Part shown: positions 1 through 64,000 of the stretch, one piece after another
How the letters are laid out: each line of letters starts with the position of its first letter
Numbering within the stretch: position 1 is the first letter of the stretch
Assembly: GCA_000708835.1 (NCBI GenBank)
Contig: DF236987.1
Coordinates: 239,328-303,327 of the forward strand
Origin: Klebsormidium nitens
Lineage: Eukaryota > Plantae > Klebsormidiophyceae
Length of the DNA stretch: 64,000 bases
Direction: 5' to 3'
Program-made: the position numbers and the translations under genes
The notes under the pieces: generated by a model
Database searches by the model: none
Told to the model about the DNA's origin: nothing
Seen by the model: only the letters and a program-made list of their open reading frames with translations

Positions 1-152
1 AGATTTTACTGCTAAGAGCCCCTAAGTCGCTCCCCAGGTGAGCCATTTACCTGGGACCTATTCGTTCCGGATAGTGCAGACCTGCAAGCAACTTTAGATG
101 TGGCTTTCAATGCTGGACATCAGTTGACATTTGGTGGGTTTACTTTGTCCAG

Positions 153-3100
153 AGCGCCTGTCTGAGCTGATCGGATTCAAGGTGGAGAAGGCCAACGACT
201 CCATTGGTGATGAGGTGCAGAAGCAGATCAAGGACCTGAAGGACGGTGGGGTAAGTCATACCGTCTTTGTCAGCTTTTAAGTGCTTAGAAAGGGTTAGGA
301 GTGATGGTGGTGCAGGTTTTAAGGGTTGTGCTGCAAGTAGCAGTGCAATCTATTGCAGACCCTCAAGCCGACCGCCGATGTCGTTCAGAACGTTGGTGAA
401 GCATTTGTTAAAGTAGAGTCTGCTGGGTCTTACAGTACGGCCATCTCAGCATCACTTGTGTCATCTTACTGACATCGCTCCTTTGGAGACAAGTCATGTC
501 ATTGGTCAGGAGTTTCGGCTCCGCTCTCTCAATGTCTGTCACTTCCCATTATGTCTCTTCTGCCTCAGTCTGGAAACATTGAAGTTCAGCACAGAGACCA
601 GATTCTAGACAACGTAAAGCTTCTACAGTTGGAAGGTACCCAGCAGGAGGATTTAGTGGTTGGATGTGGAGAGGAAATGGCGGACTGCTAGGGCCTGAGA
701 GTTGATATACGCACAAATGAGTTAAATCGATTCTTCCCAGCCTGCTTCTCCCTTGACTTGGTCATTGAATTAGATTGACCGTTTGTCTCCTCACATCGAC
801 TTCTGTAAAATCCGGCCTCCCCCAGCCAATTCTGTAACGGACATTCTGCGCTTTTTCAGGGCAGCGAAGAACAACACAACCCCCATGTTTACACCCTAGC
901 TGATAGTACAATAAGCTTCTGAGCCTCCTAGCTTACGAAAGTAGTGAAAGGACTCAGCCAGCCTTTTTTCTCCAGGTCCTCCTGCTAGAGACCGTGCGCT
1001 TCTACAAGGTGGAGGAGATTGATTTAGCCACACTCCTAACTTCTCTGACCTTACAATGAAGCACTGGCCTACGTACACAAGTCTGAGTAGACTCAGGCGG
1101 CCTTCGTCCCGCCACTTGCTACTTCCAGCTAGGAGACAAGCCCAAGGAGATCGACCTAAAACTCGTTTAATATTAACTTTAACTTTATGATCACCCTTTA
1201 GCCTCCTCGTCAAAGTTTCTCAACCGGCCTTCCTCCCGCCGCCAGGTCCTCCTTCTGGAAAACGTCCGCTTCTACAAGGAGGAGGAGAAGAACGACCCCG
1301 AGCACGCCAAGGCCCTCGGCAAGGGCATCGACTACTTCGTGAACGATGCCTTCGGTACCGCGCACAGGGCGCACGCCTCGACTGCCGGGATTGCTAACTA
1401 CGTGACAAGGAGTATTGCCGGGTTCTTGCTGGAGAAGGAGTTGGCGTACCTCGAGGGAGCCGTGAAGGCGCCCAAGAGGCCGTTCGTCGCCATTGTGAGT
1501 CGTCGTTCTGGTTGTTTCTCGCACTGTTTTGGCTTACCGCCTGCAATAGCATCGTAGGGACAAGAATTGAGTTGTCTGCCTCGACCATCATGCATGATCG
1601 TGTTTGATACCCAGAGCTTATTGACCTGTTGTGTCATCAATCTAGGAGAGTAGCTTGACCGTCACATCCACCTTTTTCTTTTGTTAACCTCGAAGCACAT
1701 CGGGTAACGCTGAACGGCCTGGATGCAGTAGTCATCTTGCATATGATCAAATACCAGCCCGGTTGCTCCGGATGTACCCCACTTGTGAAAAACGCAAGGG
1801 AGTGGAGTGGTGCTCCTTTCGCGATCCTTCTTGGAAAGCTGAAGTCGACATGAGCTTCCTTCTTCGATTGCTTTCTTTGTCCAGGACTCTGCGCCGTCGT
1901 TCCTTTGGTAGTTTAAGCACCGATCGACTAGAACTACAGTTGTTTTTATGATTTTCTCATAACCCCTTTTCGTGTTCCTGGCAGGTCGGAGGAAGCAAGG
2001 TGTCCTCGAAGATCGGAGTCATCGAGTCCCTCATCGGATCAGTTGACAAGATCATCCTGGGCGGAGGCATGATCTTCACCTTCTACAAGTCACGAGGCCT
2101 TGCAGTGAGTGCTCATTCCTGCTGCCTAATTCTGCCTCAAGACTTGCTAATCACAATGTGTTCCTCCTTTTGTCGTACTCGATTTACTCGAACGCTCCGT
2201 CTCAAAAGTTCGATGTACCTAAACTCCAGGAGTCCCCATGCACCATCTTGTCTTCTTAAGGGCGAAGCTTGATGCAGTCCTTTTCCTTCGCTTTTTGTCT
2301 GTTTTTGAGAAGATTGCCCCAGTGACGATAGCGCAGGCGTGGCTGGCTGCATCAAATTCCCACAACACCGATTTGCACCCGCTTCAAGCGATGATTTGGT
2401 CCCTTTCGTTCTCTGCCTAAGAGATTCAGTCACATGGTCGTCCAGAAAATGGTGATCACCTCCCGGTGGTCTGGGATACTTCAAAAGTTCCTCGAGTTGC
2501 GCACTTCACCAATAGGGCCAAAATGACATCATGTTTGTCCGAATGCAGAATGCATCGTTGACCGTATTGCGAGCCTCTTTTAACCCACGCGTTAACCTAC
2601 GTCCTGACCCAACTTACGTCTTAACCCGTCTTCCCCAGGTGGGTTCCTCCCTGGTCGAGGATAACAAGCTGGACCTGGAGCATTCGCTTTCAAAAAACAT
2701 GCTTGCCTAAGTTGCGCAGTCATCACTAAGTTCCCCTAACCCACTCGCAAAGTCAACAACATCCTCTCTTAAGTATACGTCCTGACTTAACCCGTTTTCG
2801 CAGGTGGGTTCCTCCCTGGTCGAGGAGGACAAGCTGCACCTGGCCCCTTTGCTTCCGAAGGTGGTTCTTCCAGAGTTGTTCATTTTAGCAATTACCCCGC
2901 TGGATTATAAAATCAACGCCCCTTAACCTGCTTGGTAACCGACGCCTTAACCCGTTTTCGCAGGTGGGTTCCTCCCTGGTTGAGGAGGACAAGCTGGAGC
3001 TGGCCAAGGAGCTCACCAAGATGGCCGAAGAGAAGGGCGTCGAGCTCATTCTGCCCACTGACGTCGTTGTTGCCGACAAGTTCGCTGAAGACGCCGAAAA

Positions 3101-4456
3101 CAAGACCGTGAAGGTGGAGGAGATCCCGGAGGGTGAGTCGGTTGAGATACTCCTAAACCTTAGGTAGGATAGTAACAGTCCCCGGGAGAAAACAAGACTA
3201 AAACCAAACCAAGAACTACACCCGCTCCGCACTCGTACCCACCCTAACCCCCAGATCAACCCCACCCCTTCCCTGGGCCTTGACCATATCCTACCTAAAA
3301 CTATCCTACCAAACTAGAGGTCTATTCGGTTGAGAACCATACGCTGGGTCTGAGAGTGGTCGACATAGCTTCGGTGGTTAGAACCGTCTGCTTTCGTTCA
3401 ACTTGCCTTTGCACAGCCGTGTCAGTTGACTGGGACGGAGACGCCGTTAATTCTGCTTCTTGGGTGCAGAATTGACGGCTTGGACCTACCTCTTGGGACA
3501 TCGAACCCTTGCTATACACGAGCTCTGTTTGAAGAACGGGCTATTTGAAGAGTCAAGTTGCACATGCTTTCGCAACGGACTGAACGAACTCGATTGGTAA
3601 CCGGCGGCACTATGGACAGTAATCAAAGCAGGCGGCAGCCATCACAAGTCGAGAAAGCCAATGAACGGTTCAAAAATGCTGATCAAGGGTTGAAAGTTCC
3701 GATCAACGGCTAAAAGGCCTGCTCGTTCTGTTGCCTGCAGGCTGGATGGGTCTGGATATCGGCCCTGACTCGATCAAGGCCTTCCAGTCTGCTTTGGACG
3801 GTGCCAAGGTGAGCCTTTCGGGCGCTCTTCACTCTTTCACGTATCCAAGCGTTTATTCACCGCCCTGAGCTGCTTCTGATCGAGAAAGTTTCTCTCGCCC
3901 GTTCTGCATGTTGCATCGTCACTCATGTCCATGTATGCCTTGTGAGTCGGTATTCTGACGTGAATGAGATCGAAGGTGGTCTCGCAAGCCAAGCCATTCA
4001 GGATCTTGAGATCATCCGACAAAATGGTTTTTGATAGCTCTCCAAAGCAGTTTTCTGGCAGATGTATACCTTCTGCCAGTCCTCGGCCGAGCATCGTGCA
4101 TTCTTATTTTATTTTATTTTATTGCAGGTTTTCTAAAAGGGAATATCACATAATAAAAATAATGATAATCTCTTTCCTTTCTGCAGACCGTCCTGTGGAA
4201 CGGCCCCATGGGCGTGTTCGAGTACGAAGCATTCGCCAAGGGCACCTACGGCATTGCGCACACGCTCAAGGACTTGACGGCGGCCGGCGCCATTACCATC
4301 ATTGGAGGAGGCGACTCCGTGGCTGCAGTGGAGAAGGCTGGACTCGCCCAATACATGAGCCACATCTCCACCGGAGGAGGCGCCAGCTTGGAGCTTCTAG
4401 AGGGCAAGGTCTTGCCAGGTGTCGCCGCCCTCGACAACGTCCAGGTTCACGCTTAG
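153..4456 (+). CDS. PGK: Phosphoglycerate kinase, plant type (probably the plastid isoform); 5' exons lie outside the window
   Basis: Exons 153-250, 1246-1494, 1985-2104, 2964-3132, 3741-3808 and 4187-4456 have GT-AG ends and compatible phases. Translation gives the PGK motifs [78 protein letters not shown] and [16 protein letters not shown]. Confidence 0.97.
950..1290 (+). repeat. Three diverged tandem copies of the PGK acceptor plus exon head (real exon at 1246)
   Basis: Anchors ctcagccagcctt (953), ctcaggcggccttcgtcccgcc (1092) and ctcaaccggccttcctcccgcc (1219). The copy at 976 reads [16 protein letters not shown] against the real [17 protein letters not shown]. Confidence 0.8.
2610..3010 (+). 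repeat. Three tandem copies of the PGK acceptor plus exon head (2639, 2804, real 2964)
   Basis: ttaacccgt...cag|gtgggttcctccctggt(c/t)gagga..acaagctg is present three times, at spacings of 165 and 160 bp. Confidence 0.95.
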
Positions 4457-5461
4457 ATGTCCTGTGTTGTGCGACGAGTAGAGTAGGAAGCACTTCGTTT
4501 TTGAGACGGGCCAAAGGTAAACAGGTACTGCAGGCTGCTACTATGATCAGGCACGCCGGACGCTCTTGAAGGACGATAAATATGTCCGACGAGCTGTTGG
4601 CCACATCGGCTGAGAGTAAATTGCTTTTGCTTCGACCCGCACTGGAATCAATGTCACTGTCAGATTCAAATTGGTTGCGTGGCTTCCTTTGCGCAGCTGC
4701 GCTGGGCAGCAGATCCATCATTGCTAGCCATGTTAATGAATGCTGGGGTCATGGGAGCACGAATATAGTCACTGACGCAACGCATAAGCACTTTGTAATC
4801 AAAGGCTCCACAAATTGAAGTCACATAAGCCTGGCTCCTGGCATATGCCGCCATATTCGACGTCATGCATGTATTGTCACCATTTCATTCACACTGCGCA
4901 GCATCCTGCCGAGCTGGTGCGTGACGTCGGAATGTAGCTAGCTAGGCTTAAGAGCTCGAACATGTTCACGGTCACTCATGGTGCCCCATGCATCACCGGT
5001 GCGCACGGGGCACTGGTCACTACGCTGCATTCAATGATTCGAGCGTAGTTCGCAGCATTTGAGCGTAGTACGTGCAGCATGTGCGATCGGCCGGCTATAT
5101 ATCCTAATTGCCAATTTACATGTTGACTGCCCAGGGTCGCCGCATGCCATGATGCAGTGTCACTTGAGAGAAACTGACGAGCTACTTGGTGCATGCAGCA
5201 TATAATTTAGCACATACTTGGATTGCAGGACTCCAGCAATGGCGCCCAACTCAACAAAGGCAGCTGGTTTGCCCTCGCAGAGCAGTCTTCGTAGAAGCGA
5301 TGCAGACCGAGTGATGGCAGCATACCAAGGGAGATCTTGGATAATGCTGTAAGACCACACGTTGCAAAAGGCCGCCCCCTCCGTTACGTCATTCAATCGA
5401 AGTTTTACCTTTACAAGAAGATATACCTTACTAATGTGCGAGTAGCAGTCACTATGTGCGA

Positions 5462-8400
5462 CTACGAGGAGGCAGAGGCGCCCCCTTGCTCCTCTTCCAT
5501 CTTCTCTGCTACCAACTTGGTCGAGAAAGCCAGTTTTTGAGGAACCTGCAACAAGAACGTGATGTTCAGCACAGTTAATGTCAACTTGGCGGGTTTGATG
5601 CAATGATAACAGGGCGGGCTGACGCAATATAAGCACGCACACGACTAGGACATCGTCAAAGGCTAGAATTTCAAGAAGGAAAAGACAAAACCGAGAAAAA
5701 CACACCTTCGGGGCAGAACTGTGTCTGCCATGAAAACAAGTAGCTAGAAGGTCTGAGGCGCATCTTGTCCGTTTTCACTGTGGCTGCCGTGGGATCCATT
5801 CTGGTATAATGGACACTGATTGACTTGGCCCTCAAAGACCCAATGAAGAGTCAGCCACCTTCCGAACGTCGACTAGAGACGTCATGCATTTGGGAGGAAA
5901 ACACTCGACTACTTCGCTCACCGCATTGACGCTCCGTGCCACCTTGGTCGGCACGGCCTTGATGAGCATAGCAATCTTGGTAATGAGCTCGAGCTTCGTG
6001 GGCATCTTCTCAACGCTGGAGAAGTCGGCGGGCGCGACGAAGCTGCCGTCGAGGCAACCGCCGACGAAGTCCTGCTCCAACTTGTACTCCTTCTGTAGAG
6101 CAGAAAACAGGTTGGCGTGAGAAGCAAAACCCATTGAAGCTTGAAAGATTAGGAAGTCTGTATGAGGTTCTGCTGTTCAGCAGGAGGATGATTCGTATGC
6201 ATAACGTTACATAAAGGTTGATTTCCCCAAGAATATTGAGTCGTGTGAATCTTCTTGTGACAAGGCAGCCCCACAAGAAGTCACACTCCGACTTGTACTC
6301 CCTCTGTGGAGCGGAAAGAGGATTGGCATGAGAAGGAGGGCCCGGAGGTTGCTCAGGCAACAACTAGTAACGGGATCTGTCAGAGGGTCCGAAGGGCAGA
6401 ATGGCCTGTTGTTTTATTACGGGTTCGCCGTTCACAAGGTGTAAACCTCGCATGGAAGTGATCTTCTTCCAACGTTTCCGAGCAATTGCTGCGGCGGCAG
6501 GATTAGCAAGTTTCGAAGCTTGGATTAGATGTGGTCGTATCGGCCGTGTCTCCCGCACAGGAGAAGTGTTAACGTGACAAGGAAGGCAGAACAGTTGGCC
6601 TCAACGTTCTTTAAGACATGTCCGTTCGAACTTCGACCTGGAACTAAAACAAAAGAAGACAGGACAGAGTAGCGAGTCTCCTCGTTTGCAGGACGCCGTC
6701 TGATAGAAAGTCAAACCAACAAACCACAATCTGGAAGCCCACCCCCAAATGTCTTACAAAACCACACGAGATACTCTCACGGTACATGAGAAAGGTGGCA
6801 CTTCTCCCAATGATGGTCCCTATTAGAAACCCCAGACTTCTCGCAAGACAGTAGAGGCGTGAACAATCTCCACAATATGATGTCCATGCAGTTTCTGAAC
6901 GCTAAATCTTAGCCTGCAGATCCCAGAGAAGTTTGAACTGGTCAGGGATTCCCCTGGGGTCTCAAAACCGAGATGCTTTTGCAAAACCGCGTAAGTCGTA
7001 CCTGCATGTCCCGGAAGGGCTTGATCGCGCTCCCAAACTCGTCCCCCTCGACAAACATCCAGACGTTCATGCCCTTGAGCAGCGGCTTGAGCGACTCGTA
7101 CTTGACGTTGCCGTCGTCAATCGCCTTGCCCACCAGCTTGTTCTTGGCGACCAGCAGAGTGGCTGAAGGGGGCATCTTCCGCCGCAACTCCTCCATTTGC
7201 TTGACCTGGTGATGTCACAATTAGGGTTTCGGATATGAGTAAGTCAGCAATTGAGACCGAAACTCAAAAAGCTTTCTGGGTTTTCTGGGCTTTCTGGTTC
7301 TAGGTTGACGTCGCTTGTACTCGGCTACCAGGAACGTCGCCAGATTCTCCTCCGCAAAGTCCTCCAACTGCTCAGCATGTCAAACGCCGAAAATTGTTCA
7401 CAGATTCCTAGTGCATAGAAACGAGAACCTCCCGATAATGTTCCGAAACCTGTGGACATTTACTTTTTGCTTCACCTGATTGAAAGTAGGACAGCCGACT
7501 GCCTAGACTGAAGTTTTAAGAATCCTCAGGCGCTTCTCAACAATGGCTTTGCTCTTATACTTGGAAGATTCAATCTACTTGATCAAACTATTTTTCTCGA
7601 ACAGGCAGGTTGCAACGAATGCAACGTCTTCATACGACGATAAGCCCGAGATTGGGTCTCTCTTGCCAATACGGACTGACGGCGTCTTTTCACTGCGCCA
7701 ACTTCGGAGCCCAATTTGGAAGAGGAACTGGACAAGAAAAGCAGCCACGATCGCCGCGGGCCTTTGCCCAGACGGCTACAAAGACTAACTGCAATATACC
7801 AGGACTTGGAAATTCGGTCCATGGAATCGGCAAGTCAAAGAGCACTGACGGAAGACGGCAAACACACGGGGGACTGAGCTCCGATTTGCCGGGATCCTCA
7901 GGAGCGAAAGCGGCAAACAGTGATCGAGGGGCTGAGGAGCGCTAGTCGGAACTGGTCACGGCACGCCGCTAGCATTCCCGGTTTACAAAGTGGTAAGCCG
8001 GGCGCGGTGCGGGTTGGTGGAATGGCAGTTAGAAACGGATTGAACACACCAGGTACGTCGCAGGGAAACGGGGACAGAAGCGTCCGGTTCGGAACGTACC
8101 GTAAAGCCCTTGTACGCGATGCCCGCCACAAAGGTGGACTTTTCTAGTTGCTCCTTCACTTTCTCAACGGTCGCCTCCTTCTTTTCCCGAGTTAGGGCGT
8201 TGCTAATCTGGACGCGAAAGAATCAAGTCAGACACGAGAGTTGGACCAGGGTTTTGAACGCCACGAGGAGAGTGTCTGTTCTTGCGTCAAATCATCCTTC
8301 CTAGAGACGAACCCATTGATCGGGAGTTGTAGCGAGCAAAGATCTGATGAACATCTTTCATTTTCACCAGCGTTTCAGGATCCTGGGGTGTGACTTGAGT

Positions 8401-10939
8401 GCATCTAGACAGAAGCCCCTTCTATGATCGTGTTGTCCCGAAATGAGCGTATCCACCAGGCTGAGTCTTCTGCAGGCATGTTGTGAAGATGGACAAAATC
8501 AACACACAAGCTACTCTCAACAACTCACGAAGCTGATCATCCCACGACAACAGTGTTTTCCTCGTGACAGCAACTTTGGCCCTAACAAGTTCCTCTTTCG
8601 GATGAACGAACAATCTTACGTGACGACAAACCAAACGGGATTCCAGCCGACATGTCAACATAGCGAAGAGAATGACCGACTCGATCAGGTGGGTATGCGT
8701 TGCATTCTCGACAAAAGGAACAAGTAGTCTTACTCAATGCAGGCTGAAAGCATGTAAATAGGGCGACAAGCATGCTCAAAACCTTTGATACAAGGGGAAT
8801 TTGTACAACGATTAACGACCCTGCAACCTTGAGACGCAAAGACCACTGACCTGCAAGCTGCCCCTTCTTGAAACGCCCTCCGATCGGCACGGGGCCGCAA
8901 CGCTCGCTCCGAAGAAGTCGGTGGACCTACCCTGGAAGGTACACCTGCAGAATGCACCGTGTTGTCTGGATCAGCATCCGAATTGCTTTTGAAAGTGACA
9001 CTGGGGAGGGAGGGGCGTGAAAGACAAGAATGCTGACAAACGCCAGAGGTGTTCTGAGAGGTTTTCTGAGTCAGGTCCACCCTTCTTGTGAAACGTGCAA
9101 GCTCTATGCATAAGAAGCGTTTGTCTGGCTTCTGCCGACGGGTGCAACGCTGCACTATGGACAGAGTGAGCTCCTTTGGAGTTCCATAATCTTGCAGACA
9201 TTGTGACGGCACGACTTCGCAGCTCTGTTTGCCCATCGTTTATGGGGGGGCAGGCAAATGTTTTTAGCGGTTTATAGAGGTGCACACATCAATCATCAGG
9301 ATCAGACATTGGAGGAAACACTGCCCCAAATACTCGCCACTAATGTTTGCCCCCCCAAAATTCCGCATTCTTTTTTAAAGCCGTGGTGCCCGAGTTGAAC
9401 CCAGATGCTTGTAATATGGGTGCTGCTTTCGTGCATAATATTTGTCTCGCATCATCCTCAACCTCCCCAACAGACAGTCAACAACCACAAGCAGAAAACA
9501 TCGCTCAGAAGAAAGTTGTTTCGAGTGCCCTTGCAAGAAGCTATTCCGAGCTTGCGGGGCAACCTAAGGATCTTCCACAAAACAACTGGAGACACTCTTC
9601 TATCCTGGCACGCTCTTTACAATGATGGACACCTGACCCGGTATGACAAACCGTAACGTCAGAGGTTTTACGGAAGCTGCTAGCATCCGGTCCTTGGTCA
9701 GATTGACAACCAACAAAGTCGGGAGTCCCAGACAAAGCGTGCATGAGAATGAAACAGGCTCTGGCTAGAGGACCTGACAGGTCCCATCTCCAGGTTCGAT
9801 ATCAACTTAAAGGATTCGAAAGGCAATCAACAGAGCGGAGCCTCTCAGAGACTAAGAATCACAAGTTGGTTCAACACTCGACCTCTGGGGGAGCACATTT
9901 GTTCGAGCCAGTCAATGCAGTTTCGTAAGTCAAAGAAGCTCAGCTGCCGGTCAGATTGCATTCTTTGAAGAAACAGATGCGTCACCATTACCATGTTCTG
10001 AAATGACGGTTGGACGACTCATTCCAGTATGCTCAGCAAACAGTAAGGCACACCTGATTGTACCATTACCAATCTTGAGCACACGGGCAGCTGAAGACTG
10101 CTGCCATATGGCCCCAACCCTAATCGGCTACCAAACGAAGACAAACTGATGTGACATCCCCTTCACTTTTGCTTGACCATACGGACAGCATTTGAAACAT
10201 TTCTGGTGAACAACCTTCCAAAGAACTGAGATGCCGACTGAAATGCCTTTCTGGCTTTTCCGCATTGAGCCAGTGCATAAACGAGGGATAGTTTTGCATT
10301 GCACAGCCGTCTGCTTGTACTTTCGAGAGGGCTGCATTTGCAGATGCTGACCCGGGTCTGTTTAAGGAAGACACAGGACTTTCTTTTGCACCAGACAAGC
10401 AATCACATTTGTGGACACATACGCCAAACAAAGACTAGGCGCCTTCTTCTTGGAAGCTGTGTTTCGACCCCATCGGCAGCCTCTTTCCAGAATGCACTGA
10501 ACATGAGATTGAGAAAAGATAGTCCAATGTAGACCTCCAATGCAGCCAAACATCCACCACCAGTCTATCCGCAATGCACCGGAGCTCTCAGTTGAATATA
10601 ACACTCTACTTAGGAGGATGCCACCTTCTCATCAACCCTTCTTTTGAAGAGGTTAATCAGGTTGGAAGGACCGTGAGGTTTGGCATTCCAACACCATTCT
10701 GGAGCATTCGCTCAGCGGTTCGACAGAGCTATCCAAAGGGCCAGGCTGTCATCAGATTCATCAGGCTGAAAACCCTAGCATCTACTCAAACGCGCAGCCA
10801 CCAAAGAAGAAGCCTTTTGCCACTGAAACCTCGCTTACCTGCTTCCTGCCAGCTGCCTCTGCATCCCAGCTTCCGAGCTGCTCGCTATGCCAGCACTCGG
10901 CAGCGCCCCCAATGACTGGGCGCAGAAAGTTGCTGCCAT
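5462..10939 (-). CDS. RPL10: Plastid 50S ribosomal protein L10 (uL10c) with transit peptide, 253 aa
   Basis: Exons 10939-10839, 8944-8851, 8207-8100, 7205-7002, 6092-5922 and 5545-5462 total 762 nt in frame. L10 motifs are LTREKKEATVEKVK, AGIAYKGFTVKQMEELRRKMP, LLVAKNKLVGKAI and MPTKLELITKIAMLIKAVPTKVARSVNAVP. The N-terminus is Ser/Ala-rich, like a transit peptide. Confidence 0.93.
6035..6335 (-). repeat. Duplicated RPL10 acceptor plus exon head (pseudo 6303, real 6092)
   Basis: Pseudo: ccacag|agggagtacaagtcggagtgtgacttc (REYKSECDFLWGCL). Real: ctacag|aaggagtacaagttggagcaggacttc (KEYKLEQDFVGGCL). The upstream intron sequence is also homologous; offset 211 bp. Confidence 0.9.
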
Positions 10940-11438
10940 TGTGCAGACCCAAAATCTCGCACGCTTCTTACTTTCTCAACCGCTAAAACACCGACAGTTT
11001 CTTGTCGATACACGACCCAGCCCTCTCGATAGTGCTCACAATGGTAGCCACGGGCTCCTCTGTGCAGACTCCTCCCGCCCTTTGAGAGGAATGCGGCCAG
11101 CAAGCTGCCCTCTCTATGTAGCTCCTCTCCCTCAGCCCAACTTCTCTCCGCTGGCGCTGGTGCTGATTTTCTCACATGAGTGATACCCGAAGGATCGCTC
11201 GACACCAGGTCTGGTGCCGAGATCTGATTGCTTCTGACTTTGTTACTCTAGTGTCAATTGCGTCGCCTCCTGACGCCTCCTTCAATCCTATGCTGCAACA
11301 CACAGAGCAGAAGAGGAGCTCTGCCAGAGCTGTGTTTGCGCCTCTTCCAGCCCGCCATTCAAACTTTGGGCATTCCTGAACCACCACCACCACCTCTGAA
11401 GATCGATCCTGCCACTTTTCCCTCGTCGTAGAGGAACC
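10940..11438. promoter_or_regulatory. Probable bidirectional promoter and 5' UTR region between RPL10 and SNRNP40
   Basis: Divergent start codons lie about 500 bp apart (10939 minus, 11439 plus). A telo-box-like AAACCCTA sits at 10770-10777 in RPL10 intron 1. Function is inferred from position only. Confidence 0.55.
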
Positions 11439-14400
11439 ATGCAGGCGCCCAAGCGCCCGGCGGAGGAGAGCAATGAGTTGCAGCTCGTGGCCGCAAAGAA
11501 GCAGAAAATGGACATCATAGAAGTGCAAGCGGGGGGCGGGCAAGGTGCTAACACACAGCTCGTAACCAGAGAGGTGAGTTTCTTTATCCGCCTGTCCTCT
11601 TGCTTACTTGGCCTGAGTGTTGACTTTTAGAGGCGTCCACTTCGCTTTGTTACCCTGCCGCCAAAATGTGCACCTGAATGGTTTGTAACCCCCCGCTGAT
11701 ATCTATAACCAAGATATGTAGTATAGCTTGGGCTGAATGCATCCTGCGTTCTTATTGCACTGTCTGTGGTGCAGTGCTGTTCAGCTGTGCATGATCATAG
11801 AGATTCTACATTCAGGAGCATATCTTGCAGAATTGGAGACAAGTGGGCTCAATGGTTGGTTGTATGAAGCAATTCTCCCCTTAAACTGTCTCACTGCCTT
11901 CCGCATCGGTCTCAAATGTTTTGAAGCGTTTGCAATGTTTTCAGATTCAGTTTAACAAAGAAGTTGATTAATGCGCCCCTTATACTGCTGCGGCTGCTGA
12001 TAAAGTACACCCGCTACGTCACGTGTTTACTTGAATATGATCACCCTTCAGACCGCAACCTTCCTGATTTGTCCTCTGAGAGTCGTCTTCCAATTTGGAA
12101 ATCTGTCTTGCATTTGGGTCATGGACAAAGGAAGTGCGCCGTTCCTACTTTTAATCCACATATTTCACAGCCCCCTCTTGAAACGGAAACTCTCGACAAG
12201 GTTCGCAGAAGCACCAACTGATCGACAGGGACCGTTGCTGATTTTTCCCCCAATCTCTGGCACAGGGAATCAGGCGGACTTCGAGTCTGCAGGCGCCGAT
12301 CATGCAACTAGTTGGACATGAGGTAAACTTACACCACTCATCAAGCGAAAGTTCCACTGCGTGATTCCCAAGGTGTTATCTTAGTATGTACCTTGGTCGC
12401 TTCCCGTCTGTGATACAGCTAAAGTATTGATGGCCTTCTCTGAGTGTAGGCACACCGGTCACTGCATCTGGAGTCACTGGCTCGGTGTCAAGCACTTGCA
12501 GCAAGGGTGTTATTAGCAAAGTCAACGTCTGCTGCCTCTGCATCCAAAACGCGCATCAACCGCATTCAAAACTGCTGAGGTCGGAAGAAATGCGTGCGGA
12601 CTTGTGTGATTGTCTCCTGTTGCATCCAATATGAACCTGTCACTTACTCTGGTTGTGCAGTCCGCTGTGTATACCATGAAGTTCAGCCCGAACGGCGAAA
12701 ACATTGCATCTGGGTCGCACGACAAGCACGTCTGTAAGTACACCTCTCACACCGCCAGCACGTTGCTTTCATGTTTGTGAAGGAAGGTCGATCTTTGTAG
12801 CCAGGGCAGTTTTATCGAAGCTCATTTTGCCAATATGAACCAGTGGCCTGTTCCTTTTGGTAGGTGATGTCAACCTTTGGGGTTCCCATAGATGCGTCGT
12901 TACAATTGCCGATAAAACATTGGAAGGGCTACACACTGTATCCTCATGTTCACAGTTTCTCCCAAGGATTTACGTGCAGGACGGATTTGATACTTGATGG
13001 GAGCGTCTTTGCTGGTGATCAATAATCAACTGTCTTTTGAACAGACAAACCATCGACTTTTTTCAAATTCCTAGGGCCATTTCAATGGAACATCCTTCAA
13101 GTCTGCAATCAAACATCGGACTCTTTAGAGCCCTTTTCTTCTCAACACTTTCTTTGAATGTGTACCTCTTAAGAACCTGTGTGGTGCATCTCATATTCAT
13201 GCCGCTTGCCCTTGACGCTCCTTTCCCTTGACACCGCCCAGTCTTGTGGCGGGTTCACAACGACTGTGACAACTACCTGGTGTTAAAGGGCCACAAGAAT
13301 GCGGTCCTGGATCTGCAATGGGCCCTGGACGGGGCCCAAGTCGTGACTGCCAGCTCCGACGAGACTGTCAGGGTCTGGTAAGGCTCGCCAAACGCTGAGC
13401 GAAGCATGATGTCAGCAGCTCGTCCTGCATAAAACCGTGGCGAAATCTCGAAGGTCTTGGAGTTCTGGACGACTGCAATAGCTGACCAAACCAAGGTGTC
13501 AGCGTCTTCACACAAGTATAGTGTAGGGATACGCATTCGTTTGCTGTGACTACTAGCAGAAGGATATTCTGTTTGCATCAAGGTTCAACTCTCTGAAACG
13601 GCGTCCCCGGCACAAAAAAAACTCTGTCGTCCCGAGATTTTGGAATCAGGGAGGTAATATACGCTTCCAGACTAGAATCTGTCCTTCTTTCAGGGAAAGA
13701 CCTCGTAGCAAGCTCAAACGGGTGAGAGTCGCAGAGAATTACGAAACGTTTCGGGAGAGGGCCGAGAGGCAGTAATCGGATTCTGCGGAGTGTGTTGTCT
13801 AGTATGAGTCTGTCGTGTGCCTATTGCTGGACCTTGAGATGTTGTTCGAACCCACCTTCGCTTGCCACGTGTCCAGGGACGCCGAGACCGGGAAGCAGGT
13901 CAAGAAGCTGGTGGATCACTCCTCGTTCGTGAACAGTATTTCCGTTGCACGGAGGGGGCCCCCGTTGGTCGTTAGCGGGTCGGACGACGGGACCGCAAAG
14001 GTGGATGCTCTTCTCCCGTTTTTCTCGAAGCTTTCTTCTGCTGCGGATGTTGGCAATTCTCTTCCAGTTTCCAAGGTCGCTTCGTCAAACATCAGAATCC
14101 GTTCAAGAGCTTGTTCAGCGCCTCGACAATCGTTTCCTTATGCATCTCCGTCCTCCACGGGACTGGCTCTCTTGCTGAGGGCAATTGTGCGTTGGAACAA
14201 TCTGGCTACTTATGGTCGTCAAACAGCCGTTGGATTGATATCCATCTCACAGTCCATTGCCTTTTACGCAGTTGTGGGATCAGCGGCAACGGGGCGTCCT
14301 GCAAACCTTTCCCGAAAAGTATCAGGTATACGTTGCCAACGCTCTGCTCCCCCCAAGATTGCCGCTCTTGCTGGTAAAGAGGGCGTTGTTGTGTTCTTGG

Positions 14401-17400
14401 CCCACATGGCTGTCGCAGCATTTGATCCTCCCGTTGACCTTGTCTGGATCAAGGCGACAGGGAAGCTTGTGCTTCTTGATCGTTGATCTCGTCCGCCGTT
14501 TTGAGGACTGTCTGCGAAGGTAGTAAGAACCCGAGTCAAAGTGGCAAAAATCCGAAGTCGTGACACCACGTTGTCGTCATTCGTCCGGGCTGTCCGTTCT
14601 AATCATTGCACACTTGCTGACACCGTTTCGGGTCTCCGCTTCAGCCTGTCGTTCGATTGGTTGCCGCTTTCCTTACATGTGCTGGCCCGTCTCCTTGTCT
14701 TTCCTTGCTGTTGTCAGACCGTCGTCAGGAGTGCGTGCGTTCTGACGTCACGCTTTCGTCACAGGTCTTGGCTGTTTCCTTCTCGGACGCAGCAGACAAA
14801 GTATATACAGGGGGAATCGACAACGACATAAAGGTGAGGGGCCGAGCTCGAGTTTCTTTGTTCCACGTTGTCTTGCTTTGTTCTGCTCTTCAAGAATGAT
14901 CACTCGATACCGGGACAATGATACAAAAAGCTACATACAGTCGTGTTCAGAGTTGATACTGGTTTCGGGTAAGCGAGTCTTTGAATTCCTGGGCCCAGAA
15001 TCAGAGTTTGAGTTTTGTTGTGAGGGCTATGTCTGCCTAAAAGTCCTGTTACATTCCTCGTGACTCGTGAGTGAGAACGTGTTCATGCCAACCAGTGTTG
15101 GCGGATTGAGACGGTTAAAGAACTGAGGGGGCTAGGAATGTGTTTTGCAAAAGCTGTCTGCGCCCGCTGGAATGGCATGAGTTGCTGGTCATCAAACACT
15201 CATAGGGTGGTCACATTTGTATCTTCGGAAAATCGGCGCACCGACCCCAAGGGTGCACACCGACCCTAGAAAGCCACTTCGGTCATAGTTGCTTTTGGGG
15301 TCACTCGACTGGACGGCTAGAATCTCCCGTTTTTTGCGTTCTTGAGTCGCGATTGTGCGCACCCACCCTAGAAAGTTTTCCGGAGGTCCGGGATCGGTCG
15401 GCCCCACCCTAGAAATGTTGCGACCCCGAACCTTAGGGTGGAAATTTTGCCCCGAGGGTCGGATTCCGGCCCCAAGGGTCGTTGCAACCTCAAATGTGAC
15501 CACCCTATCAGAGGATTTGGTTTCAAGAAGTCAGGTCATGAACAGTCCGGTGGTCTTGGCAAGCTTCGCTGGCCCTGAAGATACTCAAGATGGAGTAAGG
15601 TAGAAAGCCTTTCCTGAGTAACGCCGGGAACGGGTCGGTTTGCATCGACCTTCTTTCCCGTCTACTGCAACAGGCAGTTATTTCTGGTTTGCAGATCCGC
15701 AATTTCTCCCCTTCAGTTTGGTGGTCGCATGATCAACGTATGGCTGACGCACAACAACGCTTTGGTTGACAGATTGAACTTTGTGTTCATGGATAACAAC
15801 ATTCGTTCTGTTACAGGTTTGGGACATCCGGAAAAACGAGGTTACGATGACGCTGTCCGGTCACCAAGACACGATCACGGGTATGATTCCTGACTGATTT
15901 GATTGTGGTTCGGCAGTAGCTGTTCCTCTTGTGTGTACACATGCTCGTCAAAAGCATAGATTCGAGGGAAAGTCGAGTAAAGCATAGCTACTGCAGTGAA
16001 TCGATGACTTCTTAATGATGCGTGACATGTGTATCGCATGTGATTTGCTACGACTAGGTTCAAGGAAAATTTGTTTATTGCAAAATTTCAACCCTCTTGG
16101 TGCGACCATCTGAACCCGATCCGTTCGCACAGTCGCTAGCCGGTTCTGATTTCAAAATGTCGCCTTATCTGCCAATCAGTGCGCCTTTCTGGAAATCAGT
16201 AATCCACCTTTGTTTAAAAACGATAACCCGCTTCTCCTTGTTGCAGGAATGAGTCTAAGTCCGGACGGGGCCTACCTCTTGACGAACTCGATGGACAACA
16301 CGCTCCGAGTGAGAGTCAACTCATGCCGCCTCTTTCTTGTATGCTCTATGCCTGGCAAGTCCGTCGTTTGCAATCCGGTTGCTCGGATTGCTTTCTTGAA
16401 GCGCTCGTCTCTAGTTCTAAGCAGTTACTTGCGCGCCATAGTTGCAACGATTTCGTCAGGCCATCGCCAAAGTACCGTCAGACTCCTGAATTATCTTTCT
16501 ACCTTAGGTATGGGACATGAGGCCCTACGCTCCAGCCAACCGCTGCATTAAAGTGCTGACAGGTCATCAGGTGAGCACGCTTATGTCCTCGTTCGACTCA
16601 GTTTTGCAAACAGAGCTTCAGCCTGCCAACCAAGTAACGCTTCTTTAGCAGAAACCGCTCATTGGTTGCTTCTGGAGCGTTGACGCCCAACAACGAGTCC
16701 TAAGGTATTTGAAAGAAAGTCTCGTGCTTACTGAACACTGTTTATTGCAATACTTGTGATCCGCTTTGGGTGATCGACGCGTTAGCATGCTTTTGGAGAC
16801 GCTCTATTGCTGTCGCTCTGAAGCTGCATCTTCGCACGTCGCTCAACCGTTCAACGGCTGTTGCTCACCCGTAGACAGCCGTTTGTAGGAACGACTGCGT
16901 TCCTCATGTTGCGCAGTAACGAATCCTTCTTGCTTGTTGGATAAAAACACCAGACCACGATTTACCAGCTGCTGAGACGACGAAACAGGACGGAAGTGGA
17001 GACTTTCAGATGAACGGCGTGCTTAATTAGGAATCTCAACGTCTCATCACTTTGAATACGGCCAAAGGATTGAGCCCGTCCGTGCCTATGCAGCATGGCT
17101 ACGAGAAGAACTTGCTCAAGTGTGCATGGTCGCCCGACGGCAACAAGGTGCGTCAATCCTCCAAACGCCTCTTGTTGCCACGCAGGCTAGCCTTTTTCCA
17201 CAAGCTGTTTTTCCGAGATTTCTCATGCCTACATTCGTTTGGATCACTCCCTTTTGACTGCAAAGGAACTAGAATGGGGACTTTTGCTTCGGCGGCTGAA
17301 ATGAAACGTTGGGGGGGGGCTTTTTGAGTACGCATCAACAGACAGGAGTCTCGTGCAGGCGCCATTTATCTGGGTTTTGTGCAAAGTTGCCTTCTGTGAA

Positions 17401-18872
17401 CATCTTGAGATGGCACTTTATTCTGAGGTTTCCAGAGCCTCTGAGCCGTTCTGCATCTTCGAAATGTTTCAGCGGTAGCCTGATATAAGATTTGGTTCTA
17501 TGGTCGAGTATGTCAGGGCAATCTAATATCCCTGCATTGCCTATTCGATTCTGAGGGGTCTGTTATCCGAGTGATACCTTCTGGTGTACCTTAGCTTGCT
17601 CGCTCGTGAACTTGGGTTCGGTTCCCTTCTTCAAGCTGGTTTACGCTTTTGACGGTCTAGGTCCTCTGACTTCGAACTCTCTTCAAAGTCAGATGTCTTT
17701 GACAGTGATTCTCCCTCGGTTCCAAATACGTATCCATTCTTAGACCTGCTCACGTTTGTTATTTGGAGAATGTTCTGCGGTCTAGGTTTACCGACTTTGA
17801 AGTTCTCAACGTCAAAGTGTACTTTCACCAGAATTTTTCTCCTGTTTCGGAACTGGGATCCATCCTCAGTCTGACTCCGCAAGTGAAGTCGAGAACGTGA
17901 ATTTGGAGCTGACACACGTCTGCTGTTTCAAAAATTCTGCAGGTCACTGCCGGAAGTGCGGACAGGCTTCTGAATATTTGGGACATTGAGTCAAGTCGGC
18001 TGGTCTACAAGGTGGGCCCCTTTTCCGGAAAACCTTTCCATTTTCTTCTTGTCCTATGTTCTGCAGAGGCGACACGATGGCACGATTTCGTCATAGAGAG
18101 ACAGCTTTATGAAACACAACTTGGGCAAGACATGCAAGCTACTGAATAGTCCTTATCGAGTTCAGTTTTCAAGGGGTTGAGAACCTGCGCTAGCGGGTGG
18201 TTATCATCAGATCTGCTTCCGTTGGTGATGTTAGCGAGTACTGAAATGGCAGCCAAAGCCGGACTGCTTGGGTCTTTTGTGTCTTAAGCACTGCGGGGTC
18301 TGCATAAGGAGTCCGCTTCCAACAATCTGGAACGGGCATCAAGTGAAAGCTCCAGGATTTGGTCCGTGGAGAGAGCAGGTGGTCGAAACGAGGGACGACC
18401 TTCATGCTTTGAAAACTCCGTATTGACTAGACACCTCTGCTTCTATCTCAAGCATTGTCTGAACCGGGTGTTCCCATGACCCTCGGACTCCAAACCTGAG
18501 GAGGCAACTACAGGGATTTTATCGCAGGGGCTGTGCTTTCAAGTAGATTCAAACTGATGTATGGCACCGTTACAAATGTAAGAGGGCTTCGCTGACACCT
18601 TGTTGACATATTGCAGCTACCTGGGCACTTAGGGTCTGTCAACGAGGCCGCTTTCCATCCAAAGGTAAGGGACGAGTCTGGACTAAGATTGAGTTGCCTC
18701 CTCGCATGGCTCTGTCACTCATGTTGTTGCACCGCAACATCTTTGCATCAACGTTTTCAGGTGGACTCTGGTGGCTTATCATGTTGTGTGTTTATTGCAG
18801 GAACCTATCATTGGATCATGCAGTAGCGACAAGACACTATTTTTGGGTGAGATTGACCCTTTGGCAAGATGA
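11439..18872 (+). CDS. SNRNP40: U5 snRNP 40-kDa WD40-repeat protein
   Basis: Exons 11439-11573, 12266-12322, 12661-12733, 13242-13377, 13877-14000, 14272-14325, 14765-14833, 15817-15880, 16247-16308, 16508-16570, 17094-17147, 17943-18011, 18617-18664 and 18801-18872. Motifs include RTSSLQAPIMQLVGHE, LKGHKNAVLDLQW, GPPLVVSGSDDGTAKLWD, SLSPDGAYLLTNSMDN, EKNLLKCAWSPDG and LPGHLGSVNEAAFHPKEPIIGSCSSDK. Confidence 0.95.
15203..15507. mobile_element. MITE of about 305 bp in SNRNP40 intron 7
   Basis: Perfect 17-bp TIRs TAGGGTGGTCACATTTG (15203-15219) and CAAATGTGACCACCCTA (15491-15507), flanked by TCA on both sides. An alternative reading is a TA duplication around GGGTGG...CCACCC. Internal ACCCTAGAAA occurs three times. 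Confidence 0.88.
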
Positions 18873-20496
18873 TGCTCGTGAACCTCAAGTCCGAAACTTG
18901 TCATGTACGGCATAGAGTCAGCAAGAAAAGAACTTTGCCTGTGTTTGACAAGACGCAACATTATGCAAACGGTTCTCACAAGTGAGGCGTTTGTTTGCTT
19001 TTGCATGATCGAATGGAGATTCGATGGTCTCATTGCATTGAAGCTTCTATCCTCATGCATGTGTTCGTTGCACTTATGCGTAGTGATAAGTAAACTAGTA
19101 CGGTTGTCACAACAATTGTATTTCCTGCTCTTGATCAGTATGACATGCTGAATACGTACAATCTCATTTAGCAAGATGTGCCGAGACTCTAAGCATGATG
19201 CACAGAAAGGTCACAATTCCGGTACATGCTTATAGCTTCTCAGGCATGTGGCCCTGGTAAGCAACGTTTAGGTGAATGAGTCATCATGCATGACCTATGT
19301 GCCAGACCAGGATGCTCACAACGATACGATCATCGCGGTGACAGATGGGATCTCTTCATTAACGCCCTAGCCATTGCGGCCAGAGGCTTTTTCTTCCAAA
19401 TGTTGTGTGTCGACGCTTCAACATGCGCATGTGCATGTCTCAATGGTCTTGGTATAAACTCGGTCACGTGCCCGGTGTCTATGTTGGGGGAGTCGCCTCC
19501 GGCCAGCGGCCTTAGCGAGGGAGATCCCCCTCGAGCCCTCCGTCCGCCGGGGCGACTCGAACTTTGAAGTTACCCCCCAAGAAGTACGAGTCAAAGTCAA
19601 CGACGAATTTGAGATAGTTTCGACCGTTCGATGGTGTTTCCGAGGGTAATCTGGCGTGCTTCTCGTAACGGAAGTTGAGATGCGGGTGACTCTGATAGGT
19701 ACCTGGCTTGGGACCCGGTCCTAACGAGTCCCGGATGAAAGCTCTAGGAAATTTCGGTCTCGTCGCAGACGTCAACCGGAACGTATCCCCGGGTGCCGGG
19801 TTGCGTCCGCAAAATGTGCCCGGTACGTATCTCCATGAGAGTCTGCAGCGGGACTCCGATCAATTTGAGCATTCCGGTGCCTTCAAGGCATTGCAGAAGT
19901 GTTACGTAACAGGGGGGTGTCGGACGGCGCAGATGTCGAGCAACGTATGCCGTTCACTTGGCTGAAGTCTCTCATCGGACGGTTCATGTTTGTTAACAGA
20001 ACCCGCACTGGTGTTTACCTGGATCGGATATTTGTGCCCGCCCGGGCCCAGGGCTGGCCCAGTACCGTAGTCCTATGTGTCGAAGGCTGAAGCCTAACCC
20101 TAAGGGGTGTCGACATGAAGTGTTTTGTCCCCCTTTCGCCCTTTCGCAGTTTCGGAATTTCCCTGTCTATAATGTCAATGAGGAGGATCAAGGAGAAGTG
20201 CTGCAAAGCGTGGCGGAATATGGAGGAGATGATGGTATGATTCTTAGCTGAGACCAGAGGTCGCAGAAGTGAGCGGGATTCTGGCTCACAGCGCCGGTTG
20301 GAGCTGGATTTGTTGACGTGTTGGAGTGTTAAGGGAGGGCTTTTGCAAGGGCAAGGGGCGAGGGAGGTGCCTGAAAGGTAGTCCATGGTCGCAAGGTAGC
20401 TCTCAGTGTCTTAATTTCGAGGTACCTTTCAAAGATCTCAGGGCGTTTGCCCAGCTATTCAACAACTCTTAAGGTAGAAAGACCAAGGCAGCCAAG

Positions 20497-23400
20497 ATGC
20501 CGATCGACCCGTTTTCCAGCATTGCTGGTCTGATGACCATTATCCAGATGACGGTGGCCGCTTCCGAGCAGGCCAAGAGTCACAAGCACAATGTTGCGGC
20601 CCTGGCCCGTAGGATTAAGATGCTGGTGCCTCTTCTCGAGGAGGTGAACGACCGGCAGATGACGCAAGCGCAGAAAGACAACTTTGAGGACTTGCAGCTC
20701 GCAATCGAGCGTGCTCGGGATCTTATCGTTAAGTGCGGGGAGCGCAGCAAGGTGTACATGGTGAGTGCGCGGATGTTTCATTCTGGTCAGAAGGGCTTAA
20801 CTAAGCAACCACAGCTGTGTTTGTGAATAGCCACAAAATGGTTGGCAGGCGGTGTGTTCAGTTGCGTTCTGTGTTCACTTAGGTGCTGGACAAGCGGCCA
20901 ATTCTTCCAACTTTCCGAGGAAATGTGTGGGGATGCTTAGTATGTGGGATGCTGGTTGGAGGATTTAGTTGAATGTGCAGTTGGAAGAGTGGTCCTCCTT
21001 TCCTTTACACTGCTTTTCACTGCTTTCCAAGCATATTCATGCATGAAGAGTCCACTCTCCGCGATCTACACCTGACCAAACTCGTCCCGCTTCTTGACGG
21101 TATGGTAAAAGTCATTGTTCAAGTTTGAAGTAGCTTTGTTGCTTTGTTCTGAAGAAGTTTGTTGCCCGGCTTTGGGGCAGAGTTGGCTGCGCGTTCAAAC
21201 CATGGCCACTGGTATTTGTTGCAAGTGCACTTGCGCTGCTTGGGGAAAATGTCACCAGAGCATCACTGTTGTTGGCGGCCATACAGGGATGCTCAGCCAT
21301 GAGATTGTGGATATTCTGCCAACTGCAGATGGGGGCTCTACTGGGGTTGGCTATACTAGGCTTGCAGGCATCCTTTAAGGGATCCCTGTAGGCATCCTGT
21401 AAAGCCAGGTCGTCTCTGATGATGAAACAATTCTCGTTAAAGAACTTTCACCGTCAGACTCCAGCACTCAGCGCTCTGCCAGCCATTCCAACTCTGAGGC
21501 TTACGATGCCTTTTCAAATGCTGGTTTTAAGGTTGCAATAGTGTCCGGCATGTTGGGCAATACAACAAGCACTACGCAGCGGACTCCTACTTGAGATTTC
21601 GGTGGCTGACCTCTTCTGACTGGCAGATTACCTGCTCTGGTCGTTATGCCTGCAACTACAGTTAGGTTTTGTATTGTGTCGATTACCCCGATCGAACAAA
21701 AACAGAGCGAGAGAACATATGGTTCCCCTACTTACAGATGTTCCGTGGCACTGGCATCATCGAGCGCTTTAAGGACGTCTCCTTGGATCTGGACCGGTGT
21801 CTGAACGCGTTGCCTCTGGTGAATCTGAAGGTCTCGGAAGAGATTCGGGAGCAGGTAAGTCATAACTTCAGATATACCAATCCTCAGCGTCCAGGATTGC
21901 GTATTCAGTACTTAAGTTTGTGGCACACGCGTAACCCCAAAAATTTGCAACATTTTGTTTGCAATGGACAGTGTGACTCCTGGATGAGGGTGCCCTTCCC
22001 TGCAAACTTTCTGCAAGAGAGCATCTCAGCGTTTGGTATGCGGTTTCCTATTTGCACACGATTCTATTCCACTCAACGTCTGTGTATTCAGTGGATTTAG
22101 TTGGTAGAAGAAGTGGGTGCCGTTATGGATCAACATCGCACTCAGCTTTTGTCCGAAGCCTATTCTTCAATCAAGTCTTGTATCGATCCTGGAAGAGTGT
22201 TAATTTTCTCGTCTGGATTCTGCAGGTCGACTCTGTGAGCACTCAGCTGCGCAAGGCAAAGTACACCATTGATGAGATGGACCAAAAGCTCTCAATGGAC
22301 ATTGCCCTGGTTCTCAGAGAGCAGGTGCGCTGTCACTCTGCCTGAAGTCTTGCGAAATGCACAACAAGCAGGATACATTTTAGTGCGCGTCTTCTCTGTC
22401 ATACTGTGCGTTTCAGGAGGAATCATCTGGATTACCATTCTGGCAATGACCGGGGTGTTAGACCTTTCAGTGTTAACATCTGGAGGTGTTTATGGAACAA
22501 GCTGTGGAGCACCCCCCCTGGTGGATTCAGCACTTCAGCAACGCATTGGGGTAGCGTTGGAGCGCCCTCTATGTTTGAGGCTTGCATGGACTTAATGCCC
22601 TCTGCGGCTCACGCTTGCATGTAGTGGAGCAACGGAGTGATTTTGGTACATGACCGACCCCCTTACCGGTCCAGGTACAAGGCTAATGGTGACCAGTAGT
22701 TTTTGAAAGGACCGGGAGATTGCGTGGAAAACCCTCAACAAGCTCCTTCTGCCAATAAGGCAAACGTCATGCCCTCTTGTGCATGCAAGACGTTGTCAAA
22801 GAACGGGCCTGGGCTCCAACCTTGAACGTGAAGTTTTGAGAGGATGTAACTGAAGAAAAATCACGTGTTGCAGAGGGAGGGCCTGGAGGCGAACCAGGCG
22901 CTGATGCGTCAGCTGGCGGAAAAGCTGGAGCTGACGTCGCATGATAAGGTGGTTGCCGAGACCCGGGCCCTCGAGATCGAGAAGGAGGAGGTCCGTGCTG
23001 AGAAGAACAGGCAGGAGGAGGCATACATCTCCCAGGTGCGTGCGCCCCTTGCTCTGCATGTTTCTTGATGGTTTGAGGGGTGAGGGTCTTACGGGGTTAG
23101 GTGCAGCACAAAAATGTATGCACGTCAAGAGTCGGTGCGACACCCCATGCGGCTACCTCTCGACGTGCTGCTGATGCATGGCAGAAGGGCATACACAACT
23201 CTACCTGTGCCAGTTGAAGAAGTATTTAGAATTAGTAGTGTCCATTGATTATAGGCGAGTAAAGGAGAGGTAATCCAGCAAGGTTCTTGGGGGAGTGCCT
23301 GTAAAAACAGGTTAAAGTAGCGTGCGGAGAATATTACAGTACATCGTCTGGAGTCCCGGGGCCAAGGGAGAAGCGATTAAAGCTCAGGGGGGCAAGTGTA

Positions 23401-26400
23401 GAAGCAACGCGCTTTCGCCCCCCACACGCGGCAAGTTTTATGCGCTGTTGGTACTGTTGCTATATGCTGACAGCCATGAGGAGTTCTTTTCCTGGGCAAT
23501 GTGCAACCCGCTAGGCATCCGCTTGCTGATGAGTTTGCTTGCTCACGCTGACATCATGCTGACAACGCGTCTGCCCTTGCCTAGAGCATCAACCTGCTCA
23601 GGGTAATTTGCGTCACCAAGGGCTGACCATTGGCTTGCCAACAACTCGGATGGCTCAGGCTAACATCGACGAGGTACTTCCTGCTGATTGAAGCATTCCA
23701 GATTCCTTTTCTGGCATCATGCTGACATCACGTCACCTCCTTTTGCAGATTATCAACCTGCTCAGCGTGATGGACGCCACCCAAGAGGCTGGTCCGAGCG
23801 GTTCGCAGGAGGAGCAGCCGCCCCTCGAGGCCCGCCCCTCGCTGCGGATGAAAGTCCCCCCCGTGGCGCCCGAGGAGTTCAAGTGTCCTCTGAGTCTGGA
23901 GCTTATGGCTGACCCAGTAGTGATTGCGTCGGGGCAGACGTTTGAGAGGGCGTACATCCGGCGATGGTGAGTAACGCCGTTTAATGTCAGTTGTGGTGCC
24001 AGGGCCCCTGCTTTCTTTCCTGATGCTTGGGTACTTGAGTCGCGCAGGAGCACTCACCTGCTGACAGGAGTCCTTTTGGTTGACGAGAGGGTTGCTGAGA
24101 GGATGGGGGTAACGTGTGGAAAGTCGTCCTTGTTAGACGCAGCATGAGCCAGACGCATCATGAGACAGCCATCGCCCTGTGTGTGGCAAGTGGGTGTCAA
24201 GGGCTTTCTCCATGTTTGTGCTGGCATTGCTTATTCGGCTGGGTCCCTTGAAACTCTGCATTTAGACCCAGGTTCTGAAGGTCCTGAGGGAGTGCCCTAG
24301 GTTCAAGAGCTGTTCTGTGGAAGTGTAGCAACTTTTGTTGTATTTACTGAGTTAGATACTGCTTTCTCATAGAGACCGCACATTCTAGCAACCTGGTTTT
24401 CGCATCTACCTTTGTGGTGGACCAAAGGGGTTGGCACTCCTTCTGTACGGAGAGTGACATGCTGAGCTGCTATTTATGCAAGAGCCCGAACAAGAGTCCG
24501 TACAAGAGCTCGAACAAGAGCCCGAGCAAGAGCTGCTATTTATGCAAGAGCCCGAACATACGCCTGTACAAGAGCCTGAACCAGCTGAAAAGGTTGTCAT
24601 GAAGCCAAAGGCTTGTTGACTGGATGCTTTTGCCAGTCAACAAGCATTGTTTGCCCTTCAAACGTTTCCTGACCAGACTTTCCAGCAAAGCCCCGTGGAG
24701 TGGGGAAGTTCTCTGAAGATCCTGGAACGGTCGGTTTATATCAGTATCCCAGTACCCTCTAACCCTAAAATCAAAACCCTGGCCCCGGATCCCTAAGCCC
24801 TGACCCTGAATTTTGTATAACCTGCAGGTGGAGCCAGGGCCATCGCACGTGCCCCATCACCAACTTGCCCCTCGGCAATCTGGAGCTCATTTCCAACTTC
24901 TCTCTCAAGCGCATGATCTCCGACTGGTGCGAAACCCACGACCAACCGCAGCCCACACCCCCCGTGCTCTCGCCCCCCCACTCCCCCACGCTGCGCTTCT
25001 TGACCGAGGAGGACATGCTCGAGAAAGCGTCCGGAGATGCTGCGTTCGAAGACAAGTGGTCCAAGTCCGGCCCAGTGCCCGACTTTCGGGCGTCCGAGGG
25101 GGACTTGTACGATGAGAAGTGGTCCAAGTCTGGACCCATGACAGCGCCCGACTGGGGGAAAGATACGGAGATGGCGGACGGGGGCAAAGGCAAGGGGAAG
25201 TATGTCGCAATGCCCTCCGATATGGAGAGGCCCGGCAGTCATAAGGCCGGGTTCGAGCATTATCGAGAGGTCCCGACCGCCATAGCTTATGACCAGCACG
25301 AGCGGCTGCCGAGCGAGTTCGGCCGGGTGTCAATCCTCGATGAGGCGGTCGTCTCCGGGGAGGTTAGGCCGGGTTACGCAAACCCGCCTCCTGGCCCAAG
25401 CAGCTCCGCCCAGAAAACCTTTTCCCGACGCACGATTCGAACATCTGCCACGGCAAACGATTCCGTCCGAGCGTCTGGAAGCGGAGCAGAGCGGTTGTCG
25501 GAGGAGGGGGCTCATGGGAGAGAATCTTGCTGGAGCGGGCAGCAGTCGTTGTCGAGCGAATTCAAGCCGCCCAAACCGGCGGCTGCTGCCGGCAAGGGGG
25601 ATCCCTCTGTTCCTGGCCACAGGCGAAACTCGTCGGCGCCGCTCAGCGAGTTGTCGAGCGCAGAGGCGACGCGGGTGATGAATTTGCAGGTAATTGGTTC
25701 GGGTTCTAGGGTCGTCAGGGTTCGTTTAGCTTGTGTTATTTATGGGTACTGGCCAGAGTCTTTTGGGAGTTAACTGGGGCAAAAGAAGGAAAGTGCATCT
25801 TGATCTGGTTCTATTGGGGTAGTCGACAAGGGGGCACCAATGCCGTTGTTTCTCTTGAGCGTTCGTTTCTAAGCAACCGGTCTCGTCCCACCGCTTGAAG
25901 TCTGGCTCCCGACGACACCGTGCCAGTGGTCTGCATTCTATGGGACTTTTCGTGAAGGTTATTGTAAGGTTGAACTGTGTCATGCTTCTCACATCTAACA
26001 CTCTTGACAGAACGATGGGTTTACTTTTACTAGACAGTGTTCTGGGCAAAGTACGGGATATCTTGGTCTTTCAGAGACCAGACTTCAGGGCCCCGCAAGT
26101 TTCGACTTGAGTTACTTACTGGGTGGTCGTGTTGTAAAGCGCGCTGCCTTTTACATTCAGATACTCCTACCACCCTTACCATGTTTCGTCTATGTCCTGC
26201 CTTTTGCAAGCGCCTTGCTCCTAGGTCCAACTGAGCCGGGAGTAATGCGAGCTGTTGCGATGCACCGTTTTGCTTCGGGACTACTTCATTCCAACTTCGT
26301 TCGGATTTCAAGCAGCGCTATACCGTATTTCGGTGTCGTTTTCGTCGTCCTTCCATCCTTTCTGTGCTGTCCTTCATGTCTTTGGACAAGGTCCGCGTTA

Positions 26401-29400
26401 TTTCAAGTGTTTGTTTCTCGTGATCTTTGCTTCCGGTCGACATCCGACTGTTGCCCACCTTCTTGGACAGGCCTTTCCTGTCAACCCCCCGTCTGACTCA
26501 CACAGTTCAACCCCGTCACTCCATCCTAACCGCACAACAACAGACCCCACCCCCTTCCAAGCACACTCCGAGCTCTGGTCCGAAGCTCTCGCAGACGCCT
26601 CCCCAGATTGCTTACACCACAGTCTCAGCGATGTTCGCTCGAGCCCGCACGAGAGCCATGCACTTCCGTCAGATGACGCTGCCAAAACGTGCCCTCCCCT
26701 CGGACGTTCAGGCCCTCACAGAAACAGCACACAACCAAGAGACGACGCTCTCGAGTCCTGCACGCCGCTCACAGATCATGCAACCGCAAGTAAAAGCAAA
26801 AGCCCACAACGGCGCCTCACCGCCATCGAACGCCTGCAAAGGGCCCTTTCTGGCACGAGTTCACGGCAACCTCACGGACCCCCCCAAAAAAGACCCTCGC
26901 CAGCACCCCCCCTTGGAGAGGAGTCCTCCAAGCAACCAACTCACGCCTCGTCTGTTCCGCCTGTACAGGCGTCGGCCAAAGAGCACGGCAGTCACCGAGC
27001 CCCTCCTTCCGGCCCCCCTCAGGACCGCTCCGCTCACACTCCCCCTCGCAATCATTCCGCTCACGCCACCCCCATCCCCTCCCAGGTCGCCGCAGCACAC
27101 GCACAGCCCTACCGGGGGGATGAGACCGAAGACTTGTCGGGGTTCAACTTTGCCCCCCCCCCGCCGCTCAGCTCGTCGTTGCCGCGCCCCTCGAGCACCA
27201 CAAACTCCGACCGGAATCAACGGTACTCCGATCCGCTGCCCGCCAAGCGGAGGGAGGAGGGGGGCCACTACGCGGCATCAGCGCACGACGCACACGATCA
27301 CGTAGGCGCTCTCACTCTGCCACGTGTCAGTTTCCAAGATACGATCCTTTCCAGGTTACAACCCAACTTGCCCCGAGCTCGACGAGGCTCGGACATGCCA
27401 TCCATAACGATTGCATCAGGTTCTTGCTTTACGGGTCTTTCTTTGCGAGCTCGAAGTATCAACGCTTGACACGTCTTCTTTTTTAAATGGTTCAGTTTTG
27501 GACGAGTTTACAGAGCATGTGCTTCTTTGCCGTCCGCTCTTTTTTCCTCTGGTTTTCCCTGGCTTTTTTTACCCGTCTTATTGAGCGCCCATTCGCTGAT
27601 CAACTACGAACCTCAGGTGGCTGCCTACATTGAGAGCTCTTATTTCGTTCATCTCCCTCTTCATGTTTGGGAGCCATTGCCCCTCCGTCCTCCGTGCACG
27701 CTCCACTCCAGCACTCCCCCTTGCTGTCGTTTCCAGAAGTCATGCCTTTTGTCCCAGTTTCTGCCTCCCTTGTCTTCCTCCCTCGATCCAAGCAACGATC
27801 CCAAATGCGGTCAGCCGTTTCGCGCCTTTCTGCATCACTTTTACAAGCAAAACCATCCCCCTTCTCCAACGCAGGCTCCCTCCAGGTTCGTTCCACCTGG
27901 CCCATTACTTTCAGGTCCGTCACGCACAACGGCGCCTTCTTGGCATCCCCCTGAACAGCAACTTTTCCACCCCCCTTTTCCATTGCAGGTCCGCCTCAAG
28001 TTCGCCCCCCCCCCCGGTCGGATTAGTCCAAGGTCCCGGTCGCTGTCATGCATTCCGGCCGCTTCTAGAAAACGCGAATCAACTTCCCCCTGAAAAGCAA
28101 GTTCTCTATCCCCCTTTTTCCATTGCAGGTCCTTCAACCCCCNNNNNNNNNNNNNNNNNNNNNNNNNNNNNNNNNNNNNNNNNNNNNNNNNNNNNNNNNN
28201 NNNNNNNNNNNNNNNNNNNNNNNNNNNNNNNNNNNNNNNNNNNNNNNNNNNNNNNNNNNNNNNNNNNNNNNNNNNNNNNNNNNNNNNNNNNNNNNNNNNN
28301 NNNNNNNNNNNNNNNNNNNNNNNNNNNNNNNNNNNNNNNNNNNNNNNNNNNNNNNNNNNNNNNNNNNNNNNNNNNNNNNNNNNNNNNNNNNNNNNNNNNN
28401 NNNNNNNNNNNNNNNNNNNNNNNNNNNNNNNNNNNNNNNNNNNNNNNNNNNNNNNNNNNNNNNNNNNNNNNNNNNNNNNNNNNNNNNNNNNNNNNNNNNN
28501 NNNNNNNNNNNNNNNNNNNNNNNNNNNNNNNNNNNNNNNNNNNNNNNNNNNNNNNNNNNNNNNNNNNNNNNNNNNNNNNNNNNNNNNNNNNNNNNNNNNN
28601 NNNNNNNNNNNNNNNNNNNNNNNNNNNNNNNNNNNNNNNNNNNNNNNNNNNNNNNNNNNNNNNNNNNNNNNNNNNNNNNNNNNNNNNNNNNNNNNNNNNN
28701 NNNNNNNNNNNNNNNNNNNNNNNNNNCGCATTCAGCCCCTGGGAACGCAGATTAAAATGCCCCCCCCCCTTTTTGTTTTGTGCAGGCAGCCCCCGGGTTC
28801 GCCCCCCCCTCGCCGATCCACAATGAGATCCCGGTTGCCGTTACGCACTCCGGCCACGCGGTGCGTCAGGACTCGTACAATCCGCACCAGCGGACGCCGT
28901 CGGCAGACTCCAGAGAGCCCCTCGCGGACCCGAAGCGTCCGGTGACCGCCAGTGAGCTGCAGAGCATGGGGCGGGAACTGAGGAGCGGCAAGCCGGATCT
29001 CATCAGGTGAGGATTCGTGTCTTAAGAGTCTCCAAAGTGCTCGGTGGGTTTGCTTTTATGGAGGCCTGTTCTATTGCTTGCTTTCGATAAGATTCTTCAA
29101 AGAGCGTTGAAATTTTCGAAAGAAAGAGGGATTTATCGTCTTGAAACTTCTATCGCGACCGCTGGGAAGTCGTAGTCCATGGTGGGGGGAGTCAGAAAGT
29201 CAAGCCGCTTTCCTAGCCCCCGAAAGTTGGACCTACGTCGAAGAACGGATCCGTCCCGATTCTGTCGCTGTGCGTTCCGCCTTCTCCTAGCGGTCGTCTG
29301 CCATCGGGTTGTGTGCGATCGAAAGTGTCGAACGAAACCGACTTATCCGCAGGGCTGCCCCCAGCGACCTCCGGCTGCTGGCTAAAATTTGCGCGGAGAA

Positions 29401-31701
29401 CTTCAAGGTAATTGCAGCCATCTACACTCTCATCGGTCAGAAGGAACGACTCCTTTCCTTTGACTGATATCCAAAGATGGACGTATTTGCAGGGCTGCCG
29501 CGGGAGAATCTCCGGCTACTGGTCAATTTCAGCATGGAGTACTTCAAGGCAATTGCAGCCATCTGCATTATCAGACTCAAAAGCAACGACTCCTTTCCTT
29601 TGACTGATATCCAAAGATGGACGTATTTGCAGGGCTGCCGCGGGAGATCTCCGGCTGCTGGCCAAGTTCAGCATGGAGAACCGCAAGGCGATCGCGGGCG
29701 CCGGCATCGTGCCTGATCTCATCGGGCTGCTCCTGTCCAAGGATCTCAAGACTCAGGAGAACGCCGTGACGGCGCTGCTGAACTTGTCGATCCACGACGG
29801 GAACAAGGCGATCATCGCAAGAGACGGTACGGATCCTGTCAAGACATAAGTGCTGTTTTGACATGTAGCGTGGTGTGGAGTGGCTCGAGGCGAGTGAGAA
29901 TCAAGCGCTCTGGGTTCGGGCAGATTCTTGAGAAGTACGTCAAGAGCGGCTGAGTGAGATTGAGCGAGGAGATGGTGGTGATTTCCGTTTGGCCAAGGGA
30001 AAGTCGCCTGTGATCAATTAGGTTTGGTTTACTTGACGCACCCAGGTTGTCGATGCTAGAGAGCAGCCTCAGGCTGTAACGAACAGCTCAGGATTCTAGA
30101 CCAGTCCTCGTCAGATGGCATCAAGGTTCTGTGTCGTGCAATTGCAAACCCATGCGCGGCAGTTGCGCTGCGCCACGCTCTTATGCATGTAAGACAGTGT
30201 CAGTTAAGCTTACTTGTTCTAATTCCGCCCCAGCTGCAAGCACAGGCCTCCCCGTCCAAGAAGTTAAAGACCCTAGAAGTCGAAATGACAGAACCCAAGC
30301 CCCAAAGCCCAAGAGCAACTCGTAGAACCCAGTTCTCACCCCAAAATCAACGCAGATTCCAACAACTCAGAAACTCATCAACCCGCCTTCCTGCCCTTGC
30401 ACAGGCGCCATTTCCCGGTTGGTCGAGGTTCTCCAGGGAGGCTCCCAGGCGGCAAAGGAAAACGCGGCCGCCACGCTGTTCAGCCTTTCCGTTCTGGAGG
30501 AATGTAAGCAGCAGATCGGCGCGCAAGCGGGGGCAATCCTCGGGTTGGTAGATCTGCTGCGAACGGGAAGCGCCCTGGGAAAGAAAGACGCGACGACGGC
30601 GCTGTTCAACCTGTCGATCTGCCACGAGAACAAGAGCCGCATCGTGCGGAACGGCGCGGTTGGCCCGCTGATCCAGCTTATCAAGTGAGTCAGATGTGCC
30701 AGCACGAGTCGGTTCTTACTTACGTTCGTTCTTCGGGACATTCTCTCTTGTTTTCCTGAGCGTCCGCTTTCATTGTTAAAATAATACACAGTTTTTGTGA
30801 TCATCAAACGATTGCATCTGCCGTTTCGATCTCCAATCGCTGACTGTACACCAAGGAGGCAGCTGTATACTTTCACCAAGTTTGTTGTGGAAAGAACGTT
30901 TGTTTCCAAAATTAGAATCTGGTTTGCTTCTCATCCAAAGTATTTGGTACAGTCTTGGGTGGTTTCGGTAGTTCCACTCGCTTAGAAGGCCACGTTGGCA
31001 GTTTGCTTGCAGAACCCTCACCATGCCCTCTCCTATCCAGTTCCCAGGTTTGCGTCCCTGTCGCCATGAGACTTTCGAAGCTCATGTATAGCTCCAAAGC
31101 TTTCAGGTGCGGCACAACAAGGTGAAGCGCAGTTAGCTAAACCCCGTGTTCAAACCCATTGCAGGGACCCTTCTCTCCAGGAGAAGGTCGTTGCAGTGCT
31201 GGCCAACCTAACCACGGTTGGGGAGGGCCGGTTAGCAATAACCGAGGCTAACGGTATCAAGGCGTTGGTACAAGTCACCGAGCGAGGGACCCCTCGCTCC
31301 CGAGAAAACGCGGCAGCTGCATTGCTCCAGCTCTGCATCAACAGCAGCAGGTCAGACTTGCACTTTAGGAATGATTTTTGTTGTCCACAGATAGTTCCTC
31401 AGATGATACCCTTTGCGTCAAAGCTTCCGTCATGCACGTTATTTATGTAGGACGCTTTGGACGACAAGTTTCCGTAAGAAGATCAAGTAAGTTCTTGGGA
31501 GCAAAAGACTGCTGCATTTGCTGTCCAGTTTTGACGTGGGAAATTCCGTTCCGTTGCAGGCACACAGCGGAGGTCTACCAGGAAGGGTTGGTTCCTTCGC
31601 TTATGTCCCTGCAGCAGACCGGGACGCCCCGAGCGAAAGAGAAGGCCCGGTCGTTGCTGCGGCACTTCAGGGACAATCTTCACGACACCGTCAAGCCCTG
31701 A
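20497..31701 (+). CDS. Plant U-box E3 ubiquitin ligase, UND-U-box-long linker-ARM repeats (class II PUB)
   Basis: Exons 20497-20760, 21738-21854, 22226-22324, 22874-23035, 23749-23966, 24828-25689, about 26471 to about 27400 (ends uncertain), 28786-29006, 29633-29826, 30405-30684, 31165-31350 and 31561-31701. U-box [47 protein letters not shown] repeats [41 protein letters not shown] and [13 protein letters not shown]. An assembly gap lies in an intron. Confidence 0.92.
23545..23770 (+). repeat. Duplicated PUB acceptor plus exon head (pseudo 23585, real 23749)
   Basis: Pseudo: catcatgctgacaacgcgtc...cctag|agcatcaacctgctcagg. Real: catcatgctgacatcacgtc...tgcag|attatcaacctgctcagc. Offset 164 bp. 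Confidence 0.88.
24464..24590 (+). repeat. Intronic minisatellite with a 12-bp unit (caagagcccgaa) and a 66-bp higher-order repeat
   Basis: gagctgctatttatgcaagagcccgaaca occurs at 24464 and 24530, separated by variant 12-mers. Confidence 0.9.
27740..28850 (+). repeat. Array of degenerate copies of the PUB acceptor plus exon head (27758, 27875, 27989, 28129, gap, real 28786)
   Basis: Shared ccttt..tgcag| acceptors. Exon-derived blocks ttcgcccccccc and gtcccggtcgctgtcatgcattccggcc match the real atcccggttgccgttacgcactccggcc. The 28129 copy is cut by the N gap. Confidence 0.75.
28143..28727. other. Assembly gap (585 N)
   Basis: Run of N directly visible in the sequence. Confidence 1.
29335..29700 (+). 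repeat. Three 140-bp tandem units spanning the PUB ARM-exon acceptor (29353, 29493, real 29633)
   Basis: aacgactcctttcctttgactgatatccaaagatggacgtatttgcag|ggctgccgcgggaga is identical in the last two units. The first unit is more diverged ([18 protein letters not shown] against [18 protein letters not shown]). Confidence 0.97.
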
Positions 31702-33360
31702 CGCGTCTGCACTATGCATGTGGTCTGTCGTGTTTGAGAAAGTTTGTCACGGGTATTCGATGCACAATCTGGGGCGTCCCGACGGACATCTTAGCTGCTA
31801 CATAGGAGAGCTTGTATTGTATCCACGGCTTTATCGGCGTGTGGCGCGGAATGCGCACGAATTCTAAGTGCTATGTGGTGGTAGCGTATAAATGTAAGTA
31901 GAAATTGAGCAGAGGCTACTTTGACGTACTTATTGGCCTGGTTGAAAGGCAAGGGTCTGGCTAATAATGTGAACATCTACTGTAAGTGACACCTTCGTCA
32001 CAAGCTAGAGACACTCAGCTTTGAATCTAACCAGAGTTTGGCAAGCAAGAGTCTCCTGATTCACGCCATTTCTGTGGAGTTCGGATCATGGTTTCAGGCT
32101 TAGATGTGCATACGGTCACCACACTCGCATGGCTGCCCTACTTGCAACTGAGGGAGTCCATGTACATATGTTGCACGAGATTTATTTTCGCAAATTGCAG
32201 TTACAAGCTGAGTTCGATAGTTTCCGGCGTCGGTAGTACCGGCCACACATAAACCTAGCTCACTGAGTGATGCTCAGTCACCGTAAAGTCACGTGATTGA
32301 GCTTGACACACTGACATGTGACTGAGAGCTTGCTGACTAGGGTAGCGACCCGTTTATCGCCAGATGCAGCCTCTCGGGTCTTAGCATGCTTTCAAACTTG
32401 GCATTATGTATGTCGCTTAGGTAAACACGAGGTATCTACGGTGCTATTTTCGACCCTCGTGAATCGCCGCGGAGGCCCGCGTTCGGCCCCGCGACTTCCG
32501 TACGAATCACCCATATACCCCGTGACGCGGTTTGGGGGTTTCGCGGGGAGTGCGGGGGGCCTGCCCTGGGCCCGCTCGCCGTAAAACCCCCCAAAGTCAA
32601 GGGGAGCCCCCAAATGTCTCGGGAGGAACTGGGGATTTGCCTCTAGAAAGCCTTGAATATATGAAGGCAGAGCTGTCTTTTAAGAAAATATATACCTGTG
32701 AATATCCTTCTGTGCTCTCCTGACATTGTACACTTAACCTTAGTAGGCTTGCCTCCTTAAGTTGATCCCCTAAAGGTTCGTTTCCAGGGGATATTCTAAG
32801 AGAAGGTCTGGGATGGAGCACCCCCTTTTGTGGTCCCCATGAGATTTTCGTACGTTCAAAGCCGTTATACAGCATAATTTGTTTCCCCTGTGATAGTCCG
32901 GCGACCTCGGTACCGTCGTAAGCTGTCCACGTGCACCATGTGTGCTGGCCCGGCCTGGCCGGCGTCAAGCTGCATCACACTGCATGCACTGACTGCAGCA
33001 CTTGGTCATGGGCAATTCATATGGCTGGCATTGGCTGCACTAGCTGCGGAGTCTCAGTCATGTAGTGCTTCCTCTTGAAGTATATTACCGTATGAGTCTA
33101 CCTACCGTGGGTTGCTTGGGTTCAATGCATGCTCTGATGGCCAACACGTTATGTCAGCTGGTCAGCTGGTCATCTCAAGCAGCTTGGACATCAAAATGTC
33201 ATTATCTATCCATCCTAATAGCTGCACTGCCAAACGTGTCCCAGCTGACTGAGACTGGAGGGGTTGAGCTAGCGGCCAGACCACTGAGCTAAGTTCTTTG
33301 TGTTGAGCTGTCAGACGAGACACTTTCCAAGGGATTGTCTTCGATTTGTGAACATGGCAG

Positions 33361-36116
33361 CTGGAGCAAAAGAGTCAAGCGTTTTGGGGGGCAGATCCAG
33401 AGCACCCCGTCTCCTTCATGAACCAGCTGCATTTCAAAGGGTTCATTTGGGACGAAAATGAACCTACAGAGCTCGGAACACCTGCTGTTTTCCACTTTGG
33501 GCATGACACCAGGTTCTCCATAGATAAGATCTGGGTAGCTGTTTGCAGCAGAATGTTCATCAGGAGAGATAACAAGGGGGTGTGCTTTGCTTTGAAGGAC
33601 ATGGCCTTTGAATATTACCAAGCTGCTATGCGTTTCAACAGCTTCACTCGCGAGCAACCCAGCCTATTATACAAGGACAGAGAACTCCTTTGGTTGGCCA
33701 TCCATGTAGCTTACAAACAGCTGGGCAATCCTTGCTCAGAGCAGGCTCGGATTGTCGAAGCCTGCCACCTTGTGGCGCACGTGCAGAATCCAGCTGGACA
33801 AAAGCCTGGTGATTTAGAGGAGTTGCTGACAGAAGAGGAGAGGGTAGCCGCTGCAGAAGCAGCTCAGCACCAAACAATGGAGGAGATGATGGAGACTATC
33901 ATCGATCAGGGGCTGCCTACTCTCACCAAGCTGCGCCTAGCTGATATGCTCACAGGAAGTGTGTCTGGCACTGCATTGAGGTCACTCGCTAGCGAGCTTC
34001 CCCAGGAGCCACCTAGGCCTCTCAGAGAAGCAGATCTGCGGCGCTTTGAGGAGGAAGGGCGAAGGGCAAGGTCTCAGCGAGCAGGTCGCCGCAGCGGCAG
34101 TGGGGCACGTGTTGTCCGGAATGCGCAGCGTCCAGACTGGGGTGTTGATGGGGCGGAGTTTGACTAGGACTGGGAGGTTGATGAGGAGCTGCAAGAAGCG
34201 GTGGATGCAGCGCAGGAAAGGGCAAACGGACAAGAAAGCGCGGAGGAGTCAGGGGCAAGGCTCTGTAAAGCCTATGAAAAGTTACGCGAGCTGCGCACGT
34301 TGCGGGCGGCAAAGAAGGGTTTGGAGGATCACCTACAGCCCCTTGGAGGGCTGATCGCTTGGATGGCGTGCTCCTCGCTAAACAAGTATGAGACGCTGCG
34401 GAAGCTCATTATGTACGAGGCACGGAAGCCTTTCAGCTACTTCAACTCCGAACTTGGGGAGAATGTGACAGCGGAGCCTCAAAATTGTGCTCGCATTGTC
34501 CTTGAGAAGTATTCTATTAAAGATGAGTGCATCCCTGCTCTCTTCAAGTGGAGCGAGCGGGCTTATAATGATCCAGAGTCTGCAGAGCATAATCAGGGGG
34601 CGGTAGAGGCATTCAAGGAAGGTATCCAGGAATACCTTGCCGATAACCTGCTCCCAATCCCCAAGAGCATTGAGTACATCATCGATCGAAAGCACGCCCG
34701 CGGAAACAGTTTCCTTTGCGTCTATAATGAAGCCCGAGAAGCAATCCTGGTTAAGGGGCGCAGAACGGAATTGGAAGGATGCATGGTCCGCATCCACGGG
34801 GTAATCAATAGGAGGAAGAAGCTGACAATGGCGGGAGGGATCTCAGTCCCAAGCTTAGCCACAGCTCGGCAGGCCTCAGCAGATGCAAAGCAACTGACCG
34901 AGCATACCCTTGGCTGGCATGTTGACAAGCTCACCCCCTCCTATTACACCTGTGAAAAGGACGGGCAGCGGACGCTTCAAGATTTGTCGCTGAGGTTGAA
35001 GAAGCTTGCAACTAATGTAACAGCCACAGAGATCAAGACCTGGTTCAGTGAGCATGCGGCAGTTGTGCCAACGCAGGTGCGTATCTGAACGTGCCTTCTT
35101 CTCCAAGACTAACTGAACTGAAAGTTGCGCCTATCTCATTGCTCTTGTGTAACACTGCTACATTAGTTGGCAAAGCTTATGTTCAGTTTCAGGGCCCTCG
35201 TCTTACGTTCTCAGTTTAGGCAATGTGTTTCAGAAGGTACCAGTAACTTGTGGCGCTAGCATTGCTTCCTTTCTTTCTTTCTGAAGAGAGTGAATTGATT
35301 GATGCGCCTTTTTGAGGACATCCAGCTTCATGAGTTTGCTCGGTGCTACACTCGATCTTCAGAAAAAGCACTTCCATTGCTTCCATAGCTTCCATTGTTC
35401 CCATCTCTTCAGACTCTCTTGCCGCCTTCAGAAAGGTGAGGACAGGCCAGGCCCAACAGATTGTACTGCTCACATAAGATTAGCGCAGCAGTACTTGTGA
35501 CAAGACCTCTGACAAGTCCCGGCAAAGGGGGTCGTGCTGGCGGCAAAGGATGCTGTGTGGAACTTTTAGCTCACGTTTGCAATGAAGGACCAGGGACAAA
35601 GGGCAGAAGAGATGCGCGTGCAGGACATGCAACAGAAAATACAGCTGAATCTTGAAGAATGAGCGTAACAATCCTGGTGCTGACTCTTCTTGTTTGTTAG
35701 CAGGTCTACAAAGACAATGGAGGTGTGAATCGGAGTGGTTCGGAGGGGGTTTCCTGGATCGTTGAGTTTGCAAAAGATGCGAGCTGCTGTGACGACAAGT
35801 ATGCGGACATAGAAGCGGCGCTGATGGTGCGCCGCTCCAATGAGCATCTTTTTCGGGGACAGCCGCTTGATATGTATCGACTTTTGAAGAGGGCAAGAGG
35901 TAAGTGCTGACGGTTGCTTTCGAATAAACATGATGAGCAGGACCCTCAAGATGTCCCGCTACGAGTCTACTGTTTGATCTTAGAAACAGATTACTTCAAG
36001 CAGAATTGTCTTTGTGGATGAATGTGTAAATGTAAAGTTACTCTTCTGCCTCAGGTCAAGTGTGCGACCACATCCGTAAACTTCTCACGCCCGCACCTGA
36101 TATTCATGAAACCTGA
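33361..36116 (+). pseudogene. Element gene A: large unknown protein with a C-terminal SWIM-like Zn finger and one in-frame TAG
   Basis: ORFs 33418-34167 and 34201-35088 share a frame and are separated only by TAG at 34165-34167. Donor at 35077. The last exons 35704-35899 and 36055-36116 give SWIVEFAKDASCCDD...QVCDHIRKLL. The middle exons and the start are unresolved. Confidence 0.6.
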
Positions 36117-36442
36117 CTCCGAATCTAACTTGGTCGGGGCCTAGTGGAACAGATTCGAATGATGAAACGCTTCAATCTGTTTGCCACTTGAACCTCGAGA
36201 CCGCCCAAGAAGATGGTAGACTTGGCTGCACAACGTGTTTCACTCGGTTTAGTTCAATAAGATCAAAGAAGCGGGTATGGTTTATTGGTAGAACGTCTCC
36301 TCTTAGGAGGAGAAGGAGCGAGTTCGATTCTCGCTGCCCGCCTTGAGATCCTGGTCGGTTGGTTGACCTCGCCGTCCACGAAACTGCCGGCAACTTGACA
36401 TTGATCGCTCAAGAGTTTCTGTGTTTCTTTCGTCCGCCTCAG

Positions 36443-39400
36443 GCGGCAACTTTACGTGTGGAGAGCAGTTGAAGGACAAGCTTCTGAAGGACGCCGAAGA
36501 TCGAGGGCATCTTCGTCCCACCCCCGCCGGCACCCCGTATTTCAACGGGGTAGTCGTCGAAGCAACTGATGGAGCGACCGTTCTGGGCAAGAGTAATTGT
36601 AACAGCCGTATCCAGATCATTTCGGAAGAGGCCTTCACAACCGGGGCTTCCAAGTTGGACCGCTTTTGGGATGTGACGGGAGGCGAGAGCAAGGTATGGA
36701 GAGCCCAGATCTGCCTCAGCCGGGACCAGGCTGAACAGCTACGGGAGAGTTGGCCGCGCATGGAGGATGGCGCCACGCATTTATCTCTTGCTCAGGTGAG
36801 TTTCAAAACCTGGTCGAGACCGTACGTTCCGTTTGGTTTGGCGTGAGTTTGACTGTGTTCAGACTGGTCCGGAATGGTGGAGTGAGGTACTTCAAGAGTA
36901 CTCCGCTGCTCATATTGAGAATCGGACTTCGTATCCCGGCTGCGTGTGCTGATGTCACATATTTGTTTTGCACCGCCACAAATTAAACACAAGTTGGATA
37001 CGTGAATCCTTAGTCTCAATTCTCTCCTTACGTAGCGGGGACTCGAGCAAAGCAGGCGCGAGCAGCAAGGTAGCAGGCAAGGCAAGGCAAGGCAAGGCGA
37101 TGCAAGAGCGTTTTGTGTTTGTTCGGATGCTTGGCCGTGCGCCTCCTTGCCGTAGGTCCCCTTACTTTTACCAAAAAAGTAGATTTACATTGTGCGAGTG
37201 GCATACCAGGGCGGCGCCGAAAGTTGCTGTGCCAATATTAGCAGGCGCGGCTGAAGATTCGTCTTGAAGCGTCTGGTAGATGCCCCGCTACGCCGTTCAA
37301 CTTGGCTCCTCCAACAGTTCAGTTGTTAATTCGTGTTGAAAACCTATGCTACTGAACTCCGTTTTGTTTGCACAGGCGAGGCTGCTTACCCAAAAGTATT
37401 TCAACTCGACTGTATTTTCCTTTCAACACGAGAGTGGAGAAGTTACCAGGATACGAGCACCCTGCAAATATATGATTGGGGACTGTAAGTCCTTATGCAT
37501 ACATATGGGGATGGACAACAAATGTCCGTTCTGCACAGCGAAGTATGAAGATTAGGATACAGTGCTCTACGGTGAACTGCCAAGGGACCCGGAATTCAAC
37601 CGCAAGAGCTGGGTCCGTTACAAAGATATCTTGGCACGTTTGGTCGCGTATTCCCCTCTCAATAAAACCTTCGTGACGTCCCTCAATGACGTGGACTCTA
37701 CCCAGGATTTCGTCCTCAAATTAAACGAGGTCTCCGAACCATTGCGGCTAGGATCAATCCTCTCCTCTCTCAGCTCCTGTCTAACGCCTCCTAGCACGCT
37801 CGACCACCTGAGCGTCCTCGAGAAGTCTGATTATATTCTCACCACTCTTCTAAGAAGCGAAAGTACCTCTGTAACATACCCCTGTCAGCAGCTTGCCAAG
37901 CTCTAGCACTCTGCTCCTCTTCGACCCTCGAAGAGCTCCAATTCCAACCATAACAAGTCAAACCCTCCAGGTCTTAGCTCTCGCCACATTCTTAGAGGAG
38001 CAAGGCCTGCTTTCGACCTTCCTCTACAAGGACCTTTCTCAAGCTCAAATGAGGTCCGTCATCGGCCAAGCTCGGACTCGTTGTGCACAGGCGTCCGCTT
38101 GCTTCGCCCTGTTTAGAGAAATCACGGCTGCTCTTGAGCCAGCAGAGGACAACAAGGCAATGTGGGATGTTCTGGAGAATAGGTCAATCAGGGGCTTGGG
38201 CTTCAAGCGGGCCAAAAATACTAAGAAGGGGATTGAGGCTGATACGGCGGAGCAAGTGGTGGCTTTGCAACTGTGCCCCATCTCGAAGTCGAGAACGCAA
38301 ACCCTGGCCAAGTTCGCAAAAGCAGAATGCTATCATGTCACGGGGCTGCCCGTTGACTTTCAAGGAGCGAGAGAAGACGGCGATCTGCCCCTTGAGAAGC
38401 TTCCGGAGCCAATTCCTCCATTCATGCACACTTTGGTCCGTGTGGGGAAAAAGGTGCTCGCTCTTTTGCAAGACCACGCTTTAGTCGGAGAAGATGGGGA
38501 CGACCGGTCTGGGGCACGCTTGGAGTTCGTCTTTAGGCAAACTGCTGAAGCCAAGACGGAAATGTTGGCAAAAGACGAAGCAAAGCAGGGCGATCGTATA
38601 TCAACTGCGATGAACGGAGAGCACACCCGCCTCATCCTCAGCCATTATAAGTGGATGTTTGGAGGAATAATGTCCCCCAGGTATGACGTCACTCCAACTT
38701 GTACCTTCGCTTCGAATCTCAATCTGTTGATACAGTCTTCTGACTACTTTGCAGGTCGTGCTCGTTCAGACGATGTGCTGGCAAGGGTCCGATCAAAGGT
38801 CACCCTCTAGTAAAGACCGTTGAAGTTTTGCTGACGTCATTTCAGAGCTCTCACCGGCTGATAGTAAGGGCAATTCGAACACTTCTCTGACGTTATAGCC
38901 TTAAAAGCTGAGTCGGGCCCAAGCGGCTCCATCAGATCGAAAGTCAGGACTTCGGACCGGATTCCTAGAGAGATTTGCCAGCACCTTATAGCGACCTGCA
39001 TCAGTACTAGCTCTAAAGTTTGACTTCCTTTTAACACGTGGCCACTCTTGTCTTTAGGGATATGCAGCTGCCAGGCCTCCTCACCATGTACATTGGACAA
39101 GTCTATGCCGACCAAAGTCCGTCACGGGAATCTCGGAGCCTGCTGTGGCTGCTCGGGAATCTGATTTGGAATTTGATCCGGGTTATTGACGCCCTTGCTC
39201 GCGCCAAAAGAAAGAACGACAAGAAGCCAGTAGTCCAGACCAACCACATGCACATCATGGCTGTTGAGATTCCGAAGTTTCACGAGAGCTGCGACATCCC
39301 CCTCCCAAAACTGTTGGAAGAAAAGTTGGAGGCCTGGCAAAAGGTTGCGAAGGAGGCAGGATTGAAACGGAGCGACAGGAAAAGCGACGTGGTGGAAACG

Positions 39401-42400
39401 ATGTATCGAGAAGAGTGGATGCGTGAGAATGCAATGCTACTGTACGGCTTGCGAGGCAGAAACCCCGAAGTTGCGAAAAAGGAATTGAGCCAGTTCGTCG
39501 AAGCCACAGTCCCAAACTTTCTCGTCCACAGCTGTCTCTACAATCAAAACCCAATATTCCGTCAAACCTTCTCTCAACTCCTCCACATTCTAGCAGAGCG
39601 GGACTACACTGAGGATCTCTTCTTTGTCTATGCACCCCACGAGAGCTCCCAGTCCGCAGCCAAAGTCCTCCCGCTCAGGACACAGCGCGCATGCCAGTGC
39701 ACCTGCCACTGCAAGTGCGGCCCCTCAACGGGCGACTCTAGCTCTGACTGCTGTAAGGCAAGCTGCAACTGCAAGTGCTCTGAGTCATGCTCCTGTCAAA
39801 CAGGGCCCGCGGAAACCTGCCGATGCTTGAAGGAGGTCTCGCTGGTGAGCTTGACCGGGGTCGGTCCAGGAAAGGATAAATGGGAACCATTGCAGTGGTG
39901 CGAAGGAGCGGGCAAGGTCGCATTAGGAGGCCCTATCGACCCCGAAAGCCAGGTCGCCCACGTCAGGGAGCTGTTGGAGACAAGGCGGGTGGGACGAGTG
40001 GTTACACGGGGCGAATGGGGGTCACTCTGGCCTCTGCGTTTATACATCCACAACAGCGCCGCGTGCCGCATCCAGGCAGCCTTCCGCCGATACCTGCACA
40101 GAGACATTTTGCAGAAGGCGGGCCAACAACGAGCGGCCTTGTCACGAGGTGGGAACACTCGAAGGTCGATGGTCAACCGTGCAGCTTTTTCGATTCGTAT
40201 CGGCTTGATAGCAGCCAACAGCTAGCGGTGCACGCCTTTTTGATTCTGCTGACGGTGCATCAAGATTCCTCGCTTCTGGCCTCGTTTAATGGCTCTACTG
40301 TCAAAAGTCCGTTCCGAAACTTTGTCGTCTATTCTGGCAGGTATCACCCTGCTTGCTTGCGACCCAATGGTGGGGGACTCCAGCGGAGGCGCGCAGCTGG
40401 CCATCCAGGGAGAGGGTTTTGCCTCGTTTCAGGGACGCCCTGTTGTGCGAATTGGACTCGCTAAGCTGGCAGCGTAGCTGTCATGAGCGACAACATGATA
40501 ACGTGCTCGTCGCCTGCCGGAGTGGGGAGCAATCTGCCCCTCAGTGTGATGGGGACCTTCCCTTTTGCACTCGGGCGCGCAGCTGTCTTCCAACCTGGGA
40601 CTGGACACGGGCTAGAGCATCTGACTTGTCAGCCGATTGTGATGCAAAGAGCCTTCTCGTACGGTGGTGAGTGCAATCGTCCAAACAACTAGGTCAAAAG
40701 ATTCTACCTGCCCTTTTCAAGAGCTATGCTGACTGACTGACGTTGTGTCACACATCACTTTGTCGTTTTTGGTATCGTAAATTTCGATTGTGCGGAAGTT
40801 TCAGAGGCCTAATATGCTTACTGTCAAAGACAACATTCCCCGCTCACTTTGAAGCAGATTCAGAACTCAGTAAAAGTTCCGATTTGAATCTGAAAGACAA
40901 GAGTCATAGGAGTTAGGCCGCATGCAGGTTTGCCTCAGAAGTCCGCCGCGCGTGCGCGGGCAAGTACAGATCTTCCCATGCTGTGGGACTCCCGTTTCAA
41001 TTCTTATGTTCTGGTATGTCAACTGCTCTTCGAATCATACGCAGTCTGGACGATCAAACTCCTCTCTACTTTCCTGTCAAGCCGTTTGAGCAATCTGTCG
41101 CACTGATCAGGACCACGTGTCGACGGCGTAGAACCTGCTCAACTTCCGACTTGTGGAGGCACACTGCGGATCAGCGGAAGCAACCTTCAAAGAGCGACTG
41201 TGCGGAGAGGAGGAAGACAACGTGGCGCCGGTTTCTCGGACGTTGAGTGCAGTGTGCTGGAGAGCACGCGAACACATGTGACCCTGCGCGTTGAAGCGGG
41301 CCTTGGCAAAGCCCATCGTGTATTGCTCGGGAACGCGTCCGGCACAACTTCCGTTTCGTCCGGGTACGAAGGTGAGTTCTTCTCGTCCCAAGTCGGCTGA
41401 GACCTATCTGATCAATGGGCAGCTGAAATCAGTTTTCTCAAGCCGCCTCTCTTGACCTGCTCGACACCCCCACGTTGTACCGTTGTCATCGGGGTTCAAC
41501 GGCAGATCAGGTCATATTACCTGTGATTGAATTGGTTGATTTTCAGAAACATTCAATATTTAAATGTTGCTTTGCATCGTTGACAGAGCCTTCAATCACG
41601 GAGGTGCGAGTTGGTGACAAGCCTCTCGAGACTGCGGGTGGGCAAACCGTCGAAGTGGTCGGTCAAAACTTGGGGATCGGTTTGCCAGACGAGCTCACCG
41701 TACAAGTTGGTAAGTTGCGAAGTGCAATAGAGGTTTTCAGGTTCAAAGAGTCATAAGCGTCAGACTTTCGAATTCTTGTAATAAGTCCGTGACCAGTTCG
41801 GGTGGCATGTCTGTCCTTTTTTATTTCCTTGCGCGGCGTCTAATTTTGCTATGGCTGTCCAGATAAGAAGTTATAATTGTTGAATCCCGATCGAAGCTAG
41901 CCTCATGCTTGCGTCAGGCCCGCTCTTTTATTCCATCCAAGTGTGATTCCAATCGAGATTCACTGTGGCACTTTGAAACGCTGTTTCAACGCCGTTGTGT
42001 TCCATAAACAGGCGGACAAACGGCGAAGTGGAGAATGGTCGAGGAGCACATCCGCCTCATCGTCACCCTGCCTCCTTCGAACGGGGGCCACCAGAACCTG
42101 CAAGTCTGGGTAGGGCAAACTCTTCAGCAGCGCCCCTCTTCCATCACTCCAGCCTGCCATCTCAGATACGACCTACCGAAGGTGCTCTCTTGTACAGAAA
42201 TAGGTCGAGTAGGGCAGATAGTAACCGTGGGAGGAAGCAACTTCGGGTCGGCTGGTGAGATCGCTGTGCGCATCGGCGGAATTTCGTGCGAAAAAGCTCA
42301 AGTGTCCGTTAGACATACCCAGATAAGCTGCCAAGTCCCGGAGGGCAAGGGACACAACCTCCCGGTCGAGGTGTGCGTGAATGGCCAGTGGTCCGACCCC

Positions 42401-43269
42401 GACAATCGCGTAGCCTGCTTCTCGTACAAAGGTAAGCCACTCGGACTCAAGTAACCATTTTGGGAACTAGGAGCATCAGGATGGCTTCAAGTTGCACAAT
42501 TCAAACCTGACCTGAAAGCAGGAACTAGGAGCGACGACTCGCCGCCTGCGCTTCTGGTCGAGACGTGACTGTCCAAACCTCATCGATCCAAGATGAGTCA
42601 GAGGGCCTTGGGAATTGTCTGACTGAGATTGCCGTGTGCTCCAAAACGCAGAATCGACAGACGCGTGCGGGACGCGTGCATGGCTAACACGTATTTTGTC
42701 CGATCATACAGTTGAGGGTGCTCCAAAGAGGCCGCAGCGGATTGGTCCATATGTTACACCGCCCTCAATTTCGGAAGCTGAGCCTATTTTCAAACAGTGG
42801 CGGTTGAGCACCTACTACGAGCGGAAGGATCCTATGGCCAGGAAAGGTATACACCGGCGCCGCATCCAACCCTCTAACTCGATTGGGGCCCCATCGGGTC
42901 TGCCAAGCTCAGTGCTGACCAATTGACCTACCCAGTTGAGCTGGCTTTAAATTTCCCGAGAGATTGCCGCTCTTTGTACACGTGCAGGACCGGTGTGAGT
43001 GTTCCTAACCGGATTACGTCACCAGATTCTCGTCCAGAAATAACTCTTCCGAGTTGTCGCCTGCAGATGTCCATGGGAACGATTTCACGAAGGAGAGTGT
43101 ACGAGCTGCACAGGAAGCATATAAAAAGCTGACGCTCGGGTTAGCCGAACTCAGTGAGAAGAAAAAAAACGAAATACTGAACAGGTGTATATTCGGCTGG
43201 CAGAAGCTGAAAGCTGAGCGTGGACTTACCGAAGCCCCTGCACAAAAGAGAGCCAGAACAACTGCTTAG
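36443..43269 (+). pseudogene. Element gene B: unknown N-terminal region, Cys-rich insert, IQ motif and about four IPT/TIG repeats; disrupted
   Basis: Coding blocks 36443-36795, 37376-37484, 37539 to about 37900, 37893-38810, 39038-40148, 40341 to about 40665, about 41110-41371, about 41586-41709, about 42012-42432, about 42710-42850 and about 43068-43269. TIG-like units include CDPMVGDSSGGAQLAIQGEGF, GQIVTVGGSNFGS...IGGISC...HTQISCQVPEGKGHNLPVEV...FSY. TAG at 37553 and a frameshift near 40470. Joining all blocks into one gene is inferred. Confidence 0.6.
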
Positions 43270-44129
43270 CCTTGCTTCTCTCTGGCATCCGGATAAGTGC
43301 CAACACTTTCGCCATGCGGGTGATTGAAGCCACTGTTTGGGTGCGCGGGAGCTAGCGAGCTAACAGCCTCTAGTAGAGCCGTGGGCGGCGGCTGAAGTTG
43401 AGGGATTGTATAGGCTTGAAACTTGTCATGGCTTCCGGTAAGGAGGACCGCTCATGAAGCTTGGGCCCGGTACGGGCTAAATGTCATGCTCCCATGTGTA
43501 TGTTTCGCGATGATGGCGCAAGAGTTCATGTAGCTGTCACGCGCTACAGCGACGGCGAAAGGTGTTGGACGAAATGATCACTGACGATGCCACCGCAATC
43601 GATGCTTCTCAGTCTCATGCTTGCTCGATTGCAACTTACTTATAGCCGAGCCTCACAAGGCTTGCCAACCGCATTGCCACCAATTCCACATGGCGAAACG
43701 ACTGAAGCATGTGGCGATCCAATTTGGTGCAAGTTGATGTGCGGCTCTGCTCGGTGCACGGATATGGCGGCAGCGAAGCTACACTCACTAAACAAAAGAT
43801 GTACGTTCAGCAGAGGGAAGCCTGACGCATGAGCCTGAGATCCTTATGCTGTTTATTAGAATGCCCAAGAGCAATGGACAGTGATATCCTCCAAATGGAA
43901 TATAAGCTCCTGGAACTAAGAGTTCACGAGCGCGAAGTTTAATCCATATTTGACAAGCAGTGTTACAATTACAAAGCAAAAAGCCTCGAACCACTTCAAT
44001 AAATAGTGGGACTTGAAGTGCTCTATTACCCTAATCTGCTAGTGCCCTTGGCCAAATCCTGTCCGATCGTCCACCACCCACCAATTCCATTAACCTAGGC
44101 CAACGGGCCTTGTTGAACACAACAAGCTT

Positions 44130-46710
44130 CTACTCTGACTCAGAGTTGAGCTCTTCGAGCCAATCTTCGACAATGATTTTTTCCTCCAACTTCCGTTTCT
44201 TCAAGTAGACCGCCTGTACACCGTTCTTGACCCTTTTATTTCCTCTGATTGACGTGTCGACGTCCTCCGGCAAGGGGATGCTGACTGTCCATTGAAGCGG
44301 AAAGGAAGATTGCTCGAGCTCCTCCACGTTCCTTGTAATGCGGACGCTCTCACTCCTGCATAAAAAGGCAACAAGGATTGTGTTCACCGGATGAGAGTAA
44401 TTGCAACAGACTGGTCCTGACACCGAGAATCTTATGGATGCACCATGACGAAACAAGACCAGACTTTTGGATCTCAGCAGTGGCTAGGTTGCGACCACTT
44501 GAGGAACTAGCAGAACTTACGAAGTTGATTTGTCAGCAAGGCAACAACTCACTTCGAACATCTGGCCCACGACCCAGACATCAGTTTTAGGAACGCTTTC
44601 GAAGGGCCAACAAGCTCAACTGTCTGGGCAGTAAAGTTATTTGACCAATTGTTTAAGCGTTTCTAGAGTCAGCGGGACACGACAGTGATGCCCCACCACA
44701 ATCAACAATCAAAGGAGTCGACGGACATGCAAAACCTGCTATTGACCCCCTATCAGAATCAACAATGAATCTGCCTATCCGGAGTAAAGAACTAGATACA
44801 GCTGAACGTTTCAGCTCAATCTGCACCTTATTTCTTTCCAAGACTGGTTAGAAGTATTCAACTTGTGGCATACGCATGCAGATGCCACATCATGTTCCTA
44901 AAACATGGAGGTGCTATAACGAACTGCTCTCACCCAATCTTCACATCTTCGTCGATCATGATGCCGCTGGCATCACCACCGAGCACCAAGCTCTGGAAGG
45001 GCAGCCCTGGGGTAGTTCTCTCTGGCTTGAACGTAGTTATGGAACCAGCGCCGACGTAGACGTACATCTCAAAGTAGTCCTCCGTGTCCTTCACCCCAAC
45101 CACAGCCCCAGGATGCAGGGACTGCGGGGTGAAGTCGTAAGGGCTTGGCAGCTTGGGAAGCACGGAGACCTCCTTCTTGACACTCTGCAAGAGACAAGAA
45201 TTTACTCAATGTAAGCAGATGATGATACATGCTGTTGCTGAGAGACCATGTCAGACACTTGAGTCTCTCACATCAGAACGGCCACATCAATATTTAGCTC
45301 TTGAATCAACGTTTGGATCATGCTGCAATCAAGCAAGATAATGCTACACTGTTTGAAGGCTGCAGTATTGGTGATTAGGCAAGTCCAGCTCTTCAGGGAA
45401 TACCGTGGGGACAGATGAAACTTCCACTGAAACCTGTGAAGCCCTCTGTACTCCAAATCTTTGCTTAGCTGTAGAGCAGCCAACAGTGTGTACCAAAAGG
45501 CCCCTTTTTACCCACAGTCTGCGATGCTTTCAAGCAGAAAGTCTCCACAAAGCCTTTGAACAGCCAGCATATGAAGAACCAGCGAGGCAAAACCAGCTAA
45601 AGGACACTTTCTCACCTGCGGTGACGACTTCGGTTTAGAAGCCATCTTTGGTACGCGACGTCGAAGACGAGGCTCTCTGATTCCACGTTGCCCACCCTTC
45701 GCATCAAATCGCTCAGCGCAGGACTGCACTGGCTGTCATCAAACGTACGGTAGGGCGCGTGCCACTGCTTAATCTTCCCAATCGCTCTGACGTTGCTCGC
45801 ATTGATCACAAGACCCTCGCGGTACAGAATATTCCGATGCCTTTTGGTGCAGCCAGGGGAGAAGATAAATGGTTCAGAGGGCTTTGAGGCGGAGAGTGCC
45901 ACCAGCGCAGATGCTTGGTTTTTTAGCTTTGCTGTGGATGCAGCGGAGCCTGGGAGCTGCTTTTGAGCTGCTTTCTGGTTGGATATGTCGTGCAAAGCCT
46001 TGCCGACATGACCACGCGCCGCATTGTTGGCTGAGATCGGCGAAGCTGCACAAATCAGAAAAGCATGTTAAAGAACAATCCATGAACAGGTTCATGGCAG
46101 GTGTGTGACAACACTGAGGGACAAAGCAGAAGCAGTGTCGGTCTTGACATCATGTGGCATGCATTTCCAGCCGTTGGGACAGAGGGAACCTAGAAGACAA
46201 CTTTACCTATTATGTGCCATATTGCAACATTGATGCATCGTTTTAGGCCGCAGTTCCTAAAATGACCCAATCAGAGATAGAGGTGCTGAGCAACTGATTG
46301 TGACATGTCACAATGGCCATTGGGTCAAAATGCACTTACGGAAGTCCAGGGGCCGTTCACCGCCTTCCAAACGCTCCTGGACTGCCGTGTTGAGCAGCTT
46401 CCCTGCCTGGCCTCCTGATATGAGTGATCTCCATTCACAGCCATTCTCTGTGAGCAGGGCATCAAGCGCCCGATAAAGAGTGTCTCTAGGCATGCCCCTC
46501 TTTGCGGTGTCTGAGCTGCTGCTGTCACCCACAGAGAACACCTCTGAGCAGCGGTAAGCGAGCGCTAAGAGCTCTATCTTCTCGTCAACGGTCCTATCAT
46601 CTCTGTCAATTGCTGCCGCCATGCGAGTTGCAAACGAAGAGTCATTCAGCACCTCCAAGGGGATCCAGGAGTACCAGTGCTGTTGGTTGCCATGGGTCAG
46701 CTGAACGATG
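44130..46710 (-). CDS. Element gene C: spliced unknown protein, model incomplete
   Basis: Phase-compatible exons 46710-46340 (donor c|gtaagt) and 46045-45616 (donor ag|gtgaga). Further open blocks lie at about 45185-44930, 44841-44653 and about 44340-44130 (ending KKRKLEEKIIVEDWLEELNSESE). No family recognised. Confidence 0.5.
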
Positions 46711-48394
46711 CTAAGGCGCCGAAGTTGAAAAGGGGAAGACAGGCGACTCTGAAGCCTAAGGGGACAAGTCTCCTAATCATTTTCCTGGGCAGCTCTCTTC
46801 AGACCATGAATCCGAGTCATAATGCACTCGGATTATGTATCAGTAAGTATCAATGCTGCAGCCTGCGCCAGTGCAGGCGCGCCATGATGCACTGAACTGA
46901 ATTCCGACTTTGGAAGAGGGAATTGGCGGGAGAGTTTCAAACTTAGAACTATTAAGATAAATATGTAACATCAAGTGGAAGTGAATGCCAAGCGTTACAA
47001 TTACAGGTTCGATTCGGAAAAGCCCTCAAAAAAATCTGGGGGTCGTTCAAGGCCCATGGTTCCCCATGTCCACCCCCGTGACCACGCCATTCCAAAATGC
47101 CGTCGTTCGTTCGGTCCCCAGGCCTTGCCCCGACGGGCCCCGCTGGACGAACCCCCTGAATATTTTGTCGCCGGCATAAGGATTGGCCAGACCCCCGACG
47201 GTCCCCTGGCGGCACGGGTAATTTACGAGGCTCGAAAATAGCACCGTAGATACCTCGTGAAATTTATCCGGAAATCTGCCGTATGTACTTGGCTCAGTTC
47301 GATCAATTCTGGCACTGATGTGCCAGATGGGCCATGACGCCATCTTAAACAAATGATCAGGCCCCTTGGAGATCTGGTAGGGTAGTCAGCCTGGCGCGTT
47401 CGAACCTCAAACATCAATTCCCATGTATGCCATGGAAGCCTAATATGGCCCATGTGGATACGGCGTTTTGAAATCAGAGAACATCATACATGGGCTGCGA
47501 CGCACATGGCATGATCAAGTACGTACGATACCGGCGCCATGTGTGCATCATTCATGCATACCGCCCATGGCATCTGCATGCATGCGATCAGTGCCGCGGC
47601 GACGCGCGAATATATATGTCTCACTCATGCTAGATACATCGACTTAGTATATCCTGCATCATGCAGTCTGCACATGGTGGCGGCCGGCAAATTGCCATGC
47701 ATGCTGATGGCAACGACGGTCCAACTACTTATATACAGGTGCATACGGCAATGATGCCATGATTGCGTGCGGCCGGCTAGGCTGACCATGAGGGACGATC
47801 ATGATTCGCTTGCAGCGTTTTCCTGTATCATAGTATCCGACAAAGTTGATTAAGCACTGTCAGTGTGGTGTACAAGACGCGTTGCATCATGCGTGAGCTA
47901 CTTATATATGTAAGCGCCTGGCTCGAAGACTTGCCAATCAATCAGTAACTTGGACCAAGCTAGCGGCAGGCTCAGTGCAATCTAGGCATTCACTCATAGT
48001 TAGAACCAGGTTTCGTCTCAAGTTGGTCGCTTCGAGGATCATACTGGGAAGTCCATTGCCTAGGCCAACTTGAATCCAAATCGAAGAGCTCCAAGTTCGA
48101 TGTACGGGTTCTCGGTCCACTGCTTTGAATGAACTAGTCACATGCTTCCAACACAGCAATCCTCAAAGGCCACAAGAAGCCGCAGGTCAACCTTTCTCGT
48201 GGACCAATCACCTGCTTATATTCTCCATCCAGTGAGATACAGTTGCACTCTTCTATCGTTGCACAAACTTCAAACGAACAGGGAGTCCCTAAAAGAAGAT
48301 AAACGACAGCCAAGCCTCACCGAAATCTTTGGAGCGGCACGTATCTAAAAAGCAAATGACCAACATTGTCGTACCTACACATCTGCCTCAAAGG

Positions 48395-51300
48395 TCACCT
48401 CCCAATTTTCCGACCGTCTCCGACGCCAACAACAGTCCCACCACCGCCGCTCCCTTCTCCGTCAACGTCCTCGGCCTCCTCCTGCTCTAATTGGACAACC
48501 TTCTCTTTTATCGCCGTTCCTAGTTTGGAGCTCTCCAACGCATCTTTCGCCGCCCCCGCCTCGTCGCTCAGCAACGACTTGGCATCGCTCACTTTTTTGC
48601 GCAGCTGACTCTGCTGCTCATCCATTCCGGCGCCCTCGGTGTCCGCCAGGCCGACCTGAACGGCGCCATCTACATAACCGATAGCAGGAAAGTTGGTTAA
48701 CTCTGGCGGTCAACGGTTGGTTAACCGTGGCGGTTAACGGCTGGTTAAAGCTCGCAGGAGAAGGTGCCTTCCCGAACCGGTACGACTGACAGGCCCGCCT
48801 GAACAGCGCCATCTACGTAACCGACAGCGAGAAATTGGTATAAAGTGGGGGTCAGTGGTTGATGGAAATGGGCGGTTAGCGGCTGGTTATATTCGCAGTT
48901 AAAGTTGCCTCCGCGAACCAGCACGACGGCTAGGCCAACCTGAACAGCGCCATCTGCCCAGCCAACAGCGGAGGTGTTAGAAACGGTATTCAACATGACG
49001 GTTAACGGTCGGCTGCAGTGGGGGTTGACAGCTGGTCAAAAGCTTGCAATTACAATTGCAATGAAAAAGCAGCACAACTGCCAACCAGCGAAACAGCGCC
49101 CACGCAAACCACGGCGAGATGAAATGTGAAGTTCGTTGACATTGACGGTCAATACTTGGCTCACTCTCGTGATGAAAACTCTGTGAATCTGCATACACCA
49201 AAAACGAGTGCGAGGCAAGGCGGCTGTTGGATCTGACGAGCGCCCTCCGCAAAGCACAGTAGAAACGATCAAAGATAGTTGCTCCCAGTCCCAGCCATTT
49301 CAGACCGATAATGTGGCACAGCATAGGAGTTGAACATAGCATGAAGGCAAGGATCCTGAAGGAAAGCATTGCGCCAAGCAGCAAGGTGAGGGGAGATCCA
49401 TATCGTCCAAAGAGCTCTGGTAGCCGGTGCGGATGTTGTCCTTTTCTCGTGGAAAAGATCGCAAAAGGACTCTGCCTGTTTCGATCGACTCATAGCCTTC
49501 TCACAAACAGACAAAGAGTTACACGAAAGCAACGTTTCCTATATCGCCAGGTTTCAATCACCGATGCAAAGCGACGCAGCCCGCGTTTGAACAATTGCAC
49601 GAACCCAGTGCCTATTACACAGACAAAAACCCATAAGAATCGAGTGTATCGAAGGTAATCAAACATTTCCAAAACGACTAGCTGATCAATCGACGATTCC
49701 AGAAGCCTAATATGCGCTGGAGGCCGAAGCTGAGGTCGTTAAGACGGCGCAAAGCTCCCAAACCGGTGGCACTCCACAAGAAGATTATGATTCCTGCCAC
49801 GTTACAATCTACGTGCAGAGGATCGGTAAGCCTCCTGTCCTAAACCCCCTTGTCGGCAAGATCGAAAGACAACGCGCCTCTGTGCCAAAAATCATGTGCA
49901 GAGGATCGGTAAGCCTCCTGTCCTAAACCCCCTTGTCGGCAAGATCGAAAGACAACGCGCCTCTGTGCCAAAAATCATGCATCTCCGATTTCAGAAAGAG
50001 TTAGATAGCCTGTCACTAAACGGCTCAACGCACCCATGAAACCGTTGCAAATCATATGCGCTTCCACTTCCTGATACGCTCAAGATTCCGCGCAGAAAGT
50101 CCTGCAAGCTCCTGTCGTGTCTCCTCTTGTTCAGAACATCAAAAGACAAGGCGCCCCCATGACGGACCGTCTGCCCAGTTTCAACAAGGAAAACTGTTCT
50201 GCCGAGAAACTCGAATCTGATCACAAACGAGCGATTAGACTTCCTTAAGAACGTCGGTTAGGAAGGAAAAAAGCAGAGCAAGGATGTCCGAAACAACCGT
50301 GAGATCGAGGGTGGTTGCTGCAAGGCCGGTGAATGGAGGAAATACTTGGCGTTGAAAAGCAACTCACCAGCAGCATCTCCGTTCCCCGCCTCTTTCACCG
50401 CCTCAATTGCTTCGCGCAAAGCACTTTCAGACACGTCGGCAACCCCCTCATCCCCCCCCTTGCGCGAGCCTGTTCCCTTGCCCCCCTGCTCGAACGACGA
50501 CCGATCGAACCAGTGCAGACCTGGAAACGACTCTGCAGAGGCAGTGGACAAAAGTTGTTAGACAGCGAATCTAAATCTTTCTTGGGCTGCTTCTATTCAA
50601 AAGCTTGATTGAAAAACAACAGTTTGAGAAAGAGAGAGGAGGCATGATAAAAGGAAGGAAAGTTGGACACCTGCAAAAGTAACCGTATGGATCCTTTAAA
50701 GCAATTCTGCCTGCTAATGCATCCAACGTTCTTGTGAAAGACTCTGACTCTAGCGGCAAACTCGACACCAAGCATAACGTACGACAGTGAATCACTTTCC
50801 GTGTTCACATAATAATCGCATCTCGTGAACTCAACCCCGGCTTCTTCATGGGAAGTGTCCGAGGCTTCTACATCGAAACCAGAAAGTTACATACCATCTT
50901 CAATTCGGACGATGAAAGAGAACAGATTTTAATACGAGCTTACCGTTCCCCTCCCTCCACCGCGAGATGCTAAACGGCCGAGTCTGTCTCCGAAGGTACA
51001 GGTACCCCCCCAACAGCAGAAGCAACAAAACGCTTGCTTGGATGCAGAAGCGCAGCTTGCCCCGAGGCCCCTTCCGGGGGTTCTCGGTCCTGCGGCGTCT
51101 CAGGGACTGCATCTCATCCTGAAGGTTACGAGCCTCTCCTTTGTTCTGCAAGCAGGATCAGAAGCTTGTTGCCTTTTCTTCTCCTTTCTGGATTCCTTCC
51201 AGAATCATTGAGTGGCTATCCCTTTGCCTCTCTCCTTCATTCTACGAGCCGGGGTCAAAGAGGCGTTCACTTTTCTCAGAGCTCAACTGAAAAGGTTACC

Positions 51301-52189
51301 CTTCTTGAACAGTGTCAAAACATTTGCGGGCGCCATCAGTGTGGCGAGGACCTCATACAATTTGCTAGTCAGTTATAGTGGTGACGGTACCTTCTCTCGA
51401 TCTTCAATCAAGAAGACTTGCTGATTTTACTTAGCGGTCACTGGCGTGTCCTCTCGTGCAGGGAGTCAAGATCAACATTTTTAAGTAACTAGTGGGCGTG
51501 GCTAAGCATTTGGGGTGGTCAAAGAAAAGTCCTCTGATTGTGTTCAGTTGCGAAGTTGGTTAGTGTCCTTCTGGAAGAACAGCGAGGCAAGATCCAATCA
51601 AGCGCTATGTTACAATGACCCTTTCACACAAACCCTGTTTGCGAAACCAAAGGGCACACACAAGGTCTTGCATAACACTTTTGCTCTAATCACCACGATT
51701 CTCCATCATTGCTCTGTAGCCGGCGGGAGCGCTCTCCTGACGGCTCACCCAGAAAACAAGGCAAAGGGCTTCAGAAATATTATGGTTAGAGGCACAACTA
51801 GAAGCTTGCAAACGTGAATAGGGCAACTTTAGAAGCTGCCAGGCTATTTACTGAGCCATCAAATTTAAGCAGCGCGAATGCAGCAGAAATGGACTTCAAA
51901 TTCTGTTTCAACCACCAGCTTTTACAGATCGACATGTTCACCAACTCTCTGATTAGCGGAATATACGTACATCCAATCAATTAAAGACACAGAAACAGCC
52001 TGTACAACCAGATTAGCTCACCGAGACAACCACCTTATCCTTCACGCGTCTCGTCGTCCTTCCGCTTGCGTCTGTCAGAATTTCCTGCTCCACCGCACCC
52101 AGCTTGTCCGATAAACCCTGGAGCAAGGCAAGAACGCGCTCGTCCTCTCCATCAGCAGGCGGCGGCCCGCCTTCCTTTGCAGTGGACAT
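48395..52189 (-). CDS. Unknown single-pass (type II-like) membrane protein with coiled-coil segments, about 269 aa
   Basis: Exons 52189-52022, 51145-50944, 50532-50368 and 48669-48395 are phase-compatible and total 810 nt. A basic stretch RRRRTENPRKGPRGKLR precedes the hydrophobic FCIQASVLLLLLLGGYLYL. Additional exons cannot be excluded. Confidence 0.7.
48630..49140 (-). repeat. Four tandem copies of the last-exon acceptor plus exon head (real 48669; pseudo 48812, 48953, about 49102)
   Basis: gtag|atggcgccgttcaggtcggcctg, gtag|atggcgctgttcaggcgggcctg, gcag|atggcgctgttcaggttggccta and a degenerate gtgggcgctgttt. Spacings are 143, 141 and about 149 bp. Confidence 0.92.
49813..49979. repeat. 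Perfect 83-bp tandem duplication in an intron
   Basis: gtgcagaggatcggtaagcc...gtgccaaaaatcat occurs at 49813 and 49896 with no mismatch. Confidence 0.97.
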
Positions 52190-53678
52190 CGAAATCCCAA
52201 ACAGTACACGCGTCTGTCCACCGATGCTTCTGTATCGCAGCAGATTTAGTATGGCTGTGTCAGTACGTACGAGCGTGAAGGAGAGAACGTGTGCAATACA
52301 CGCATCCAATGGCAATAGAGAAAACCTGTCCAAGCTACGAGAGGGACTAAGGGGCGCCCTGGGCTTAGCACTCGTCCTAGGAAATTTGCCCCTTTTCTCT
52401 GACCTGAAGACTTCGAAGTGCAAATTCTGTGTCCCAAGTGTACAGCCTGCAGGGTGGAGTGTTCTATGACTTCGATGTGCCCAGCTAAAGTGCAGTCCGA
52501 GAAGACTGCTTCAAAAGCGGTGCCAATCTTGCTGGGTTAAATATCCCTGGTATTTATTGACACTGCATGTATCCACCTGCCCGGAAGAGGATGTGCAATC
52601 AACATTCACATTTTGCCAAGAGCTTGCAAAGTTGCATGAAGCTGTGGCCCCGCTGTGGCGCTCTGCTTGCTTTCCCAGTTGCTGTTCATGTCAGCCCCAC
52701 GAGCGCAGCATTACATTTCATTTTCATGCCTCAGCAGCAAGGGCGTTCACCACGGTCTAGCTCAAAGGTACATCGCCAGGAAAGTCCTGCATCATCGTGC
52801 TTCCACGGCCCTGGCCTTAAAACTTGCCCCCTCCCAGCTGGATTGTGTGGTAGAATGCTGAGATGAGAAATTTCTTGGACTATTTGTGGTCTGATTTCTC
52901 TTTGGCTGGTGCTCCGAAGAACACGTTCCCATTGTCTTCATCAGGGGAGAGTGGGTGACATAGCTGCAACTCGGTTTAAGAGCGGCGAGACTGATGCATT
53001 TCTGATCCCGGAGAGCTTCTCAGGAGGGAAGTTTGATATAGACAGGAATTCACTGCCCAAGGGTGTGACACAAGTGCCCAAGTAAGCTTGACAACCAAAG
53101 AGTAAGTGACTCCAGATTGGTCAACAAGAAAAAGCTTAGTTTCTGCTTGTTCTGTAGCTTAGAGGCCTCTGGTACTTTCATATAATGCCCCTGTGGGAAA
53201 CTGGGCAAGTGATTCTGATTGGTTTTGTGGGGCTCAAGCTCCTTGACAAGCCTGAGCCCACAAGGTCCGACAGCGTAAGGCTTGTCAGAGTTGAGCTCAG
53301 TGGAGCCAGTGGCAGGTTCCACCACTTCTTGCAACTGGTCTCAATGAACCAACTCTGCCGACTGGTTGTCGTTTCTTGTGAAAGCGTACACGATTCGCTG
53401 GTTAAGATCAGGTCATTCATTGTCGCCTTTACTCTCAGTTCCTTGTCCTCTTTGTTTCTGAGACGGAGTTGAACTGGAGTGGAATTGGCGGCAAAACTCA
53501 CCGGACAAATCTCCCCCAGTCTCCTGTCCTCTCTGTTTCTTGTGATGAGACACACTGGACTGAAAGCGGCAGCAAAACATTGTTGGAAGACTCACGCCCC
53601 TGCGTCTGACCCGGAACGTTCGCGGGATGCAATCCTCCAGCGACTCTAACCATAATTGAGCTTGATGCGTGACAGGAC

Positions 53679-54518
53679 ATGTCTGAACCCACGACCAGCG
53701 GCAGGGATGAGGAACCCCCACGCTCGAGGCTGACTTGCACCAATCGCTTCGACGCACTCTGGTTCTGTTACTGTGAGGCCGCTTTGGCATTTGAAGCCCC
53801 GGCCCTTCGTCGAGGCATTTCGAAAGAGTCTGACTGTATTTCACAAGTGCAAGCTGGCCTTTGTAGATATATTGACAAGTTCTGGCAGTGCTGACTATGC
53901 AAATGTCAAAGATTCTTGCTGCTGAAGACTTCCGTTGGTGTGTACTCATTTGCCTGTGCTCCCATCCACCTTCTTACGATGTGATGCTCTATTAGTCATG
54001 GTGGAAGAGAAACCCTGACAGGCTTTACGGAGTTTATCGCTGTGTGCCCCTCTGCAGCCCCCGTGTATCAAATGACAGTGTATTACCAAGATGGGGTCGT
54101 TGACAGTTGCACGAAGAAATGGAGCGAGCTCTATGATTGCTTGAAACTGAAAACAAAAACTAGAGTTGAGCAAGAGGTAAGTGCTCCATCAAGACTCAAT
54201 TGTTGTTGCTCTTTGCATGATCTGTCCAGGTCGGTTGTTGCATTTAGGACTGGAGCTTCCTGCCATGATGACCAGGTATGCTTGGAATATGCATCGTTCA
54301 GCTCGGGGACTTACGGTCCTCTGATCACAATCTCCTGACAGGCCATCCTTGAAGCCCAAGAGAAGGACAAAGAACCACTGTTCTGGACTTACAAAAGTAA
54401 AGAAGAGGCACAGAAAGACTGGAGGGAGCGTTTTGGTCACCTTCGAGATGGTAGTGTGTTAGGGCAGTCAGATCTTGGGAATGCTTCAAGGCTTGGTTCG
54501 TCGTCAAGTTGCATTTAG
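53679..54518 (+). CDS. DUF3128 / Emi1 / C22orf39-like small protein
   Basis: Exons 53679-53772, 54058-54176 and 54342-54518. Translation CTNRFDALWFCYSPVYQMTVYYQDGVVDSCTKKWSELYDCLKLK...FWTYKSKEEA matches the family pattern as I recall it. Confidence 0.82.
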
Positions 54519-55961
54519 TGTTCATCTTCTGGCAATAAGTTGCGTCAAGATGACATGCTAGTCTGTAGAGATTGACCTAATAGATTGTACCCTATCTGCC
54601 GTTGGGCGTGGGCGAAGTAGGTAAACTTTCTGCAAAGTAGGTAAACTTTCTGCTTCTGCGTCAATGAAGCATTGACGTCACGGAAGCTTGGACTTAAGGT
54701 GCGTTTTCACGTTCTTTGTGGATGTCCTCACCTTGCACAGTCCACGCCGAGCAATGGCATGGCGAACATGGCATTGCTGATTGATTGACGCCCTTATACA
54801 GCATTTATTGGCCATGGAGCATGGTTCATAAAGCAAGCTTGAAAGCCCAATCGTGGTTTTTGATCGACTCTGGCTACCCTGCTTATCATTGCAGATCTGC
54901 TGCAGTAAGGCATGCAACCCCCCCGGCGGCAGCTATAGTTCTGCATGGTTTAGCTAGCGTTTGTGTTGCAGGGCAAATATGTCACTTCTTTTTAAGCACA
55001 TCAGTGGCCCAGCCATGGAACTTCTCAGCAGAATCGTTTGCAAACAAAGTTCGAATTCAAATCGAAGTCTGTGTAGGTGAGTCGGCGTTGGTACTTATTA
55101 TCGAAGGTATTATGCATCGCACTGAGCTTTGGTCTTGATGGTCTGGAATGACGTAGCCAAACAAGCCATAGGGTTCTCATCACACACAAATGATTGTAAT
55201 GAATGCCCAGTTCTGCACAGAACTGTGCTTCATACTGGCTTAGCCTACGCAACAGTTCTAAGAAGGAAACGTTATTGACCACAACCTATATCTTGCTAAC
55301 AGGGATATCGCCACACTACAAAGACATTTTCTGAACCAAACAAACATCTATAAGGCACGAGAAACGCGAAGTAAGATGAGTCGGTTTCTTTTGAAAGGCT
55401 CAGGTACAAATCTGCCAATAGCATGGCACGACCACCATTAGTAGAATCGAGAGGATTGTTTTGCTACTTACGTTAGTGATCTGCACTGTGAGCCCCCTAC
55501 CACCAATCCATGATAAATTACTCACCAAAACCACCCTTTCCGTCCCCATGAGAAAACATCAAGTGCCGATGCTACCGAGCACAGAGCTCGCCAAGATGCC
55601 ACTACCGGTACTACCTAACCGTCTCTATTTAACAAATTACCTTCCGGTGGCCGCACCTGTATATCGTTGGCCTAATCTCTAGGATCATCGTATTGGTACA
55701 CCTTCAGAACCTCTAGATGACACAACACTCTTGGGCATGCAATGCAACAAGAGTGCTATGTCATACAAATGAATCGCAACTACGCTCCGCCTCTACTAAC
55801 TACCTACCCGTTGTTCACATCTACAATCTTCCTCCGGAAACCATCATACAAGACAGCGTTGATAACCTAATCCAGCCGTGTTTGGAGCGCCCATATGTAT
55901 GCAACTTGCGCGATCATTGCAGTCTGTACAGTAGCCACTCAGCCCACCGCTCAAATTGGTT

Positions 55962-57966
55962 CTACCGCAAGCGAGTCCACTCAAAGCGTCCAGGCAAGGG
56001 AGACTCGTTCTCAAGATCAAAATTGTACCTGCAAAGGAACGAGTGGAGTTCTTCGAGACAAGCACAGAAGAGCTTGCATAGGGAGCGAAAACAACGAGAG
56101 TGCACGTCAAGCATGTTGCGAGGCCAAGGAACAACAAACTCGTCTCAAAGCAAAGTAGTGCCAACTCAGACCATCATACACTGAAGTCAGACGTTGCACC
56201 TTCTGTTTGACATTCACCAAAGGCAAAGGCAACACAAGCTGAAGTGTGCTCACTTCTCCTCAAAGCTCTTCTGCACGCTGCTTTCCGCCTCTGCGAAGAA
56301 GTTTTCCAGCTCCTCAGTGGTTGGGGGGTCAAACAGCCGCCTCCGGACTCTCGCTCGCCCACTGCTCTCTGCCTGTTGCTCGTTTTCGCTAGCAGAGTTG
56401 TGGTTCTGACCCCCACCGCTCCGACATGATCGCAGCTTGGAGTGGCCTGAGCTGTCTGGCTCCCCGCCGTTTACTCCTGCTGCCCCCACTCCTGAGTGCT
56501 CGCCTCGCTCCGCAACCGCTGCTGCCCCTCGAGCAGATTCGTGGTGCTGCATCTCCCTTTGCGAGCTGCCAAACTGGATTGCTGCTTCAGCATGAGAAGT
56601 CTGCGCCTGCAGAAAGAAGGTGCTGACTTAGCCAAGTAAAACCAAAACCAGCGGATCAAAACACAAAGTTTTTATTGAGATGCAGCTGAGAAACCGATAT
56701 GTGTCTTCTGTGCGCAGATTCTATTTCATCTAGGACACCGCTGTCCAGTCTCTGCTTAGCTGGCGGGAGCTCATTCATTCATGTACTTGCTATTGGTGTA
56801 GCCAATCGACAGGTCTGCTTTAACAGGTCTGCTTTATCCTCATCAACCAATGTATCTACGAATGATTGAGGTAAGCTGGAGGTCGAACAATAGCCTCTAC
56901 AAACCACACCAACTTTGTTGTCCTCATCGTCCCTGCTCCAGCATACTTTCAAGAGCGTCATCAGATGAAGATATACTACATCAGGAAAGTAGGTACAAGG
57001 TTGAGTTGAACAAGTGAAGTAACATACGCTTTGACCATAATAGACCAGATTGACCAAGATGCAAACCATGGCAAGAATGGGGAATAAGTGCAGAGCCTTG
57101 CAACAGAGGAGAACAACTCTCAGCAATGTGCAAACATGATAAGCCAGCAGCAAAGTCCTTTGCATGACATGGAAAAAGGCTGAGCTTTGCTTTCAACAAC
57201 CAGAATGATGTGGTAAGAGGGTAAAACACGAAACCTATCAACGACCATCTTCAACTCAAAGCTGGAAAAGGTGGTAATATCAGGTAATCTGCGAAACCGA
57301 GGGTAAATGAGCACCTACCCAGTTCTCATGCCTCGCATGCTGCTGATCCTCGCCCAATGGTTGCCCCTGGCCCAAACCCGATTCCTCCTGGTTGTTTGGC
57401 CCTGATAGCTGGTCAACGTGCATAGGGAGTGGGATTGCTGCTGCTGGGGTGCTCAAGGGAACTCCTGCATCCATCCCAGGATCACCCCCAGGTGACAAAG
57501 AAGTCCGCCCCACCCTATCCTCATCCACCTTGCAACTTCCCGCGGCCGTGGCAACGCTCCCCAACTGACCGCAGCTCGGCTTGCTCTGCAAATGGCCCCC
57601 ATCCAGCCTCAACTGCACAACTATGGTCCGCCCCCGCAACTCTTTCTCTAACTTGAGAACGGGCCCCACTCGCATGACAGCACCCGGCTTCTCATTCCCT
57701 TTCTTGGTCCCATAAGGCTGCACCCTGCGAACAGCAAGGTGGCCCTCGTCATGCCTCCTAGCCTTCCTGCTGCTGCTCTGCTCCTCACTTCCTTGAATCC
57801 TCTTCAGGCTGTTGAGGCTCCTCAAGATTGTGGTCGCCCTTAACGACATCTGCTCAGCAGCAACCTTTGCTCTGGTCTTCATTCCGACAGCGGGAAACAC
57901 CCCAAAGCTGTTGATGTCAACCTCTCCAGACGGCCACTTTGGCCGCCTACTCATGCATCGGCCCAT
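55962..57966 (-). CDS. KRP: ICK/KRP cyclin-dependent kinase inhibitor
   Basis: Exons 57966-57319, 56606-56254 and 56028-55962. C-terminal CDI motif PTTEELENFFAEAESSVQKSFEEKYNFDLENESPLPGRFEW. KRP-like N-terminal motifs MGRCMSRRPK, GMKTRAK and KELRGRTI. Confidence 0.93.
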
Positions 57967-58930
57967 CAACTGGGACTCAAGGAGAAGCATATGGCTGCCT
58001 GGAATCCCCTTCTAAGCTGGTAACCGATCAGCTAATCACGTGTCTAACTCACTCGAGACGCCTGAGACCGCTTCTCCAGCAATTACCCAGCCAGCAGTGG
58101 CTTGCGAGGTCCTTATTACTTGCCTTGGCCAGCGCATCCTCTCTTCACCCTCCAAACACAAAACTCCCATATGCCAAACCCCTGGTACGCACTGGCATTC
58201 CCTCTCCCCAAACTTGCAGTTGAAAACGCCCTCGCGTAGCAACTCTGGTTCGCAAGTTGGTGGAGGAAAGGACCGACCCGTTTGAACTTCCGCTCCAGAC
58301 CACTTGTGCTTGCTGGAGCGCTCCCAAAAGCTCCCTCAAATCACCACATGTGCTGCAGGAAGAGCATGCACAGCAATAAGATATCTTGCGAAATTGGCTG
58401 TTGCAAAGCTGTTGCGACGCTGGGTACCATTACTAGAAGGTGTTTACGGTACGTACCTGCGTCACGATGACGGCATGTGAAGCCGCGTTTTTTACTCATT
58501 TGCCAGAGCTTGCGGTACCCCCGGTCCTTGGTACCAGAGTACGGTTACGTGTACCCTTGTGGGTACTTCACGAAGCGTGCGGTTTCGTGCTGGCTGCTTT
58601 CTTGGCGGGAGGGGTAAGAAAGGTGTGGTGGATATTTTCGTCTCCAGATTTGCACGATCATCGCTATCGTCGAAAACGCATCCGACGGTCAAAACCTGCT
58701 GCGCTTTTAAAGATTCACTCTGAAAAGCAACAACGATAAGAATCTAGGCTTGTAGCGGGGCGTCCTCGGCGATTGGATTCATCATTCCTGTTCCTCCGTC
58801 GTTCACCGAGCACACAGGTTGCCAGGTCGAGTCCTCAGTGAGTTTGCTCAGAACCACACGGGACCAATCCCCAGTGACTCCACTACCGTACTGCTAATAG
58901 CGATGGAGCATTCTAAAAATGGCATACGAC

Positions 58931-59433
58931 CAGTGTTTCCACTGGGGGCCCACCACCAGCCATTATCGCCCCCAATGGCCGATATCGTCCCCAAATAGGA
59001 GGGGCTTGGGGGCCCAACGGGCCCCCAATGCCCGAGTCGAGGGGGCCCGGCGGGCCTCCAAAGAGCATCGTTGAGGGGCCCTGTTGCCCCCATACTTCAA
59101 TATCAGGGGGCCCAACAGTACGAGTTATTCTAAGCTTATATGTGATTTGCGATGAATACTTTAGTATAAATGTGTAACAATATATTCAATTTTTCTACTA
59201 GAGGGGGGTTCTGCAGTAAGACGGACCCTGAGTACCCCTGCTTATTGAATGGAGCGTTAATTTTGTATCATACCTAGCAGGGGGCAGATTCGCGCAGATT
59301 TTGGGCCCCCAATCAGTGACTCGAAGGGGCCCTTGGGCCTCCGATTGAGAGGCTGAGGGGGCCCACCGGGCCCCCGAATAACGGGCCCAGGGGGCCCGTG
59401 GGCCACCAATTGAGAAAGTTAGCGGAAACACTG
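58931..59433. mobile_element. hAT-type MITE, 503 bp
   Basis: TIRs CAGTGTTTCC (58931) and GGAAACACTG (59424-59433). Perfect 8-bp TSD CATACGAC at 58923-58930 and 59434-59441. Many internal GGGGCCC motifs. Confidence 0.95.
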
Positions 59434-61099
59434 CATACGACGGGGCGCACACTTGCTTCAAACTGGAAATCACGGGACAGACGTAAGCCAAAATCTTCGA
59501 TTTGCCGGCGCTGATTGAGCTTTAGTATTCAGAATATGGCCCATGGGCAGTGTCCAGCATTCGATTTATGGAGAGCTCTGCAACAGGAGAATAGGAATTT
59601 TATGTACCGACTTGAATGTCGAAGTCGGCTCTTGTCGAACGGCAAGTTTGAAAATTCGCAAATGCTGATGCAAATTGCCAATCGTCACAAATAGGAACCG
59701 TCGAAATGACCTCACCATATTGTCTCCACTTGTTTGCAACAATGTCATCAGAAACTAAAACTTGATGACTCAGCGATCAGGATCCAGCAGTCGGGAAGCC
59801 AGAATCAAGTACCGGGGGGCGGCCCGCGGGTATCGATCAGGATTCAGGCCGTACAGTATCTGGGTGTGTACGGTAGGGTCCCGGGTGGTCCAAGGTTGGT
59901 CCTGTACCTGCCGGTACCAGGTACAGTAGTATTAAGTACGGTAGTTCCTCGATCGTCCATCCCCGCCTAAAAGGAAAAGTTTAACACCTATATATTATAT
60001 ATACCTATATTAAAGGAACTTAAATTCAGCCATAAGACACGCCCGGGGAACGGGTGGGGCTGGTATATGGTGGTTAGGGTGGTTTAGGTTGCGGAGCGCG
60101 TCAGGTTTGTGGGTTAGGGGTTTTAGTCAGGCTGCTGCCCCGAGTACTTTCTTATAGGCATTTAATACGTTACCTAGATGATAGATCCTTTATATATACG
60201 GTATGAACTTGACGGGCATGAGCCCGCGCCGGGCGCCCGGCGCGCTTCTGTGGCGGTAGGTAGCAGGTACCGGTAGCTAGGCACTGTTGGGTACCGGCAG
60301 TGCAGGTATACGCCGGACGTGTGCATACACGGTACCTACCTACGGTACCGGTAATTACTAATATGTACCTATCCTAGCAAGACGGTTTGACATTGTACGA
60401 CACGGTTGCCTTGCATAAAGCACCCGGTACACCCTGTGAGCACCGACAAGTTACCTACAACGTCACGCAACTTCCGACCTGACAGGCTGACAGGCGGACC
60501 AGGTAGGCGGCGCACGGCCCGGGGGATGATCGACCCGGGTGGATATATGACACCGAGATGTGGTCACTGTCCTCTTCAGGCACCCCTTCCTGCCGGTTGC
60601 TGGCCCCTGGAAACGCAGCCGACTGTAGGTTTCTGACGAAAACGCCTCGAGGAACCTCTGGCTTTATCAGAGACATATCCAATCCAACGTGGCACAAACC
60701 ACAAAACGGGCTTTCCAACACGTGCGTGATGAACCACGTGACCGGGACGACTTGCTCGGAGCGAACTTCGGACACTTCGCCATTGAGAATTGGGACATAT
60801 TGATGACAATTTGTTGAGCCTTTGCCCAGCCTTTGCCTCCGATTTCCCGATTGGTATTGCTAAGTGACTTTTATACCCAGTAGTTACGCCATGATGAGGT
60901 AGCATGTCATGTTAGTCATGCATGTTGCTTTGTTGTTAGTCACTGCTTGGTAACTAGTATAGAAACAATTTTTGATAAAGCCTGAACTCCGAAATTGCTT
61001 GTTTTTGCGCCATGGGCCTAGGTGCCTACTAAGCGTGTATAAAAAGAAATGACCATGAGAATATGATTCAAGTTGGATCGAAGCCTATGGCCGCACTGG

Positions 61100-63977
61100 C
61101 TATACGGCGTACTTCACGTACTTGGCTATACGGCGTACAACACAACGAAGCGGGTACAACGCCGTAGAGGGCGCTGTCAAGCTCTCGACACCGGGGAGCA
61201 GGGCATTCGCTCTCGTCTCCCCGAACTCCACGGCCTGCAGGCGTTCTGCGGTGCGGGTCCACGGGCGCTCCACGAAGTCGCGTGCTGCCGAGACGCAGTT
61301 GTCGAGGCCCTCGATAGCTGACAACGGCCAGCCAGCTCGTCCCACCCCAAGCCCGACAGCACCTCGGCCGAAGAGGGTCAGCCGATAGAGATGGTGCAAC
61401 GCTGGGGTGAAATACCTGGGGAAACCGAACCCGAAGTGGTCCAGCAACCGCCCCAGGATGGGGGCGTGCTCAGCTAAGATCGCCTTATCATCTAGGTTGG
61501 CAACTCCCCCTAGGAGTAGCTTCCTGACCACGGCCAGAGCCTGCTTATGCTGAATCAGATTGCTGTCATCGGAGACCGACTGCGGCGTGCCTAAGCCATA
61601 GAGTAGCTCCGCCCACTTTGGGGGGCATCGCGGTGGTCGTAGAGGGGAAGCTCGCAGGGCCTCTGTCTTGATCCCCTCTAGATTCGCCAGCATTGCACCA
61701 TTCTTCGATCGAATCTGTGCAAACTGGTCGAGGAGAAGGCGGCGCCGCTCGTAGAAAAGCACTGGGTCGGCCTCTTCGTCGACGGGGTTCGGCACGAACT
61801 CTGGGGCGACCTGCACGTCCTCTCGGTCGAGTGCGGCCTGCGACATGGAGATGAGGCGGCTAGAGACAGGAGCGTTGTTCATGAAGGTAGATGGCCTACT
61901 ACCTGACCGTACATTCAAAGCAAGCGATCGTACGGTTCTGAAGAGACAGCCTAGATCGGACGGCTGTGAATCCGGGAACAAATCGTTTTTCCAGATATCA
62001 CAATGCTTAAGTATTAGGATCGTTTTTTGTTCCCGATTTGGAGGGGTCTACGGAATCAGTCACGCCGTGCACGCGATCCTATCAGCCACGTTGGACTAGC
62101 TTCAAGTCAGCTCACCAGCAATTCGTCGAACTCCACGTTGCTCAGCTTGGCTCCTAGATCAGGGTCGCCAGGATGATGCTGGCTGAAGCGCGCAATCAAT
62201 GCACGCAACTCTGGTTGGTGCACCAAACGCCGCTTCAAGCCAGCCCCACCCAAGGCCGCAGCCCCACCCCCGGCTCCATCAGCTTCACAACATTCACCCC
62301 CTTGGCATCTTGACTCGGCGCCGTAAATGGCCGCAACTGCGCAGCGCTGGACCCAGCCAGCCCTCCCTTCTGCCGCCCGCCGTCGGCACAAGCCAGCCCC
62401 GCGATGCCGTCGCAGAGAAGTACCTCCGGGTGGGGTCCGCAGATGCTACAACATTCGAGAATGGAGCGTCCAGGGCGTTCGCAGGATCAGGTAGGGCCAA
62501 TTCCGGCACTCATAGTTTTGGCTCCCTAGCGGCATGGTNNNNNNNNNNNNNNNNNNNNTTTAGCCTCGATAAGGGCGTTACAAGCAGAGCCAATGCCTTG
62601 CACGCATCGCAACAGGAGTTGGCAAGCCGCTTGTGTGACGATGACGCTTCTAGTCCAGCAGTACAAACCCAAGGCCTCTCCATTGAAGTGGACCCTGTGC
62701 TTTTCTGGACAAGTGCAGCTGAGTAGATGCGAACTTTCACCTGCACGCAAAAGTTCACATATTGACTAAGCAAGATCTACCTCAAGCGGCGTGGGCCATC
62801 GGAAAAGAAGCAAAACAAGAGCACAGAGAGGTTAATACTGTGATGGACACGGGGTCCGACTTCTGACAAACAGCCTGAGATCTACTAAAAGATGAGACCC
62901 TGAAGCCATAGAAAAGTTTTGCACTCTGAAATATACAAGATCTGCATAACCAAGACAAGCTGGCACCCACCTCCTGCGACCAGTCCAGCGAGTAGATGTG
63001 AGACGTCTGCATCAGGCTCAACCAGCCCGTCCCACAGGGGGGCGGCTCTCTTGGACAAGGAGCGCATAAGCCCGCCATTCTGCTCAGTTCCTCGAAATCT
63101 CGCGCCACCAGCTGGCTCACTCTCACCGGCTGCTTCAACAATGTGACGGGGGGGTCATGGACGGCCAACCCGTCTGTCGGGCGCACGAGCTTTGGAGTCT
63201 CTACCTGGACAGCCTCTGCACCCATCAGCATGACAACCGCAACACGTGCGGGCTCAACGTGAAGGCACGTCGACGAAGGGCAAATGCAACTGCCGCATAC
63301 ACGGATAACATCTGGCCCTTGCCCCCCGGCCGAGCATGCTGACGGCCCACCCTCTCCAAGGTCCACCACATCAGATCGCAAGTTGCTTCCAGCAGTGGCT
63401 GAGCGGCCCAGTAGGTTTTAGACCTCCGTTTCACCCCCCGTTGTGCAGACCCTGTGACGAAAGTCCCGTTCTCAGTCTCGGCTCGCGGACGCTTCCCAGT
63501 TGCGCTGCTATTCGCAGGACTACAACACCGGCCTTCGCAGGGCTGCCTGTCAAGACCCACCCCACCGAACAGTGAGAGATGCTGCTTGCAAAAGCAAACG
63601 TCACCCTTGCATACTGCGTCGTGCTGCTCCCCCGCGACAAGACCGAGGAGATAACGCTCTTCATCCGTAAGGGCTTCCAGCTCTTCCTGGGGACCGGCTT
63701 CGCCGTCTGCACAACTCTCTTCACCGGCTTGCGGGGGAGTGGGACCGGCGTGCTGCTTCCCAACCGCCACCTCACTGGCCTTCTGGTGCAGCCATAATCT
63801 GGCCCGCTCCAGCTGCGATTCCGAGAAGAGGCGACCATCCAATCTGCTCACCCCCTCTCTCCTCTGCAGCGCTCTCTTGACCTCCTGAAGGTGACTGCAA
63901 TCGGTCGTCTTGCTGCAGCCTGCTCGCCTCCCCTCGCAGTACCACTGAAACTCTGCCTCTGCGCTGAAGTGCACCAT
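61100..63977 (-). pseudogene. Degenerate, 3'-truncated KDZ (Kyakuja/Dileera/Zisupton)-like transposase fragment
   Basis: SWIM-like WYCEGRRAGCSKTTDCSHLQEV. A CxC-type cluster is rebuilt across a splice and a frameshift as CPREPPPCGTGW...IYSLDWSQEVKVRIY-SCTCPEKHRVHFNGEALGLYCWT...TQAACQLLL. Downstream helical blocks RRLVHQPELRALIARFS and CPPKWAELLYGL. Several frame breaks, a 20-N gap at 62539-62558, and no catalytic domain seen. Family assignment is from remembered motif patterns. Confidence 0.55.
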
Positions 63978-64000
63978 TGTCCTCTTAGGCGAGGTGGAAC

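Follow-up and report, generated by a model that had tools for sequence, protein, structure and literature searches.

The CMCT clade of DDE transposons unites EnSpm/CACTA, Mirage, Chapaev, Transib, Plavaka and ESTA as well as Lanisha, and its hallmarks are a C(2)C motif, a histidine motif of the form H(3-4)H, CA..TG ends and target-site duplications (TSDs) of 2-5 bp (PMC12730594). This clade is also the origin of RAG1. Among its members, Lanisha elements have been described from the moss Ceratodon purpureus (PMC8245031; Repbase Reports 2020; GenBank MT647524). We analyzed a 64-kb stretch of the Klebsormidium nitens genome (64,000 nucleotides, hereafter the window) which contains a 14.8-kb segment bounded by terminal inverted repeats (TIRs). 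We conclude that this segment is a real cut-and-paste DNA transposon and that it probably represents a new, deeply diverged lineage of the known CMCT clade.

The two TIRs are located at 32426-32464 (plus strand) and 47221-47259 (minus strand). They match at 37 of 39 nt (95% complementary), confirming the 39-bp repeats with CACGA ends described in an earlier reading of this DNA from its letters (hereafter the sequence-only reading), and the element that they bound begins CACGAGG and finishes CCTCGTG. A 28-nt TIR core has exactly two occurrences in the window, one in each arm, with none expected. Conceivably, the arms could belong to a pair of independent small elements that face opposite ways, or form an inverted repeat that arose by chance, with resident host genes (for example, domesticated and transposase-derived) lying between them. 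Such an arrangement would suit the single copy in the window and the 90% cluster of the annotated protein, which has a single member; only one K. nitens copy was seen, and it has no intact ORF. However, no partner arm is found near either end, and in the relative L002 homology to the window begins exactly at the CACG of the left arm, followed by a homologue of the first predicted gene, while the upstream flanks are unrelated.

A second relative, L012, is complete at 13.97 kb and has a like architecture inside its own TIRs. These match at 26 of 27 positions, start with CACGGGAC and form ends (CACGGG...CCCGTG) homologous to those of the window element, the left ends of L002 and L012 starting at the identical base. 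L007 is a sister copy of L012 (96.7% identical) that finishes at the identical CCCGTG, equivalent to the right end of the window element, within a different flank. Sister copies with a common end base and different flanks indicate that the family is mobile. Related copies also contain nested insertions of other elements and are located at contig breaks, as repeats are. These observations make two unrelated ends around resident genes extremely unlikely. Among the relatives, none showed the right end of the subfamily to which the window copy belongs.

An AAA triplet abuts both ends of the element (32423-32425 and 47260-47262), the five outside bases being GTAAA on the left and AAATT on the right. 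The sequence-only reading took this repeat for a 3-bp TSD. The repeat is there, but its length is insecure: because the flanks of L012 (GTAA before and AATT after the element; five outside bases TGTAA and AATTA) have AA alone in common, the TSD probably measures 2 bp and not 3 bp, or lies at 2-3 bp, an estimate drawn from two elements (the window copy and L012) that both have A-rich flanks. Ordinary host genes had been proposed on both sides, which holds on the left, where a gene for a U-box/ARM protein ends at window position 31701; the right neighbor (48395-50477, minus strand) has no Pfam match. Subterminal repeat arrays were looked for in the window element and none were found.

Inside the element, the sequence-only reading distinguished three genes, A, B and C, a count that our analysis does not uphold. 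In the existing annotation, a single K. nitens protein, GAQ79805.1 (1252 aa), runs across both gene A and gene B. Because relatives show them all to be collinear, we read the C-terminal half of gene A, gene B and an IPT/TIG gene as one plus-strand unit encoding the putative transposase, with an estimated size of roughly 1,700-2,000 aa, and gene C as the second gene. The conserved N-terminal region of this unit (34168-35085) is collinear in L002 (63%) and in L009, L010, L011 and L012 (27-42%); its dN/dS against L002 is about 0.14, in a comparison where dN is 0.31 and dS is saturated. Upstream, the N-terminal half of gene A forms an ORF (33418-34167, plus strand) that stops at a TAG (34165-34167) and may stand alone as a small ORF or serve as exon 1 of the transposase gene. 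It shows 57% amino acid identity to L002 only, where the counterpart stops two codons away, and was not found in more distant relatives; the annotated intron at 33961-34188 has GT..AG borders.

Downstream of the conserved N-terminal region, all on the plus strand, lie a small conserved exon (35701-35901; part of annotated model P0003 and kept in L002 and L012) and an exon (36367-36843) with the predicted first RNase H-like strands and, in a conserved motif, the candidate first catalytic Asp (TDG; D at 36568-36570). The next exon (37340-37903) carries the candidate second catalytic Asp (IGD; D at 37481-37483) and CPFC (37523-37534). This exon is missing from the public annotation of KFL_000380370, which thus omits a candidate catalytic residue. 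It is followed by the first part of an insertion between D2 and E (37875-38807), helical in the model of the relative P0005, and by an exon (39035-40222) with H-x-H (39245-39253), EExxE (39317-39331), a Cys-rich CxC run (from 39692) and an IQ motif (40070-40093). The IPT/TIG region (40549-43269) is annotated as its own 419-aa gene, with an annotation gap of only 72 bp. It has Pfam TIG matches of 1.7e-12 and 1.4e-4 (41107-41397 and the 42008-451 region) and a possible third TIG domain between the two (41427-41753). This gene probably encodes the C-terminal end of the transposase; collinear TIG domains occur in L007, L009, L010, L011 and L012, and in Cymbomonas P0025 and P0035 they are fused within a single protein.

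The second gene, a putative partner gene (44130-46622, minus strand), is small, lies beside the right end of the element, converges on the transposase gene and is split by the annotation into two models (119 and 268 aa). When an HMM built from the partner ORFs on the minus strand of L012, L007 and L010 was searched against 1411 six-frame pieces, it gave a sole match below E 1, at 45615-46067 on the minus strand (E 5.9e-5). By this profile match, gene C is a diverged copy of the partner gene that holds the equivalent convergent position in relatives. A Pfam search of the partner exons gave no match, Kelch and PHD included.

The unit of A, B and TIG is conserved in at least six diverged soil-metagenome relatives and in Cymbomonas, and a family of about 35 proteins, with the motifs conserved across them, was found among 1.84 billion representatives. 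The C-terminal half of A, D1, D2, the insertion/E region, the Cys-rich run and TIG follow one another in identical order in L002, L005, L007, L009, L010, L011 and L012. This order bears on one suggestion of the sequence-only reading, that the element is a non-autonomous carrier in which TIRs of a known family captured host genes, among them one for a TIG/IQ protein, and were moved in trans. The lack of a Pfam transposase in the element, the presence of TIG and IQ, which are typical host-protein modules, and the stop interrupting the long ORF would all be expected of a carrier. However, all coding blocks but the first ~250 codons are collinear in related elements, the gene order is identical beside homologous CACG ends in L002 and L012 with proteins only 30-60% identical, the TIR core varies in step with the protein family, and the D/D/CxxC/HxH/E motifs occur in RAG1-like order and spacing. 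We therefore regard capture of host genes as very unlikely. The other suggestion, a family with an uncharacterized recombinase, was essentially right, the enzyme being probably the product of the C-terminal half of gene A, gene B and the TIG gene.

Neither gene A nor gene C proved to be a standard known transposase, since no ORF piece of the element matches a Pfam transposase family. TnpD-type Pfam families (Transposase_21 and associated domains) gave no match at E up to 1 in the exons, the annotated protein or the relatives, and a profile search of PDB sequences, run to E 10, retrieved neither RAG1 nor Transib chains. The sequence-only reading, which had reported no recognizable transposase and no CACTA TnpD motifs, was correct as far as Pfam families are concerned; the C(2)C and D/D/E that typify the wider CACTA-Transib clade are nevertheless present, and the motifs and predicted fold match RAG1/Transib. 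The protein is linked to known transposases via motifs and fold only, and sequence methods give no link.

The first Asp is part of a motif, E(F/A)TDG(T/A)xV(V/L)G, conserved in the family alignment, and D1 (TDG) and D2 (GDxK) are 109 residues apart, compared with 108 in RAG1. In the window, CPFC lies 14 residues past D2, and CxxC is conserved in L007, L010, L011, L005, L009, P0042 and P0044. A helical insertion of ~350 aa separates CxxC from H-x-H. The latter is invariant (100% in 20 sequences), lies 22-26 residues ahead of the Glu block and corresponds in position to RAG1 H937/H942, with a different spacing. The candidate catalytic Glu lies within the EExxE block, followed by K at +7. In the window copy, an in-frame TAG (37553-37555) interrupts the ORF 6 codons past CxxC. 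Because it replaces a Tyr conserved in the relatives, we read the window copy as full-length but inactivated, with a broken transposase, such that it could move only with enzyme supplied by an intact copy.

Two AlphaFold models, of the helical part and of the D1-D2 part, predict that the transposase folds like RAG1. In an unbiased search of 48,161 PDB chains with the helical part, the top six were RAG1-like, Transib and RAG1 (Z 8.7-6.7), and RAG1, BbRAGL and Transib filled the top 20 rows of a second-look alignment (highest Z 9.3), although Z 8-9 for a helical domain falls in the range where the tool warns that a common helical arrangement can suffice. Model residues 274-484 align with RAG1 662-962, finishing at the conserved Glu, and VIA alignments place residues 480-484 at RAG1 958-962. 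The P0042 model is mixed alpha/beta around D1-D2, with strands 24-26, 37-44 and 54-63 surrounding D28. For this part, the top 19 rows are all RAG1/Transib (rmsd 3.3-3.5 Å over ~105 residues), at Z 3.0-3.4 and a mean pLDDT of 66; residues 1-138 are aligned to RAG1 567-707 and D137 falls at RAG1 D708. The fold check proposed in the earlier reading thus puts RAG1/Transib among the top matches for both parts, with these low scores for the RNase H-like one. A Z of about 3 only for that part would also suit a mobile element whose giant protein is accessory or regulatory, built on a RAG1-like helical scaffold, with gene C or the upstream ORF (33418-34167) as the real recombinase, and neither of these two has an assigned fold. 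Yet the partner product is short (annotated models ~390 aa in total) and evolves much faster than the long transposase gene, the upstream ORF is absent from more distant relatives, and the giant protein shows little or no variation in its acidic residues, CxxC and HxH, at a D1-D2 spacing close to that of RAG1. An accessory role for the giant protein is, in our judgment, very unlikely.

We consider it likely that the element is a full-length, inactivated, two-gene cut-and-paste transposon of a deeply diverged CMCT lineage, a reading built on its ends, the collinearity, the motifs, the fold similarity, the mobility of the sister family and the stop codon. The transposase would bind the CACGRG...CTAYGGYGC terminal repeats, excise the element by DDE chemistry and insert it at A/T-rich sites through a cut staggered by 2 bp (possibly 3 bp). 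By analogy with RAG1/Transib, a flank-hairpin step is possible, and we infer roles for the partner gene and the TIG tail. Soil metagenomes (JGI 3300060284, 3300060285) contain intact relatives, with which a RAG1-fold enzyme that leaves a 2-bp footprint and has a partner other than RAG2 could be studied biochemically. This reading gathers an orphan element of 14.8 kb, and with it four hypothetical gene models in a reference streptophyte genome, into one explained unit. A bolder proposal, possible though doubtful, is that an ancient RAG1-fold branch of superfamily rank, so far undescribed, is present in both main lineages of green algae, in the streptophyte Klebsormidium as in the chlorophyte Cymbomonas, with a giant transposase that employs an Ig-like IPT/TIG tail and requires a convergent partner of its own. 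If this were true, the 'RAG1 plus partner' two-gene layout of animal ProtoRAG would be an ancient arrangement reached more than once, not an invention of animals, and the partner might act as a RAG2-like regulator.

Compared with the CMCT clade as a whole, the element shares the candidate DDE acidic residues, the C(2)C after the second Asp, the long insertion before the Glu, the 5'-CA...TG-3' termini (here CACG...CGTG) and a TSD within 2-5 bp, and Plavaka transposase clusters are among the best ESM-Atlas shape matches. It differs in having no sequence-level match to the Pfam families of the clade, H-x-H instead of H(3-4)H, a far larger transposase whose end carries a Cys-rich run, an IQ motif and IPT/TIG domains, and a partner gene conserved in convergent orientation. 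The IPT/TIG tail, the zinc-type H-x-H pair and the conserved convergent partner were not found in the literature searched.

The CACTA/EnSpm lead of the sequence-only reading stands for the wider CMCT clade (CA..TG, 2-5 bp TSD, C(2)C) and fails for the CACTA family itself. Plant EnSpm/CACTA elements are likewise large and have CAC termini, a short TSD and more than a single gene. Unlike those elements, this one has CACGA or CACGG ends and not CACTA, a TSD that is probably 2 bp, no TnpD (Transposase_21) or TnpA homologues and no subterminal repeat arrays that we could find, and on these grounds we reject membership of the CACTA family. Lanisha is likewise a CMCT-type cut-and-paste lineage from a streptophyte, but none of the 35 relatives found among the representatives is a moss protein, which argues against close kinship.

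ProtoRAG carries its transposase gene and a second gene tail to tail between TIRs, and the window element also has two tail-to-tail genes between its TIRs, although nothing connects the partner gene to RAG2, a protein with a six-bladed Kelch-type propeller. Transib, RAG1 and amphioxus ProtoRAG (PDB 6pqn, 4wwx, 6b40) are the best structural matches for both modeled parts, and the matched parts follow the same chain order as in RAG1 (567-708, then 662-962). Further likenesses to RAG1/Transib are D2 followed by x-K and CxxC, the Glu with a Lys at +7 and ends starting with CAC; the differences are a TSD of 2-3 bp compared with 5 bp in Transib, and ends in which no heptamer/nonamer-type arrangement is seen. 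Since the similarity to Transib/RAG1 is at the fold and motif level only, the kinship may be with the whole CMCT clade rather than with Transib itself, and with this element the clade from which the V(D)J recombinase arose gains a deep lineage from algae.

The 14.8-kb element at 32426-47259 of the Klebsormidium nitens window is real: it is a two-gene DNA transposon, present here as a full-length copy that is no longer intact. Its terminal inverted repeats (TIRs), proposed in the sequence-only reading as 39-bp repeats, proved genuine: the 39-nt arms (32426-32464 and 47221-47259) are 95% complementary and form the longest such pair of the region, and their 28-nt core is found at just two places in the window and never in shuffled sequences. 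Past these 39 nt, the left and right ends share no similarity with each other. Searches for subterminal repeat arrays in the element, and for further copies or fragments of it within the window, found none. Each window TIR (32426-32461 for the left one) also holds inverted heptamers of its own, with CACGAGG forming the tip and CCTCGTG lying 22 nt inward, which are not kept in the TIRs of L002, the closest relative, or L012, a complete one. On its left the element adjoins a U-box/ARM gene whose end lies at 31701, and on its right a minus-strand gene without annotated function (48395-50477); a Pfam scan of 10 flanking ORFs returned no transposase family. G+C content is about 51% across the whole window, from which the element is not distinctive in composition, and the low value of 26% G+C computed for 28-29 kb is caused by an assembly gap, a run of 584 Ns at 28143-28726. 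Window coordinates equal L004 coordinates plus 23552 (scaffold DF236987.1).

Relatives on metagenome contigs place the ends at the same base. The first base of the repeat is precisely where similarity between the window and L002 starts; L002 has CACGGGACATCTATGGTGCTAATTTCGAGCCTCGT at this end, and the DNA upstream of it is unrelated to the window. L012 is a complete element of 13.97 kb with 27-nt TIRs (26/27) beginning CACGGGAC, obtained by repeat search rather than BLAST. A 96.7%-identical copy of it on another contig, L007, has the same CCCGTG end followed by different DNA. In L005, L007, L009 and L010, which are distant relatives, BLAST detected no sequence homologous to the TIR. Querying metagenome_contigs with the TIR core gave 0 matches and missed the L002 contig too, these samples being absent from that collection. 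The pattern CACGRG....CTAYGGYGC is common to three TIR types even though their transposases are only 30-60% identical; hence ends and enzyme have coevolved.

At the junctions of the window element, GGTAAA precedes CACGAGG on the left and AAATTTATCC follows CCTCGTG on the right; the predicted empty site is GGTAAATTTATCC or GGTAAAATTTATCC. The AAA beside both ends, from which a 3-bp target site duplication (TSD) had been proposed, is thus present, but the proposed length is doubtful: the L012 flanks (..GTAA before the element and AATT.. after it) have only AA in common, so the TSD of the family is most simply 2 bp and the third A of the window flanks may be a coincidence. Foreign elements are nested within some related copies, and other related copies are located at contig breaks. 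L005 harbors a nested element of about 6.1 kb (L005:920-7068) with inverted repeats of about 650 bp (87-88% complementary), which encodes a 723-aa C5 cytosine DNA methyltransferase (PF00145) and sits just upstream of the exon carrying D1, the first candidate catalytic Asp. In L011, an LTR retroelement (14687-17910) with RT_RNaseH and integrase matches interrupts the copy after the first TIG domain.

The absence of a recognizable transposase, noted from the sequence, was borne out by Pfam: 20 ORF pieces of the element matched no transposase family, the only matches being IPT/TIG (42008-42451 at 1.7e-12 and 41107-41397 at 1.4e-4) and a weak IQ motif, and the relatives likewise yielded TIG and weak IQ at most. 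With the 395-aa exon as query, a word search returned one metagenome relative, and an exhaustive search of 1.84 billion representatives only 35 related proteins. They include ORFs from two JGI metagenomes, several proteins from Cymbomonas tetramitiformis, two of which (P0025 and P0035) fuse the homologous region to TIG domains, and the annotated K. nitens protein GAQ79805.1 (P0003, 1252 aa). The latter maps onto 33553-40456 and genes A and B of the sequence-only reading are therefore one annotated model, so that its count of three separate genes is not upheld. The order of the coding blocks (C-terminal half of gene A, 36424-36798, 37349-37732, 37953-38690, 39056-40150, then the TIG domains) is common to the window, L001, L002, L005, L007, L009, L010, L011 and L012. 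From this sequence comparison we conclude that the C-terminal half of gene A, gene B and the TIG gene would form a single transcription unit. The public annotation (KFL_000380370) places the TIG tail in a separate gene beginning 72 bp past the end of GAQ79805.1, and it omits exon 37349-37732, which is kept in every relative and carries the second catalytic Asp and a CxxC (gap 36799-37967), presumably because of its in-frame TAG. Searches and structure predictions used single exons, tool-returned proteins or natural uninterrupted ORFs of relatives.

The conserved blocks of the long protein hold a set of candidate catalytic residues. Block 36424-36798 carries the motif E(F/A)TDG(T/A)xV(V/L)G with D1 at 36568-36570; in the L011 copy, TDG is replaced by ANG. 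The omitted block 37349-37732 translates as ...YMIGDCKSLCIHMGMDNKCPFC..., in which the second Asp, D2 (37481-37483), is followed by x-K and, 14 residues on, by the CxxC, here CPFC (37523-37534). In RAG1, D708 is followed by C727xxC730. Exon 39035-40222 carries an invariant H-x-H (39245-39253) and, 22-26 residues past it, an LEExxE block (39317-39331) that is 95-100% conserved, with a 96% conserved Lys 7 residues beyond the last Glu. A Cys-rich run, CxCxCxCxC...CC...CxCxC (39692-39830), separates the catalytic core from the IQ motif; its Cys positions are kept in relatives, and it may serve to bind metal or DNA. No transposase came up when PDB sequences were searched with a profile, and an ESM-Atlas feature search with the C-terminal half of gene A had low recognition and was uninformative.

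P0005, an uninterrupted 665-aa ORF that occurs naturally in a relative, was modeled with AlphaFold2 from an alignment of 31 sequences; the model is helical, and its pLDDT exceeds 80 over residues 300-480. P0042, a natural 269-aa ORF covering D1, D2 and the CxxC, gave a model of mean pLDDT 66 with a strand-rich N-terminal half. Foldseek alone matched neither model at E <= 0.001; it weakly listed HzTransib (probability 0.92) and RAG1 for P0005. When its list was realigned with VIA-align, the top 20 rows were all RAG1, BbRAGL and HzTransib (Z 6.5-9.3, 154-219 residues aligned), with the P-element transposase next at 5.5. An unbiased search of 48,161 chains with P0005 ranked BbRAGL first (8.7), then HzTransib (8.3) and four RAG1 entries (7.5-6.7), followed by unrelated four-helix bundles at <= 6.5 over about 100-115 residues. 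Against 4wwx_E, residues 274-484 of the P0005 model pair with RAG1 662-962, and this alignment terminates at the conserved Glu of the family and the RAG1 catalytic E962. Clusters of Plavaka transposases were among the ESM-Atlas shape matches. For P0042, a wide structure search gave no match above Z 3.3, and the top 19 rows of a second-look alignment contained only RAG1 and Transib (Z 3.0-3.4, rmsd 3.3-3.5 Å, about 105 residues). Model residues 1-138 align to RAG1 567-707, which places D137 at D708, and the D28-D137 spacing is 109 as against 108 in RAG1. Individual structure scores are modest, and the tool cautions that helical domains attain such Z values by chance. The long protein is nevertheless predicted to be a RAG1/Transib-like transposase, a case that rests on the agreement of independent lines: both modeled parts match one protein family in the correct order, the conserved residues coincide with catalytic and zinc positions, and the gene is located between CAC...GTG inverted repeats.

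The second gene of the element, gene C, is more diverged. Direct BLAST/BLASTP against the minus-strand ORFs of the relatives gave nothing significant. The minus-strand ORF adjoining the right end of L012 and L007 is homologous to an ORF of L010 (25% identity, E 5e-6), and an HMM built from these three partner ORFs matches 45615-46067 on the minus strand at E 5.9e-5; among the 1411 six-frame pieces searched, the runner-up scores E 1.2. Gene C therefore corresponds, in diverged form, to a convergent partner gene that is conserved in relatives. Pfam found no match in the partner ORFs of the window and relatives, and an ESM-Atlas feature search on the partner exon, with low recognition, was uninformative.

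The TAG at 37553-37555, 6 codons past the CxxC, stands for a Tyr conserved in relatives and has conserved in-frame sequence on both sides; it is a nonsense mutation in the predicted catalytic domain. A second in-frame TAG (34165-34167) falls within an acidic linker that follows the initial ~250 codons. It may mark where an upstream ORF (33418-34167), whose conservation is limited to L002, naturally terminates, or it may be intronic, since the annotated GT..AG intron 33961-34188 would remove it; for this reason it was not counted as damage. L002 (about 64% nucleotide identity) has an in-frame stop at ~9767, two codons from this position, possibly by coincidence. Both window stops are TAG between Asp codons (GAC TAG GAC and GAT TAG GAT). 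With dN at about 0.31 and dS saturated, the sequences clearly argue for long-term purifying selection on the family.

Other candidate types, namely KDZ, PIF/Harbinger, Academ, Maverick and tyrosine-recombinase elements, were set aside, since no domain match speaks for them and the fold evidence favors RAG1/Transib. Criteria for the CACTA/EnSpm-Mirage-Chapaev-Transib (CMCT) clade of DDE transposases have been set out (PMC12730594), and the family shows the listed features, its DDE residues and RNase H-like fold as predicted ones, except the His spacing, its His pair being H-x-H. The lineage is best read as a new, very divergent member of CMCT, set apart from CACTA and Transib. Unlike CACTA, the family has no TnpD and its ends are other than CACTA; unlike Transib, it has neither a 5-bp TSD nor similarity at the sequence level.
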